From the NCBI GenBank assembly GCA_000091205.1, contig AP006500.2: a stretch of 64,000 bases of DNA, one strand, 5' to 3'. This document shows positions 1 through 64,000 of the stretch, piece after piece. The notes beneath the pieces are model-generated. The model was given only the letters and a program-made list of their open reading frames with translations. It had not been told where the DNA came from and searched no databases. A program made the translations under genes and the position numbers. Position 1 is the stretch's first letter. The number at the start of each line of letters is the position of its first letter. Source of the DNA: Cyanidioschyzon merolae (Eukaryota).

Positions 1-1077
1 AATACGAGTACGTTAGTAGATTATTTAGAGGGCATCGCAAGTGCAGCGAGGCTGCGAGAACCGCGCTTCCAGTGACAGGTGCAAGTACTAGACCCCGACG
101 ACGGACATGCTCCCCGTCACCGTGTTGTTCTATAAAGATGATCTGGTCTAGGTGTTGCTGTTGCTGTTGCAAGCTGATAACGAGAAGCGTGTGCTCGCAC
201 ATGGATCAGATTTCTGGCACATTGCATCGCTCCATGCAGTGCGTATCGACGCGAGCACAGGCGGGTCACGCGAGTGCCCAGCTACGGGTGCCAAGCAGCG
301 GATGACGACGTGCATGTCGCTGTGCTTGCTGTGCGCATCTCTCTCGCCGCGACCATATTTGTGGCGGCTCTTTCCGAAGCACGACCATACTTGCGAACTT
401 GCACACGCAAACGCTAACGAGGTTCCTGGGTCCAGCATCTGTTGTGCATTCGCGACCGATACGCGAACAGCTTTTCGGTGACACACGGCAAGCACATGCC
501 GCTCTGAATTTTGCCCGCAACCCGGTTTTGCCTTCCACAGGATACCCGTCATCAGAAACGAGAACAGAGTGGTACAATAGCCGCGCGAACTGGTGTAGAG
601 GGAAACAACCACAGGCCTCGAGCAAAACACAAACTTATTCGTAACCGCGTATCTGCCATATGCCACATGATTCATGAAAACGGCTACGGGACGTCTCTTC
701 ATGCCGCAACCTCGAGTCGGCGATCTTCTCGACACTGGACGCACGCTCTGAGACATGATTCTGGAGTCGGACGCTCTTGAGCAGCGACCTTGCCACAGTG
801 ATGCCACGTCGTCCAGGCAACACTAGCCCTTGCATACACACGGATGCAGCCGCCTGCATCACCACCATCGATACAGGTCTGCACCAATAGCAGCAATATT
901 CCACTTGGTGACGTTGAAGGCGCCCTGCCCGAAACCTCCAGGAAGGTCCTGGCCGCGCTCGCATCGCGCAGACACACCTAGCTGCTCACGATTCTAGTTC
1001 AGCAAGGACTAGTCGCTCGGTGTGCGCCACGTTCGCTTGCTCCCATAAAACATCTATTAGCTGCGAATACGACCTTT

Positions 1078-1650
1078 CTAGTTCGAATCTTTTTTGCCCC
1101 GCAACTGTAGGCTAGTCGAAGACTTGCGATCCGTAATATCCTGATCACGAGACTTGTTCTTGGAATCGCCAGCGTTCGGCCCAGAGCGCTTGCCCTGACC
1201 CGTCTTCCCGTCCTTGACCTTGCTCCCTTTCTCAGGTAGATTCTTTTCATTCATTCGCTGCTGCATTTTTTCCATGGCCTGTTTTTGGACGCGCTCGAGA
1301 AACTTAAGGATTACGTTTTCACCTTTGGAGTCTTTCGGTGGTGGCAAGAAACGCTGGTGCGGCCTTCCCAGTGCCCAGTTCTTCAAGTTCTCATAGGTCG
1401 TCGCACCACATATCCATCCTTTGGTCCTCTTATTGTAGAAAAAGGGAACTCCTCCACAGGACCCATTCTTGTCGAGCTTCTGCAGGAGCCGCAGGTTATC
1501 GTCCGAGTACCAAACCTCGAAGCGACGGATCGGAACCCCCAGTTCCTTCTGCAGTCGCTCCATCAACGGCTCCATATCCACACAGTGATCGCATTCGATC
1601 CCATAAAACTCAAGGAGGTGCGATCGGGAAGCCAGTTCTTTACTCGGCAT
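1078..1650 (-). CDS. Thioredoxin/glutaredoxin-fold protein with a CDHC (CxxC) motif and a GVPxF cis-Pro loop. The ORF continues upstream to 1785 through a poly-Arg stretch, so the start is ambiguous.
   Basis: The 235-aa ORF 1078..1785 (minus) has an internal Met at 1650 followed by EFYGIECDHCVDMEPL...GSCGGVPFFYN. The CxxC-to-cis-Pro spacing of about 48 aa fits a Grx/Trx fold. The codons upstream of 1650 are a GC-rich repeat that translates to RRRRRRRQWRR. Confidence 0.4.
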   Translation of the reverse strand: MPSKELASRSHLLEFYGIECDHCVDMEPLMERLQKELGVPIRRFEVWYSDDNLRLLQKLDKNGSCGGVPFFYNKRTKGWICGATTYENLKNWALGRPHQRFLPPPKDSKGENVILKFLERVQKQAMEKMQQRMNEKNLPEKGSKVKDGKTGQGKRSGPNAGDSKNKSRDQDITDRKSSTSLQLRGKKDSN

Positions 1651-1983
1651 CGTGAACGCTTCCACGGACGCTGCGTGGTTCAGGAAGCGTCTTGCCCGAA
1701 TGATGGAGAAGGGAGCGTGCTCTGTCGATTGTGCGTACCGCCGCCACTGCCGCCGCCGCCGCCGTCGCCGTGGATGTTTCAGCAAAGGCCGCTGTCACTC
1801 CGCGATGGCATTTTTGTACAGATTTATACAGAAGCAATCCGGGGTACGGGTAAGCGCACGTTCTGATGCGTGCATTCGTGTTCGGGTCGCTGTGCCGCGG
1901 AATCAAACTTTGGAACTATACCAGAGCGTGATGCAGTTGGCGTGTCGAAAGATAGGGTGTGCTAGCTCGAAAGCTTAAGTATT

Positions 1984-2415
1984 TTGGAGATGGAGAACTT
2001 GCTCCGCCGGGCCAAGCTCTGGAACGTGCCTGAGGGTGACGAGTGGCGCCTCGAAACGTGTCCAACGTGCAACGGCAAGGGTTTGATTATTTGTCCGTGC
2101 TGCCACGGGCGGGGCAAGTGTCTCTCGCTTGTGTTGTTTGTGAATATGGATACGCCGTGTTTGCTGTGCTTCGGAAACCCAGAGGTGACGTGTGGCAACT
2201 GTGAAGGCAACGGTAAGTTCGTCGTGACTCCTGACGGCCGGTACTGGTGCAAGCCGCCCAAGTATCGACGGAAACCGCCTCCGGGTGTGTCGAGCTGGAA
2301 CTTGTTCGCGAATATCCGGTTTCCGACGCAGGAACTGCCGCCCGAAGTCGCTAACGCCATCCGAGGTTTGAAGTTCGACGTTTTCGGTCAGGTGATCAAG
2401 CGCACCAGTGAATAG
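1984..2415 (+). CDS. Small DnaJ-type (CR-type) zinc-finger protein with three CxxCxGxG repeats; BSD2-like.
   Basis: The translation contains CPTCNGKG, CPCCHGRG and CGNCEGNG, the canonical DnaJ cysteine-rich CxxCxGxG spacing, in a 143-aa ORF. Confidence 0.5.
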   Translation: MEMENLLRRAKLWNVPEGDEWRLETCPTCNGKGLIICPCCHGRGKCLSLVLFVNMDTPCLLCFGNPEVTCGNCEGNGKFVVTPDGRYWCKPPKYRRKPPPGVSSWNLFANIRFPTQELPPEVANAIRGLKFDVFGQVIKRTSE

Positions 2416-5400
2416 TGGGGTAATTGTACAGGTGCGCGCTTCTCGTTTCTCGCTGGTATTCTAGAAGAGCATTTTATACCGTAGTGTTGAGAAAATTCGA
2501 TCAGAAAGGCTGCATGATTTCGCTGATCGTTTGCGAAAAACGGCATTATTTATGCAAGTCAGATGGATTACCGTCAGCAGGCACACGAATGGTCCATCTC
2601 GTCGTCCGTATCCTGAACGTCATGCACCCGAAAGAGAACATATCCAGCTCCATCTACATGAAGATCTCGTCGTCAATCGATTCAACTTTATACGAGTCCA
2701 AAGGCAGGTCACCACGAAAACGCCACAGAATGTAAAGTTTCCGTACCGTTGATGCGAGCGTTAAAGCAGAGACTCGGCCGGAAGAAGTGAAACGCATGCG
2801 TCCACGGGAGACCGTCTCGCGTTGATCAGTACGCGATCGGGGTCGACCTGGAATGCGAGCAGTTGGTACAGGATCCACGGGTAGTCGTCTGACTCGAGAG
2901 AGAAGCGGTAGCGTTATACGGGGGCACACAAAGAGAAGCCCGCGTTCTGTCGGTAAACAGGAGACAAGAACGCGTGACGACGACTCGAGCCGGAATCAGT
3001 GGGTCAGTGGTGTGCTCGCTGACGAATCCGAAAAAAAACGAACAGGATCATTCGATACGACATCCTTGGTCGAGGCACGTTTGCGGCTTGTCCGCAACGC
3101 ATTCGTCAGCCGTGCTCTTTGACAACGTCGGCTTCTCTCATTCAAAAGCGGTCACGAACTACGCAGCTGAGACTGGCGTTGAGCCGCTCCTCGTGCCTGC
3201 CTATGCTCCCTGCGTCGGTCAAGTCAGAGGCGTCTTCGTGGTGATCAAATGTCATGTTTGCGTTCACGGATCAATGCACGAGCACTTCGCATCCCGAACA
3301 CCGGTATTCCGCAAATCGTGCTTCGACCAGTGGTGATCGTCGATTCCAGGTACGGCCGGTTCCCCGTGGCCAACGCTGTACCTCTTCATCCGGAGGAGAG
3401 ATCCAACGCCTGGATGGAGAGTAATCGGATCTGCTCAATTCTTCCGGGGCTCGTTATCTTCGGGCGTCCGGCGGCATGCCAGTGTATGGAATACCGACTT
3501 CCACATCCATATCGACGCTCTCAGCACAGTATCTAAGAGAAGCGAGTCTTTCTGCGCTGTATTCAGGGTGCGTCCATGAGACCGCGCTGCGGTCGTCGAC
3601 GATTTTCGGTAGCATCGCGTCAAGGAGCGCGTGCTCACGAAATGATTCTTCGAGTTGGAAACGGAGATCGCTGATAACTCGCGTTCTCCCATCGTAGCTG
3701 ATGGCGCTGGACATGCTGGAGCGCGCAGAGCCAGCACTCCTGATTCTATGATAAGCGCGTATCCAACAAGTGCAGTCATCGATTTTACACGATTCCCGTC
3801 GATGCGTTGAGGGTGCCGTCCACGAATCATGGGCAGGTTTCCACCTTGAAACAACTCGGTAAGCAGTGCGTGAAACAGAGACAGATGTCCGAGATTGGTG
3901 CACGAACCGTTAACCGAAAGTCGAATGGCGCGAAAAATCGAAAGTGAGCGGCTCGCTAGCGTCTGCTGCCACCAGCAGCAACCGAGCGCACAAGCACTTT
4001 CCTTACCGAGATCTGAACGCCTCAATCAACCTTCGGAAATATCGTCTGTTTCCAAAGCGTCTACTGGTTCTGTATCGAACGCACGCTCGAAGGAATCGTT
4101 GCGTACGTCGTGCAGATATGTTGCTGAAATGCAGGATACTTTCCATGAAAGACTCAGAGGCCAGAAGCGAGCGCATTGGAATCCCGGCTGGAGCATACCA
4201 CTAGAATATCGTACGGTTCAGCAATGTAGATAGGCTATGGCGCCGTATACAACATCTCGGAACGCTTTTTCGTCGTCATTAGCGTATGACCATGGCACTC
4301 CAGTTTTCCATGTCACTGGGTATCTCAGGCGCAAGTCTTATCAGCCTCTCGAGAAACACGGACGCAGTCCGGAACCCGATTGACCGATACACTTGGCCGG
4401 CTATGGAGCAGACGCTTTCCGTTGCCTTATCAGGCCAAATTACAGTGTACAACTCTGTCATGCCGCCTGGTTCGATTGCTCGAGTACGGCGTCGGATTAC
4501 CGCTTCTCGGAGCGCTGGCTAAGAACATGCAGTGTTCGTACATTGAAGCAATTGCCCTGACGACATTCCAGGGTCGCTGGGAAGGCGATGCATTTTAGAA
4601 TGGTCGCACAATATGCAGCTTGACAAGGTTCCGCGTCAATGTTGCGGTCGGCGTTCGAATGCGTTATGCGGTGTCCTGCTCCTCGAGTCATGCACGCTTC
4701 TTTCTATCCATGCCCTGGACGCTTCTCCAAACCACAGCTAGCGCTATGCGGTCAAGCGCCTCAAAGCGTCCGATCGTATTCATCTGGTTTGGCGCTACTA
4801 GGGTCCACAGAAACGCAAGCATTCAGATGAACTGAGAAAAAAGCAGCGCCTGGCAGCACAAGCTGCACGCTCATGGACGCTGCATTCACGCAGTGACCAC
4901 GTAACCAGCGAGAGACGGATATGCACATACAGACGCGGGACCGTCCAGAATTTCGGGTACATGTACGCAAACATGCACCGACCGCTTCGTATCGAAAACA
5001 CCCAAGGACTAGAGCCTTCCGTCGTTTATCAAACCGGGGTGTGATGACCCACGACCGAAACGCACGCTTTCTGCTCGCCGTAAAACGCGCGTGGAACAAC
5101 TCCATAGCTGTCGAGTGTCCAGCTACATACCTGGAGCCCAGATAGCAACTCGTGAAGCCGTCAATACGAACTCCAATCGGGGTTCAAAATCTGCGAACAT
5201 GACCATTAGATTTCGATGCCCGTTCATCGGTGCTCACTGCTGACCTCGATTCCCGCCTAGTCGCTGTCCCACTGTTCCAGATTCTCCTCCTGATTTCTCC
5301 ACAGCGACCGAAGCTCCATGCGATCCGGGGCGGCTGGCGTGTACCAAGGTCTGCATAGCTTCTGTGGAACGCTTCCGCTAGACATGCATCGTTTGTATGC

Positions 5401-5776
5401 TCTCCTGTGTGCCTCGGGAGTCGAAGCTGTTGAGGGTAAACTCGACTATGAAAGGCACCATGATTCTGCGGTTGCGAAGCAGCGCATACTCGATACGTTC
5501 ATTGTCGAGTAATCGGCTCCGATCGAGTTACTTGCGGGGCGGCATGCCGATACTTTTTCGATGAATCAGCACCGCCGCGCTTTTCAAAGTAGCGACCTGT
5601 ACCATGATGCACTGCACTGCCCATAGCGGACAAACTTTCGGCCATGGCTTCCGGAATGACCATCATCCTCTCCGACACAGGAGCCAGGACTGCTGAATCC
5701 AAGCACGACGCTCAACCAATCCACCCGAGTACGCTACCGGGGTACCGTGCTTCGCATTCGCCCCCCTGTAAACTGT

Positions 5777-6457
5777 CTAACTTTCGAAGAAAATGCTCGA
5801 CAGCCAGCCGAAAACGCTATCGAGCACGTATATGTAACTAACAGACAAGACTAAGAAGATGACAGATATCACAAGAATCCGCAGTGTTCGTTTCGGCGAG
5901 GGCCACTCGATCATCCGGAACTCGTCGGCAAGGTCCAACAGGAACACTATCCACGCCGGCAGACCCGACGTCTCCCGCAACTTCACTCGCCGCATGAAAG
6001 CCACTTCTCGCTCGATTCGTGCGTCCCACTGCTCATTAGGAGTTTGTTTTGGCACTTGATCGACGACCTTGTCAACGTGGTTCGAGATCCAGGGAAACAG
6101 CGCTTCACCTTCACCCGGGTTTGCAACGGCTGCGCTCGTCGACGCCCGCGTCTCCCGGGCAGTTTCAGCGTGCTCGTTCGTTCTTCGGGCGCCGTTTGTG
6201 TTTTCAGTACGCTTCCCAGACTCGATAAGCCGTTCGTCGTCACGTTCTCCTTCGTTCTGAGCGCACCGAAGGCGCGCCGAACGAGGTCTCACCCGAACGG
6301 CAGCAGCAGCAGCACGTTGCCGTCGTCCAAACGGTGCACAGCAGGTTGCTGCTCCTCCCAGCGCGAAACGTCCACGAGTGTAACGAAGTGTCTGTAGAGC
6401 AAAAGCGCTCGTTCTCGAAGCCGCAATCCTTTGATCCATTTCTGGTGCAACAATCAA
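5777..6457 (-). CDS. Hypothetical protein with a single C-terminal hydrophobic segment (tail-anchor-like).
   Basis: 226-aa ORF. The C-terminus ILVISVIFLVLSVSYIYVL is one predicted transmembrane helix followed by a short tail. No recognisable domain. Confidence 0.25.
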   Translation of the reverse strand: MIVAPEMDQRIAASRTSAFALQTLRYTRGRFALGGAATCCAPFGRRQRAAAAAVRVRPRSARLRCAQNEGERDDERLIESGKRTENTNGARRTNEHAETARETRASTSAAVANPGEGEALFPWISNHVDKVVDQVPKQTPNEQWDARIEREVAFMRRVKLRETSGLPAWIVFLLDLADEFRMIEWPSPKRTLRILVISVIFLVLSVSYIYVLDSVFGWLSSIFFES

Positions 6458-7377
6458 ACGGCTACGAGCCGAACAAGTCCACCGGTGTTAACGGAGTGCA
6501 GAGGCCTGTGCTCCCGGACGCAGATCGCATCTGCACTAGTTCACGTGCGACGTGCAGGATGCTCACTGGGCATCGCATACATTATTGTGATATTCGCATC
6601 AGAATAACATCGCCTGCTGCTGGGATGAGGTGCTTGGCGGGGTTCGCTTATGCGCAGCGGTGACGCCTGCACTGCAATATAGCTGCCTTCGTGGCTTCAG
6701 AGTTTCATGGGTGTGTCGTGTCTGCAAATGACGCTGCATACCGCGCTCGGGTTCATGGGGCCCGGGCACAGCCTCGCAGCGTAGTGTTGCGTTGGATGCG
6801 GGCTCAGCGTTCGCCAGTCATGTGCTTCGTATCGCTTCCAAAGAATGCTGCTGGAGCGATTCCACGAAACGGCTCGCTGTCGAGTAGCGACATGGTCCTG
6901 GGTGTCGTTGGACATCAGTCGGATAACATCTGGTACCGTCGGTGATGGAACGGTGGAGCGGAATCCCGAATTAGCGTAGTCGGACGCGATGCTCCGGAAC
7001 GGTGTGTTGTCCCGGATACGAGATGGCTTTCTTTCTTTATGGACAGTGGAAGTCTACAGCAGCGTTGTCTTTAGAGCGTGGATAATGTTGTCGCTGAAAG
7101 CAAATCGAGGTACCGTGCAACGATCGCAGCGAAGCGACTCGGGTACCCGCTGGACGAGCATCGCAAGACTGCAGGCGTCGCACGCCGCGCTGGAGACGCT
7201 CGTGTTCGAACTTGTGCGGTGCGAGCGGCAAAGACGCCTTTTGAGATGTTATCCAGTTTTGACTGGTCCACGTAGAGGGTCATGTAACGAACAATGCCAG
7301 GATTTCTGTGGAAGACATTCTCGGAGCGTTGCGCTGAGCCCGGCGTAGCCGCCTTCACCATCACTAATAGGAATGTC

Positions 7378-7775
7378 GCTCCCAAACGGAATCAGTTTAT
7401 AGTGTTATGGACACGATGTAGACACCTCGGAATAAGTTATATTTTTGGACTTCACTGCTCCGAACGGAATCAGTGTGTTGTATCATGGATACCATCTAGA
7501 CACCTCGGAATAAGTTATATTTTTGGACTTCACTGCTCCGAACGGAATCAGTGTGTTGTATCATGGATACCATCTAGACACCTCGGAATAAGTTATATTT
7601 TTGGACTTCACTGCTCCGAACGGAATCAGTATGTTGTATCATGGATACCATCTAGACACCTCGGAATAAGTTATATTTTTGGACTTCACTGCTCCGAACG
7701 GAATCAGTGTGTTGTTTCATGGATACCATGTAGAAACCTCTAAATACGTAATACTTCTCGACTTCACTGCTCCAA
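7378..7775. repeat. Tandem array of about 5 copies with a 78-bp period.
   Basis: The sequence cctcggaataagttatatttttggacttcactgctccgaacggaatcagtgtgttgtatcatggataccatctagaca recurs at 7425, 7503, 7581 and 7659 (period 78), with degenerate units at both edges. Confidence 0.9.
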
Positions 7776-7886
7776 ATGCGCATCCCAAGGCGTACTATCT
7801 ATCCGTGTTCCTCCCGGTATCCTCGTATTTTTTCGCTCGCCTTGGTAAGGCGTCAACCCTGAGGTCTGGTTTACGTTGCGTAGTGT

Positions 7887-8510
7887 TTGGACTTGCTGGA
7901 AAGGGTTCAATCAACCGCAGCCGCTAAGCTCGACACCAGACGTATGCCCACTTACCACGTGTTGCGGGACGGCGTCTACTTGGCCCCAGTTCACAAGGCT
8001 GGCGTACTAGCCGACCTCGTCGATGACCGTTGGCGCCGCGACGCGCTCCCGCTGGAACCGGTCCCGCTGCCGGTTGGCACTATACTCGCTGACGATGACC
8101 AGCTCTTCGAGGATCTGGCACCGATCATTTCGGAAGATGCCGAGTATACCTGGGACGCCGCAGAAACAGAGGAGCTTGCAGCGCTCGCCGGTGACTGGCG
8201 TGGTTTGCAGCCTGAAACCGGACCGGATGTACCTCCAGGCGCTGAAGAGATAGGCTCTCGGGGTGATAACCCAGCAACAGGCGTGGGAACGAACGCAGAC
8301 AACAGCTCGAGTCGAGCCATTTGGGCGTCGCCTGCGTGGCGAACTACGCAGCAACGGCAGGCACTGCTCTCGCAGTGGTCGTCGATGCAGCCGGCAACTC
8401 TGCCGAGGGAGCGGGGACCCAACGCACTGGCGGAAGTGCTCTGGCGAAGGCACCGACGAACCTCTGGACTGGACCTTAACCTGGAGGTAACACCGCCGGA
8501 ACCTCTGTGA
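7887..8510 (+). CDS. Hypothetical protein (207 aa). A 204-aa ORF overlaps it on the opposite strand.
   Basis: Long ORF with strong G/C bias at third codon positions. No recognisable domain. The antisense ORF 7991..8605 makes the coding strand ambiguous. Confidence 0.25.
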   Translation: MDLLERVQSTAAAKLDTRRMPTYHVLRDGVYLAPVHKAGVLADLVDDRWRRDALPLEPVPLPVGTILADDDQLFEDLAPIISEDAEYTWDAAETEELAALAGDWRGLQPETGPDVPPGAEEIGSRGDNPATGVGTNADNSSSRAIWASPAWRTTQQRQALLSQWSSMQPATLPRERGPNALAEVLWRRHRRTSGLDLNLEVTPPEPL

Positions 8511-8520
8511 GGAGGGAATT

Positions 8521-8770
8521 TCGTGCATCCATCCCGCGTAAACGCAACACTGCTCGCACAGCTCGGTTTACCTAGGCCTCCTATGTGAATCGCAAATGCT
8601 AGCACCTGCCTCTACACTTTTCTGAAGCATTCATTCCAACAAGCAACGTCGTGCATCCATCCCGCGTAAACGCAACAATTCTCGCACAGCTCGGTTTACC
8701 TAGGCCTCCTATGTGAATCGCAAATGCTAGCACCTGCCTCTACACTTTTCTGAAGCATCCATTCCAGTGC
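8521..8770. repeat. Direct tandem duplication of about 128 bp (2 copies).
   Basis: tcgtgcatccatcccgcgtaaacgcaaca...tctgaagcat occurs at 8521 and again at 8649, with a few mismatches. Confidence 0.85.
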
Positions 8771-9080
8771 CTTCTCAGCGGAATACTGCCTTGGCGTCGT
8801 AGGCGGCCGCTGAGCGGCTGCCGAACACAGTCGGGTACCACGCGTACCGGTAAACGCGTCTATAGAGACAAAAGAGACCTGGGGTCCCCGGATACCGCAC
8901 TGTACTGAATACCGCGAGGCCTCAGTTGAGGTTTCTGATACATCGTACCGGCGCAAGGGTCAGTTGACTCGTCACCTCGGTGCTGCGTTCGACGGTAGCT
9001 GGTTCAGGGTGCCCTACCAGCGCCAGCGTCACCTTGTCCACAGCGAGCGGCACTGAAGGTATACGAGCGCTGCCGCTGAC

Positions 9081-10487
9081 ATGTGGTTGCGCGCTGTGAC
9101 CTCGTTACCTCGCTCCGTCTATATTCATATACCGTTTTGCCGACGACGTTGTTACTATTGTGACTTTGCCGTTTTGCCGGTTGGGCACTCGACGCGCGAA
9201 GTATCGCAGCGACTTTGGGAGCAGCTCCAGGAGCTGAGCGCACAGGGACGTTCGCAGCACGCGCTCACTGCACCGTCGACGTCCTCGGACCGCACGCTAG
9301 ACCGAATTTATGTCGATGCCGTCATAAGTGAAGTCTCGCAGACTCTTGAGCGGCTTCCTGATCGGCCGAGCTCGCTGCCGGAGCTCGATACGATTTATAT
9401 CGGAGGCGGGACGCCGTCGCTTCTACATGTAGACGAGTTGGCGCGGCTCCTGAGTGTCTTGCCTCGTAGCGGACACACTGAAGTCACCATGGAACTGGAC
9501 CCGGGCACATTTGATGCGGTGCGTTTGCATCAGTACCGTGACCTGGGTATCACACGAGTCTCGGTCGGTGTGCAAGCCCTGTCGGATGAGGTGCTGCGAG
9601 CCTGCGGCCGCAGCCACACGGTGAGAGATATTGAGCGCGCACTCGATGATCTTCATCGCTGTGGCTTTGGTGATGCCTACTCTCTCGACCTGATCTGCGG
9701 CTTACCAAACCTGAGCCCAGGCGCTTGGAGCGAAACCCTAGCAAGGATTGGAACCTGGAAGCCTCCGCATGTTTCGATCTATGATCTCAGCATTGAGTCA
9801 GGGACTCGATTTGCGGCGTGGTTGCGAGACGGGCTGCTCCAATTACCCTTGGAAGATGAAGCTGCAGAGATGCTCAGGGAAGCCATGATAACGTTGCGGG
9901 AAACGTACGGCTTCGATCACTACGAGGTCAGCAACTATGCAAGGGAACCAGCGCTGCGCTCGCGGCATAACCAAATCTACTGGCGTGGAGGCGAGTACTT
10001 TGGATTTGGATTAAGTGCAAGTTCGTATGTGCATGGCAAACGCTTCGACCGGCATCGGCAGCTTAAGGAGTATCTGGAATGGGTTTATTCCGGATGTTTA
10101 CCGTTTGACGAGGTCGCCGGCGACACACTCGATGAATGGCTCATGCTGCGTCTTCGCACACAAGAGGGCCTCTCGTTGGATGCATTGCAGGAGCGCTTTG
10201 GAGCACAAACCGTCGACCGTCTGCGGATCGCTGCGGAACCTTTTTGCAGAAGCAGACACTTGGCCTTTCGTGATGACGCGCACGGCATATCGTTGTATGC
10301 GACGGATCCAGACGGCTGGCTTATTCTTTCACATATTGTCTTGGAGTTGCTTGTAGCGCTGGAAGGCTTCCAGGATCGCTCGCCTGCACGACCAAACGGC
10401 AACATTGCTGGCTGCAACGAGGACGCGTTGAAGCCGGTGCTCCTATACGAAACCTCCTCAACCAGAGCTCAAGCCCCAAACTCGTAA
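9081..10487 (+). CDS. RSAD1: Radical SAM HemW/HemN-like protein (RSAD1-type heme chaperone / coproporphyrinogen III oxidase-like).
   Basis: N-terminal radical-SAM cysteine cluster IHIPFCRRRCYYCDFAV (CxxxCxxC), then IYIGGGTPSLL and the HemN-like C-terminal domain. 468 aa. Confidence 0.8.
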   Translation: MWLRAVTSLPRSVYIHIPFCRRRCYYCDFAVLPVGHSTREVSQRLWEQLQELSAQGRSQHALTAPSTSSDRTLDRIYVDAVISEVSQTLERLPDRPSSLPELDTIYIGGGTPSLLHVDELARLLSVLPRSGHTEVTMELDPGTFDAVRLHQYRDLGITRVSVGVQALSDEVLRACGRSHTVRDIERALDDLHRCGFGDAYSLDLICGLPNLSPGAWSETLARIGTWKPPHVSIYDLSIESGTRFAAWLRDGLLQLPLEDEAAEMLREAMITLRETYGFDHYEVSNYAREPALRSRHNQIYWRGGEYFGFGLSASSYVHGKRFDRHRQLKEYLEWVYSGCLPFDEVAGDTLDEWLMLRLRTQEGLSLDALQERFGAQTVDRLRIAAEPFCRSRHLAFRDDAHGISLYATDPDGWLILSHIVLELLVALEGFQDRSPARPNGNIAGCNEDALKPVLLYETSSTRAQAPNS

Positions 10488-11797
10488 CGGTTATACCCCA
10501 GCATATTCTGCACTCGTGTGACCATGAGGCGCTCAGAGACTTGTGCCAGTGCTCAAGCTGCAGACTCGCAAGGACGATCGCCCGCCAGTGTATGCCGCAA
10601 CCACATCATCACCGCCAGGTGCTAAGAGACTGCATTCTGGAGCGCAATGCAGTAGGCAACGGAGATGGTGCGCACTGAGCTAGTCCTGAGCGCGCGCCTG
10701 TCTCCCAGCAATAGCGTCTTCGGTAGCTCGGAAGAGTCGGTGTTTCCTTCCAACTTGTGTATCCCTCCGGATTCTAATCGTACCGACAGGGTACGCGCGC
10801 AGCATCCGCATCTCCATGGAAATGCGTACATACCTGCACTCATTTCTCCAGTAGTATCAACGTATATGTGAGACTCTACATGCCGAATTCGTTTGTACAG
10901 AAGCCGCTTGCGCTTATGCAGGATTGCTCAGCTCTAGCGCAGCAGTATACATGAGGCTTGGAGCGCTCGCCGCGTTGCACACTGCTGAAAATCGTTTTCC
11001 GTATGCCGTTGACACAAGCCAATGCGTGAAGCGTGCACCTGGCCTGCGGTAGCTGGTGGTCAGTGCACAGCATCTGGAGCAAGTGCTCTGGTGCAGGCGA
11101 GTGACCTGCTCGGGTTCTTGACGAGAAACAAAGCAGGAATCGGTTGGCGCCGAGGGTCCGCCAGGTGCCGTATCTGGCACACTTGTATCCGTGTAAATTG
11201 TTTAGAACTCAGAGACTATTTTCGTTACATAGCAATTGAACTCGAAGCGGCCTGCAATTTTTTTTGTTGACCTAAGCGGTGGTACGTTACACCAGACTCC
11301 GCACGACGCTGCAAGGTGTGTCGAGCACAGCTCCGTGCACTATCAACGCGCTTACGCAACTGTTTTGCCACGCACTTGAACACGTATCCTAACACCCAAA
11401 TTGGTTCTCACAGACCGGAATTTTTTCACCGCCTGCATCTACATCGCCACACACGTACACAAAAGCCGACACCGAGGCACTGCGGCAGCTCGAACTGTGT
11501 GCCTCTGGGTGGCGTTTCCGTGAGGCCGCAGGTACCACGTTCGTTCACTTTCTGAAACCTATCAGGATCTCCATATTAGCTCGGTTTCACGTCCAACTAC
11601 TCGTCGTCCGCGTGATCCGAACCTGTGAAAAACCAAGTTCAGGCGCAGTCTGCACCACCTGTTGAGACAGCAACCTGTCGATGCCTGTTCCCGTTTCGCT
11701 GACGCCGAGTACAATACTGCTCTCTCGACGAGTGCCGAACGTCGTTTTTGCTTAGTCGGGATACTTGTTCCAGGGTTGCTTCTAGTTAAGGCGCAAC

Positions 11798-14700
11798 ATG
11801 GGTGTACCGCGTTTCTACAGATGGCTTTCAGAGCGCTACCCGCTGATTAACGGCCCCGTCTCACGGTCAAACGCGCCGCCAGTCGACAACTTCTACCTGG
11901 ACATGAACGGCATCCTGCATAACTGCGCTCGCTCTGCAGAGAACCCGCTCGGTGGACGCTCGGACGAGGACATCTACTGGGAGTCTTGCAACTACATTGA
12001 TATGCTGGTCACGCTCATTCAACCCAAGCGTCTTCTGTTTCTTGCAGTTGACGGTGTTGCTCCGCGGGCTAAGATGAACCAACAGCGCGCACGCCGCTAC
12101 CGGGCAGCAACCGCGCTAGAGAAAGTGGCTGAGACGAGCCACCAACGCGGCAACACGACCCAGCGGCTGCGTACAGAGTCAGAGGCCGGGCCTGATCGAG
12201 TGTTCGACTCCAACTGCATCACGCCGGGTACCACTTTTATGCACGGCTTGTCGCGGGCGCTCCTGTACTACGTAGCAGTTAAACTGGAGAGCGACCGCTC
12301 CTGGCAGGATCTTGAAGTGATCGTTAGTGGTGCTGAGGTCCCCGGTGAAGGTGAACATAAGATCATGGAATACATACGCCAACTCAAGGAGCAGAAGCGC
12401 ATGCCGCCGAACACGCGTCACTGCATCTATGGGCTCGACGCTGATCTCATCTTCCTGGGACTGGTGACCCATGAGCCTCATTTTTTCCTCCTCAGAGAGA
12501 AAATAGACTTTCAAGCTGCTTTTCGTAAGGTGCGGTTTGAGAAGGTCACGGCAACGAAAATGGATCGCGATATTCGTGGCGATTTCGAACTGCTGAGTTT
12601 GGGGATCCTGCGCGAGTACCTCAGTCTCGAGTTCGCGTATCTCGAAAAGAGACTACCGGCCGGCGTTTACAATCTGGAGCGCATCATCGATGACTTTGTG
12701 TTTGTGGCCTTTCTAGTGGGCAATGATTTTATGCCGCATTCGCCTACACTGGAGATTCGCGAAGGTGCACTGAACTCGATTCTTTTTCTTTATAAGGAAT
12801 TGTTGCCGCGCTTTGGAGGCTATCTGACGGAGGCAACCGGCAAGGCTAGGAACCCAAAGTTGATCAACTTTGATCGCGTTGAGATTCTGTTGTCGAAACT
12901 GGGCCTGCTTGAGTCGTACATTCTCGAGAAGCGGGCGACAGTTGGCACCCGCGGCACCGCCTTTATCTGGGGCACCGACAGTCCGAACGATCATACGGCG
13001 ATCTGGGGGTTTTCCAGTGAGCCGACTGCAGCAGCGACGGCATCGAAGAAGCAGCGAAGCCCGTCATGTACCACAGATCCTACGCGAGCAAGTCTTGCCC
13101 ATGCAAACAACCCGGATCCGGATTCGGAAGCACCTAGCAGTTCGCCAGCAGACGCTGCAGCATCCGTTGCACCCGAGCGCTCCCCGGGTAACGGCGATGC
13201 AGCAGAGCTGGAGCCCGAGATACCTCTCTGGGATGAGGAGGCACTGGCGGTTGCGCTGGAGGACGCAGCTGACGCTCAGAAGCTGCAACGCATGCTTTCG
13301 TACAAGCGCCGCTATTATCACGAAAAGCTTGGTATCGATTACGATCACGACGCCGCTGCTGTACGCCGCATTTGCCGTTCGTACCTGGAGGCGATTGTCT
13401 GGACCCTGGAATACTACTTGAACGGTGTGGCGTCGTGGCGATGGTTCTATCCCTATCATTATGCACCATTCTGCAGCGACATGGTTGGTCTACAAGCGCT
13501 TGCTCAAGAAATTCGTTTGGAGCAAGGGACACCGTTTCTTCCTCTGCAACAATTGTTGGCAGTCCTGCCGCCGCGGAGTGCTTGGTGCTTGCCCCCCGCC
13601 TACGCGAAGCTCATGACCGACACTTCGTCACCGCTGGCGGATCTGTACCCGTCGCAGGTGGCCATTGACATGCAGGGCAAGCGAAACGAATGGGAAGGGA
13701 TCGTACTGCTTCCATTTATGGACGAAAATCGACTGTTCGCGGCATTGGCCAGTGTACCGCCTGACGCGCTAACGCCTACGGAACAGGAACGGAACCATCT
13801 GGGATCCTGTATTCTTCTTCGATATCGGCCGCAGGAAGGCACCAGTAACGAGCACATGGACGCTGTGCTGTCTGCCGCATCAGGTATAGGGAGTTCCCCG
13901 TTCCCGAGTCGCATGGCCCGTTCTCTGAGCGCCTGCGTCCAAATGGAGTCGCTTTCTCTGCAACACGAGCGAGGATTCGTTCCGCGGTTACCGCCGGGCA
14001 CCAGGCCAGCAGCAGACAAGGCAGTTGGTCATCCGTCGTTACTGCGGCGCGACGTTACGCATTGTTTCGAGAATGTTGCGATTGACGTGTTCGGCGTACC
14101 GAGCAGACTGGAAAGCTGCATCATATGCATGGAGACCCCGCAGGCGTGGCATGAGGCACACGCTGCGCAAGCCTGTGCGAACGCTTTCTTATCCGGGGTA
14201 GCTGATGCTGGTGCTGCTGTTAGTAGTCTTGACCAGAGCCGAACCGGCCTCATGGTACCGGTGCATATGGGTTTCCCCTGGCAGAGTCCAGCACTGCTGG
14301 AAGCGGTGGAAAGCGCCACCGAACGAGTGACCTGGGACGCCAACAAAGCGCTGATCATCGAGAGAAATGACCCGCAGCGTTTCCGTCAGACGGATACAAC
14401 TTTATTGGCCGAACTACTGCAGCGACGAGGTATCTGCCTGGATAAGAATAGCCTGCACGGTCGAGTTCGACGCATTGTTGAGATCGCTGCGGGTGGCGGT
14501 GTCACCGATGCCGCTACCGCGGAGTCATTCCCGCTGGAGCTGATCGAAGCTATCGATTCGAAGGAAGGAAACGAAGCGAGTTCGTCAACGGAGCTCAAGC
14601 CCGGAGACACTGTCATATACGTCGGCAGGCGACATGGAGAGAATGCTCGCTACTTTGGTTGCCGGGCTCAGGTTGTCGCGATACGCGCTGCAAAACTCGC

Positions 14701-16381
14701 TCGCAAGCGCAAACAGGCCTCAGACGACCAAGTGGATACGCAGGTGGTGATTCGCGTGTTGGAGCCTCCTTTAGTGCCGATTCCGGCCCTGAAAGAAATC
14801 GTGGCTCGGAACGATGCCGTACAGTACGCACCGTTGCCTGTCGCATTGCGACGTGCTGGATTGGAAGGCGTCATTTCTCTGCGTTTTGCCGGCATGCTCA
14901 CGGGCAAGGTGCGCTGTCGGATTCCCAAACACGAACGATTCGGTGATTTGCTCGAAGTCAATCTGGGACTAGGTCTCCGTTTCAAGCGGGAAAAGCTTGT
15001 TGTGCCCGGCTATGTCGTGTATCGCCCAGTGCAGGAGAGGCCCGCGGGCGGTACCACCGCCGGAAACGCCCCACAGGCCAGCGAGGGCACCTTTCTCTTT
15101 GCACCCGAGCCGACTGCGCGACTCTTGCGTTCGTACCACGAAACGTTCCCGGGACTGTTGGAAAGAATGGACGAGATTGTTACAAAGCGAGGTGACGGCG
15201 ACCTGGTGCTGAAGGCAGTGGAGCTCTTTGGTACAGCCCAATGGCCCGATATGGTTGCTCGCATCCAGACCTTCCTGCGGTCGCTGGAGAGCGCGCGTTT
15301 GCCCCTAGTGCGCGTGACGTCGCGAGTGCTCACTCAGGACATTGTCACCGATATTCAGACGCAGATCCAGCGTATTGCCTGCGAACGCTCTGCATCGTTT
15401 CCCGCCGAAACCCCACCGGTGGAAGCCGCAACGCCACCCACTGCTCCAACGCTCGTGTGTCTGCGTTCGGAGGTGTTGCCGGGTTTTCCGGCAGTGGCGA
15501 CGTCCACGTCCGGCTTGGTGACACCCTTTTCAGCTTACGAGCTCGGCGATCGCGTTCTGTATGTAGGACGTAGTGGTGCTGTTCCGTTTGGCGCTCGAGG
15601 TGTCGTTGTTGGTATTCATCCACCAAGCAGAGAAGTGGATGTTGTTTTCGATCAGGATTTTATAGGCGGAAGCGATCTGCAGGGAAGATGTAGAGGATGT
15701 GCGGGTAAGACACTCGATGCGGAGACTACGCTGCTGAACCTCTCGCGCCTACCAAGCGAGCATCGCTCAAGTCAACCTACAAAGAGCGCACACCCGGTGC
15801 CCGTAGCGCGACAGCGTGATGCTCCGTTGCGGAAGATGCCACGAGCGCCTCCTTCGGAGCGCACACACTCAGAGAAGCGCCACGAACGCGTCCAAGTTCG
15901 TGGTAATGCTGGAGTGCGCACTGCCGACTTGTTACCGGGTACGTCACGTGCTACGGTCGATGCGCATCACCGGCAGTCACTGAATACATCGACGGGTAGC
16001 TCGAAAGATACAACTCGGCGTCGTGCTGGTCGACGCGAGCCCCACGAAGTGCGATCGTCGCACCAGGGTGACGGTAAGCGAGCCGCTGACGCCGGACGCT
16101 TCCGAACGCGACCGCAAGGATCTCCTCCAAGTAGGCAGGACGCACACCGCGCAACACCCGCAGGGCATACACACATGTCAGGTGCCGGTGCCAGTACCGC
16201 AACGCTCTCTATTCCGGTGTCGGCTGACAGCCAAGTGCATGGAGCTGTCGTCGGTCAGAGCGCTTCGTCGCCACATCGTGCACAAGTGGCTGAGGAGATG
16301 TCCCTGTACCTGAAGCAGCTCTTGCGGATCGATGGACAGGGCGTGGTGCCACCACCGCCACCCTCAGCTAGGCACACCTAA
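11798..16381 (+). CDS. XRN: 5'-3' exoribonuclease of the XRN family.
   Basis: The N-terminus MGVPRFYRWLSERYPLI...FYLDMNGILHNC is the XRN signature. 1527 aa, with a long low-complexity Ser/Arg/Pro-rich C-terminal tail ending in PPPPPS. Confidence 0.9.
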   Translation: MGVPRFYRWLSERYPLINGPVSRSNAPPVDNFYLDMNGILHNCARSAENPLGGRSDEDIYWESCNYIDMLVTLIQPKRLLFLAVDGVAPRAKMNQQRARRYRAATALEKVAETSHQRGNTTQRLRTESEAGPDRVFDSNCITPGTTFMHGLSRALLYYVAVKLESDRSWQDLEVIVSGAEVPGEGEHKIMEYIRQLKEQKRMPPNTRHCIYGLDADLIFLGLVTHEPHFFLLREKIDFQAAFRKVRFEKVTATKMDRDIRGDFELLSLGILREYLSLEFAYLEKRLPAGVYNLERIIDDFVFVAFLVGNDFMPHSPTLEIREGALNSILFLYKELLPRFGGYLTEATGKARNPKLINFDRVEILLSKLGLLESYILEKRATVGTRGTAFIWGTDSPNDHTAIWGFSSEPTAAATASKKQRSPSCTTDPTRASLAHANNPDPDSEAPSSSPADAAASVAPERSPGNGDAAELEPEIPLWDEEALAVALEDAADAQKLQRMLSYKRRYYHEKLGIDYDHDAAAVRRICRSYLEAIVWTLEYYLNGVASWRWFYPYHYAPFCSDMVGLQALAQEIRLEQGTPFLPLQQLLAVLPPRSAWCLPPAYAKLMTDTSSPLADLYPSQVAIDMQGKRNEWEGIVLLPFMDENRLFAALASVPPDALTPTEQERNHLGSCILLRYRPQEGTSNEHMDAVLSAASGIGSSPFPSRMARSLSACVQMESLSLQHERGFVPRLPPGTRPAADKAVGHPSLLRRDVTHCFENVAIDVFGVPSRLESCIICMETPQAWHEAHAAQACANAFLSGVADAGAAVSSLDQSRTGLMVPVHMGFPWQSPALLEAVESATERVTWDANKALIIERNDPQRFRQTDTTLLAELLQRRGICLDKNSLHGRVRRIVEIAAGGGVTDAATAESFPLELIEAIDSKEGNEASSSTELKPGDTVIYVGRRHGENARYFGCRAQVVAIRAAKLARKRKQASDDQVDTQVVIRVLEPPLVPIPALKEIVARNDAVQYAPLPVALRRAGLEGVISLRFAGMLTGKVRCRIPKHERFGDLLEVNLGLGLRFKREKLVVPGYVVYRPVQERPAGGTTAGNAPQASEGTFLFAPEPTARLLRSYHETFPGLLERMDEIVTKRGDGDLVLKAVELFGTAQWPDMVARIQTFLRSLESARLPLVRVTSRVLTQDIVTDIQTQIQRIACERSASFPAETPPVEAATPPTAPTLVCLRSEVLPGFPAVATSTSGLVTPFSAYELGDRVLYVGRSGAVPFGARGVVVGIHPPSREVDVVFDQDFIGGSDLQGRCRGCAGKTLDAETTLLNLSRLPSEHRSSQPTKSAHPVPVARQRDAPLRKMPRAPPSERTHSEKRHERVQVRGNAGVRTADLLPGTSRATVDAHHRQSLNTSTGSSKDTTRRRAGRREPHEVRSSHQGDGKRAADAGRFRTRPQGSPPSRQDAHRATPAGHTHMSGAGASTATLSIPVSADSQVHGAVVGQSASSPHRAQVAEEMSLYLKQLLRIDGQGVVPPPPPSARHT

Positions 16382-18429
16382 AATCCTGTTTAGACGTCCG
16401 CACACTTCTGCCCTGTTGTGGTTGCGTGCTCGCAATGGATGTTGCAACTCGCCGACCGACAACAAGTCCAGTGCGAACTTTCCGAGATTTCGTGCATCTC
16501 GGTACCCAGGGACGAACGTGATCGCTCGTCGCGGGGTTCTTGGGATCACCAGCTGCGCGGCCGTTATGCTCTGGAGCTTCCGAGTGGGCGGCAGGAGTCA
16601 CCGTTGGCGGTAGTACCGAGCTAGAAAACGGAAACTCGAGTCTAAAAGTATTCACCGAGACTTTGCGTCGTTTTGCTGGTGAGTCCGCCTGAGGGGCATC
16701 CGAATACTCGCGACCTGTAATCACGAAAACAGAAAACAACTTGTCCTCCGGGTTGTCGGTTCCGAGGCGATGTGCTCGCAGAACATGCACGCTTGTTGTT
16801 GCCCGTTGTCACTGGTCGACGGAGAGTTACGTCTTGTATGACGCATGCTTCAGGTTTTCGGTCGCTGTCCTCGTGGGCAACTCGTGGACGCATCCATTGG
16901 TGCCGCTGGATTGATGATGAATGAAAAAAAGAAAATCGACCTTGTCCCTTGGCGACTCAATCACGTACTCATGCCGCTACTCCTCTGAATTTCTCTCACG
17001 AAAACTAATCATTGATCCTGATCGAAATATAAATCCTAATTTCTGTGTTGCCATCCACGGAAAAGCATTCAACAGCAGCATGATACCTCTCAGAGGAGAT
17101 AGATGCCCAGAGGCTCGCCCTCTCTTCTGGTTTCCATGGAAAAACGAAAACGTTCTTGGACTCGGACTTGAGTCATCGCAACGACCACGAACAGTGGAGC
17201 GTGCGTCAATCGTATGTACCAAGGGATCGTGGACGTAAAAAGACAAGTTTCTCGACTGCATCTTCGGTCTGGATTCTCGTTCCGAACCCTGTTTCATGAT
17301 GAGCAACATCGCCGTCAAAAAGTTATTCGTCGCATGGAACCGCCTATGCTTGCCTTTGCAGCAGTCGAGCCCGTTGAATATGAGCGTGTCTGGAACAAGC
17401 CCGTGATCCTCAGATACGACATCGGGCGCCCACAACGAAGCACGGCATCGAGGAGAAACTTCAACGCCGCTCAACAGCATCGATCGGGTGACTGAAGCAA
17501 GCGTTCACGAGCCACAGGACGTCTCGTGAATGACGAGATATATGGTGGATTTATCGCAACTCCAGCCTACCGTGATATGTTATTTGTGCAAAAGACGGAC
17601 GCCCCGTGGCTGTGCGTCAAGATCATGCAAATGGCAAATGAAGCGTCGATCGCAACGTTCGTCTCTTTTTTAGAAAATGTATGGACAACATGCGGAAGCA
17701 GCGAAATCGTGACTTGGACGTATCCGTCGGTACCCTTCGACTGCTGGCAGGGATCTGCGGTGACACCAGACACCTGTGCCTTGAAAGCCCGAAATAACAG
17801 AGGGCACAAAGACGGATTCGCAGAAAAGAATGCCCGCAATGGTCTATGTTGACGTCCTGGACACCGAACGCAAACTATGATGCGCATACACCCGAGTCCG
17901 CTGCATGCACCTGTTCGACTCCATGCCGCCATGATGTTGACGAGGATGGGTCTTACACGGCAGACGCCCTCGGGTTCACCAGTCAATATACACACTGATC
18001 GTCATCGTTGCAGCAGAAGCGGCACTGAATCATCAGTGATGCTCGCCGTGCCTGACCCGTGCGTAGCGCGTGTTGCTTCCAGGCCTGAGTATTGAAACGG
18101 GAGCGCGGTCGAAGGAGAGGTATCGACAAGATGCAGAGTCAGCTCGAGTCTGTTGTATTGGGACTCGCGTGCAAATCGGTTCACCAGCGTTCGATGCGCT
18201 GCGTGACGACGACAGAATCGTTGATGTCGTCGCGAGGTTACGTTCAACCATGCACACACACACAAGGACGCACAGTGTGAAAACCCAGACGCAATAGACA
18301 TGGGAACTGATCGCGCACTCGTGTCTGACGCCCGAGTGCTTTTCGTATGCGCGGAGCGGGTGCGCTGGGTGCACCGTTCACCAAACGTTGCCGTCCTCGG
18401 ACACGGGACGAACACCACTAGCCTTGCTG

Positions 18430-21400
18430 TTAGGTAGTTGCCGGTGCGTGTCGACGCTCCGTAAAACTCAGTGCATCGTCCGCTGCAATGAAGTCCTCTA
18501 GATCTGCATATGGTTCATCAGCACCCTCTTGTCGGAGCACTTGATCAATGTACGCGTTGCGACTGCGCAGATAACATACGCGACGGGTCGACGCTCTGGC
18601 TTTGGTGCATGCTACAGGTGCCTGCTCCCAGTCGGTAAAGATGATCTTCAGCTCGCCGGTAACTAGCCCAGGAGCTGGCGGTGGTGTCGATTTTTGCGTC
18701 GGTGCGTGGTTTGCGAGCCAGCCACAAACCGCGTCCTGGAGCGCCTTGGGCACGTCTTGAAGTTTCTGCTGCAACCTCGCGAGACTGGCGTCTAGCTGGC
18801 GACACTCGGATTCAAATTTCTCCAAGCAGTAGACGAAGCGGGCACAGGCCTGGTTCACGGATCGCGCCGAGGCGCAACGGGCCGGCAGTGCCTCGCGTAT
18901 GGCGTCAGGGCGTATCAGGCGGGCAACTCGTTGTGCAGATGCTCGGGTTCGCTGGAGGAACTCCAGAGCCGACGCCCACTGCACAAGTGGGGGCGCTTGG
19001 TCAGCGTCCGTGAACGACTCCATTTCGGGGGTCTCGTCTCCGCGAGGCCGCTTGCCGCGCTGCTTCACGATACGATCGAGTTGTCTGCGGATCATTTCGC
19101 TCACGCCCTGGAGATAGTGAAGCGCCTGTTGCGAAACAGATGCAAGGCGCATGAAAAGCGCCAGCGGTACCGCTACCGTGCCTGGCGCGAAAAACGACTC
19201 CAAAAGCGTTACAAGTTGTTGCACAGACCGCAGCTCCTGGTCGTTAATCGTGGATGCGCGAGCAACTTGCGTTTTGACGCGAACGCGAGGTAAATGATCG
19301 GCACCAAACTCAACCACAGCCCAGAGTGCAGCCATTCTGGTTTCCTTTGACGCCTGAGCCAGCAGTCGCAGCAATGCGGGCGTGTCTTCGTTGGGCGCTT
19401 CACTTGACGGATCGGCCGACGAACGACACTGCAGGATCAGGTTGGTGCACAGATGGAGCGCGCGCTTCGAGCCTAGCACCAGCAGCAACGGTCGCAAAAG
19501 CAGCCGATGAACGCTAACCTGTGGAATATCGAAATCGAATAAAATACCAAGGAGCTCGTTCTCGATGTACTGGAGCGCCTGCGACTGCGAGTTGTCTTCG
19601 ACACCGCTGCTCGCGGATGCCTGGGACCATTCTCGCGACTGACAAATCAGATGGGCGATCAAGTCCGCATAGATGGAAACGAGTTTCACCGTGAGACCGC
19701 GATGAAAGTCTGCCCGGAGGCGACGCGTCAGGTAGGCGGCAAGCCATTCCAGGCCTGGCGCCTGCGTCAACTTGGTGCTGTCCTGGATCGCGTACAGTTC
19801 GGAGAAGTTGTTCGTGAGCATCAGCCGCAATTGACTTTGTACCTGCGGTACCGCCAGGAACGCGGCGACCTGATGGACAGGCCATTTGGGCAAAATCGCA
19901 GCGATAAAGTCCAAGGCGTGCGTTTTGAGCCAGAGCTCTGCAGACGCCGGACGACACTGAAGTTCAATCGAATCGCGAACTACTGAGGAGCACGCGAGAT
20001 CGAGCGACAGGAACGCGCACTGCAGGGAGGTTTTTCCTGCTGGCACTTCATCGGACGCATTGGCGGGAGCGATAACGAGCCTGCGCAATGCCTCCACGAT
20101 TCCCTGGTATAACCAGCTAGGCCAGACACGATTGTTCACAAAGTAGTCACCTGTACCGCGAAGATCCCAGAAGTATGTTTCAATGTCCAGATGACGCCGA
20201 AGGATTCGAAAGAGCGATGCAGCGCCGTGCGCAGACCTGCATACCTGAAGCAACTGAATCGCTCGAGCTGCGCTCAGCGCCGGCACAATACGTACCCAAG
20301 CGAGCATATCATGCATAAAACCTCCAGCTTCACCGTCTTGTCGGGAAGAGGCATAGGCTAGGTCAGAGGCTGCCTCGGCTGCACTCACCGTGGCCGGTGT
20401 CCACAGCACGATCCGACGGGGATCTTGAAGAACCTCTCGAGCGACCGAACGAGCACCAGTGACGTAATCCTCTCCCGCGGTTGGTTCATGATCGGTTTCT
20501 GGAACGACATGCTGCTGACGTTGACGCGTGACAGCGTTCGCGAGAATGGGCAATATGGCCTCACACAAGTGCATCAGCTGACCATAAGTCTCGAGCAGAG
20601 TCTGCTGTTCTGTCTGCGATGAGCGGCCGACGTCCAGCAAGGTTTCGTAGCATGTGGCGAGCATTTTCAAGCGACTATCCGCGACTTGAATTCGTGTCAG
20701 TGGAGCGAGCCATTGCTCGGTAGATGCCTTCCGTTCCAAGAGGAGGTCGAGAGCCAGCATCCGCAAAACTGTCGGCGCATTTGATAGATCACTGACGAGG
20801 GTGCTCAGAAAGGAACGCAGGAAATTTGTGGAAACGTCGGCCTGGAATGAAGTCGCGGCCTGTTGCGATGTCATGGCGGGTGTACATGCCGCATCACCGG
20901 CTTCCGAAGCATATCCGGTCAATGGCACTGCATGGATGCAACGCAGGAGTTCAGGCAGCGCCTCCGTTGCGACACCAGCTGCGTGGAAGCATCGATGAAG
21001 ATCCAGATGCGGTGTCGAGACCAAAGTTGATCCCCGGGGCGTTTCCGTGGACACTGCCTCGATGCATCGGGCAAGAGATTCCCTCCAGACACTGATGGTA
21101 GCGTGGCGAAGCACCCGACCTCGCAGGGCGCTGCCAATGGCTAACAATATTTCAGCTCGCAGCGGCTCCGGCGCCATATTCAACGTCCTCAGGAGGAGCT
21201 GGCTGGTCTCGATTTCCGCAGACTCTGTCAGATACGGAGACACAAGAAAACAGGCGAGTCCATGCGCAGCGATGCGTCGTGCACGAATGGCCCGCGAACA
21301 AGCCAGCTTACGGAGAAAGATGAGCAATCCGTCACCCATAGGCTGCCAGAGCGCTCCCAGCGGTGCCAATGCCGCTAGAATGCGCTTTGCGAGAGATATC

Positions 21401-23019
21401 GGAAACTCGATCATGAGCTCACGTAACCAGACGAGAACGCTTTCGCTCAGATCTCGAAGATGCACGCGGTATGCGGGTGAGCTCGCGATGCGTTCGATTA
21501 CAGTACAGTATGCTGCTCTGGTGGCGAGCAGATGCTGCGATTCTGCGATGGCCGACAGACATGCTGAAAGAATCTCCTTCCGTGCACTGCTGTGGTGTCC
21601 AAAGAGCTCCGTGAGCACGTGGACCGCGCACCGCTGCAGGAAGAATGACCGCGACGAGATTTGCTCGTGCGTACGACGGCGTCCACGTCGACGAATGGCC
21701 AAAGGTCGATCCGGGCGTCCCGTCTGGGGGCAGCTGTTGCCGCTCCTCAGGCGCTCGGAAAAGTTGCGAATCTTCTGAGCTGGGGTCAGTTGCATCCACT
21801 GGAACGCGAGCTCTGCGATCACTGGCGCAGCGTGCTCGAGCCCCGGAAGCCTGATGATCCGAGAGAGAATCGCCTCCGCCGAGCACGCGGATGTGCTCGG
21901 TGGAGCATTTTCGGGAGCTTCCGCGATCGCAGTTTCCTCTTCATGTCTCCAGAGCAGTGCAGCTGCCTGCTCCCGGGCGAGATCTGCGATGGCTTCGATT
22001 TCTGCCAAATGGAAACAGAGATGAAGATCAATGCTCAAGCGAGCCGCTCGTGATAACGTTCCCGGTATCAGGGCATTCACCTCCGTGGCAATCGAAGCGA
22101 GCAGCGCCTCGCCGAGCGCAGGCTCAGCATGAGCCTCCATCTCGACAATACAGAGGATATCTGGGAGCGCTTGCTCTGGTGCCGCTGCCAGAACGAAACG
22201 AAGGACGCAAGACCAGTCCCGTGCCGTCTCCAGATCGTAGCCAGCTGATTGCCACCACCAGTCAATGCGGAGCACTTGCTGCAGAATGCGTACCAACAGC
22301 TGCGAGAGTGCTGTCAGCGTAGCGCCGTCACATGACCACACGGCGTCCTGCATGAGCTTGCTCTGGACTTGTCGCTCGGTCGTAGTGACCTGCTCCCGAA
22401 TCGAAGTTGGATCGTTGCAGAGAAGCCATCGCTCCCGTAGCTCCATGTATATCTGCAGCATCGGCAGGGCGGTGTCACCGATCCACGGGAAACACAACAA
22501 GTAGCGTGGTGAGTCACTCAGGATTCGGTTTATCCACTCTGCGCTCGCCAAGCACATGGTGCGCAGGCAGCAGGCGTACAGGCATATTCTCAGACGGTGT
22601 GCCTCAGAGTTCAGCTTGGAGGTGAGCTTTGGGTGACAACGCTCACTGCCGTCTGGAAGCTTCAGTTGTGAACTAGAAGCGGGAGCTTGGCATGCAGGGT
22701 CGTCAGCGAGACTGCTTGCGACAAACCCCCGCAGCCGCTGCAACAGCGGCAAACACTCGTGACTCTGAAGTAGACCTTCCTTGACCCACCGCGCCAAACG
22801 CTGCAGAAGCAACTCCGCTGCTTCAAAAAGAGATTGCAGCGTAACGCCTCCTTCACTCGCAGCAACGTTCCCACGCAGGCCCGCAGACGCAACCTGGGCG
22901 CAGTTACAGAGCGTCTGCGCTGCTTCTACAAGCACCTGCCTGTACTTTTCGGGACAGAAGCCTTCTGGTCCCTGTTGCATCAATTCCTGGATATTGTCCA
23001 GAGTTGTCGATGACGGCAT
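18430..23019 (-). CDS. Large (1529 aa) alpha-helical protein of unknown identity, possibly HEAT/ARM-like.
   Basis: Uninterrupted 4.6-kb ORF with coding-like codon bias. Composition is Leu/Ala-rich and helical. I recognise no diagnostic motif. Confidence 0.6.
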   Translation of the reverse strand: MPSSTTLDNIQELMQQGPEGFCPEKYRQVLVEAAQTLCNCAQVASAGLRGNVAASEGGVTLQSLFEAAELLLQRLARWVKEGLLQSHECLPLLQRLRGFVASSLADDPACQAPASSSQLKLPDGSERCHPKLTSKLNSEAHRLRICLYACCLRTMCLASAEWINRILSDSPRYLLCFPWIGDTALPMLQIYMELRERWLLCNDPTSIREQVTTTERQVQSKLMQDAVWSCDGATLTALSQLLVRILQQVLRIDWWWQSAGYDLETARDWSCVLRFVLAAAPEQALPDILCIVEMEAHAEPALGEALLASIATEVNALIPGTLSRAARLSIDLHLCFHLAEIEAIADLAREQAAALLWRHEEETAIAEAPENAPPSTSACSAEAILSRIIRLPGLEHAAPVIAELAFQWMQLTPAQKIRNFSERLRSGNSCPQTGRPDRPLAIRRRGRRRTHEQISSRSFFLQRCAVHVLTELFGHHSSARKEILSACLSAIAESQHLLATRAAYCTVIERIASSPAYRVHLRDLSESVLVWLRELMIEFPISLAKRILAALAPLGALWQPMGDGLLIFLRKLACSRAIRARRIAAHGLACFLVSPYLTESAEIETSQLLLRTLNMAPEPLRAEILLAIGSALRGRVLRHATISVWRESLARCIEAVSTETPRGSTLVSTPHLDLHRCFHAAGVATEALPELLRCIHAVPLTGYASEAGDAACTPAMTSQQAATSFQADVSTNFLRSFLSTLVSDLSNAPTVLRMLALDLLLERKASTEQWLAPLTRIQVADSRLKMLATCYETLLDVGRSSQTEQQTLLETYGQLMHLCEAILPILANAVTRQRQQHVVPETDHEPTAGEDYVTGARSVAREVLQDPRRIVLWTPATVSAAEAASDLAYASSRQDGEAGGFMHDMLAWVRIVPALSAARAIQLLQVCRSAHGAASLFRILRRHLDIETYFWDLRGTGDYFVNNRVWPSWLYQGIVEALRRLVIAPANASDEVPAGKTSLQCAFLSLDLACSSVVRDSIELQCRPASAELWLKTHALDFIAAILPKWPVHQVAAFLAVPQVQSQLRLMLTNNFSELYAIQDSTKLTQAPGLEWLAAYLTRRLRADFHRGLTVKLVSIYADLIAHLICQSREWSQASASSGVEDNSQSQALQYIENELLGILFDFDIPQVSVHRLLLRPLLLVLGSKRALHLCTNLILQCRSSADPSSEAPNEDTPALLRLLAQASKETRMAALWAVVEFGADHLPRVRVKTQVARASTINDQELRSVQQLVTLLESFFAPGTVAVPLALFMRLASVSQQALHYLQGVSEMIRRQLDRIVKQRGKRPRGDETPEMESFTDADQAPPLVQWASALEFLQRTRASAQRVARLIRPDAIREALPARCASARSVNQACARFVYCLEKFESECRQLDASLARLQQKLQDVPKALQDAVCGWLANHAPTQKSTPPPAPGLVTGELKIIFTDWEQAPVACTKARASTRRVCYLRSRNAYIDQVLRQEGADEPYADLEDFIAADDALSFTERRHAPATT

Positions 23020-23229
23020 TAATCAATAGGAGACTCTTTGACGCCTTGCGTCTGAAGCGCTATGCGTGCTTTGCGTGCAGGGCGTCACGAAGCATGCATC
23101 TGCATGCGATGCGTTTCGCGCGTTGCTGGCGCGTTTGCGCTTGCCGCGAAAACGATCGATTGCTGCGGAGGCGCGCGTTCTGGAGTCTCCTGGGTTGATT
23201 ATCCTAGCGTTTTAACTTACATGTATTCC

Positions 23230-25660
23230 ACTGCGAGGTGCATGTAATCAAAAGCGTTTTCGCGGTTTATTACGGATGCTTTCGAAGTAGGTTCATTTGA
23301 AGGAAGAAATACACTATGAGAAAGGTGTGAACATGGACTTTGGGGATCCTGGAGGGCCTTCATCTCCGGGTTCCGGAAAAATATGAATAAACAGTTTCGA
23401 GCCCAGAGGAACGAAAGGTGACGAAGAAGCGAAGGGGGCAGGTCAAACGTCAAGAGCTTCGGGAGAAACGACACTAATACCAGATTGTAATGAAATCATA
23501 TCTTCGAGGCCATATTTGGGACGCGTACGAGCCCAAAATGCGAGAGGCTATCAGAAAGCGTGCCGATTCGTGTTCGAGCAGTTTTCGCTACGTTTTCCTA
23601 GGACTGATGCATTTAGTAAGGAAGACGTATCGCGACGCGAAGGATATCAAAACATTCGAGGTTCCGGAAGAATTATTCAACAGGACCTTTATTCGGCACG
23701 TGATGAATGGCGCAAGGGAAGCGTCGAGGAGGAATGAGCGAGTGTATGACCTCCACGAGAATCACGCTGAATACCGCTTCAACGGTACTCGATACAGGGT
23801 TGACATGCGTATTTACGAATACAGAGCGATAGAGTACCTCCCGAACCTAAAGAATCGTATGATCGTGAACCTCAAACGTTTCATGATACGCTCCATCTTT
23901 ACGCTCTACCCGGGCCTATCTCGCAAATGAATAGAGAGCATCATCAATGGGATGACAAACGATCGCCAGCATGAACAGGAGATCGAATTCGTCGACGAAA
24001 GGACATAGCACAGGAGTACGAATGAAGCTTCTGTAATGCGTGCGGCTATTCAAGAGCGCCGTGCGGTCTTGGGGCTGATCAATCAAGCAGAAAAGGTATC
24101 AGATATAAGAAAAGATGAAGAAAGATGTCATCTCCTCATCCTACGCTATTTCGTGTTCCTGAACCGAGAACCCGAACGCAAGGCGGAGATGGAGCTGGGT
24201 GTGGGAAAAATGGAGAGTGGGAGAGACAGAAGGCTGTGCTGCTGGAGAAGCGCTTCAACGCTGTACCGTTGTGCACCATCAAGCCACATTTTGTGACTAT
24301 CGATTCCGGCGTTCGCTACGGCATCATGAAGGAGATCTGTCCGGAGTTCAATGTAAGGAAGACAGCGTTCACCAGTGAAAACCGGACAACGCACTGGAAG
24401 AATATCTTCGATTTCAAGCGTCTCAAAACAAACAAGGGGAAGAAATTCGCTCGGATGATCGAAACAGATGGGGTAGCCATGTGTGTACACTGTCGGCGAT
24501 TGAAGGCAGATCGTCCAGTTCCGTCCTCCGCTTCGTCCGTGACGAATTACGACGATGAGTAGGAGGCGGACCCAGCCACGCAGGAGGTAGAGGATACTGA
24601 CTTTGTCGTTGGCGCGGACCCTGGGAATACGAATATCATAACCATCGCAGTACCCAAGCGTGCGGAGGATGGTAACGATCGCAATTTATGCCAGAAAGAC
24701 ATACATCAGTTAAACCTCTCACGAGCGAGATATCACCGAGAGTCGGGAGTACTTAATGCGAGGGAAAAATGAGACATGAAATGCAGGAATGCAAGAGCAC
24801 CTTGAAGCTATGAACCAGATGACGAGCCGCGGAGCAGACTTTCAAGCTTTCAGGAATTCATGGAAGTTCGCGTTGCTCATTGGGATGCGCTGTGGAATGA
24901 GTATGCAAAGCCCTGGTGGGCTCGTTTGCGTATGAATCTATACGGTGGGAGGCAGCGGGCGTTCGCAAACTTTTTCAATCAGTTGAGCGCCTCGAATGAG
25001 GATGAAATTCAGAGGCTCGGTGCAGCGTACGGAGCAGGGCGCTGGAAGACCAAAAAGTGACTATGCTAGCACCAACGATGAGAACGTACAAGGAGTGTGC
25101 AAGGCGTTTCGTTACGATACCAATAGATGAGTTTCGAACATTTTATACACACCATGAACTGGGGTGTACACTCCAGAGAGTGGAGATGGAAAAGTTCCAG
25201 CGGAGCCATGAGGATATAAAAACGTACGGAGCGCTGACGGTAGAGCAAATGGAGAGGAGGGCGAGACTTCGAGGACTACTTGCATTAGTAAGTACAACCA
25301 ATGATGGCAAGAAACGTATGGAATTCGTGAACTGTGACTTTAATGCCGCTATCAATATAAGGAAATGTGCGGTGCTGGAGACGAGACCTCCAGAGTTGAC
25401 ATGGGAGAATTTTGTGGGGCAACCTCTCAAAGTGGAATTATATGAGAAAAAATTGGAATCAGTAGTATGCGGCCGGTCCAAAAAGACTGCAAGGCGTCTG
25501 CACGTTACTAAGAGACGTCTTGTCTAGGGCGGGTTTCTCGCCACTACTCTACACTTCTGGTCGCAACGTTTGTCTTTTGAAAGGCGTTTGTTGTCGGTGA
25601 TGGCGGTGTTGAGTACTAGAATTCCCCGTGTGAAAGCCAGGAGGCAGCTTTGTCAGGTTG
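23230..25660 (+). mobile_element. Fanzor/TnpB-like element, copy A. Its ORF is broken by frameshifts and stops; boundaries are approximate.
   Basis: ORF pieces 23490..23930, 24036..24296, 24125..24562, 24860..25060 and 25057..25527 align in order with the 622-aa ORF at 56757..58625. It encodes Ruv[20 protein letters not shown] near 24590-24650 and RuvC-III MEFVNCDFNAAINIRKCAV near 25320. About 120 nt after the stop codon are conserved with copy B. Confidence 0.7.
23490..25527 (+). pseudogene. Fanzor-like RuvC nuclease pseudogene with at least four frame disruptions.
   Basis: The homologous segments sit in three different frames and are separated by stop codons at 23930, 24562, about 24770 and 25060. 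Confidence 0.7.
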
Positions 25661-26359
25661 ACGTGCGTTTTCCCAAGGATCAGGACGCTGCGACTTGGAC
25701 GAGTATTCAACGTCTCCTGGTCTAAACGTTGCGCACACGCACACGACGCCTCGCCGAGCTACCTTTCCTATGCAGCAGCATCTTCCCTAGAGTTTGCCGG
25801 GCTTGGGCTTTAATCAGGTGCGCTACGGCCTGAACGCCTTCTAATGCGGAAGAAGCCTACCCAGGGGGCGTACGCCTCTCGCACTGCTACCTCGGCGAGC
25901 GCAACTGCCGCTTGCTTTCAGGCTGCAAACTGCCACGGGGTAACGAGGTTGCCTGCCCTCGTCGTGCCCTGCCTTTATCGTAAGGATAATTCGATATCAC
26001 TTCAGCAGCCAAGAACAAAAGGCGCTCATAGGAACCGGTGGGAAGTCTCTCCAGGCACTACCCGGGTCGACGCGCGCCGACATTCCCCACGAAAGCAGGG
26101 CGCACACACACGTACGCAGCACTGAAGCAGCTGGTTGTCTCGCTCTGGCGTTTGCAACGCTGTGATGCTCGGTTTTGACGGGTATCGCTCGACGGAGGCT
26201 GTGCAGCAGCCAACTGAACATGCGCATCGGGGCTCGTCGCTTGAAATCATGTCAAGGTATGCAAAAGTTTAGTGGACAGCAAGATCAGCGAGCATTCCTT
26301 CGACCTCGAAAATATATCTAACTTTCTGGAGACCCATGAGATTCATGTCGCTCCCTGGT

Positions 26360-27358
26360 TTACGAAAACGGACCTCTACCACTGTGTCTACTTGACGACA
26401 ACGTATGCTCGCTTTCTTCGCGTTCATGGCACGCCCCAAACGTTCCGAATGCTTGGAGGTTCGCGGAGAACTCGGGCATCACCCTGATGATGTCTGCGTC
26501 GGTGCCCGGCGCCAGTCGCGCCTTGTCGAGGACGCAGCGCTCCACGTGCAGGCCTGCACGCGGCTCCGCTGGATCCATAACGAGGAACGCATCGATTTCC
26601 GGACAGTATTCCAGGACTAAGACATAGTGACCTTGGAAATTGGAATCATCTAAACTCCGAAACGCATGAAATAGTTGCTCCCGAATCCATGTGAGCACCT
26701 TGGATGACCATCGAACCGGTAACGAACAGCTGTACCTCAAGTGCCGCCTGTCGACGAGAACAATCCACACAGGACTGCTACCGGGCCTGACGCTAGCCTT
26801 CGAGACGGTCAAAGATGGGGCTTTATAGCCGCAGTCTGGATGTGGTGCCCGATACGCAGCAGGGATGAGCGCCATTGTCGGCAACAGCGTCGAGAAAACC
26901 GGTATCCCGAGTCGCTGTGCGAGCACAAAACGGCTTTGAACACGAGCCGCATCCGACTCAATCGCTTTACGATAGAAAGGCCAGTCTTTAAAGGTCGGAT
27001 TAATGCCTGCGAAAGTAGTCCAGAAGGCTACGTTGAGGAAGCCAGTCTTGTGCAGCAGGAGAACGAGGTCGATCGTCCACGTAGACCTCGAGCCGGCGAG
27101 CTCCTCGAGTCTGGATCGCTCTGGGACAGGACGACAAAAGTATCGGAAAACGTTTTCTACACATGTGATGCCGCAATCCCAGTCCGCGCGTTGGGTCAGT
27201 GGAGCCAAAACTCGGTGGCTGTGACGCTGGCAGGTGCTCGCTGTTGCGAAGCGTTCGCGACCTCTGGCAGAAACGTTTCCGCTTCGGTTGCGTGCGGAAG
27301 TCATCAGCGTTTCGCCATACGGGGTATGCAGCGTGCTCCTGACCTGCAACAACTGCAA
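26360..27358 (-). CDS. GUCD1: GUCD1-like protein (guanylyl cyclase domain-containing 1, PF09778 family).
   Basis: DWDCGITCVENVFRYF...RSTWTIDLVLLLHKTGF...FYRK parallels the GUCD1 stretches HWDCGLAC...RSIWTIDLAYL...FYRK. Confidence 0.65.
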   Translation of the reverse strand: MQLLQVRSTLHTPYGETLMTSARNRSGNVSARGRERFATASTCQRHSHRVLAPLTQRADWDCGITCVENVFRYFCRPVPERSRLEELAGSRSTWTIDLVLLLHKTGFLNVAFWTTFAGINPTFKDWPFYRKAIESDAARVQSRFVLAQRLGIPVFSTLLPTMALIPAAYRAPHPDCGYKAPSLTVSKASVRPGSSPVWIVLVDRRHLRYSCSLPVRWSSKVLTWIREQLFHAFRSLDDSNFQGHYVLVLEYCPEIDAFLVMDPAEPRAGLHVERCVLDKARLAPGTDADIIRVMPEFSANLQAFGTFGACHEREESEHTLSSSRHSGRGPFS

Positions 27359-28786
27359 GGAAGCCGTATGAGCGTAGGCTCTATGACTTAAGTCTCAAGC
27401 TAAGGACACTGCGTAGCGCCACGTGACTCATGCCCGCTGAAATGCAAACGATGGAAAACGGGTTGTTTCGTGGCTGCGGGCAGCGACATCTCTAGTCGGC
27501 GCCAGCAAGAACAGAGCAGGTGGTGGGCTCTCTCTCTCTCTGGACGATGTCCGCAGCGGCGCTTTCGGCACCGTCATAAATGCAAACTGGTGGATCTTCA
27601 TCCGGAGGATTTGCATAAGATGCCAAGTTCCTCGATGGTAAGCCTGGTTGTGGCTTCCGGAACACTGGAGCTGGGAGCGGAATCGTGGGTACTGAAATCG
27701 ACGTCGGTAGCAATGGCGAGCTCGGGGAACGCCAGTCAAAGTGAGAGATCGGATGCCTCAGAAAAAGATCCATCAACGTGTTGAGAACGAAGCGCGGAAT
27801 ATTATCAAGCAGCTGCAAGATTGCTCTGCAGTACATGAATCAACAGTGGCGCTCGGTTCGACGTCCATAGTTACGGGAGGTTCCAAGCAATCATTTTCGT
27901 AGAAGAGACATTTTTGGGCAACCGCTGTGCACCTATGCGATGGAGCAATCTTGGCGCTCTGGAGCACACAGATGCTGCTGATGCTGCTCAAATGCTCGAA
28001 ACGTTCAGACTTCTTTTCACGTGCTCGCGCTGCGCTGGCTCCGACGTTTTCGGCCAATGTCTTTAGACCACGCCCTGACCGTTTTGAAGATCCCAGTTGG
28101 TATCTTGCACTGCACAGCAGTCATTCCAATCGATGCCTACATATCCTTCGATGCCCTTGGGACTGAATCCAAGCGTGTGAACGGACTCGCCAGGAGTCCT
28201 CGAAAATTCACCTAAATGTGCGTATTTATGTTCATGTCCATGCGATTGCCGCTCAAAGCTGCTGGCTCCAGAGCACCTGCGCGCCAAGGAGTCCCAAACT
28301 GGTCTCGCTTCCACTCACAAGCTGTGCTGTATGTCCGCTATAGGAGGCTACGCTGGATCTGCCGAGCAACGCTTCCCATGGTGAGTACTGTTGTGCAGGT
28401 GGTAGCGCTTGGAAACTCCATACGAGCAGAGGACCTCCATTCGCCGATTGTTGGAACCATTCGTTCACCCGCGGGCGTCTGTCGGACTCAGGTTTTGTAC
28501 ACCATGAGGGTACGCCAGCTCGTTGCTGGACACCCGCATACGGCGTGTGAGTATCTGCTCATCAACTGATCACAGGGATCCTAATCGCTCCGCTGGACGC
28601 CCGGATGAAAGCAGATCTTCCCGATTCGAACACCAGAGGCAATTTCTGTCTGTGTCGGACGGGATATGCTCGACTATGCATAGACTCGCCCGAAGGTATA
28701 TGAGACACGCGCGAGCTACCTCAATGATATGGATAGAGGCGCAGCGCTCAGCCGATCATCATATGCGAGCAAAAAAAGAATTCGAG

Positions 28787-29110
28787 CAGATTTCCAAGCA
28801 TGGAAGCCAACGCAAGACAAGAACAGATAAGAGCGATCTTTTTAGAGCAGTAATCAAGCACTAGCAGATTTCCAAGCATGGAAGCCAACGCAAGACAAGA
28901 ACAGATAAGAGCGATCTTTTTAGAGCAGTAATCAAGCACTAGCAGATTTCCAAGCATGGAAGCCAACGCAAGACAAGAACAGATAAGAGCGATCTTTTTA
29001 GAGCAGTAATCAAGCACTAGCAGATTTCCAAGCATGGAAGCCAACGCAAGACAAGAACAGATAAGAGCGATCTTTTTAGAGCAGTAATCAAGCACTAGCA
29101 GATTTCCAAC
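28787..29110. repeat. Tandem array of about 4 copies with a 78-bp period, unrelated in sequence to the array at 7.4 kb.
   Basis: cagatttccaagcatggaagccaacgcaagacaagaacagataagagcgatctttttagagcagtaatcaagcactag begins at 28787, 28865, 28943, 29021 and 29099. Confidence 0.9.
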
Positions 29111-29278
29111 CGTATGTTTTAAAGCAGAAAAAGTCAAGAGCGCCACGACGCCGTACATGCTCTCGCACGACCCAACCCCGAATCTGGATAAAGCCTCAGC
29201 CCCAAAGATCGTGCAAGTATTGGTACGGTGAGTGAAACGGAAACGTACTTAAACCGTGGAGGTTTGAGTATTAACCTA

Positions 29279-29850
29279 TGTGCAGACGCCTCCCAGCTTT
29301 TTTCGACCGGAAGCCAGTGGTCAGTTTTGGTTTATCCAGGCACCATACGAGCATCAGAGGCTGCCCCATAACATTAGATTGCCTAATTCCTTCAGCACTC
29401 GTCTTCAGCACCGAAAAATCGTGTGATATTGATGGCAATGTCGGAGTCTCGGATCACGAACTCCTTGTGCGCATTGCCGCTGGTTGAACGCATCAATGCG
29501 AGGATTGCTAGAACTCGCGCGCTCTGTGCGACTACAGTCTCGTTATCGCCCAGTGGGGCAAACACCATTTCTTGCCTGTCCGCCCGCTTCTTCTTCGTCT
29601 TCGGCACTAGCTCTTCATCGCTCGATGCTCGGCGAGAAGAGCGTTTTTCCTTATTTTTACCGGCATTCGGCGACGTTGACCCCTCCTGGATCCCCGACAT
29701 TCATGTCCATACTTTTCCCTTGGATTCTTCATTTCTTCAAACGGACACATTTCGAACACATCTGCTACAAGCCGCGAACATGCATTTGATAACACGCACC
29801 CGGATGCGGAACACCATTGAGGTGAACGACTTGAGTGAAAACGCTCACGC
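29279..29850 (-). mobile_element. Truncated 3'-terminal fragment of a Fanzor-like element (divergent subfamily).
   Basis: It starts with gtgcagacgcctcccagc, which matches the copy-B 3' tail at 56695. It then carries the reverse complement of the Fanzor C-terminal coding region (tattgatggcaatgtcggagtctcggatcac) and about 350 bp homologous to copy-B sequence near 56900-57250. Confidence 0.6.
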
Positions 29851-30033
29851 GGGACATCCGCCGAGGCGCTCTAGCCGACGCCCTCAGCGGTACGTCAAAG
29901 CCGTTCTTTCTCCGTGTTGCATCTGCACCAGCGGTGTGAGCGCTATCGGGAGTAGGCGCGGCAGGCACTCGGTGCACGATAGAATATATGGAACGACCAG
30001 TATATCCTAAAGGAAGTATGGGTCATGAAACAT

Positions 30034-30135
30034 GAAGTTAGGGTTCATCATGATGGACACTTGCTCGATTGCCATAATCCATCCCCCAAACTGGAATCCC
30101 TGCTCAATGGAAACGTTTTGTCGAACAAAAGCAAA
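30034..30135 (+). repeat. Dispersed repeat of about 100 bp; copy 1 of 2, with the second at 38004..38105.
   Basis: ataatccatcccccaaactggaatccctgctcaatggaaacgttttgtcgaacaaaa matches attatccatcccgcaaactggaatcccgtatcaacggaaacgttttgtcaaacaaaa at 38041. Confidence 0.6.
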
Positions 30136-30269
30136 AGAATCTGCCGAGGCGCCCTCGAAGCGAGGCTCGCGTGCTGTGCCCTGCGCAACGTGTCCAGTGC
30201 GCCATCGTTCCAGATATCTCCAGATGCAGCGGTACTAGGTGTCGTTTTTATTTTGGCTAGAAACGGATC

Positions 30270-31478
30270 ATGAACGCATGGAATCGCGTACGAGTCCTTC
30301 TTCCGTCGGTGGTCGTTTTCATCGGCGTCATTTGCTTGTTACTGGGATATGTACGTGAGAAGCAAACCACGTTAGCGTTAGCACCGGCTATTGCGAGCTC
30401 TGCAGCGCTCTCTGCAGTACCGCGGGCGTCACGGTTGCCGCTGCCGGTACGCGTCTCCGTGAGCACGCTTGCGCGAGCTTCGGAGGGCCCCGTCGAGGCA
30501 CCTGCCAACCCGAACGATGTGGTCTCGGCTTGGGGGAACACAGAGCGTTGTGAAACTGTGGTAAAGCGAGTTTTTGAGAAAGCACGTATCGACCGAAGCT
30601 CCGTCGGGGAGAGCACCTGCGGTCTTTGGGGAACCAGGGCGCCCGCGTTAGACTCGGGCAGCCTCGAGTACGAACGCGTCCTACAACGCCTTGAAGCGGA
30701 ACAGCAAGAGCATCTTGATCGCGCGCTACTCTACGCCTCCCTGTACCTGTTGCGTTTTTCGCAAGCGGAGAGACTCGGACAACGTCTGCACGCTTTACGA
30801 ACGCTGCGGGAACTCTGTCACGCATGGCAGCACGCACTCCGTCTCGGGAATCTGGGGGCAATACCCCTGATCACACAAGCACTTGAGGATCCGAATGCGC
30901 TTATACGCCGCGAGGCAGCCTATGTGCTCGCATCAGCATCTCAGAACCACTACGAGTTCCAGCAGTTCGTGCGGCCAACGGCACCGGAGCTGCTGCGACA
31001 TGCCGCTGACTCCACTGAATGGTTGCCTGTTCGAAGTGCTTGCCTACATGCTGCGCTGGCTATGGTTGAAAATTACCGCCATGACTACGGCGAAAGTACC
31101 ACGGATTCCGCCCTGCGGATCTTTGAAGAAGCGTTGGAAATCTGCTCGAAGTTGTGCACGGCTGCAGTCCATGAACGAGCAGATATGAACCGCTTCGTTC
31201 GTCGCTCCATCACATTCATACGCTACTTGTTGTGCATCTCGTCTCGGTCGGGAGACGAATCCGTGTCGACGCTTTTCTTGCGAGCATTCGATCAATACGC
31301 TGAACGACACGCTGTGCGACACCGGCTCGAGCAGACGCTCCGTAGCGCCTGCGTTGCCTCCGATGCGAGACTCGAGCTCAGCGCGTTGATGCAGGTATTG
31401 CGCTCGACACGAATGCCTGCCCTCCCGGATGCAGCGATGCTGAATACCCTCGCTGGGCGAGGCGAGTTCACCGGTTGA
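30270..31478 (+). CDS. Armadillo-repeat protein with an N-terminal signal/anchor; Sil1/Fes1-like Hsp70 nucleotide-exchange factor (tentative).
   Basis: Hydrophobic N-terminus LLPSVVVFIGVICLLLGYV, followed by ARM-like repeats (LGNLGAIPLITQALEDPNALIRREAAYVLASAS). 402 aa. Confidence 0.45.
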   Translation: MNAWNRVRVLLPSVVVFIGVICLLLGYVREKQTTLALAPAIASSAALSAVPRASRLPLPVRVSVSTLARASEGPVEAPANPNDVVSAWGNTERCETVVKRVFEKARIDRSSVGESTCGLWGTRAPALDSGSLEYERVLQRLEAEQQEHLDRALLYASLYLLRFSQAERLGQRLHALRTLRELCHAWQHALRLGNLGAIPLITQALEDPNALIRREAAYVLASASQNHYEFQQFVRPTAPELLRHAADSTEWLPVRSACLHAALAMVENYRHDYGESTTDSALRIFEEALEICSKLCTAAVHERADMNRFVRRSITFIRYLLCISSRSGDESVSTLFLRAFDQYAERHAVRHRLEQTLRSACVASDARLELSALMQVLRSTRMPALPDAAMLNTLAGRGEFTG

Positions 31479-32069
31479 CCGATTGCTTCGCGTCGACTCT
31501 TGAGTCGATGCTCGTGAAGGCATCGCAGGGCCGCCTTGTAGCCTTATGGCGCAGGCACTGAACTTTGTATCCAGTCGGTTTCTGGATCGATGAAGGCTCT
31601 TCTCTGTATGAGACCGCTGTTCGGCATGTTAGAAGGAAAAGGCGACTGCGAACGAACTGAGGTCTCAAAGATGATCATTGGCCGCATACGTCCATCCGGG
31701 ATACCTGGTTAGACTCATGTACATTTTACCCTGACAAATCTCGAGACTCGTGCGACGATAGCTGTGATGTTTACGTGCGTGCCAAGCTCCTTGTGACGAA
31801 ATGAGCAGCAAATGCCTAGAAAGGAACGATTTCATCGCTTTCTGTTCGCTGGTGTCAGATCGATGCCTCGAACCGGAATCACCCACACACCCAATGACGA
31901 TCGGCATTTCAGGAAAGTGGCTACCGTATTTGCCCACTCGCCTCAATATCTCACCAGTCTAGTACCGGAATTCCGAATGGGATAATGGTTCGATCCTTGC
32001 AACGAAAATGAGTATACAATGTGTATCCTGAGCCTACGACAGGTGTCTGATGCGATGTTAGATTCGCCA

Positions 32070-32101
32070 TCGCAGCAGCAGCTGCTGCTGCTGCTGCTGC
32101 A
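32070..32101. repeat. CAG/CTG microsatellite.
   Basis: The sequence cagcagcagctgctgctgctgctgctgc. Similar runs occur at 34741-34776 and 63958-63990. Confidence 0.8.
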
Positions 32102-32672
32102 CAAGGTAGACACCGCACCGCTCTGTAGCACCTCTGTATGGGTTTCAGCTCAAGATGAAAGCTCGACGACTCTGCAGGCACCGCGCAACTGCAGGATATC
32201 GCTGTACGCTGGCGGTGCTATCGCCCCGGTGATCGCCACCGAGGCGCAGCAGCGGCTACCACCCTTGTTGGGTTATGATCGTCCTACCTAACCAGGACAC
32301 TGCGAGTGTGTGATGGGTATCAGCGCCCCTTGAAGCATCTTTCGTGCCGCAGCACAGCATGAAATTCCGCCAAACATCATCAACCAAGCTTGCCTTTTAG
32401 GATCATGATTCGTTCGCAAGATTCTCCCTGTGTCGAGCCTAAAGCTCCACTTCGGACACCATATGGAGACAGACTGCCTTGAGCATGTCCATATGAGTGC
32501 GTCTGCTTGAGGGCGTCTGTCGTCGCCTGCCCCAGATCGCATCGGCCTTGGCGAGCCATCTGATGAACAGCCAGTTGGATAAGGAAACGTGGCAGCAACA
32601 GCAGCAGCGCTCGGGTGCTTTCAACGAAACCGAAAGCGCTTCCTTAACAAGCTGCGAGTCCATATCACCTGA

Positions 32673-33659
32673 ATGGGTGTAAACCGACTGCACATTGCAA
32701 CGCCTTGTATTGAATCGAGAGAGTTTTCGCGGTTCATCGGGAGTCAGCATGTGTGGTTGAAGCTCGAAAACCTGCAACGGAGTGGATCGTTCAAGATCCG
32801 CGGCATCGGATTGCTCTGCTCCGAGTCGCTTCGCCTCCAGCACTGCACTGAGATTATTTGTTCATCTGGTGGGAACGCTGGTCTCGCAGCAGCAGCAGCG
32901 GCTTCAGCTTTAGGTCTTCCTGTTCAAGTCTATGTGCCGGAGACAACGCCGGCGTACATGCGAGCACGTCTTCGCTCGGAAGGTGCAACGGTGCACGTTC
33001 ACGGCAAAGTATGGGACGAGACCAACAGAAAGGCCCTCGAAGTAGTTGAGCGATCAAGTGGTGCACTTTATGTGCACCCTTTTGATCATCCGCTGATCTG
33101 GACGGGGCACAGCACACTCGTCGATGAACTCGACCAGCGTCCAGCCGCCATCGTCTTGAGCGTTGGTGGCGGTGGTCTCCTGCTTGGAGTCGTCCAAGGT
33201 CTGCAACGTCGCGGCTGGACGGATGTGCCGGTCGTAGCTGCTGAAACCGTGGGAGCGGCAAGCTTCGCGGCCACCTTCAACGCAAACGGTGTTTTGCAGC
33301 GCATTCCCACGATCGATACTGTCGCGAAAAGTCTCGGTGCATTGCAAGTATCCGAGGCCTGTGCGGAGCTCATCCGCAGCCGAGCGCACCCGCTCTATTC
33401 ATATGTGTGTACAGACCAGGAGGCGGTTGAGGCGATGCTTGCTTTCGCGACCCTGCACCGCATGCTCGTCGAGCCGGCCTGTGGCGCCGCACTGACGCTT
33501 GTGACCTCCCCGCGGGGACGCGCTTTTTTGCATGAGCATATCGGTCAAACAGGCAATATTGTTGTTGTTGTTTGTGGCGGGAATATGATCACGCCAAGTA
33601 TGCTCATGGAACTTGCAAAGGTCACAGGTGCATCTGGGGATTCCTGGTCAGCGATGTAG
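32673..33659 (+). CDS. SDS: L-serine dehydratase / L-threonine deaminase (PLP-dependent, fold type II; SDS-like).
   Basis: PLP-lysine motif SGSFKIRG, Gly-rich loop SVGGGGLL and VEPACGAALTLV, co-linear with human SDS over the full 328 aa. Confidence 0.85.
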   Translation: MGVNRLHIATPCIESREFSRFIGSQHVWLKLENLQRSGSFKIRGIGLLCSESLRLQHCTEIICSSGGNAGLAAAAAASALGLPVQVYVPETTPAYMRARLRSEGATVHVHGKVWDETNRKALEVVERSSGALYVHPFDHPLIWTGHSTLVDELDQRPAAIVLSVGGGGLLLGVVQGLQRRGWTDVPVVAAETVGAASFAATFNANGVLQRIPTIDTVAKSLGALQVSEACAELIRSRAHPLYSYVCTDQEAVEAMLAFATLHRMLVEPACGAALTLVTSPRGRAFLHEHIGQTGNIVVVVCGGNMITPSMLMELAKVTGASGDSWSAM

Positions 33660-36600
33660 CGTGCTTGATGACGCTTGGATCGGAGGAACCTGGAGAACAT
33701 GTTGTGTGGTTGCAGATGCCGCAAGGCGCTTCTGCGAAACGACCGATTCGGTTGCACCATGATCAAGGCGAAACGTTCGTGCGCTAACCTTGCAAATGGA
33801 TGAGCAAGCAGGTGCGGCTCTCGGGTGTCTACGTCCGCTCTGCGATTCGAATGCAGACTCAGCACGCTGCATTCATGGTAGTATGGATAGAGCCTGAGCA
33901 GAGTGCTTTCGCGACGTCTGTTGGTCGTGGAGTTCCTGCAGAGGCAGCTCGCTGCTGGCCCCGAATAGCTTTGAACCATGCTTGAGGAATGCACACTGCG
34001 TTCCGAGATGCGTATGAGCGTCTGGCAAGCGACGCTGACGTGTGTCTCGGCTGCGGTGGAACCGTGTCGACACTGCGGTGCACGTCGCTGTTCGCACATG
34101 GGCAAAGAGAGGGTGGATAACCTCGGCCTAGCATGCGTTCTCAATGACACAATAGACTACCGTGAATGGACCTTGTTGTTGCCCCTGGTGTCGTTGTGAG
34201 TGCTGCAGCATTCGAATGATGCGCTGTTCGCGAAAACGCGATGCCATTCGCATCCGGTAATGTCGCAGTCGATATGCCGGTGAGTGCATTTGTTTCCGTT
34301 CGAAAGCGGACGCGGTGGCGCCAGCGCCTTAGTGCGACGCCCGGCGCTCTCCGCAGGCAAACCGCAAGCAGTGTTCCCGCTGTCGCATCTGACGCTTGAC
34401 TGCTGATCGACGCTGCCTAGTTTTCAGTTCAGTGCGCGGGAACTCTTGGTGCATGGATTTGAACGATGATGACATGCCTCGGAATTCGACACCGTATTGG
34501 ACGCTTCCGGAAACTACCACCGGTTCGGTCAACGAGCCTCGGAACGGCTACAGCCTCCTCGGGATCGCTGCACCTCGAGATGCTTCCAAACATACCTGAT
34601 AGAGGTTGCGCATATGTTCTGGGTGCGCGTTCAGATGCGCAGCCGAGCGAGTCTGCTGACTCATGAATGAAACGAAGTAGGTCATTCGTTTTCGATTTTC
34701 CCTGCTGAAGATGATACTCTCGTGATTGCTCAGATGCGTGGCATACGGCGGCAGCAGCAGCAGCAGCAGCAGCGTCGAGACCTCGTTCTCTAGACTTGTG
34801 TCCAATGAAAATGGAAAAATAAACTGTTTACTCGGTTCGTGTTTGTCGATTTTCTTTTGGAAATTTTATTCGGATGCTAAGCTTCGACACTGAAAGTGCT
34901 GTCATACGGGCTTGTGGATTCTCACAGAACGCCAGGATGCTCGGTCGTCGTTTCCGATTGGCTGCTTTGACCTGCTGCCGCTGGAATTCGATACGTCACT
35001 GGAATGCAGATGATTCGCGACAACCTCGAACTGTTCTTCGTCCAATAAACGATATCATTATTCGATGCAAGTGTACGAGCGTCCGCTCCTCGAATTTCCT
35101 TCCTTGTGGCATGCCCATATCCTGCGTTCTTCATGTGATCGATCTCTCTCTGATTCAACCCATATCATAGGCAGAATACTTCGCAATAATGGATTGATGC
35201 GAAACAACTCGGTTTCGATCCTTGATGACTTGTTCGCAAGCTCATGCCGAATGTTCACTGTACCTACCATCTTAAATATGCGATTTCGTTCCAAATGCAG
35301 ATGCTGCTGTATCTGGAGCCGTTGACGAAACGGGGCTCCACAACGCCAGCATACCTTTCGTGACACACGCCTCCGGTGGATCGTGTTTCTTTTGTTTGCG
35401 TAGATACTGGTCTTGGACTCGAGGTTTCGTCATCGCAACGATTGCTTGCAGTGGACCGTTCGATTTCTCTTTTTCCACAGCTGAGAGCGTAAATGGATCG
35501 AAAGTTCTCGTCTTCTACGTATCTGGATTGTATTTCCGGTACTTGTCCTATCCGGCGCATCATCCTGTTCGGTAAATCCTTTATTGAATGCAGCAGATTT
35601 CGCTTTCGCACATAGCGGACAGCAGACACATAGTGCGGATCACCCAGAAGAAGCCCTTGGTCTAAGGGTACAGCACCGAGCGTGGAAACGGAAAGGAGCA
35701 TCGAGGAGAGTCTTCTGCACCCGACAACGGTATTTACGGAGCGAGGAAGCAAGCGTTCGGGCCTCACGGCGGGCGGCGGCCACAGGAGCAGGATGAGGAG
35801 GTGCTGTTGACGTATACGAAACACACGACCACAATCGACTTTCATTGCTGTGACAGACCCCATCGAGGCTGTATTTAGAGAAGATCAACATGATCTGCGA
35901 GGCTTCGATTGCAACCATTGCTTGTGCATGAAATGTATCGACAAGAGCTGGATGCACTGAGATAGGGACATGAACGCTGCCATCAACATCCTTCGACTGC
36001 TGAGAATGGAACTAGAAGGACAGAGGACAACGGCGTGTTCACAAGTGGAGATAAGCGAGAGGCAAAGGCTGCGATCTGCTGGTGAACATTTACCGAGAGT
36101 TTAGGATCCACGCCCGAATCGCAGGGCCGGCTTCATTTCTACTCTGACATGGGCGTAGACTACATGCCAATAGCGCTGTCCGCTGGGCGTGGCGTGTTGA
36201 ACACCGCTACTCGCGAGCGATGAACAGATTCTCAACGGCAGTTTGCTTCACGTCATAGCAGACCAGCTACACGCACTATGGTTGCTGTTCCTTCAGCAGA
36301 GCAACAAGATTTATAACGAATGCAAACGATGCTTTCGAAAGACCGAGCGGATGCAAGATTCGTCAATCGATGACGATTCTGGTGCGTTATGCCGTCCTCC
36401 ATGGATTCATGGCTTTGGATCTTCTTCACAGCGTGATTTCCTGTCGCAACAGGCGGTCTCCGGAAAACATCATGATCGTCGTGTTCTGGATACACGCCTG
36501 AAACAGGTGCCATTGTCCTCGGGCAAGGCGACTGCGCTGCATGCATTCTCGAGGAAAATGGGTATCTTGCCCGCGTCTACTTCACGAGGAGCCACAACTT

Positions 36601-38003
36601 CTCCAATCGGACGCCGTTTATCGATTCCCTGGACGCAAGTTGCAGCGTTCTCACCTCCCCGGATTCGATACGCAGTGCAGCGCGAGACATCAGGTCTACC
36701 AGAGGCATCGTTTGACCCTAACGACCTCTTTCCCAGAGGGCACGCTGTTCGTCGCCGTCTGGTGTGCACTGCGAATTGGCATGCACGGAGTCCGTCAACT
36801 TGCCACGAATATGCCGAATGAGGAAGCCTGAATGAACACTGCCCCAGTGATAGGCTGCATCGTCTCATGGTTGATTCGGAGCAAGCGCCGCACGTGAGTT
36901 TGCTGGAGCACTGCATTCGAAACTTCGTAAACGGATGCGCGCGGCTCTGGTCCTAAGCGGGCTGCCATCGACGCATTCTTCGATGCACAGCGGGGACGCT
37001 TTGCATTCACAAAGCCACGAATGAGCACTCGTTCACGCAGCCAGGTTCCCACTGCACAAAAAGGCGTTCCTGCATCTCTCCGAGACCGCGCCTGTGTTTC
37101 GAGAAGAGTTTCCGAAGAGACTCTCCTTGCTTGTTTTGCTTTCGATGTATCCGTGAATTTAAAGCTGCAGGTTTCCCGCCATGCGCGCACAATTTATCCC
37201 GTGAACAGGTACGAGCATCTCTGTACTTGGTGGACCATCGAAGTATTCACCTAGCTATCCTTTCGGGCGCAAGTTCTTGCCAGCCCACGTTTTTCATGAC
37301 TCATGATCGGTGCGTTCAACCACATGCCCTGGTACGCCAACCTCGATTCCAGGAGATCCTGGATCGAAGCGTCACTATCGTCACACCATCACAGAGAGAA
37401 GCGCTGTGTACCGGCCCTGAACAGATTCAAACGCCATGAAGCATTCTGCGTCGAGAGCACAGAAACGAAATGCTACCTAGCAACGAGATCAGAATTTCTT
37501 TCCGTCTCTACGGTTGGCATTGAAAGGGGGAATGGTTTTCCGTATTTTCGAAAGTTTACATTTTTTAGGCAGAAGATCCAGCGAGCTGGACGGGTCTGCC
37601 AGGCCAGTGCTTCATGTGCCTCTGCTGGGACAGGTGCGGTGTCGAGACCTGAGCAACTCGTCCGCAACGCAGTTCTTTCCGGATTTCGGAGCTGGTAGAA
37701 TGTGTCTGGGCGCTGCCCTGATTGCGATAGTCTGCTAGAATATCGCTTCGCGCTGCCGCAGGAATCAGGTCCGGCTGCGCAGATTGCTGGCTCCCAGTAT
37801 GATCATGAATCCCAGTCCTGTGACTAGTGAACCACACCTCGATCCGACGCTCTCTGTTGTATGGTAAATATGCTCTGTCTTCATCTCACATCTGCAACGT
37901 CGCTGCAAGGACTATGGCAGGTGCAGCAAGGCGGGTATGCGGCGCACTATAGAACATACAACACGACCAGTAAATCCGAGATCAAGTCTAGGAAAATAAA
38001 CTT

Positions 38004-38105
38004 GAAGGTAAGGTGCAACATCACTGACGCTTTCTCGTTTACCATTATCCATCCCGCAAACTGGAATCCCGTATCAACGGAAACGTTTTGTCAAACAAAA
38101 CAATT
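38004..38105 (+). repeat. Dispersed repeat of about 100 bp; copy 2 of 2.
   Basis: Matches 30034..30135 in the same orientation. Confidence 0.6.
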
Positions 38106-38286
38106 GAGGTCGTCTTGCCGTCGCTGATTCGGAATCGCAAGCGACGCAAGCGCCGACCCATTTCGCTAGAGCGCTTATCTTTGCAAGCCTTGTGCGGTCT
38201 GTTTTCAGTTGGAAGAGCGTTTGGCAGCGAACTCGTTCTATCCGTCATAGGAAGCACCGCTGCGCAGAAGACTGACCAAAGTGTGA

Positions 38287-39378
<1,092 letters not shown>

Positions 39379-39493
39379 GCAACGCCAAGTCACGTCGAGG
39401 GTCCGCGGCGACGCTATCATCCGCGAGCAGCACAAGTGCCAGACTCTTGTTGGTTTCATTTCCTCGAAAAGTTTATCGAAAGATACAGAGAAT

Positions 39494-39859
39494 TTATTCC
39501 TGCTGAAACTTTTTGGTACCCTTCTTCAGTAAGGCCTTGTGAATATGGGGAATCACGCCACCGCCAGCGATTGTTGCCTTCACCAGTTGGTCCAGCTCTT
39601 CGTCGCCCCGAATAGCCAGCTGCAAGTGCCTTGGCGCAATCCGCTTTTGCTTCAAGTCCTTCGACGCGTTTCCGCTGAGTTCCAGAATTTCTGCTGTTAG
39701 GTACTCCATGACGGCGGCTAGGTACACGGAAGCAGTAGCCCCGACGCGTTCCTGTTTATGAACGCGCTCCTTTAAGTAGCGGTGCACACGACCAACAGGG
39801 AACTGTAACCCTGCTCTTGCAGACCGAGACATGATAGATTTTCCTGGAGTTTTCGCCAT
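39494..39859 (-). CDS. H2AZ: Histone variant H2A.Z.
   Basis: [20 protein letters not shown]...[33 protein letters not shown]...[29 protein letters not shown] carries the H2A.Z-specific C-terminus. The annotated ORF extends to 39973, but Met at 39859 (MAKTPGK) is the likely start. Confidence 0.9.
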
Positions 39860-41863
39860 TCCGGAGGGTGTGAAGCTCTTGAGTGAAGCGCGCGACGCGC
39901 ACGGTACGTACCGCCGTCTGTAAACGAACTGCACGCGAGGCTCGAACGGACGTTCGTGCGTAGCGAGCGCCACCGTGTGGTGCGCTGCGATTCAAAATTC
40001 AACTGGGGCAGCAACCTGGGCAGCCATACGGGAGCGCGCTTCGCTGGATACAGTTTCTCATTGGGATGCCTCGGGATCGCTGAACGCCTGAGACGTTGAA
40101 GCAGACGCTTCGGATGCACGAGAGCTGTCGCTTATCTGGGCTCAAGGAATGGTGCCTACGCAGACGCTGCACTATAGTGATCCGTGTAGAGTAGTGTTTA
40201 CTTGTAGAAGAGGAGCAGCAATTCCTAGTCTTTTGGGGAAAGTTCAGGCAATGATCGGCTCTTCGTTGCCTGGACAAGCACCAGCTAGAGGCGTGCAAGT
40301 CGTGCTGCGAAGCCGGAATTCGTCTTCAGCCCCGACTGCGACGGCGTGAGCAGACAAACCTTCCGGAGACGCGTGACGGCCCATGGACGCACCGCCGCCT
40401 CGTTCAAGACGAAGCTTTGGCTTCAGATGTACCCCGTGGCTATCTTTAACGCGGAAGAAAGGCTGCGCTGTCGGGCGGTGTGGCGGCTTCAGCATGCGGT
40501 GCCGCTCGCACCGTCTGGGCAGTCCCCGGCCCGATCTTTCGTCCGACCTGAGATCTACGCCTTGAACCAGAATCCCTCGGACGTACGACTAGTTTCGAAA
40601 TCCAGGTTTGCGATGACCGCTTCGATCGCTTGGGTCCAGTGGTGGAGCTCGAGCGCGTGTGTATGTGCTCATGTCCGTTACCGACGTTTCACCGATGATC
40701 GTCCAATAGGATAGCTCGATGAAGCTGGCGACCAAAAGCAACCGCGCATACGTTGTGAAGGACATGGCAAATGCACGCAGCGCGTCTTTGCTGAACTGTT
40801 CGTGACGCTGGCAGACCGGTAGCCTTTCCTGTGACAGAACTGCGATGTTACGTGTCTTCTTGGGTAGCGAGGAAGCCTGCTACGCAAGCGCACTGCAGGG
40901 TGGCTGTTGGCGTGCGTCCTGAACCCAAGCACGCTGCTGGGATGATCAGCTCGTCGCTTGGCATCGAAGCAGACGCGCCTCGCCGACGCTATGAGATAGC
41001 ATCGCAGGTTTTGTTCTAAGAGACCCGAGCTGATGCGCCCAACTTTGCAATGACTTGCGTGCCGTGTTCCCTTACCTTTGGCCAAAGGGCGAACACTTGC
41101 GACATTCTCGCACAAGGCAGGTGTATTCAGTCTGCTGGTGGCTATCAGAGCACTAACCAGTAGCCGCAAGAGTCAAGATTCTGCAGGCTCTGCGCTTCAC
41201 GGGCGCATCTACTCGCCGCTGATTTCGCTAGACGCATGCGTCCAGCTGGAATTTGCGCAGCGCTGCGGCCGGTCGCTGTTAATCGAGGCCCTTCGGTGGA
41301 AAGCACTGCCACTCGACGGATGCTGGTGCACGCGGAAGCACCTGGCATCCAGAACACGGTTCGGCGGTGCCCGTGGCAGTGGCGGACGTGGCGGTAGCCC
41401 GTGATGATACCCCCCGCGCCCCCGGCACCTTAGAGGTAACGAGCCCAATCGCTGAACGCGAAATGCATCACAGTGCACGCTCAGGTCCCGCTGCTACAGA
41501 GCGATCGAGCTGGCACGCGAGCTATCCTGGGTAGGGGTTTGCTGATCAGCAGGGCGTCTGCTGCGGTCGACATTCGAGCCAGTCTCAACAGTGACCAACT
41601 CGCAAGTCGTAAAGCCATTCGTGAACACCCGTACGATGCAGCGTGCGAGGCCTGCATCGCCCTCATCGTGTTGCGCTGCCTATACAAACGAGCAAGGCCT
41701 TCTTCATCCACGAATGCCCAGCTCGAGGCGTCTCGAGTCATCTGTGGCATTGAGCAAGTGTCTGGTGGACCAGCGAGCGCCACGGCGACGCACTCCAGTG
41801 CCGATGAACGCTACACACTCCAGATTCGAGCCAGGAAACAGGTCCGCTGGTGTGTCTCCAGCA

Positions 41864-42898
41864 TCACCGTAGGATCGTTTCGATCATGGACTGCGCTTGG
41901 TCATAGTATCCGCCACCAAACAGGGCGCCATGATTCAGAATATGGTAAAGGTTATAAATCACACGACGTTTCTCGCGGTAACCTTTTGGCAAGGGCCAGC
42001 TAGCGTCATAGGCCTGGTAAAATGCACGAGGCAGGCGGCCAAAGAGCTCAGTCATGGCGAGATCCACTTCGCGGTCCCCATAGTAAGTTGCGGGATCAAA
42101 GATGACGACCTCATTCTGGTTCCGCAACGTCGCTACGTTGCCGGTCCACAGATCGCCATGCACCAGGGAAGGCGTCACCTGGTGCTGAATTTCATGCTCC
42201 TGTAGGACCGAGTGCACTCGTTGCAGAAGCGCATCTTCGTTACGCAAACGTCCGCCTTGGCGAGACCGTGCCAGCTTGAGCTGATAGCGAAGGCGATTCT
42301 CCACGAAAAAGTCGGCCCAGCTGTGCATCCAGGTATTGAGCTGGGGCGTCGAACCAATAGTGTTTCCGCGGTGCCACCCGTACCCGCGGCCACCGGAAGA
42401 GCAACGATGCATCGCCGCAAGCTTCTCGCCAAAGTCTCGATAGACAGCCTCGTTACCGATTCCGCCTAGCTCGAGGTATTCGAGAACGATGAACGACCGT
42501 TCTGCGGTGTTTCCATAGCAGATCGGCGCTGGTACCCGAACCGTCTCGGACTCCGCCATAGCCTGAATGCCTTCAAACTCAGCACTGAACATGGATACCG
42601 CCTGTGGCTCACTAAGTTTCACAAAGTAGCGCTCGGTAGAGTCGTTCCGATTCAAAAGCTCCGCGCTCGTCGACCAGCCGCTACCCAGTGCACTTGCGCT
42701 GCGAAGTTCGCCCTGGAAGCTTCGCTGCAACGCTGCAGCGACACTTTCAGAAACCGCTCGAGAGAGCTCGCTGGTATACAGTGATCCCATGGGCCAGTTA
42801 GCGTGCGGTTGGCTGTACTGGAGCAGCGTCCTTTTTCGACAGCGTACTAGTGACACACAAACAGAACTCACTACACCGACACAGCGAATGCCTTCCAA
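41864..42898 (-). CDS. FN3K: Fructosamine/ketosamine-3-kinase family protein. An alternative start lies at 42790.
   Basis: YFVKLSEP...FEGIQAM near the N-terminus, the catalytic LVHGDLWTGNVA motif and the C-terminal LYHILNHGALFGG match FN3K family hallmarks. Confidence 0.8.
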   Translation of the reverse strand: MEGIRCVGVVSSVCVSLVRCRKRTLLQYSQPHANWPMGSLYTSELSRAVSESVAAALQRSFQGELRSASALGSGWSTSAELLNRNDSTERYFVKLSEPQAVSMFSAEFEGIQAMAESETVRVPAPICYGNTAERSFIVLEYLELGGIGNEAVYRDFGEKLAAMHRCSSGGRGYGWHRGNTIGSTPQLNTWMHSWADFFVENRLRYQLKLARSRQGGRLRNEDALLQRVHSVLQEHEIQHQVTPSLVHGDLWTGNVATLRNQNEVVIFDPATYYGDREVDLAMTELFGRLPRAFYQAYDASWPLPKGYREKRRVIYNLYHILNHGALFGGGYYDQAQSMIETILR

Positions 42899-42959
42899 GC
42901 GCCAAACGCTGTATAGGCGGTGTTTAGGAGTGGCGAGCGGTGCGCCGCCCGCAACTGAC

Positions 42960-43540
42960 TCTGCGTCTGCCCAACAACGTGCAGACGCCTCCTAGTCTTT
43001 CTAGACCGGCCACCTATGAATGGGTTCAACTTCTTCCGGTATTATTCGACCTTGAGAGGTTCCTTCACAGGGTAAGTTCGCGTCAGCTCTGCGGGTCTCT
43101 TCTGCATCACCGCATATCTCCTTCTATTGATAGCAACGTGAAGGCCTCGATGCACAAACTCCATGCATACATCACCGCTGGTTGAATTCATCAGTGCAAG
43201 GATTCCTCGACGGCGTGCCCTGTGTGCCACTACAGTCTCGGTATCGCCCGTCGGGCAAACATCTTTTCCTGACCATCTCGCCTCTTCTTGTTCCTCGTAT
43301 CACTTGCTCTTCTTCGCGCGAAGAATCGGCGAGGAGTTTTTCCGTTTTTTTTCCGGCAGCCGGCGATGCCAGCTCTCTAGGATCCCCAATTTGCGTATTG
43401 AAATTTTTCCCTTACATTTTTTCTTCTTCGAATGAGCGCACGTCGAACGCATCTGCTATGAACCACGAAAGAGCATTGAATGTCAAACACCAGGAAGTAA
43501 AACACATTCGAGGTGAAAGACGTGAACAGGTTGCATAGAG
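42960..43540 (-). mobile_element. Truncated 3'-terminal fragment of a Fanzor-like element, same subfamily as 29279..29850.
   Basis: gtgcagacgcctcctagtctttctagaccggccacc at 42979 matches the copy-B tail. The minus-strand ORF 43042..43230 translates MEFVHRGLHVAINRRRYAVMQKRPAELTRT, a degenerate RuvC-III region (compare MEFVNRDFNAAVNIRRCAVLETRPPELNTRE in copy B). About 350 bp that follow are collinear with 29476..29850. Confidence 0.6.
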
Positions 43541-44383
43541 GGCGCTGGGCGCAACACCCGTGCATGAGTCGCACAACTGTACAATCGTGTATGTTTAGGA
43601 ACTATTATGTTCTACGTGCTAGGCACCGCCGCCGTCGCCAGTGTGCGCATGCCGCAACGCATACAATACCTCCGCGGGGTATGACGCTCTCGAGCAGCGC
43701 AATGCCTATCGTCGGTGCTCGCAGTGGACGCTTTCGACTGAAATGCGGCGCATCCTACGAGGGCCTGAATTCGTTTCCGCATAGGCGTATCGATCCGAGT
43801 CTACAGCGAGTCTAGCTTCTCTTCCAGGAGCGGTAGGTCGCTGGACAATGCACTCTCGACGCTGATCATGCGTGGCTCTGGTGAAAAGGTGTATGCGACC
43901 TGGGAGCCTGCCTCAGAGGGAACGGGCGATGTTCCCACTGAATTTTCTTCATCAGGATGCTGTGGACGCAGAGGAGCACGGTCTGCTTCGCAATGCTTCT
44001 GCTGGGCTCACCAGCACGAGTCACATCTTCGAGAGGGTGCTCAGTGTGCACCAGTGCCGCCCAGCTCAAACAATTGAGTTGCTCGCTATGATTTCACGGG
44101 TTCTGGGGATGTAGCCGGTTGCGGATAGCTGCCTGTCGCCCTGTGGGCAACGATCTGCCTGCAATCCTTCCGAGTCATCCAGAAGCAACTGCTGCATTGG
44201 CGCTGTATCATGTTCAACGCTACATTTGAAGCATTCATCGAAAATCTCTCGTTCCGCACCAGGAAGGCAATCGGATAGCGTTCCGTTGCACAAGCCACGC
44301 ACTATGTCGCCATTCGGTATCTACAGCCATGATGAACGTCGCCATATGCTGCTCACTGGTAGCTGCAACGCCATGCTTCCAGC

Positions 44384-45445
44384 TCAAATCTGAAGAACCG
44401 TCAACGAGGAAGGCGCTGTTACTGCCGCGATCCACTGCGGAAGCGCAGTGGACCAAGCCACGTTGTCTATGGGCCCTCGTAACTTACACGCTGCGAAGGC
44501 GCGCACCTCGGTCTTTGGCACTGCCTGAGCAAGCTCCCATAACGCTAACCGCCCATCCATATCGGCGGTTGCCAGGTAGTTCGCTGAACTCGGTGACCAG
44601 CTGATGGCGTTGACAGAGCCAGTGTTGCCACCAACATACGCCATAGGCACTGCTGGCATGCGGATATCAATAGCGACGGCGTACCGGCTTCGGCTGGGCA
44701 GCGTCAGCAAGTAGTGACTGTTCTGTTTGCTCCACGTGACTCGTAAGAGTGGGTTACCCGTTGGCGACTCATACAGCACCGTCGAATGGTCCAGCGAGCG
44801 TAAATCGAACAGACGAACGGAACCATCCGCGCCACAGGTAACGAAATGATGGGCAGTATTCTGGTCGAAAGAGACATCGTAGACTGCATTGTCGTGGGCT
44901 ATGAGTCGCGTACGCATACGACCGAGCTCGGGGTCCCATACAGCTACGGTGGTGTCCACCGAGGCTGTCGCCAGCGCGCTCCGATCAACTTCGTTCCAGT
45001 CCATGGAGGTCAAGGGTGCAATCTGCTCGGCACGCTCGTTGGGGGCCAGGGTTCGCAGAAGAAGCATATGCTCCTCTGTTACAGCCCAGAGGCGAAGCAT
45101 ATCACTTGCAGAGGCGAGTACAACGTTCTGGGTGCGTGCTAGCGAGTGTTCATACGCAGGCTCCCAGAGAAGCTTCGTGCAGGGAAAGACGATTGAGCAC
45201 TTATGTCGCGATTGGAAGCGTCGGATCGTACCCCTACTGCCTGGAACAAAGTCAAGGATCTCAATGTAGTTGTTGGGTCCTTCTTCGATGAAGCTTCCTA
45301 CGGCGAGTCGTGCGACGCCCTGAGCCGACGACGACGCACACCAGCCGACGGCGTAGAGGGGCCATTGAGAGTCCCACTCAAAGGTTACTTCAGGAAAGCG
45401 CTCTCCACCGGCACGTTTCAGCTCTTGAACAAGATCGCCGGACAT
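44384..45445 (-). CDS. DCAF7: WD40-repeat protein DCAF7/WDR68 (HAN11/TTG1-like).
   Basis: WPLYAVGWC...LAVGSF...LTSMDWNEVD...IAHDNAVYDVSF...GADGSVRLFDLRSLDHSTVLYE...PLLRVTWSKQN...WIAAV is co-linear with DCAF7. Start chosen at Met 45445 (MSGDLVQ); the ORF runs on to 45673. Confidence 0.9.
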   Translation of the reverse strand: MSGDLVQELKRAGGERFPEVTFEWDSQWPLYAVGWCASSSAQGVARLAVGSFIEEGPNNYIEILDFVPGSRGTIRRFQSRHKCSIVFPCTKLLWEPAYEHSLARTQNVVLASASDMLRLWAVTEEHMLLLRTLAPNERAEQIAPLTSMDWNEVDRSALATASVDTTVAVWDPELGRMRTRLIAHDNAVYDVSFDQNTAHHFVTCGADGSVRLFDLRSLDHSTVLYESPTGNPLLRVTWSKQNSHYLLTLPSRSRYAVAIDIRMPAVPMAYVGGNTGSVNAISWSPSSANYLATADMDGRLALWELAQAVPKTEVRAFAACKLRGPIDNVAWSTALPQWIAAVTAPSSLTVLQI

Positions 45446-46374
45446 GAGAAACAGCGGTAGCACCCAAGGGTGCTGGATACGTCGACACCTGCTCCGTATT
45501 CGAACAAACGCTACTGGAGCAGTGGTATCGCCGTTGGCGCGCAGTATCCGCACCTGACGCGTGCACTGCATGCCATGCAGTTGTGCAGGTCTGTGCCGAG
45601 CATCGAGGTTTTCGGTGCCACAAACGCTGCGGCAAGCGGCATTATCATGGTGTTCAGGTGAAGATGTGCGCATTTCTTTTTACTGCAAACGATGCGTGAG
45701 GCATTCTCGATTTCACAAACACTGATATGCAAGGCGGGACATGCTCATCGACGAGAGCAGATACGACAGTATCCATCCGCCTCGCAAGGAGCCACCCGAG
45801 AACGCTATGCGGCGTCAAGACGTCGAAAACGAACACTCATGTGGCTTGTCTGAGAACGTGCCAGCGTCTTTTCCAGATGAGGGCATTGGTGCGCCTCTCC
45901 ATGAACGGATCCGAACTCGGCAGACGAGAAACGAGTTGAGCAGAACGGAGCCACAACTTTCCCCCAGTCTGGTCGGATGCTACCACCGGTAAAACGTTCT
46001 TTCGCATAGCAAGCACCTTTCGGAAATTCTTTGCGTCGGTATCGTTTTTTATAAGAAAAGAGCTGTCGTCGGTACGCTCTCCACCGAGCCGAACAACGTT
46101 CGGTACCAGGCCATGCAACTCACGTTTCTCTGCATACGAAAGGACCACACGCTCGGCTGCTTACATGGCCCTACTCAGAGTTTCCGTGAGTCAGACACCC
46201 TTCGACGCAGAGTCCCATCCCGGACCTGTTTGAGGCCTCGCAGTCGTCGAGTCGCAGGCGTTTCCGACTAGCCAGCGCGTGCTCGCGCTAGTAGGTGCGC
46301 AGCGATCCAGTGCGATCCGATGCGCTGCTGTTCTTCCGCTGCGCTGAGCGGCTTGCGAACTCCGCGCTGGGCTG

Positions 46375-48834
46375 ATGACCTATGCACTCGACCTGGGGAG
46401 CTCGTGGGACGGTTTTATCGTAATCGGTACACTTGTGGTCCAGTTCATTCTGCGTTGCGAAGCAGACCGGTCCAAGGACGAGTTTGCGAAACAAGTCGAG
46501 CTACTGAGCCTCGTCACTGCTGGTGCGGTGCTCGTTTCCGCATTCAGGCGCGCTGCTTGTGAGCCCTGCCACCGCAAGGCCGCTACACGACGTATATTGG
46601 ACAGCGCATCAAGTTCTCTGGACGCAACGGCTAGCGAGCATAAGACCAGCGGTACTGGACAGACTGCGGTGCGAGCACGGCAGCGCTTTCGTCGAGCACG
46701 AGACCAAGGGCTCCTAGTTGGACTTTTCTTGCCTTTTCTCTGTATCCTTGGTGCGTTGCGCGCTAACCTGCTGACTCCAGCCCAAGCGGTGCACTCGCTG
46801 AGCCTGGCTTTCTGTCAGGCGTGGTGCGCAGCCTGGACCTGGCACCTGGTTCCAGAGGAAACACCGGCACCAGCTGCCTCGGGAGACCGCGCTTTTTGTC
46901 GAAAACGCCGCCCTGTTGGTACCGCGCTCTTGTCAAAAGTGCCGCCTCTGGAGCTGAACTCGGATAAAGAAGGCGCCGGGCTCTGCTGGGCTTTCCTGCT
47001 GGAGCTACTCTGGCTGCATTTGGTACCTCTGGTCATTCTGAGACGGCTCAGCGGTACGTCTTGGATGCCCATCTGTACAGCGACCGTAGCGACGCTGATC
47101 GTCCGCAAGACGCTCGCAAGCGATGCCTTTGCTGGCACGTTTACGTACGGCGAAGCACTCCTGGTATCGTTCCTGGTGACAGTGGCTTGGTTTTCGCCTT
47201 TTCACATGTTCCCGACGGCACTCGGGTCTTGGCATGTAGTAGGAGTACATCAATCACACCCAGCGGTGTGGCAGGAGCACAGCTGCTTTTCAGTTGAGAA
47301 GCGCCTTGTGCCGGCAATGCACTCCGAGTTAGCCGCCGATGTCAAGCGCAGCGGCGTTGAAGCGATCCCGCTGTTTCACTTGTTCAAAGCGAGGCGCATC
47401 TCGGCAGCGTCATGTACTGAGGCTTGCGGTTGCGACGCACAGCCACCAAGGCAGCACGGGAGCCCCGGCACGCTGCAACAGTCGCGTCACATATCGCATG
47501 CTTGTCCGTATCGTCGCCTCATGCAAAGGTATCTGTTGAAGACCTCGGTAGAGCTTGCCACCGCAGGTATTTTGTTTGTGAATCACTGGCACCGATGGTT
47601 AGCGGGCTGGAACCAGGGTCATCGCGCACGCGCATCAAGTTGCGGTGCAGTGGGCATTGCTTTAAGGAGCCAGCAAGTGAGCGCTGTTCGCAACCTGCTT
47701 CGGCGGTTCGCTCGTCCGCTTGGTCTGGCCTTGCCTCTGGCACTGATCCTGCCCTTGAACTACTTGATGGCGCGTCGGACATTGAAGCGTTTATCGAGCA
47801 TGAACTCGGGCTCTTTTAGCGACTGCACAGACGCAGATGCTGCGGAGCCGTTCCGCTTGCTATGCAGCTGGATGACCCGAGACGTGTCGATTATGGTGCT
47901 CGTTCTCTACTGGGCTGTGACGCTTGCGGTAGGCATCTTCGCTCTAGGTCCGCATCGTTGGAAATGGCGACGCATCGTTGCCCGCAAGTACTACCATTTG
48001 CTGGCGCTCTTGCTTTTTATGCCGGTTATCTTGCGGCAGGATCCGCTATTATGGCAGTTTCTTTCCTTTGCTCAGACAGTAGCCTTGGCGGTGCTCATTG
48101 CCCTGGAGCTAGCCCGAATATCGGGTACGAACGCTGCGTTTCCCTTGGAGAGGCACTCGCCGTCAAAAGCTGCTTATTTGGTCGCTGGAACTTCAATGCA
48201 CCAGGTATTCGACGGTGGTCATGATGATGGTGTTTCTGCTGCAGCCAGCGGTGATCGAACAACTCCCTCCATGGATGCATCTCTGGGTGCGTCTGGTGGC
48301 ACGCAGAGTCGCCCCAGTTGCGACGTAACTCGAGGCCGCTCCTTTTACGAATCTGTTCATCAATTCATGACGACACTGGTCGACGAACGTGACCAGGGGA
48401 GCGTCATCGTCAGCCACCTCTATCTGCTTCTGGGATGTGCTGCACCTGGATGGCTTCTCCTGGGGCTCCTCGAACGATTTTCGGCATCGAATGGCTCCTG
48501 GACGAGTTTACTGACAGACTGGAGCAGTGGTCTGCTTTCGCTGGGTGTCTTCGATACTGCCGCGTGCATTCTGGGCAGTCGCTTTGGGAGACACCACTGG
48601 CCTCATAGTCGCAAGACAATCGAAGGCAGCTTGGGTGGCTTTATAGCTACCTGGCTATGTCAGTTGTTGCTGCAGCAGTGGCACGCACCGAATGTATTTC
48701 ATGTCAACTGGACAGCACTTGCGCGTTTCTCCGGTGCTGTGTTTCTCTGCACAGTATTTGAGGCACTTACCGCACAGAACGATAATCTGGTGCTACCAAT
48801 GTTCTGCTTCGCGGTTCTAGGGCTGTTCGGTTGA
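46375..48834 (+). CDS. DOLK: Dolichol kinase (CTP-dependent, SEC59/DOLK family) with a long N-terminal extension.
   Basis: The C-terminus GVFDTAACILGSRFG...SRKTIEGSLGGFIATWLC...TAQNDNLVLPMFCF matches the DOLK motif G-D-x-x-A...K-T-x-EG and the conserved ...DNLLLP... tail, with multiple predicted transmembrane helices. 819 aa against about 520-540 aa typical. Confidence 0.7.
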   Translation: MTYALDLGSSWDGFIVIGTLVVQFILRCEADRSKDEFAKQVELLSLVTAGAVLVSAFRRAACEPCHRKAATRRILDSASSSLDATASEHKTSGTGQTAVRARQRFRRARDQGLLVGLFLPFLCILGALRANLLTPAQAVHSLSLAFCQAWCAAWTWHLVPEETPAPAASGDRAFCRKRRPVGTALLSKVPPLELNSDKEGAGLCWAFLLELLWLHLVPLVILRRLSGTSWMPICTATVATLIVRKTLASDAFAGTFTYGEALLVSFLVTVAWFSPFHMFPTALGSWHVVGVHQSHPAVWQEHSCFSVEKRLVPAMHSELAADVKRSGVEAIPLFHLFKARRISAASCTEACGCDAQPPRQHGSPGTLQQSRHISHACPYRRLMQRYLLKTSVELATAGILFVNHWHRWLAGWNQGHRARASSCGAVGIALRSQQVSAVRNLLRRFARPLGLALPLALILPLNYLMARRTLKRLSSMNSGSFSDCTDADAAEPFRLLCSWMTRDVSIMVLVLYWAVTLAVGIFALGPHRWKWRRIVARKYYHLLALLLFMPVILRQDPLLWQFLSFAQTVALAVLIALELARISGTNAAFPLERHSPSKAAYLVAGTSMHQVFDGGHDDGVSAAASGDRTTPSMDASLGASGGTQSRPSCDVTRGRSFYESVHQFMTTLVDERDQGSVIVSHLYLLLGCAAPGWLLLGLLERFSASNGSWTSLLTDWSSGLLSLGVFDTAACILGSRFGRHHWPHSRKTIEGSLGGFIATWLCQLLLQQWHAPNVFHVNWTALARFSGAVFLCTVFEALTAQNDNLVLPMFCFAVLGLFG

Positions 48835-50346
48835 AGTCGTGTCTCGTGTACTGGACAACGATTACGCGTTTCCCAGATGCTCTGTTTCTCTGCACAGGAT
48901 ATGAGACGCTCACTGCGTAGAGCGCCAAATCGGTGCAACCGAGGGTCTGCTTCGCACTTTTAGAACTGTTCGCGGGAAGTTATCCATCTGCGACTTGTGT
49001 CCCGGTGATCGAGTCTCGCACGATCGCTCGTGGAGACTGAGTTGGAAATCAACCCCTGGAGGCCTGCTCTGCGAAGGGCTCAGCCAAGTGCATGTTCTTT
49101 CGCCTCAGGATACGATCATAAAGCTGGGATGTTTTCGAGCATAGTCCATAAAGGATGCGTGATTCGGATGCGTCTCTGGATGGAATTGGTCTTTCGAAAG
49201 GGACCCAGTGTGATCGGCGCCTTATCGCTGCCGACAAGTTTACCGACATCGATAGGAGCCTTCAGCTCGAGTCTCGGTCGCTGCGCGTGTTTCTCCTGGT
49301 TGCGCCAGCAGAGCGCTCGTATCTCTTCAGCGTATACGCGGATGACGGCACGGGAGGTTCCAGATGTGCTTTGCTCGGAATCCATGTGCTTCTGACTCCA
49401 GTACGACGGAATCTGCATTGTTCACGGTTCCCGTTGTTCTCGACACGGTATTTCACTGTTCGTGTAGCGGGTCATCCGCGATCTCCGAATGTTCGCCTTT
49501 TTCCAAGCCAAACAAGGTCTATGGAATACCCCCGCTTCAAACATCCTGTCCCAAGGTGCAATGAAGGGTCTGATTCTCGATGAACTGCCCCCTGGAGACT
49601 TTCGGTGGGATCTTGTGCCGTCCCTGAGGCGCCAGATGCAGCAGCAGCTTCTTGCGCGAAGTTTCGTTTCCTGTATGTGCAAGCGTTCATGAATTGGTGC
49701 AACGAAATAACGTCGTGCGGGTGTGTGTAACGTCGCCAGCGAGACGACAAGCTTTGCGACGGCACATAGCCAGCTCTTAGTGCTAGATACTTTACGTGCG
49801 TCGAAGCGTTCACAGCCGCCTTGCCGTGCGCCCATTAAACTTTGGTGCGTTCATGAATACCGCACCCGAAGCGGCACCACTGCATATCGAGAAGGGCTGG
49901 ATTCATGCATCCCTTTTCAGCGCTCCGTTGGGATCATTGCAATCGATTTCGACGATTCGCTGCAACGTTGTTCACACTCTTTCAGCCTAGCGTTGTGCCT
50001 CCCATCTCGGGGGCATGCGCGTGTGTACTGTGGTCAAAAATCGTCGCATGTACGCAGCGTTGGTGTTCATCTACAGAATGAAGTGCGTCGACTCTAATGC
50101 AGACACCTTGCTTATCGGGTAACCGAATGTTGCTCTGTGGCCAGTCATGTGGAGGTGCGCACGCAAAGCTCGAATCGTGTGCAGTGAACAATGGGCACAA
50201 GAGGCACTGCATTTTTCCTGACATACGAGCGCTATCATGCGGAGTGGTTCCTTGGCTCACGAGCGCAGTGTGCACCATCAGCACTAGGGAGCATTCGGCG
50301 CGCGTTCACTTCGCTGCCGTGTCACCCGCGACCGCCAAAATGCCGG

Positions 50347-51024
50347 TCACGACAGCTCTCTATGCAGGGCATGTGTTCGAGCACGCGCCAGCTCCGCTGT
50401 CAGAGCTTCGTACTGCAGTCTTGTCGCCTGGATTTGTTGTCGAACGCGTTCGCGGGCCTGCTGGACTTTTCGCAGATCCTCTTCCTCGACCTGATGCAGG
50501 TCACCACCAAAGAGCGGCATAAGATCACCCCAACAATCCGACGGCATCCGCGCTACATCAGAGCGGTGGAGTGCGCGTTCGACTTCAGGCGCTGGCTGTG
50601 AGAAAACGAGCACATCGAGATGCTCACTCACGACGGGTTTCTCAGTTAATTCCTGCCCCACTGATGGAAAAAGCCGAAGCGGATGATACATTTCCACCGG
50701 TTTATCCGGATCAGAAATAGGAAAGAGCCGTATAATAACCTCAAACTCACCCCAGCCGTGTTCCGTGAGGCAGAACGGTGGCTCCTTCACCACGCGCACC
50801 GGGTCCGCGAAGGACTCGTGCAGCACGAACTCCACTTTTTGGATGTAGAGCGAGAGATCCTCGAGCGGGTCACGCGCACCACGCACGTAGACCGTCCAGC
50901 GGTGGGTTTTTGTCTGGGGCGCTCGCGGTCCTAGCCAAAACGCTATACTGCCGTGGACGAGGCGTTTTTCGTTCAGGGTGTTCTCTGCAGAGCCATCAGT
51001 CGTCGGAGCAGGTCCTACAAGCAT
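50347..51024 (-). CDS. YEATS4: YEATS-domain protein (YAF9/GAS41/YEATS4; NuA4/SWR1 subunit).
   Basis: THRWTVYVRG...YIQKVEFVLHESFADPVRVV...PFCLTEHGWGEFEVII is the YEATS core, and the C-terminal coiled-coil is typical of Yaf9/GAS41. 225 aa. Confidence 0.85.
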   Translation of the reverse strand: MLVGPAPTTDGSAENTLNEKRLVHGSIAFWLGPRAPQTKTHRWTVYVRGARDPLEDLSLYIQKVEFVLHESFADPVRVVKEPPFCLTEHGWGEFEVIIRLFPISDPDKPVEMYHPLRLFPSVGQELTEKPVVSEHLDVLVFSQPAPEVERALHRSDVARMPSDCWGDLMPLFGGDLHQVEEEDLRKVQQARERVRQQIQATRLQYEALTAELARARTHALHRELS

Positions 51025-51213
51025 AGAAAATACGTTTCAGCTTTTGTAGGCACCAGGCCGCACAACATAGAGGAAAGCGTATCGCCTATACGAACCCAAA
51101 TGGCATCTTTGCTGCGACCTGACGCACGCCGCTCGGTATCCCGCAACGTGTACCTGGGCGAGATGCAGTCGCCGTTCGCGTGCAGGAGGAGGAGGTGGTG
51201 GTGGTTGCGGAGA

Positions 51214-51433
51214 CAGCACGCTATACTATTCAGGTAGGTAGGTACGCTCTCGGCACACCGGGAGATCCAGAATGCGTCGAGGCCATTGCTGGATATGCCC
51301 ATCTTAGAACGAAAAGAGAAGGACAGCACGCTATACGATTCAGGCAGGTAGGTACGCTCTCGGCACACCGGGAGCTCCAGAATGCGTCGAGGCCATCGCT
51401 GGATATGCCCATCTTAGAACGAAAAGAGAAGGA
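51214..51433. repeat. Direct tandem duplication, 110 bp x 2.
   Basis: cagcacgctatac(t/g)attcagg(t/c)aggtaggtacgctctcggcacaccgggag...gaaaagagaagga is found at 51214 and 51324. Confidence 0.85.
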
Positions 51434-52614
51434 GTTCTTCTTGCGAACACCAGCGAACATGCTAAAGTTTCGGTTCAGTTCCACTATGATCAGCATAAGC
51501 CTGCGCGGGCTCTTTCCTGCGACTGCTTTCTTCCCGATTCCTTTATTTCCAGCTTAAAGTGCATCGGTCTCTCATGTGCTGCCAGCACCGTTGTCAGCAG
51601 TTCAAGGTTCTGGATCCTGGCGTTGGAGTCTCGATGACGCTATTGCCAGCTGTTGTCGACGCATTTCATGCACGGGCAAAAGTTGCGATCGATGCAGTAC
51701 GTACGATTTTTCATCTCCACCGTATAAAGCCTCGGTGCGCCGTTCGCAGCCGCTACACTTGACAATCGTCAGGTGTTGCCGTATTTCCACTGCACATCCT
51801 CTTGCTCAGCGGGCCGCATGTGGCGCGTGAACGCTTACTTCATCGCTTGGCACATGTCGTTGACGGGTCCAGAAGGCCCTCCTTGATACCTCCCTGGCTT
51901 TTCCCGCCATATGCCGCATGCGACGATCACGGGCTTCCTCTGGGCGTTCCGGTGGCGAGTACTTTGTTCGCAACACAGCCACGCGCACGCTGTACGATTC
52001 GGTAGAAGAGTTTCGGAAGGCGATTTCGTCCGTGCGAGAACGAGACCGAGGTAGAAAGTCGAGGTCAGACAACGTGACGAGATCATTCGATCCGGCTGCG
52101 CTTCGAGCTTTCAGCGGCGATACGCGACTTCCAATGGACATGATCCCTGCGATGACTGAATTCTGAGTGCGACACTCCTTTCCATGGAAGCAGAAGCGCC
52201 GAAAAGCCTCGGATGGCGTATCCTGTAAACGGTACCATGCTCATGTGGAATCCGGTTTGATCGATAGCGAAGAAAAACGAAGGATTCGTTTTTCGAACGG
52301 AATCGATTATTATATGACGTGATGATTTCAGCGGACATTCGATGTGAGTTTCTGGAGCAGTCGTCAAGCGACCACGTCGAGGTTTCTTTTCGTCAGTATA
52401 GGAGCGTGAATCGCTGCGCCTGCGACTTGCCCAGATCTTAGCGATGAAAAACTTGAAGCCTATTTGATTTGCGCATGTCACCTGTGAGGACGGAGACGCG
52501 TGGAGGATAACGCGTTCTGGTAAAATAATGAGGCAAGTTATTTTGCGAGTCCTTGTTCACGAGCGATGCAGGTTATCTCGATTCGTACGACGGTACGAGT
52601 TCTAGCGGCAAGGC

Positions 52615-53000
52615 GTCGAAGAAGCCTCCCCGAAAATACGACCGAGAATGCTGAAACCACGCATGTATCCGTTCGTCTTTATTGATGTTTTTCGATTCCC
52701 GAAGTTGTCCATTTGAAACCAAGGATTCCTCGAACTCGTACCCTCTCTGTGCCACTACAGTCTCATTGTCGCTCCGTCAGACAAACACATTTTCTCGGCA
52801 ATCTCCTCCCCTCTTCTTCTTCTTTCCCGTCACTTGCTCTTCTTGGCTCGACGGTCGCCCAGAAGAATATTATTTTCGATTTTTCCTGCAGCCGGCCGCA
52901 CAGGGCCTCCAGGATCACTTACTTTTATGTCCATAATTTTCCCTTGGATTTTTTATCTCTTCAATTGAATACATTCTTTAGACCCTTAGGTGAGAACCTT
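52615..53000 (-). mobile_element. Fanzor-like 3' fragment abutting a Tc1/mariner transposase remnant (composite decayed transposon).
   Basis: aaggattcctcgaactcgtaccctctctgtgccactacagtctcattgtcgctccgtcag and the sequence after it are collinear with the fragments at 29.5 kb and 43.2 kb and with copy B near 56920. Confidence 0.5.
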
Positions 53001-53048
53001 TCCGGGACGAGAAGAACTTGCAGAAGAAAGCCGACATGGGCGTCGGAG

Positions 53049-53560
53049 TCATCGTATGGTGAACGCTTGCGCGATTCGCCCAGTGGAGCGATCATTATGT
53101 TTCACGATAGAAAACATTCGTTCGATGGCATTGTACCACAGAGTGTACGGAGGAATGAAAAGCAGGTCCATGTTGGATCGAACCAGCAAATGCTCGAACG
53201 TAGGGGTAATAGTGAAATACCACGCAGTCCAATAGAAGGACATCGTCAGACGTCAGGGAAAAGTCTTCTAGGACTCGATAAAGTGGGGTTGTTGTGTGAG
53301 CCTTCTCTACGAGAGAAACTTAGGCCGCCAAATAAATCCACTGCAGTTAGAATAGATGATGTCGTCCCTTTTTCGAGTTCGATTGTACGTACATCGTGCT
53401 CCCTGCTCCGCGAGTACACATTTCCGCTCCGACCGTTTCGTCCGAAGGAATTCTCATCGACGGGAAAAACAAACCCACGTCCATCTGCTTCATACCGATC
53501 GCTGAGTTCCGGGAACGTTGTTGTACTTGCGATTTCGGTGGAAGATGGATGCACGTGAAC
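53049..53560 (-). pseudogene. IS630/Tc1-mariner DDE transposase remnant.
   Basis: The minus-strand ORFs translate VFPVDENSF, which resembles the first-Asp motif vfiDEsgf. They also give LLFIPPYTLWYNAIERMFSIVK, which resembles LPPYSPDLNPIE, the third catalytic motif of Tc1/mariner transposases. The frame is interrupted. Confidence 0.5.
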
Positions 53561-56270
53561 TATGACTTTTTTCGCGGCGGTATCCCAGTGTTTTCATAAC
53601 CATACGAGCAAGCTGATACGAATCAGAGACGCACTTGGCGACTGCGATCGACGCATTGTTTTCCTACTAATGACAGCAATGAATCTTTGGGTATATCGGT
53701 TTTTGGCGCGGGGCGCGTACAACTTTTTCTTTCTTTCAGTGCTCGCCAGTCAGCAGAGTACTGTGGTATGACTGATCTGAAGGAGGAATGCAGTCATCCT
53801 TGCACTGTTCAGTAGAGGATATAGATTCAAAAGGCAATTCCCCGACGATCTCTGCTGTACAACGCATAGTGACGTCGATCGCTTGTTCCTCACTGTGGAA
53901 ACAGCATTCAATTCCATGCAGCGAAGATCCTGTACTATTGAGCTGAATGTCCAGAGGTACCGGATGTCGTGCGCCCCAAAAGAGTCAGCGATTCGGACGT
54001 CACCGCCGCCACTGATGACGGCTCATGCCCTCCGGCACAGGCGCAGATCTCGCAGATCTCGGCAGGGACCCCTGCCTGGACGCCCGTGAGAGTGGATCAC
54101 TTGTACCGAGGCGCGCGGTGATAAATTTCCATCATCATCGCTGAGCATGTGCCGGATGAAGATTCATCACGGACGAGTGACTGATACTGCACATCGATCC
54201 TGCGCGAGTATAGTCAGACGATTCTGTACAGAAAGCAGTATATAAATGCTTGCGCGACGCCGCACCGAATGATGCTCGAGTACCTATGTCCACTTCGTAC
54301 ACTTAAATCCGTGTTTTCGGTTGGCGTTCAGGCACAGGCGCGCCGTCTTTCGACGCGCGATCCGTGTCGGGCGGTGGTACTCCAACGTCGCCGAGTCCGG
54401 GAACAGAGGCGGCGCGAATCGAATCGTGCGTTTCGCTATCCCTGTCGCCGAACTAGTACGTATCGCGATCGCAGCCGGACGCATTTTTGTAGATTGTGCC
54501 GTCTACTAGTGGGGCAAGACGCTTCCTTGAACACACCTGCGGCACTGCTACGTTCCAGAAGCTGAACTGATCCTGCTGCTCGGCTAGGATGCAAGCTCGA
54601 GACGGTACCTTCTGGTGCACGCCTATCGTTCCATGCAAAAGATCGGTCAGCATGCAGCGTCCTGGATCAGCGACCTCGGCGGTGGCGGTACAGTTTTCCG
54701 CATGGAGCTAATGTTCAGCACCCGTTCCAGACCAGTCATCCTCTCAATAGCACCTTTCCGTCTCAACCGTTCCTAATGTGAACTCGCTGGCGTTCCAGCA
54801 CTATGCTACAACCGATCATAGCGCTATGCAGCGCCGGGCTGGAGCAATGGAAACGGCAGACGATGAGCGCCTGACTCGCAATCGACTAGTATCCGATAGT
54901 GGTATTGCCCCGCTTATTGGTGTCGCTGCAGTTCTCCGTCGGTGCGTGCGGGCAGGTGGCATCGTCAGAGCATCGTTGAGCCTTGATCGGACCACCCTAT
55001 TCGGATGGTGACACAGGTTTCCGTCTGGAACCAAACAGCATCGCACGCCAAAATCTTAGGTCTGCAGTCCTGTCCAGGCGCTGAAGTACAGTTATCTGAA
55101 TAAGCCAGTCAGTCGGCGCTCATCTTGCGTGGTCGTCTTCCTAAGCGAGTTGGGTTGCGCGATGAGCAGGACTCTGGGCAAACGAACGCTAAACTGGAGT
55201 CCCGGCATTTGTATACATCTGGCTGGCAGCTGCTGAACAACAAATCATCACTAGCTCAGATGATCTATCGTCCACTGTTGGAAAGACTCGTTTATCCAAT
55301 ATCTCGGATATTCGTGCTTCTGCATAGGCGCACAAGTCGCTAGACTCATCGAAGCATCGCTGTGAGAAAAACGTGCTGTGGCCCGCTTCGTTGTCGTGAA
55401 CACAGGTGATCCGCATCCATAGAGGTGCGCACTTCCCGTAAATGCAGACCGCTCGTGAAGCCATTACGGATTCTGTGTCTTGGTCCAGGAGAGGGGAACG
55501 CTTCGCTCTCACGCTCAACATTAGTCAACAGGCTCAGTACAATGCCGTACTAGGCGTCGCTCGCGCGGTTTTCGACTCTCCCGACTGCCAGCCAGAGCGG
55601 CATGACGCCTCGTGTCGTCAGTGGTCATCGATAGCCTACTGCAATGCAACCGTAGCCCTCAAGTCTCGCCTTTCCAAGACACGGAATCCGGTGGTATGCC
55701 CCTTTCCTGCCGCACTCCGCTGGTCGCTCCTGCCTTGCATGTGAGACTGAAACGACGCAAAGATCCACAAAACCCAGACGCCGCAGCCACAAATAACAAC
55801 ATCCCACCTCGTGAAACGATTTCCAGTAGTCCACCCGTTCCAGCACTGAGAAAGGCAGAACATATCCATATTACCTCATGGAGGCCTCCATTTGCGGTTT
55901 GTGCTCTCTAGTACGCTTCGTTGGCATATTCGCTCCTTCTGGGTCCGTTGGTGTGTGCGGAGGTCCCTCTATCCACCTGTCAAGGAGCGTTGATCGTATG
56001 CAAGCGCTTCTCATGGGGCTTTAGCGGTACTCGGGGCAACTCGAATACTCAGCGTGTGCAGGGCGCTGGTCGACGCAGCAACTGCTCCCGTGCCTCACCC
56101 AGACATAGCCATACACGTATGACCAGCTTTAGTCTAGTGCGCTGCAACAGACTTCCGACATTTCGCCCCCAAGCAGCAAGTGGGGCCTTGAGGAGCCCTG
56201 TAAGCGTGTGGTCGCAGCTTCAGTACAGCAGAGGACCATCTCGACTTGCTCTATTTTAGCCACGGGTTCC

Positions 56271-56534
56271 CTACGAGTGCTGCGCAGAGTCAGCGGATCT
56301 GACGGGAACGCCAGGAAACTCTCGCTTGAGATGTTTCCATTCGGGCCGATCCGTGCTTTTCGACTCCGCCATATCGTGCGCAACGAGCAGATAGATGCCG
56401 TACGGAACCAAGACTCCAAAGAGCAACGCGGTACGAATGTTCCGCGGGGTGAAACGGAACCGCTCCTCTAGAGTCTCCCGTCCAGCAACCCAGGCTTCCA
56501 CGTAAGGATTCTTCTTCACTTGCATAGCACCCAT
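56271..56534 (-). CDS. NDUFB4: NADH dehydrogenase (complex I) beta-subcomplex subunit 4-like (NDUFB4/B15). The ORF extends to 56600.
   Basis: NPYVEAWVAGRETLEERFRFTPRNIRTALLFGVLVPYGIYLL follows the NDUFB4 pattern W-x-x-R-x6-F-R-P-T-P-K-N...G...P...IY. It is a single-transmembrane small protein. Confidence 0.5.
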   Translation of the reverse strand: MGAMQVKKNPYVEAWVAGRETLEERFRFTPRNIRTALLFGVLVPYGIYLLVAHDMAESKSTDRPEWKHLKREFPGVPVRSADSAQHS

Positions 56535-56584
56535 TCTTGGCCGATGTCTGCTTGAAAACGCGACTCTGAGCTTATCAAGAGCAA

Positions 56585-58700
56585 GAATAACCTCGGACAA
56601 ATCGGGTACACGAACGTCTTACAAGATAAACGCTGCTGCGGCCAGAAGTGTACAGTAGTGGCGAGAAACGCGCCCTAGACAAGACCTCTCCAAGTGACGT
56701 GCAGACGCCTCCCAGACTTTTTGGACCGGCCACCAACTACTGATTCCATTTTTTTCTCATATTAGTCCACTTTGAGAGGTTCTCCCACAAAATTCTCTCG
56801 TGTTCAGCTCTGGAGGTCTCGTCTCCAACACCGCACATCTCCTTATATTGACAGCGGCATTAAAGTCTCTGTTCACGAATTCCATACGTTTCTTGCCATC
56901 ATTGGTTGTACTTACTAATGCAAGTATTCCTCGAACTTTCGCTCCCCTTTCCATTCGCTCTACCGTCAGCGCCCCGTACGTTTTCATATCCTCAGGGATC
57001 CGCTGGCACTTTTCCATCTCCACTCTCTGAAGTGTATATCCCAACTCATGGTGTTTATAGAATGTTCGAAACTTATCTTTTGGTATCGTAACGAAACGTC
57101 GTGCCCACTCCTTGTACGTTCTTGTCGTTGGGGCTGGGGTACACCCTTTTTGGGTCACCCAGCGCCCTGCTCCGTACGCTACTACCAGCCTGTGACTCTT
57201 GTCGTCCTCCAAGGCGCTCAACTCATTAAAGAACTTGGCGAATGCACGCTGCTTCCCACTGTATAGATTCATACGCAGACGAGCCCAGCGGGGCTTTGAA
57301 TATTCTTTCCACATCTCCTCGTCATGAGCAGCCTGGGTTTCCATGAATTCCCGAAAGGCTCGAAAAACCGCCCCGCGGTTTGTCACTTTGCTGAACTCCT
57401 CACGGATATCGAACTCCGGGCTGATTTCTTTCAATGGGCCATGAAGGACGCTGGAGTTGATAGTCACAAAATGTGACTTGACGTTGCATAACGGAACGAC
57501 ATTGAAGCGCTTCCCCATTAGGGCAGCCTTCCGTCTCTCCCACTCCTCATTTTCTTCCTCATCCCGCATCATCTCCGCCTTGCGTTTGAGTTCTCGGTCC
57601 AAAAACACGAAATACGGCAGGATGAGGCGAAAGTATCTTTCCTTATATTTTTTCAACTCTGATATCTTTTCTGCTGGATTAGCCAGCCCAAGTACAAGAC
57701 GATCCTCTTGAAAAAGCGCACGGATTACAGAAGCTTCACTCGTATTCTCGTTTGACACTTTCTTGTCGACAAATTCGATCTCATCTTCATGCTGGCCATT
57801 GTTTTTGATACCATTGATAATCGCCCATATTGCTTTGCGAGAGAAGACCGGGTACAGCGCAAACACGGCGCGTATCATGAAACGTTCGAGGTTCATCGTC
57901 GAATGGTTCTTCAGGTTCGTGATGTACTTCATCGCCCCGTATGTGCAAATACGCGAGTCACCCTTGTATCGAGTACCCTCGAGGCTGTAAAACGGACGTT
58001 TTTCGTGAAGAGCGTGAACCCGCTCATTTTCCCTGCGCGTTTCCCCTGTGCCAAACATCAGCTGGCGAGTAGAGGTCTTGTCGAAAAACTCGTCTGGAAT
58101 CTCGACTGTTTCCATGTGCGTCACGTTGCGATACATCTCCCTCGCCAAATGCATCAGTCCTGACGACGCCTTAACAATGCTCTTGGAGCACGAGTCGACA
58201 CGGTTGCGGATGGCGTCTCGCAACTTTTCCTTGTACGAATCCTTCACACGTTTAAGAAGACAGGCTTTCGCCACCATCTCGTCGTACTGTTGCCTTTCGT
58301 ACAGCTTGTTCGTCTTCTCTTGTACCTCTGGACTCTGTACTGATTGTCGTCTTTTTCTGGCAGCTGGCGACACTGCGCCTCCAGGATCCTCTACTTCCTT
58401 TTCTATACGTTTCCTTTTTGTATTTGTTTTTTTTTTCTTGAAAAAGAGCGCATTTTTGAACGCTTCTTCTACAAACCAGCAAAAATAACTTGACCCCAGT
58501 CTGTTGAGGGTTAAAACGCAATCGAACTGAAAACGATGCTTTGCTACGACTACAACGCAAACACATCTTTTTCGGTGGAGCAAAACTCTATATATCAGGA
58601 TCGCGTTTCCCTTCCACAGCGACATTTACGTCGTGCCTCGTGAGTGCCAGTTCTCGAGGTGCGCGTATCGACCGCGCCATGGATAAAAGAATAGAAACGA
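56585..58700 (-). mobile_element. Fanzor/TnpB-like element, copy B, carrying a 622-aa ORF. The 5' boundary is uncertain.
   Basis: About 90% nucleotide identity to copy A across the C-terminal coding region and the roughly 170 nt downstream. The 3' homology to copy A fades at about 56585. Confidence 0.75.
56757..58625 (-). CDS. Fanzor-like (eukaryotic TnpB/OMEGA-family) RuvC-fold protein. It lacks the RuvC-I segment and so is probably nuclease-dead.
   Basis: C-terminal KKRMEFVNRDFNAAVNIRRCAVLE matches the D-x-N-A-A-x-N-I RuvC-III signature of TnpB/Fanzor. It is collinear with copy A except for a deletion of about 385 nt that spans the GADPG RuvC-I motif. Confidence 0.7.
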   Translation of the reverse strand: MSLWKGNAILIYRVLLHRKRCVCVVVVAKHRFQFDCVLTLNRLGSSYFCWFVEEAFKNALFFKKKKTNTKRKRIEKEVEDPGGAVSPAARKRRQSVQSPEVQEKTNKLYERQQYDEMVAKACLLKRVKDSYKEKLRDAIRNRVDSCSKSIVKASSGLMHLAREMYRNVTHMETVEIPDEFFDKTSTRQLMFGTGETRRENERVHALHEKRPFYSLEGTRYKGDSRICTYGAMKYITNLKNHSTMNLERFMIRAVFALYPVFSRKAIWAIINGIKNNGQHEDEIEFVDKKVSNENTSEASVIRALFQEDRLVLGLANPAEKISELKKYKERYFRLILPYFVFLDRELKRKAEMMRDEEENEEWERRKAALMGKRFNVVPLCNVKSHFVTINSSVLHGPLKEISPEFDIREEFSKVTNRGAVFRAFREFMETQAAHDEEMWKEYSKPRWARLRMNLYSGKQRAFAKFFNELSALEDDKSHRLVVAYGAGRWVTQKGCTPAPTTRTYKEWARRFVTIPKDKFRTFYKHHELGYTLQRVEMEKCQRIPEDMKTYGALTVERMERGAKVRGILALVSTTNDGKKRMEFVNRDFNAAVNIRRCAVLETRPPELNTREFCGRTSQSGLI

Positions 58701-59218
58701 GTCATGAAGTAGCAGCTCGATAACAATTTCTTTCCCCTCTACGGTAGGCGTTAGATGGGGAAAGTTTCTAAGCTTTCGAAAGTTCACCTTAGAGGCGGAA
58801 AAGCGCGCGAGCGGGACGAATTTCCCAGTCTCATGCTTCATGCTCCCTCCAGTGCCCAGCGCTGTAGCGAGATATAAGCAGCTTGTCCGAAACGCAGTTT
58901 ATTCTTGGACTCTGAACGGGTAGCCTGCGTCTGGTCGTCGCGCTGGTCCCAGTGGACTCCTAGCGTATCGCTTCGCGCAGCCGCAGCCGGTAGGTCTGTC
59001 CGCGCCGTTTCCAGGTTCCCAGAATGATAACGAATCCCGACCCCGTATCAGATGAACCCTGCCTCGATCCGGCACCCTCTGTGGTATGGTAAAGCCTTTC
59101 TGTCTCCGTGCTGCATCCGTTCCAGCGGTAGAAGCGCCACGGCGAGTGCTCAAAGCAGGTAATCGGCGCATGATAGAACATTCGAAACGACCGGTGCACC
59201 CGAAAGAATACACCAGTA

Positions 59219-61348
59219 ATGGAACTTGGAGGTAGTTGCCTTATGATGGACAATTACATGAATCCTAATACCCGTCCCGCAATCTGGTATCCCTTATCAA
59301 TGAAGACGTTTCTTCATCGAAAAAAGATCAGCGGTACTGCTTCGAGCAGCAGTGCACGGCGGCGGCGCCGCCGAATGCCTGCGATGCACTCGGATATCTT
59401 GCTCAGGACGATAGCCTGGCCTCAAGACAGAACAGGAAAACAGTGCACTAGACAGTGCTGTTTTGTTTTGTGCTGTGTTTTGGACGAGCCCCTCAGGGAA
59501 CAGCGAGGGAGTTGCCCGCACGCCATGGGTAGTCCGCAGCTGGGGCACGCCTGCGCACCACACCAGGGCCTTCATAAGGGAACTCGGCAGCGAACCACGG
59601 AAAAGAGGCACATTGCTCCTGCCCAATTAGGACAGTTTGACACTGAGAGCGAGGTCGCTTTCTCGGGATATGGTAATGCTGCAGTGGTCAACCGTGGAAC
59701 CCACCCGCGAAGTTTTTCAGCGCGTACCAGCTTCGTCTGGTTTACTGAGCCCTGTGCTTTGACCAAAGTGCACGGCAAACACCCGTGCATAGGCATCCAG
59801 GAGAGTTCCTTCAGCGCTCCTGTTCTCTATCCGATCCATGGAGCTTCACGGATTCTTGTTCAGAGGCATTCCCCGCATCCGGTAAAGCGTGCGCTCCCGC
59901 GCTCGCGCTCTCGCTCCTGGAAAGCCTCGCTGTTCGAGCGTTTCTTCGGCCGGAAACGGTCATCGCGCCAAACTTGGCCCCACTTGATCAAAGAACAAGC
60001 ACCAACGGGGACAGTACCAGCTTCAGGTGCCTCATTCGCACAGAATGGAGCGGACACCACAGTTATTCCGCGAGCACGCGCTCGACATTCCCGTCACGAA
60101 CCGACAAGGGTAGCGTCGCCGACTCCCAGTAGTCGTGACATCACAGATGTTGACCGAAGCAACGCGGAAACTTGCATCGCGATACGCCATGTACACAAGG
60201 TTTTTCCCGACTCACATGCACCAGGAGGACAATTTTACGCCCTTTGTGATATTTTGCTCGATATCGAGGACGGCTCGCTAGTGGCTTTGGTTGGCCCCAG
60301 CGGTAGCGGCAAGTCGACACTGCTTCGTTGTATTGCGGGGCTTGAGAATCCGACCTCGGGGCGTATCTTCCTCCATGGGCGAGATACCGAGGAGATGAGT
60401 GTTCAGGAACGACGGATTGGCTTTGTATTCCAGCATTATGCATTGTGGAAGCACATGACCGTGTGGAAGAACATTGCATTTGGATTGGAGATTCGCAAGA
60501 CGCCTCGCTCAGAAATAGAACGGCGCGTCTTGGAGCTTCTGAAGCTCATGGGTCTTGAGGGACTCGGTGACCGCTACCCACATCAACTGAGCGGCGGACA
60601 GCGCCAACGGGTTGCGCTGGCTCGAGCCCTAGCTCCCGAACCGCGCGTCCTCCTCCTCGATGAGCCGTTTGGTGCGTTGGATACGCGAGTGCGGCGGAGT
60701 CTGCGTGCATGGCTTCGGCGCTTGCACGATGAGGTCGGCACAACGACGATCTTCGTGACGCATGATCAACAGGAGGCTTTAGAGATAGCCAGCTCCGTGG
60801 TGGTCATGAACAAGGGCCAGATCGAGCAGGTCGGCACACCGCTTGAGATCTATGAGCATCCAGCGTCGCCGTTTGTCATGAGCTTCATGGGCGATGTGAG
60901 CGTCGTGAGTCGTGATGCGCTCCCCGCAGAGCAGGCAAACGGGCGCACCTTCACGAATGCTACTCGAGCGCGCTCCGTGGAGACATCCAAAAAAGACTCC
61001 ATTTGGTCGGACCCCGAGCGTCCGCCGACAATACCGCGCGAGTCTGAGACAACGACCAATGTCCGTAAGAGCGATAACGCCGCCCAGTACTTGATGCTGC
61101 GTCCTCATGACGTTCACTTGCATCGCAGCCCCGATAGCACCACGGCTCCGGCTCGTGTTGTCGACGTGTTTTTCTTAGGTTGGAGTGTGCGTGTTGATGT
61201 CGAGCTCCAAGACGGCCAAATTCTTCAATCCATCATGCTCACAACGCGCTACAAAGAGCTGGGCGATTTGTATCCCGGCGACCTCGTGCATGTTAAGTTC
61301 TTCGGGGAACGCTCCTTCGAGGTGGACGAGGCCGAGTATAACATCTGA
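59219..61348 (+). CDS. ABC transporter ATP-binding protein of the CysA (sulfate/molybdate importer) type, with a C-terminal TOBE domain and a 200-300 aa N-terminal extension.
   Basis: Walker [11 protein letters not shown]-loop FVFQHYALW, signature [15 protein letters not shown], Walker [13 protein letters not shown]-loop FVTHDQ, then a TOBE-like C-terminal beta domain. The first roughly 300 aa are low-complexity with no in-frame Met close to the domain. Confidence 0.8.
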
Positions 61349-62942
61349 AAGATAGACCAGGGACTCCACCACTGCGCAAAACTTTTCCGTACCAAAATTT
61401 CGGGGCATAGGCGAGACGGTCTGAGATGCACTCTTCTGCGCGCCCAGGGTAGAGCGTCGCGAAGCTACTGCCTCGCCAGCGCTTGTACGTTATTCGGACC
61501 CAGGGCGACGAGCATTCTGATGCAGGGGCGGTGTTCTCCCCGAAATCATGTTGCTCGGCGGCGGCAAGGTATCATGTTCTTGAGCATCTTCCTCAGCTCG
61601 TCGGATTTGGATCGGATAGCGTTCTTTCACATCGCCTGCTCGGCATTCTGTTTGCGGATGCAAATAAGCTTCCGCCCCAGCGTCTACCGCCCGATTCGAG
61701 GCGTGCGCATTCGATACGTGCAGGCAAACGTCGCTTCGCGGCGCTCGCACAGGCGACGACGACAGCAGAGGCCTCGTATGACCTAAAGTGTTGGTTACCG
61801 CTCGCAAAGATTCCTTGATACAGCGCGCGAGACGAAAGTTACGTCCGGTTCGGCGAAACATGATCGAGGAACTTGCTGCAAAGTCAGCACTAGCACCTGA
61901 AATACGTCAGCAACATGTCAAGAAAGAATCCATCAAGCAGCAACGCTGACCTCAACAAGGAACGCCGCATGCCGCACGTCTCAACCCAGGCGACTTTTAG
62001 CATCCGTCGACTTGCGAACGGCTTGCTTGGAGAACGTGACCCCAGCAGTTCACCAGTGAGCAGCAGTCGAGCGCTGCACTCGGGAGTAGGTTCGCTATCA
62101 GCAGCGGAGACAGGCAAACACTTCGTCGAGGGCAATTTGGCGTGCTCGCCCCGTTAAAGGTCCAACGCGTTTCGTCAAGGGCCAGCAAACAACGATTTCT
62201 CGGTCGCAACAGACTATAGACTCGAGGCTGCGGGGCGCCCTGACCCCTGCACCGCTGCTGGGACGGCACGCGGCAGGTACCCGTGAACCCGCACCGTCCG
62301 TCGCGACTCCAGCCAAGCGTCGCTCGAGTGGCCCCTGTTTCACCAAGGGCTTTGCGCTGTGTGGTTACGGGCCGGTATATCGTGAATCGCGGGTGTCTAG
62401 ATGACGCAAGCAGCACGTCTGCAGCAATGATGCTGCGCCTCTTGGCATCGTTGCCAATCCGGTCCATAACACCTCACGAAGCGTCCGCGTTCGACTCGCG
62501 AACCGTGTTCTTGGGAGCTTGCAGCGTCCATGATGACACATAAACCCTTACCGAACCATCTTATGGAGGAACTGGGTCTACGTCCTAAACGCTCAACGCT
62601 CTTTCCTATTCAAAACCAGTACGCAAAGAAACACACCTGCCCGTTCAGGGGAACCTCGCTCGCACGGCAGTCAGAGCCGCAAGCGCTGCATCCGTTCGGG
62701 CTGCGGCGGCGTTCTTGAATCGTTGGGGTCTACGGTGAGCCGTTTGACAGCGCATAAACGCAACCCCGCTTCGACTCTTTTGTGCGCACCTTTTGTCGAG
62801 ACGCTCCGTGGAGACGACTTTCACAACTTGAGGCACTTGGAGACTTTTCCTGCATCGCTGAGCGCGCATCGTCTTGAGTCACCGAGTCCAGCAGGACGCG
62901 CTGGTCCCAGCACTGCAGCACGGACACTTGGACGTTGACGCT

Positions 62943-64000
62943 ATGCCGCTGACTGACCCCGGTACGAATGGACTGCACCTCATTAGCGCGTTGCGGGTTG
63001 CACCCGTGCCTGTTTGGCTCCAGCTGTGTGTGCTGTCATTTGCAGCGTACCACACGCTGGTGTTGCTCGGGATGTTGCTGACGGGGCGCGGCTGCTCGAC
63101 CTTACGGTACCGACGGGTGTTTCAGTTTTGGATCGTTTACGGCTTCAGTAAGTTGTGCACCGGAGCAATTCGTGAGCTCTTTCGAATCTTGTGGCTCGTG
63201 ACGACCTGGGGCTCGAACACCGCTCACTTGTCGGGAAGTGACCTGCTCGTTCGTCGCCTGGTCCGAGCGCATTCCTGGCTCGAAGCGCTTATTCTGATGT
63301 TTCTCGTTTTCCCGCTGCACCGCGGGTTAGCAGATACATTGGCACCTTTGCTCTTTTTTGGCGGCACTTACCAAGTTGAACCCGCGCGTCGAGCGAACAG
63401 TGGAGCGGAAACACGCGCATCGCCGCTTTCCGCGCATACGTCCGCAACGAACAGCCCCGGTGCACGGTCGCATAGCGTTGGCAACGTTGAAGGAACCTCC
63501 TTTCGAAATCGAAGCTGGTTTCCGCGTGCAAGTCGCCTTCGTCACCGATCGGGGTACTGGGCGTCAGCCGCATCGCCGCTCTTCGAGTGCGCGGCCTTGG
63601 TGTACCAAAACTTGTTACTACCAAACCTGGAAACCTGGGAACCAGAAATAGACCTTTTTCTAGGGCGTGTGCAGGCACAGCTACGCCAGTCACGGCTTGC
63701 GTTCAAAGAGTTGCTCTGTTTCGCTTTGGCGTGGATGCTCGCCCGTAGCGGCAACGCAGCAGAGGCCGCCATGCTCGGGAACGCTGCCCTGCACGGAGCC
63801 CAGATCGGCCTTGCGGAGCGGCTAGCGCGCGTTCGCCGTGTCGCTGCTGCGTGGCTCGAACGGGATCACCATCTCGAGGCGCTGTATCGAGGTGAATATC
63901 GAGATCGACGCGGACACGTGTACGCACGGCATGCCGTTGAAGGGATGCATGTCACCGGTGCCGCTGCTGCTGCTGCTGCTGCTGATGGTACTGATGCTGC
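62943..64000 (+). CDS. Partial ORF running off the window end (at least 352 aa): predicted multi-pass membrane protein of unknown function.
   Basis: Hand translation from ATG 62943 has no stop through 64000: MPLTDPGTNGLHLISALRVAPVPVWLQLCVLSFAAYHTLVLLGMLLTG...Codon bias is coding-like. It is absent from the ORF track because it has no stop inside the window. Confidence 0.4.
   Translation, partial: MPLTDPGTNGLHLISALRVAPVPVWLQLCVLSFAAYHTLVLLGMLLTGRGCSTLRYRRVFQFWIVYGFSKLCTGAIRELFRILWLVTTWGSNTAHLSGSDLLVRRLVRAHSWLEALILMFLVFPLHRGLADTLAPLLFFGGTYQVEPARRANSGAETRASPLSAHTSATNSPGARSHSVGNVEGTSFRNRSWFPRASRLRHRSGYWASAASPLFECAALVYQNLLLPNLETWEPEIDLFLGRVQAQLRQSRLAFKELLCFALAWMLARSGNAAEAAMLGNAALHGAQIGLAERLARVRRVAAAWLERDHHLEALYRGEYRDRRGHVYARHAVEGMHVTGAAAAAAAADGTDA

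What the first reader, a model, noticed from the sequence alone, without database searches (positions are those of the whole stretch)
57290..57390. The only uninterrupted Fanzor ORF (copy B) has lost its RuvC-I segment through a microhomology deletion
Aligning copy B to copy A shows that B jumps from ...SKVTNRG directly to AVFRAFREF. Copy A has about 128 extra codons between the equivalent points (TSENRTTHW...through...ADFQAFRNS), and these include a Cys-containing stretch and the RuvC-I motif [18 protein letters not shown]. The short ccg(c)gg motif flanks the extra segment in A (..aaaaccggacaacg.. and ..gagccgcggagcag..) and sits at the junction in B (aaaccgcggggcgg), consistent with deletion between short direct repeats. 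Copy B therefore keeps a long ORF but most likely lacks nuclease activity. It could be a non-autonomous or domesticated derivative.
Basis: seen in the sequence. Interest (0 to 1): 0.7.

Follow-up and report, generated by a model that had tools for sequence, protein, structure and literature searches.

The report
Decayed, internally deleted Fanzor1 transposon copy
Copy B is an old copy of the known red-alga Fanzor1 transposon CMe-1A that lost 148 codons, including the first catalytic motif of its nuclease, and the evidence points to ordinary transposon decay rather than a repurposed gene.

Summary
The deletion is real. Copy B (element 56615..59319, minus strand; ORF 56757..58625) is an end-to-end copy of CMe-1A, the Fanzor1 element described from Cyanidioschyzon merolae in 2013. 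It lacks consensus bases 1951-2394, which is 444 bp or 148 codons, in frame. The lost piece holds a WED hairpin, RuvC strands 1-3 with the catalytic Asp (VVGADPG), and the following helices.

It lies at TTCA|GC (57392|57391), 16 nt from the proposed ccgcgg. Microhomology is 1 nt against the consensus and at most about 3 nt (AGC).

B is further damaged:
- Its start codon is ATA.
- The RuvC-II Glu is Lys.
- One extra base shifts the C-terminal frame.
- 7 of 47 family-invariant residues are replaced.

The same junction occurs in environmental contigs of the same locus (97-99% identical). Two of those haplotypes carry a premature stop. Variation among six haplotypes is 13 synonymous, 30 nonsynonymous and 1 nonsense.

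A second, unrelated locus has the same junction but a broken ORF, and it shares ancestry with B only in a block around the junction. This points to recombination among copies.

Verdict: an ordinary dead transposon relic. Nuclease loss is supported; domestication is not.

The parts
56615..59319 (-). Copy B: complete CMe-1A element (consensus 1-3169) with an internal deletion
   Evidence: blastn against the published CMe-1A consensus: cons 1-1970 = 59319..57369 (80.7%), cons 2394-3169 = 57392..56615 (85.7%)
56757..58625 (-). 622-aa ORF of copy B. Residues 1-73 are read-through of the 5' untranslated region. The homologous core is about residues 74-607.
57390..57393 (-). Deletion junction TTCA|GC (A57392|G57391, 1-nt ambiguity). 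It joins consensus 1950 to 2395 and creates a hybrid Ser412 codon.
   Evidence: MAFFT alignment with the consensus, L002, A and L001; the identical junction occurs in L001 and L003-L009
57369..57382 (-). It is right-flank sequence (VT[S>N]RGA), not the breakpoint.
58404..58406 (-). Family start codon mutated to ATA (Ile74)
   Evidence: consensus ATG at cons 906 against B ...KRKRIEKEVEDPGG
57072..57074 (-). RuvC-II catalytic Glu replaced by Lys (AAG; VDEFRTS -> KDKFRTF). Four of the five orthologous haplotypes have Met; L008 keeps Lys.
56844..56879 (-). RuvC-III motif FVNRDFNAAVNI, retained
56804..56804 (-). 1-nt insertion that shifts the C-terminal frame (PPELNTREFCGRTSQSGLI* in place of PPELTRENFVGQPLKV...)
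23243..25586 (+). Copy A: 5'-truncated CMe-1A (consensus 827-3169) with 5 frameshifting indels and 6 in-frame stops
24372..24813 (+). The segment in A equivalent to the piece deleted from B (442 nt). It includes the RuvC-I motif VVGADPG at 24605..24625.

Best explanation
Copy B is a decaying, internally deleted copy of the Fanzor1 transposon CMe-1A, in Cyanidioschyzon merolae or a very close relative.

An ancient 444-bp in-frame deletion removed residues T349-M496 of the 734-aa protein. That segment holds two helices, a WED beta-hairpin, RuvC strands 1-3 with the first catalytic Asp, and the helices that follow. The encoded protein cannot assemble a RuvC active site.

The long ORF survives for three reasons. 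The deletion happened to be in frame. Much of the copy's divergence from the consensus predates its inactivation. The copy is also a mosaic, patched by recombination or gene conversion with other family members.

The deletion allele sits in a block of a few hundred bases that is shared by descent with one other, already broken, copy at a different locus. Nothing indicates that the host uses the protein.

Shown: the deletion, its extent, its junction, the extra lesions, the nonsense allele, and the two loci. Inferred: loss of nuclease activity, gene conversion as the route of spread, and neutrality.
For: Family assignment:
- Profile against the PDB hits Parasitella Fanzor1 at E=1.1e-14, aligning ETDG/DPG, DEFRTS and NRD.NAA.
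- The AF2 model of full-length relative P0019 (pLDDT 82) matches SpuFz 8gkh at E=1.4e-16, and also PpFz and GtFz.
- The published CMe-1A consensus (PMC3627910, supplement 2) aligns to B end to end except for 1951-2394.

What the deletion removes:
- It maps to P0019 residues 350-483, including strand 416-422 with D422.

Extra lesions in B:
- ATG>ATA, RuvC-II E>K, a +1 frameshift, and 7/47 invariant residues replaced.

Selection tests:
- dN/dS of B against the consensus (0.49/0.31) lies between an intact copy (0.57/0.18) and the pseudogene A (0.66/0.33), so it does not discriminate.
- The orthologous locus in six haplotypes shows 13 synonymous, 30 nonsynonymous and 1 nonsense change. The K134>stop occurs in L008 and L009, and the resulting N-terminal fragment is seen on 11 contigs.

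Second locus:
- L003/L004/L007 has the same junction but a broken ORF and has lost the RuvC-III Asp.
- About half of the 37 derived sites shared by B and that copy (18-21, depending on the window used) lie close to the junction.

Context:
- Other copies in the window also have large internal deletions.
Against: - The homologous core (543 codons) has no stop in the window or in 3 of 5 other haplotypes.
- Pairwise dN/dS of B against L001 is 0.46 (14 synonymous, 24 nonsynonymous), nominally below 1. Much of that difference lies in clustered tracts that look like gene conversion from other copies.
- B and the second deleted copy differ by about 20% even in the shared block. The allele is therefore old, and survival of B's ORF needs the mosaic/refresh explanation, which is inferred rather than shown.
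- No expression data exist.
Confidence: 0.8

Rival explanations
1. B belongs to a non-autonomous deletion subfamily. The deleted element keeps both termini (and possibly its guide-RNA template) and has been copied to new sites using Fanzor or transposition functions supplied by intact CMe-1A copies.
For: - B spans consensus 1-3169 with both ends present.
- The identical junction 1950|2394 is found at a second locus with different flanks, recovered from three metagenomes.
- Bao and Jurka describe a 635-bp derivative, TE-N2_CMe, of the same family in about 70 copies.
Against: - Only two loci were found.
- Outside the junction block, B and the second copy are no closer to each other than to other family members (shared derived sites 16, against 15-36 for other pairs). 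This fits gene conversion of a tract better than transposition of a whole deleted element.
- The exact-match search would miss diverged junctions, so the copy number is a lower bound.
- The transposition mechanism of CMe-1A is unknown (no TIRs or TSDs).
Confidence: 0.15
2. B is a domesticated, nuclease-dead Fanzor1 that the host keeps as an RNA- or DNA-binding protein.
For: - An open frame of 543 homologous codons persists in the window and in three other haplotypes.
- dN/dS against L001 is 0.46.
- RuvC-III and many C-terminal motifs are retained.
Against: - The start codon is lost and the upstream start differs between haplotypes because of a variable A-run.
- The C-terminal frame differs between haplotypes.
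- A nonsense allele is common.
- Counts are 30 nonsynonymous to 13 synonymous, plus 1 stop.
- There is an excess of replacements at invariant positions.
- Three of the five strands of the RuvC fold are missing, so the domain is unlikely to fold.
- The paralogous deleted copy is a pseudogene.
- No orthologue was found beyond sequences 97-99% identical.
Confidence: 0.03
3. The missing segment is an assembly artefact or a spliced (intron-like) removal, not a genomic deletion.
For: Repeats are prone to assembly collapse. One environmental contig (L005) does show a suspicious join between B and A sequence.
Against: - The same junction is present in at least eight independent environmental contigs from different samples (L001, L003-L009).
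- The deleted segment has no GT..AG boundaries.
- The segment encodes conserved protein domains.
Confidence: 0.01

Closest known systems
CMe-1A Fanzor1 element of Cyanidioschyzon merolae (Bao and Jurka 2013, Mob DNA 4:12; PMC3627910)
   Same: - B aligns to the 3169-bp consensus from base 1 to base 3169 at 81-86% identity; A aligns from base 827 to 3169 at 83%.
- The paper reports about 150 copies, each about 80% identical to the consensus, some still with intact ORFs.
- The consensus protein (734 aa) is collinear with A and B.
- A copy of the related 635-bp element TE-N2_CMe lies at 37456..38093.
   Different: B carries a 444-bp in-frame deletion (cons 1951-2394) plus 27-bp and 3-bp deletions, a lost start codon, RuvC-II E>K and a C-terminal frameshift. 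This deletion allele is not described in the paper.
Characterised Fanzor1 nucleases (SpuFz1 8gkh, PpFz 9cf0, GtFz 9cer)
   Same: Full-length members of this family share the fold (TM 0.60/0.69, E about 1e-16) and the three RuvC motifs DPG, DEFRTS and NRDxNAA.
   Different: Sequence identity is only 13-14%. B lacks RuvC-I and the RuvC-II Glu. No guide RNA was identified here.
Nuclease-dead TnpB/Cas12 derivatives repurposed by hosts (bacterial TldR repressors, Cas12k). This comparison rests on my own knowledge, not on a test here.
   Same: A TnpB-family protein with an inactivated RuvC site and a retained long ORF.
   Different: Those proteins keep a complete RuvC fold with point-inactivated residues, are conserved across species, and sit next to guide RNAs and target genes. 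B has lost three strands of the fold, has no conserved start, carries a nonsense allele in some haplotypes of the locus, and has no orthologues outside near-identical strains.
Internally deleted derivatives of DNA transposons (for example the CRe-1/2/3 Fanzor1 elements with internal deletions, PMC3627910)
   Same: Internal deletions with retained ends are common. Two other CMe-1A copies in this window have far larger internal deletions (29273..30122; 42890..43521).
   Different: Here the deletion is in frame, so a long ORF remains.

Membership tests
Fanzor1 (eukaryotic TnpB-family RNA-guided nuclease) | Significant sequence similarity to experimentally characterised Fanzor1 | tested here: met
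   The family profile (A1) hits Parasitella parasitica Fanzor1 9cf0 at E=1.1e-14, in two stretches covering RuvC-I and RuvC-II/III
Fanzor1 (eukaryotic TnpB-family RNA-guided nuclease) | Fanzor/TnpB fold (REC, WED, split RuvC, target-nucleic-acid-binding domain) | tested here: met
   For the full-length relative P0019, not for B itself: AF2 pLDDT 82; Foldseek SpuFz 8gkh E=1.4e-16, TM 0.60/0.69; also PpFz, GtFz, then Cas12f/Cas12
Fanzor1 (eukaryotic TnpB-family RNA-guided nuclease) | RuvC-I catalytic Asp (hhGxDPG) | tested here: not met
   Deleted from B, with no motif in any frame of the element. Present in A (24605..24625) and in relatives.
Fanzor1 (eukaryotic TnpB-family RNA-guided nuclease) | RuvC-II catalytic Glu (DEFRTS) | tested here: not met
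   B has KDKFRTF (Lys518). Four of five orthologous haplotypes have Met and L008 keeps Lys. All 14 other aligned family members have Glu.
Fanzor1 (eukaryotic TnpB-family RNA-guided nuclease) | RuvC-III catalytic Asp (NRDxNAAxNI) | tested here: met
   FVNRDFNAAVNI at 56879..56844
Fanzor1 (eukaryotic TnpB-family RNA-guided nuclease) | Guide (omega) RNA encoded at the 3' end of the element | tested here: inconclusive
   No Rfam match. The fold of the 3' 300 nt is no more stable than shuffles (z = -0.09). No covariation analysis was done.
CMe-1A transposon family | Nucleotide similarity to the consensus across both termini | tested here: met
   Consensus 1-1970 and 2394-3169 are aligned at 81-86%
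Domesticated transposon-derived gene | Purifying selection after inactivation, with a conserved intact ORF among carriers | tested here: not met
   13 synonymous, 30 nonsynonymous and 1 nonsense change among six haplotypes; K134>stop in L008 and L009; start and C-terminal frames vary
Domesticated transposon-derived gene | Orthologues at a syntenic locus in different species | tested here: not met
   Only 97-99% identical haplotypes of the same locus were found. The second locus with the junction is not syntenic, and its ORF is broken.
Non-autonomous deletion derivative | Both element ends retained, and the same deletion at several unrelated insertion sites | tested here: inconclusive
   The ends are retained. 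Two loci share the junction, but they are related only around the junction.
Microhomology-mediated deletion | At least 2 nt of identical sequence at both breakpoints in the progenitor | tested here: inconclusive
   1 nt (A) against the consensus. 3 nt (AGC) is possible if the progenitor had EEFS-GEN and MS-KVT, as some relatives do. No DNA of such a progenitor is available.

The most novel reading that the evidence does not exclude
The RuvC-I-less Fanzor1 ORF is kept by the alga as a nuclease-dead, guide-RNA-dependent DNA- or RNA-binding protein. This would be a eukaryotic counterpart of bacterial TldR/Cas12k-type repurposed TnpB relatives. Under this reading, the nonsense allele and the variable termini would be tolerated polymorphism.
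Probability: 0.03. Interest if true: 0.8.

Novelty: already known. Interest (0 to 1): 0.15.

Why it matters
It matters little. The result gives a well-documented example of how a Fanzor1 element dies: an in-frame loss of the RuvC-I half of the nuclease, followed by loss of the RuvC-II Glu, the start codon and the C-terminal frame.

It also shows that copies of this family exchange sequence, so a lesion can appear at two loci inside otherwise differently related elements. This is a useful caution for annotation. A long open Fanzor reading frame is not evidence of an active or domesticated nuclease. Breakpoints inferred from one diverged paralogue can also be off by a dozen bases or more (16 nt here).

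Tried and rejected
- The local Pfam scan of B and five relatives gave no family. Only a precomputed weak DUF8286 label exists.
- Exact-sequence look-ups of window proteins found nothing, so the host was identified through the transposon consensus instead.
- Apparent synteny between L004 and the window (a tblastx match to 51.5-52.7 kb) was rejected. The matching sequence occurs twice in L004, in the wrong orientation, at 35-45% identity. It is another repeat.
- A neighbour-joining tree of the C-terminal 204 residues did not group the two deleted copies. The site-pattern analysis explained why: the copies are mosaics.
- dN/dS against the consensus does not separate intact, deleted and pseudogene copies.
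- A GT..AG intron explanation for the missing segment was considered and rejected from the sequence.
- The Rfam scan and the RNA fold of the 3' end gave nothing.
- A structure prediction of B itself was not run. A model guided by a homologue alignment would not test whether the truncated RuvC half folds.

Full report
**Observation**

The ORF at 56757..58625 (minus strand, 622 aa) reads ...SPEFDIREEFSKVTNRGAVFRAFREF.... blastn of the two copies aligns A 23539-24352 with B 58222-57408 (74%), and A 24820-25591 with B 57385-56610 (84%). About 445 nt of A are left unmatched. That stretch of A encodes ...[15 protein letters not shown]... and [19 protein letters not shown], interrupted by stops and a frameshift. 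The gap is therefore real.

**What the elements are**

- Local Pfam gave nothing.
- A search with B found 74 relatives, nearly all from metagenomes.
- A profile of 16 of them hits Parasitella parasitica Fanzor1 (PDB 9cf0) at E=1.1e-14. The alignment covers ETDG / DPG (RuvC-I), DEFRTS (RuvC-II) and NRDxNAA (RuvC-III).
- An AlphaFold model of the full-length relative P0019 (pLDDT 82, pTM 0.76) matches the Fanzor1 structures SpuFz (8gkh, E=1.4e-16, TM 0.60/0.69), PpFz and GtFz. Cas12f and other Cas12 proteins follow.
[quoted passage not shown] It has about 150 copies, each about 80% identical to a 3169-bp consensus that encodes a 734-aa protein.
- I took that consensus from their supplement and aligned it to the window.

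The alignment shows:
- B covers consensus 1-1970 and 2394-3169 at 59319..56615. It is a complete element with an internal gap.
- A covers consensus 827-3169 at 23243..25586, so it is 5'-truncated. It has five frameshifting indels and six in-frame stops.
- The window holds more family debris. Two copies have much larger internal deletions (29273..30122 and 42890..43521). There is a TE-N2_CMe copy (37456..38093), a small fragment (52873..52954), and a divergent Fanzor remnant (3418..4129).
- Host genes in the window are eukaryotic (FANCI, a guanylylate-cyclase-like protein, an ABC/TOBE ATPase).

The window therefore comes from C. merolae or a very close relative. This is inferred from the transposon family, not proven.

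**The deletion and its junction**

A multiple alignment of the consensus, an intact environmental copy (L002), A, B and an orthologue of B (L001) places B's TTCAGCAAAGTGACAAACCGCGGG on the right flank, ATGAGCGAGGTGACGAGCCGCGGA, without gaps.

- Left-flank identity ends at GAGGAGTTCA (consensus 1950). The right flank resumes at GCGAGG (2395).
- The loss is 444 bp, or 148 codons (T349-M496), in frame. It creates a hybrid AGC Ser codon at 57392..57390.
It arose because B alone has AAC where all five orthologous haplotypes have AGC, and because A has diverged on the right flank (MNQMTSRG in place of MSEVTSRG).
- True microhomology is one base against the consensus. It could be three (AGC) if the progenitor had EEFS-GEN on the left and MS-KVT on the right, as several relatives do.
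- A microhomology mechanism is therefore possible but not demonstrated. The proposed ccg(c)gg repeat is not the breakpoint.

**What was lost**

On the P0019 model the gap corresponds to residues 350-483. This includes:
- two helices;
- the beta-hairpin carrying ETDG (376-395);
- RuvC strand 1 with the catalytic Asp (416-422), and strands 2 and 3 (427-434, 449-455);
- the helices up to about 486.

No substitute motif exists in B in any frame. The only DPG is the N-terminal EVEDPGG, which the consensus also has in addition to the true RuvC-I motif. Loss of nuclease activity is thus a strong inference.

**Further decay**

- The family ATG is ATA in B (58406..58404). The ORF starts 73 codons upstream, in what is 5' untranslated sequence in the consensus.
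- The RuvC-II Glu is Lys (57074..57072). All 14 other aligned members keep Glu.
- An extra base at 56804 shifts the C-terminal frame.
- Deletions of 27 bp and 3 bp are also present.
- At positions invariant in the 14 other family members, B is changed at 7 of 47. Every other member is changed at 0-5 of about 60.

**Selection**

- dN/dS of B against the consensus is 0.49 (N-terminal part) and 0.31 (C-terminal part). An intact copy gives 0.57/0.18 and the pseudogene A gives 0.66/0.33. This measure reflects family history and does not discriminate.
- Exact-junction and cluster searches recovered the same locus from several environmental samples. These are L001, L005, L006, L008 and L009. They are 97.4-98.9% identical, with the same host flanks, including the neighbouring ABC/TOBE gene.
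- All carry the deletion and the ATA.
- B against L001 gives dN/dS 0.46 (14 synonymous, 24 nonsynonymous). The differences are clustered in the 3' half (46 of 67 in 750 nt), and many match other family copies. This indicates gene-conversion tracts or mosaic haplotypes.
- Across six haplotypes there are 13 synonymous, 30 nonsynonymous and 1 nonsense variant codons. In the less mosaic 5' part the counts are 4, 10 and 1.
- The nonsense change (AAG>TAG at 58226, K134) is in L008 and L009. The resulting N-terminal fragment was seen on 11 contigs.
- An A-run of variable length changes the upstream frame, and hence the apparent start, between haplotypes. The C-terminal frame also differs.

These data fit neutrality and give no support for a maintained protein.

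**A second locus**

Three contigs (L003, L004, L007; 99-100% identical to each other) carry an element with exactly the same junction (consensus 1950|2394).

- The element is only 73% identical to B and has different flanks.
- It has an additional 5' deletion (consensus 115>633), a broken ORF, and a lost RuvC-III Asp (FVNRLFHAV).
- Of 37 derived sites shared by B and this copy, about half (18-21, depending on the window used) lie close to the junction. Elsewhere B shares derived sites with L002 (positions 1239-1770) or with A (3' end).
- The deletion allele is therefore identical by descent at two loci. It sits in a short block inside elements of otherwise different ancestry.
- This points to ectopic recombination or gene conversion among copies, although transposition of a deleted element followed by conversion is not excluded.
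- The shared block is itself about 20% diverged between the two copies, so the deletion is old.

**Conclusion**

The breakpoint, the proposed repeat and the size were wrong. The more interesting readings are also weak. Domestication is contradicted by the lost start, the frameshifted end, the nonsense allele, the near-neutral variation and the dead paralogue. Mobility as a non-autonomous element is possible but not shown.

The element belongs to a family described in 2013. This copy is an ordinary relic of it.

Noticed in passing
window 29273..30122 (-), 42890..43521 (-), 37456..38093 (-), 52873..52954, 3418..4129 (+): More CMe-1A debris. Two copies have very large internal deletions (cons 5-255/789-1037/2840-3093, and cons 790-969/2852-3168). 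There is a TE-N2_CMe copy (cons 4-634), a short fragment, and a more divergent Fanzor-like remnant detectable only at the protein level.
   Followed up: partly
L005:1-81 versus window 25642..25562, joined to window 56804: An environmental contig of the B locus switches, at the position of B's 1-nt insertion, to sequence 100% identical to the 3' end and flank of copy A. A lies 31 kb away in inverted orientation. This is either an A x B recombination/inversion in that population or an assembly chimera.
   Followed up: partly
window 57186..57230 and 56927..56975; also 56641..56800: Differences between the window and the orthologous haplotypes come in tight clusters (10 changes in 45 nt, 7 in 49 nt). 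In the last 160 nt, L001 matches copy A instead of B. This looks like gene-conversion tracts between family copies. Both haplotype classes occur in environmental samples (P0082/P0085 against P0081/P0086).
   Followed up: partly
L002:~11225-11450 (P0002, P0010, P0014, P0020, P0052, P0063): Several full-length relatives carry one to three extra tandem repeats of a roughly 25-residue acidic unit (..KHEE.KEA.PATQEV.DNDLVVD..) in the disordered linker just before RuvC-I. In L002 this is a 225-nt insertion relative to the consensus.
   Followed up: no
window 51500..52700; L004:2065-2529 and 7115-8309: A stretch about 4 kb from B is weakly similar (35-45% by tblastx) to sequence present twice in L004 next to the second deleted copy. 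It is probably another repeat family, and it mimicked synteny.
   Followed up: partly
window 59219..61348 (+): The 709-aa ABC/TOBE ORF begins inside the 5' end of the B element (which ends at 59319). In environmental orthologues the gene is called at 607 aa, so the first ~100 residues of the window ORF are probably not part of the gene.
   Followed up: no
window 57396..57410 (-): B and its orthologues have DIREEF where the consensus has DVSREEF. This is a separate 3-bp deletion about 10 nt upstream of the large one, and it is absent from the second deleted locus (DVHEEEF).
   Followed up: no
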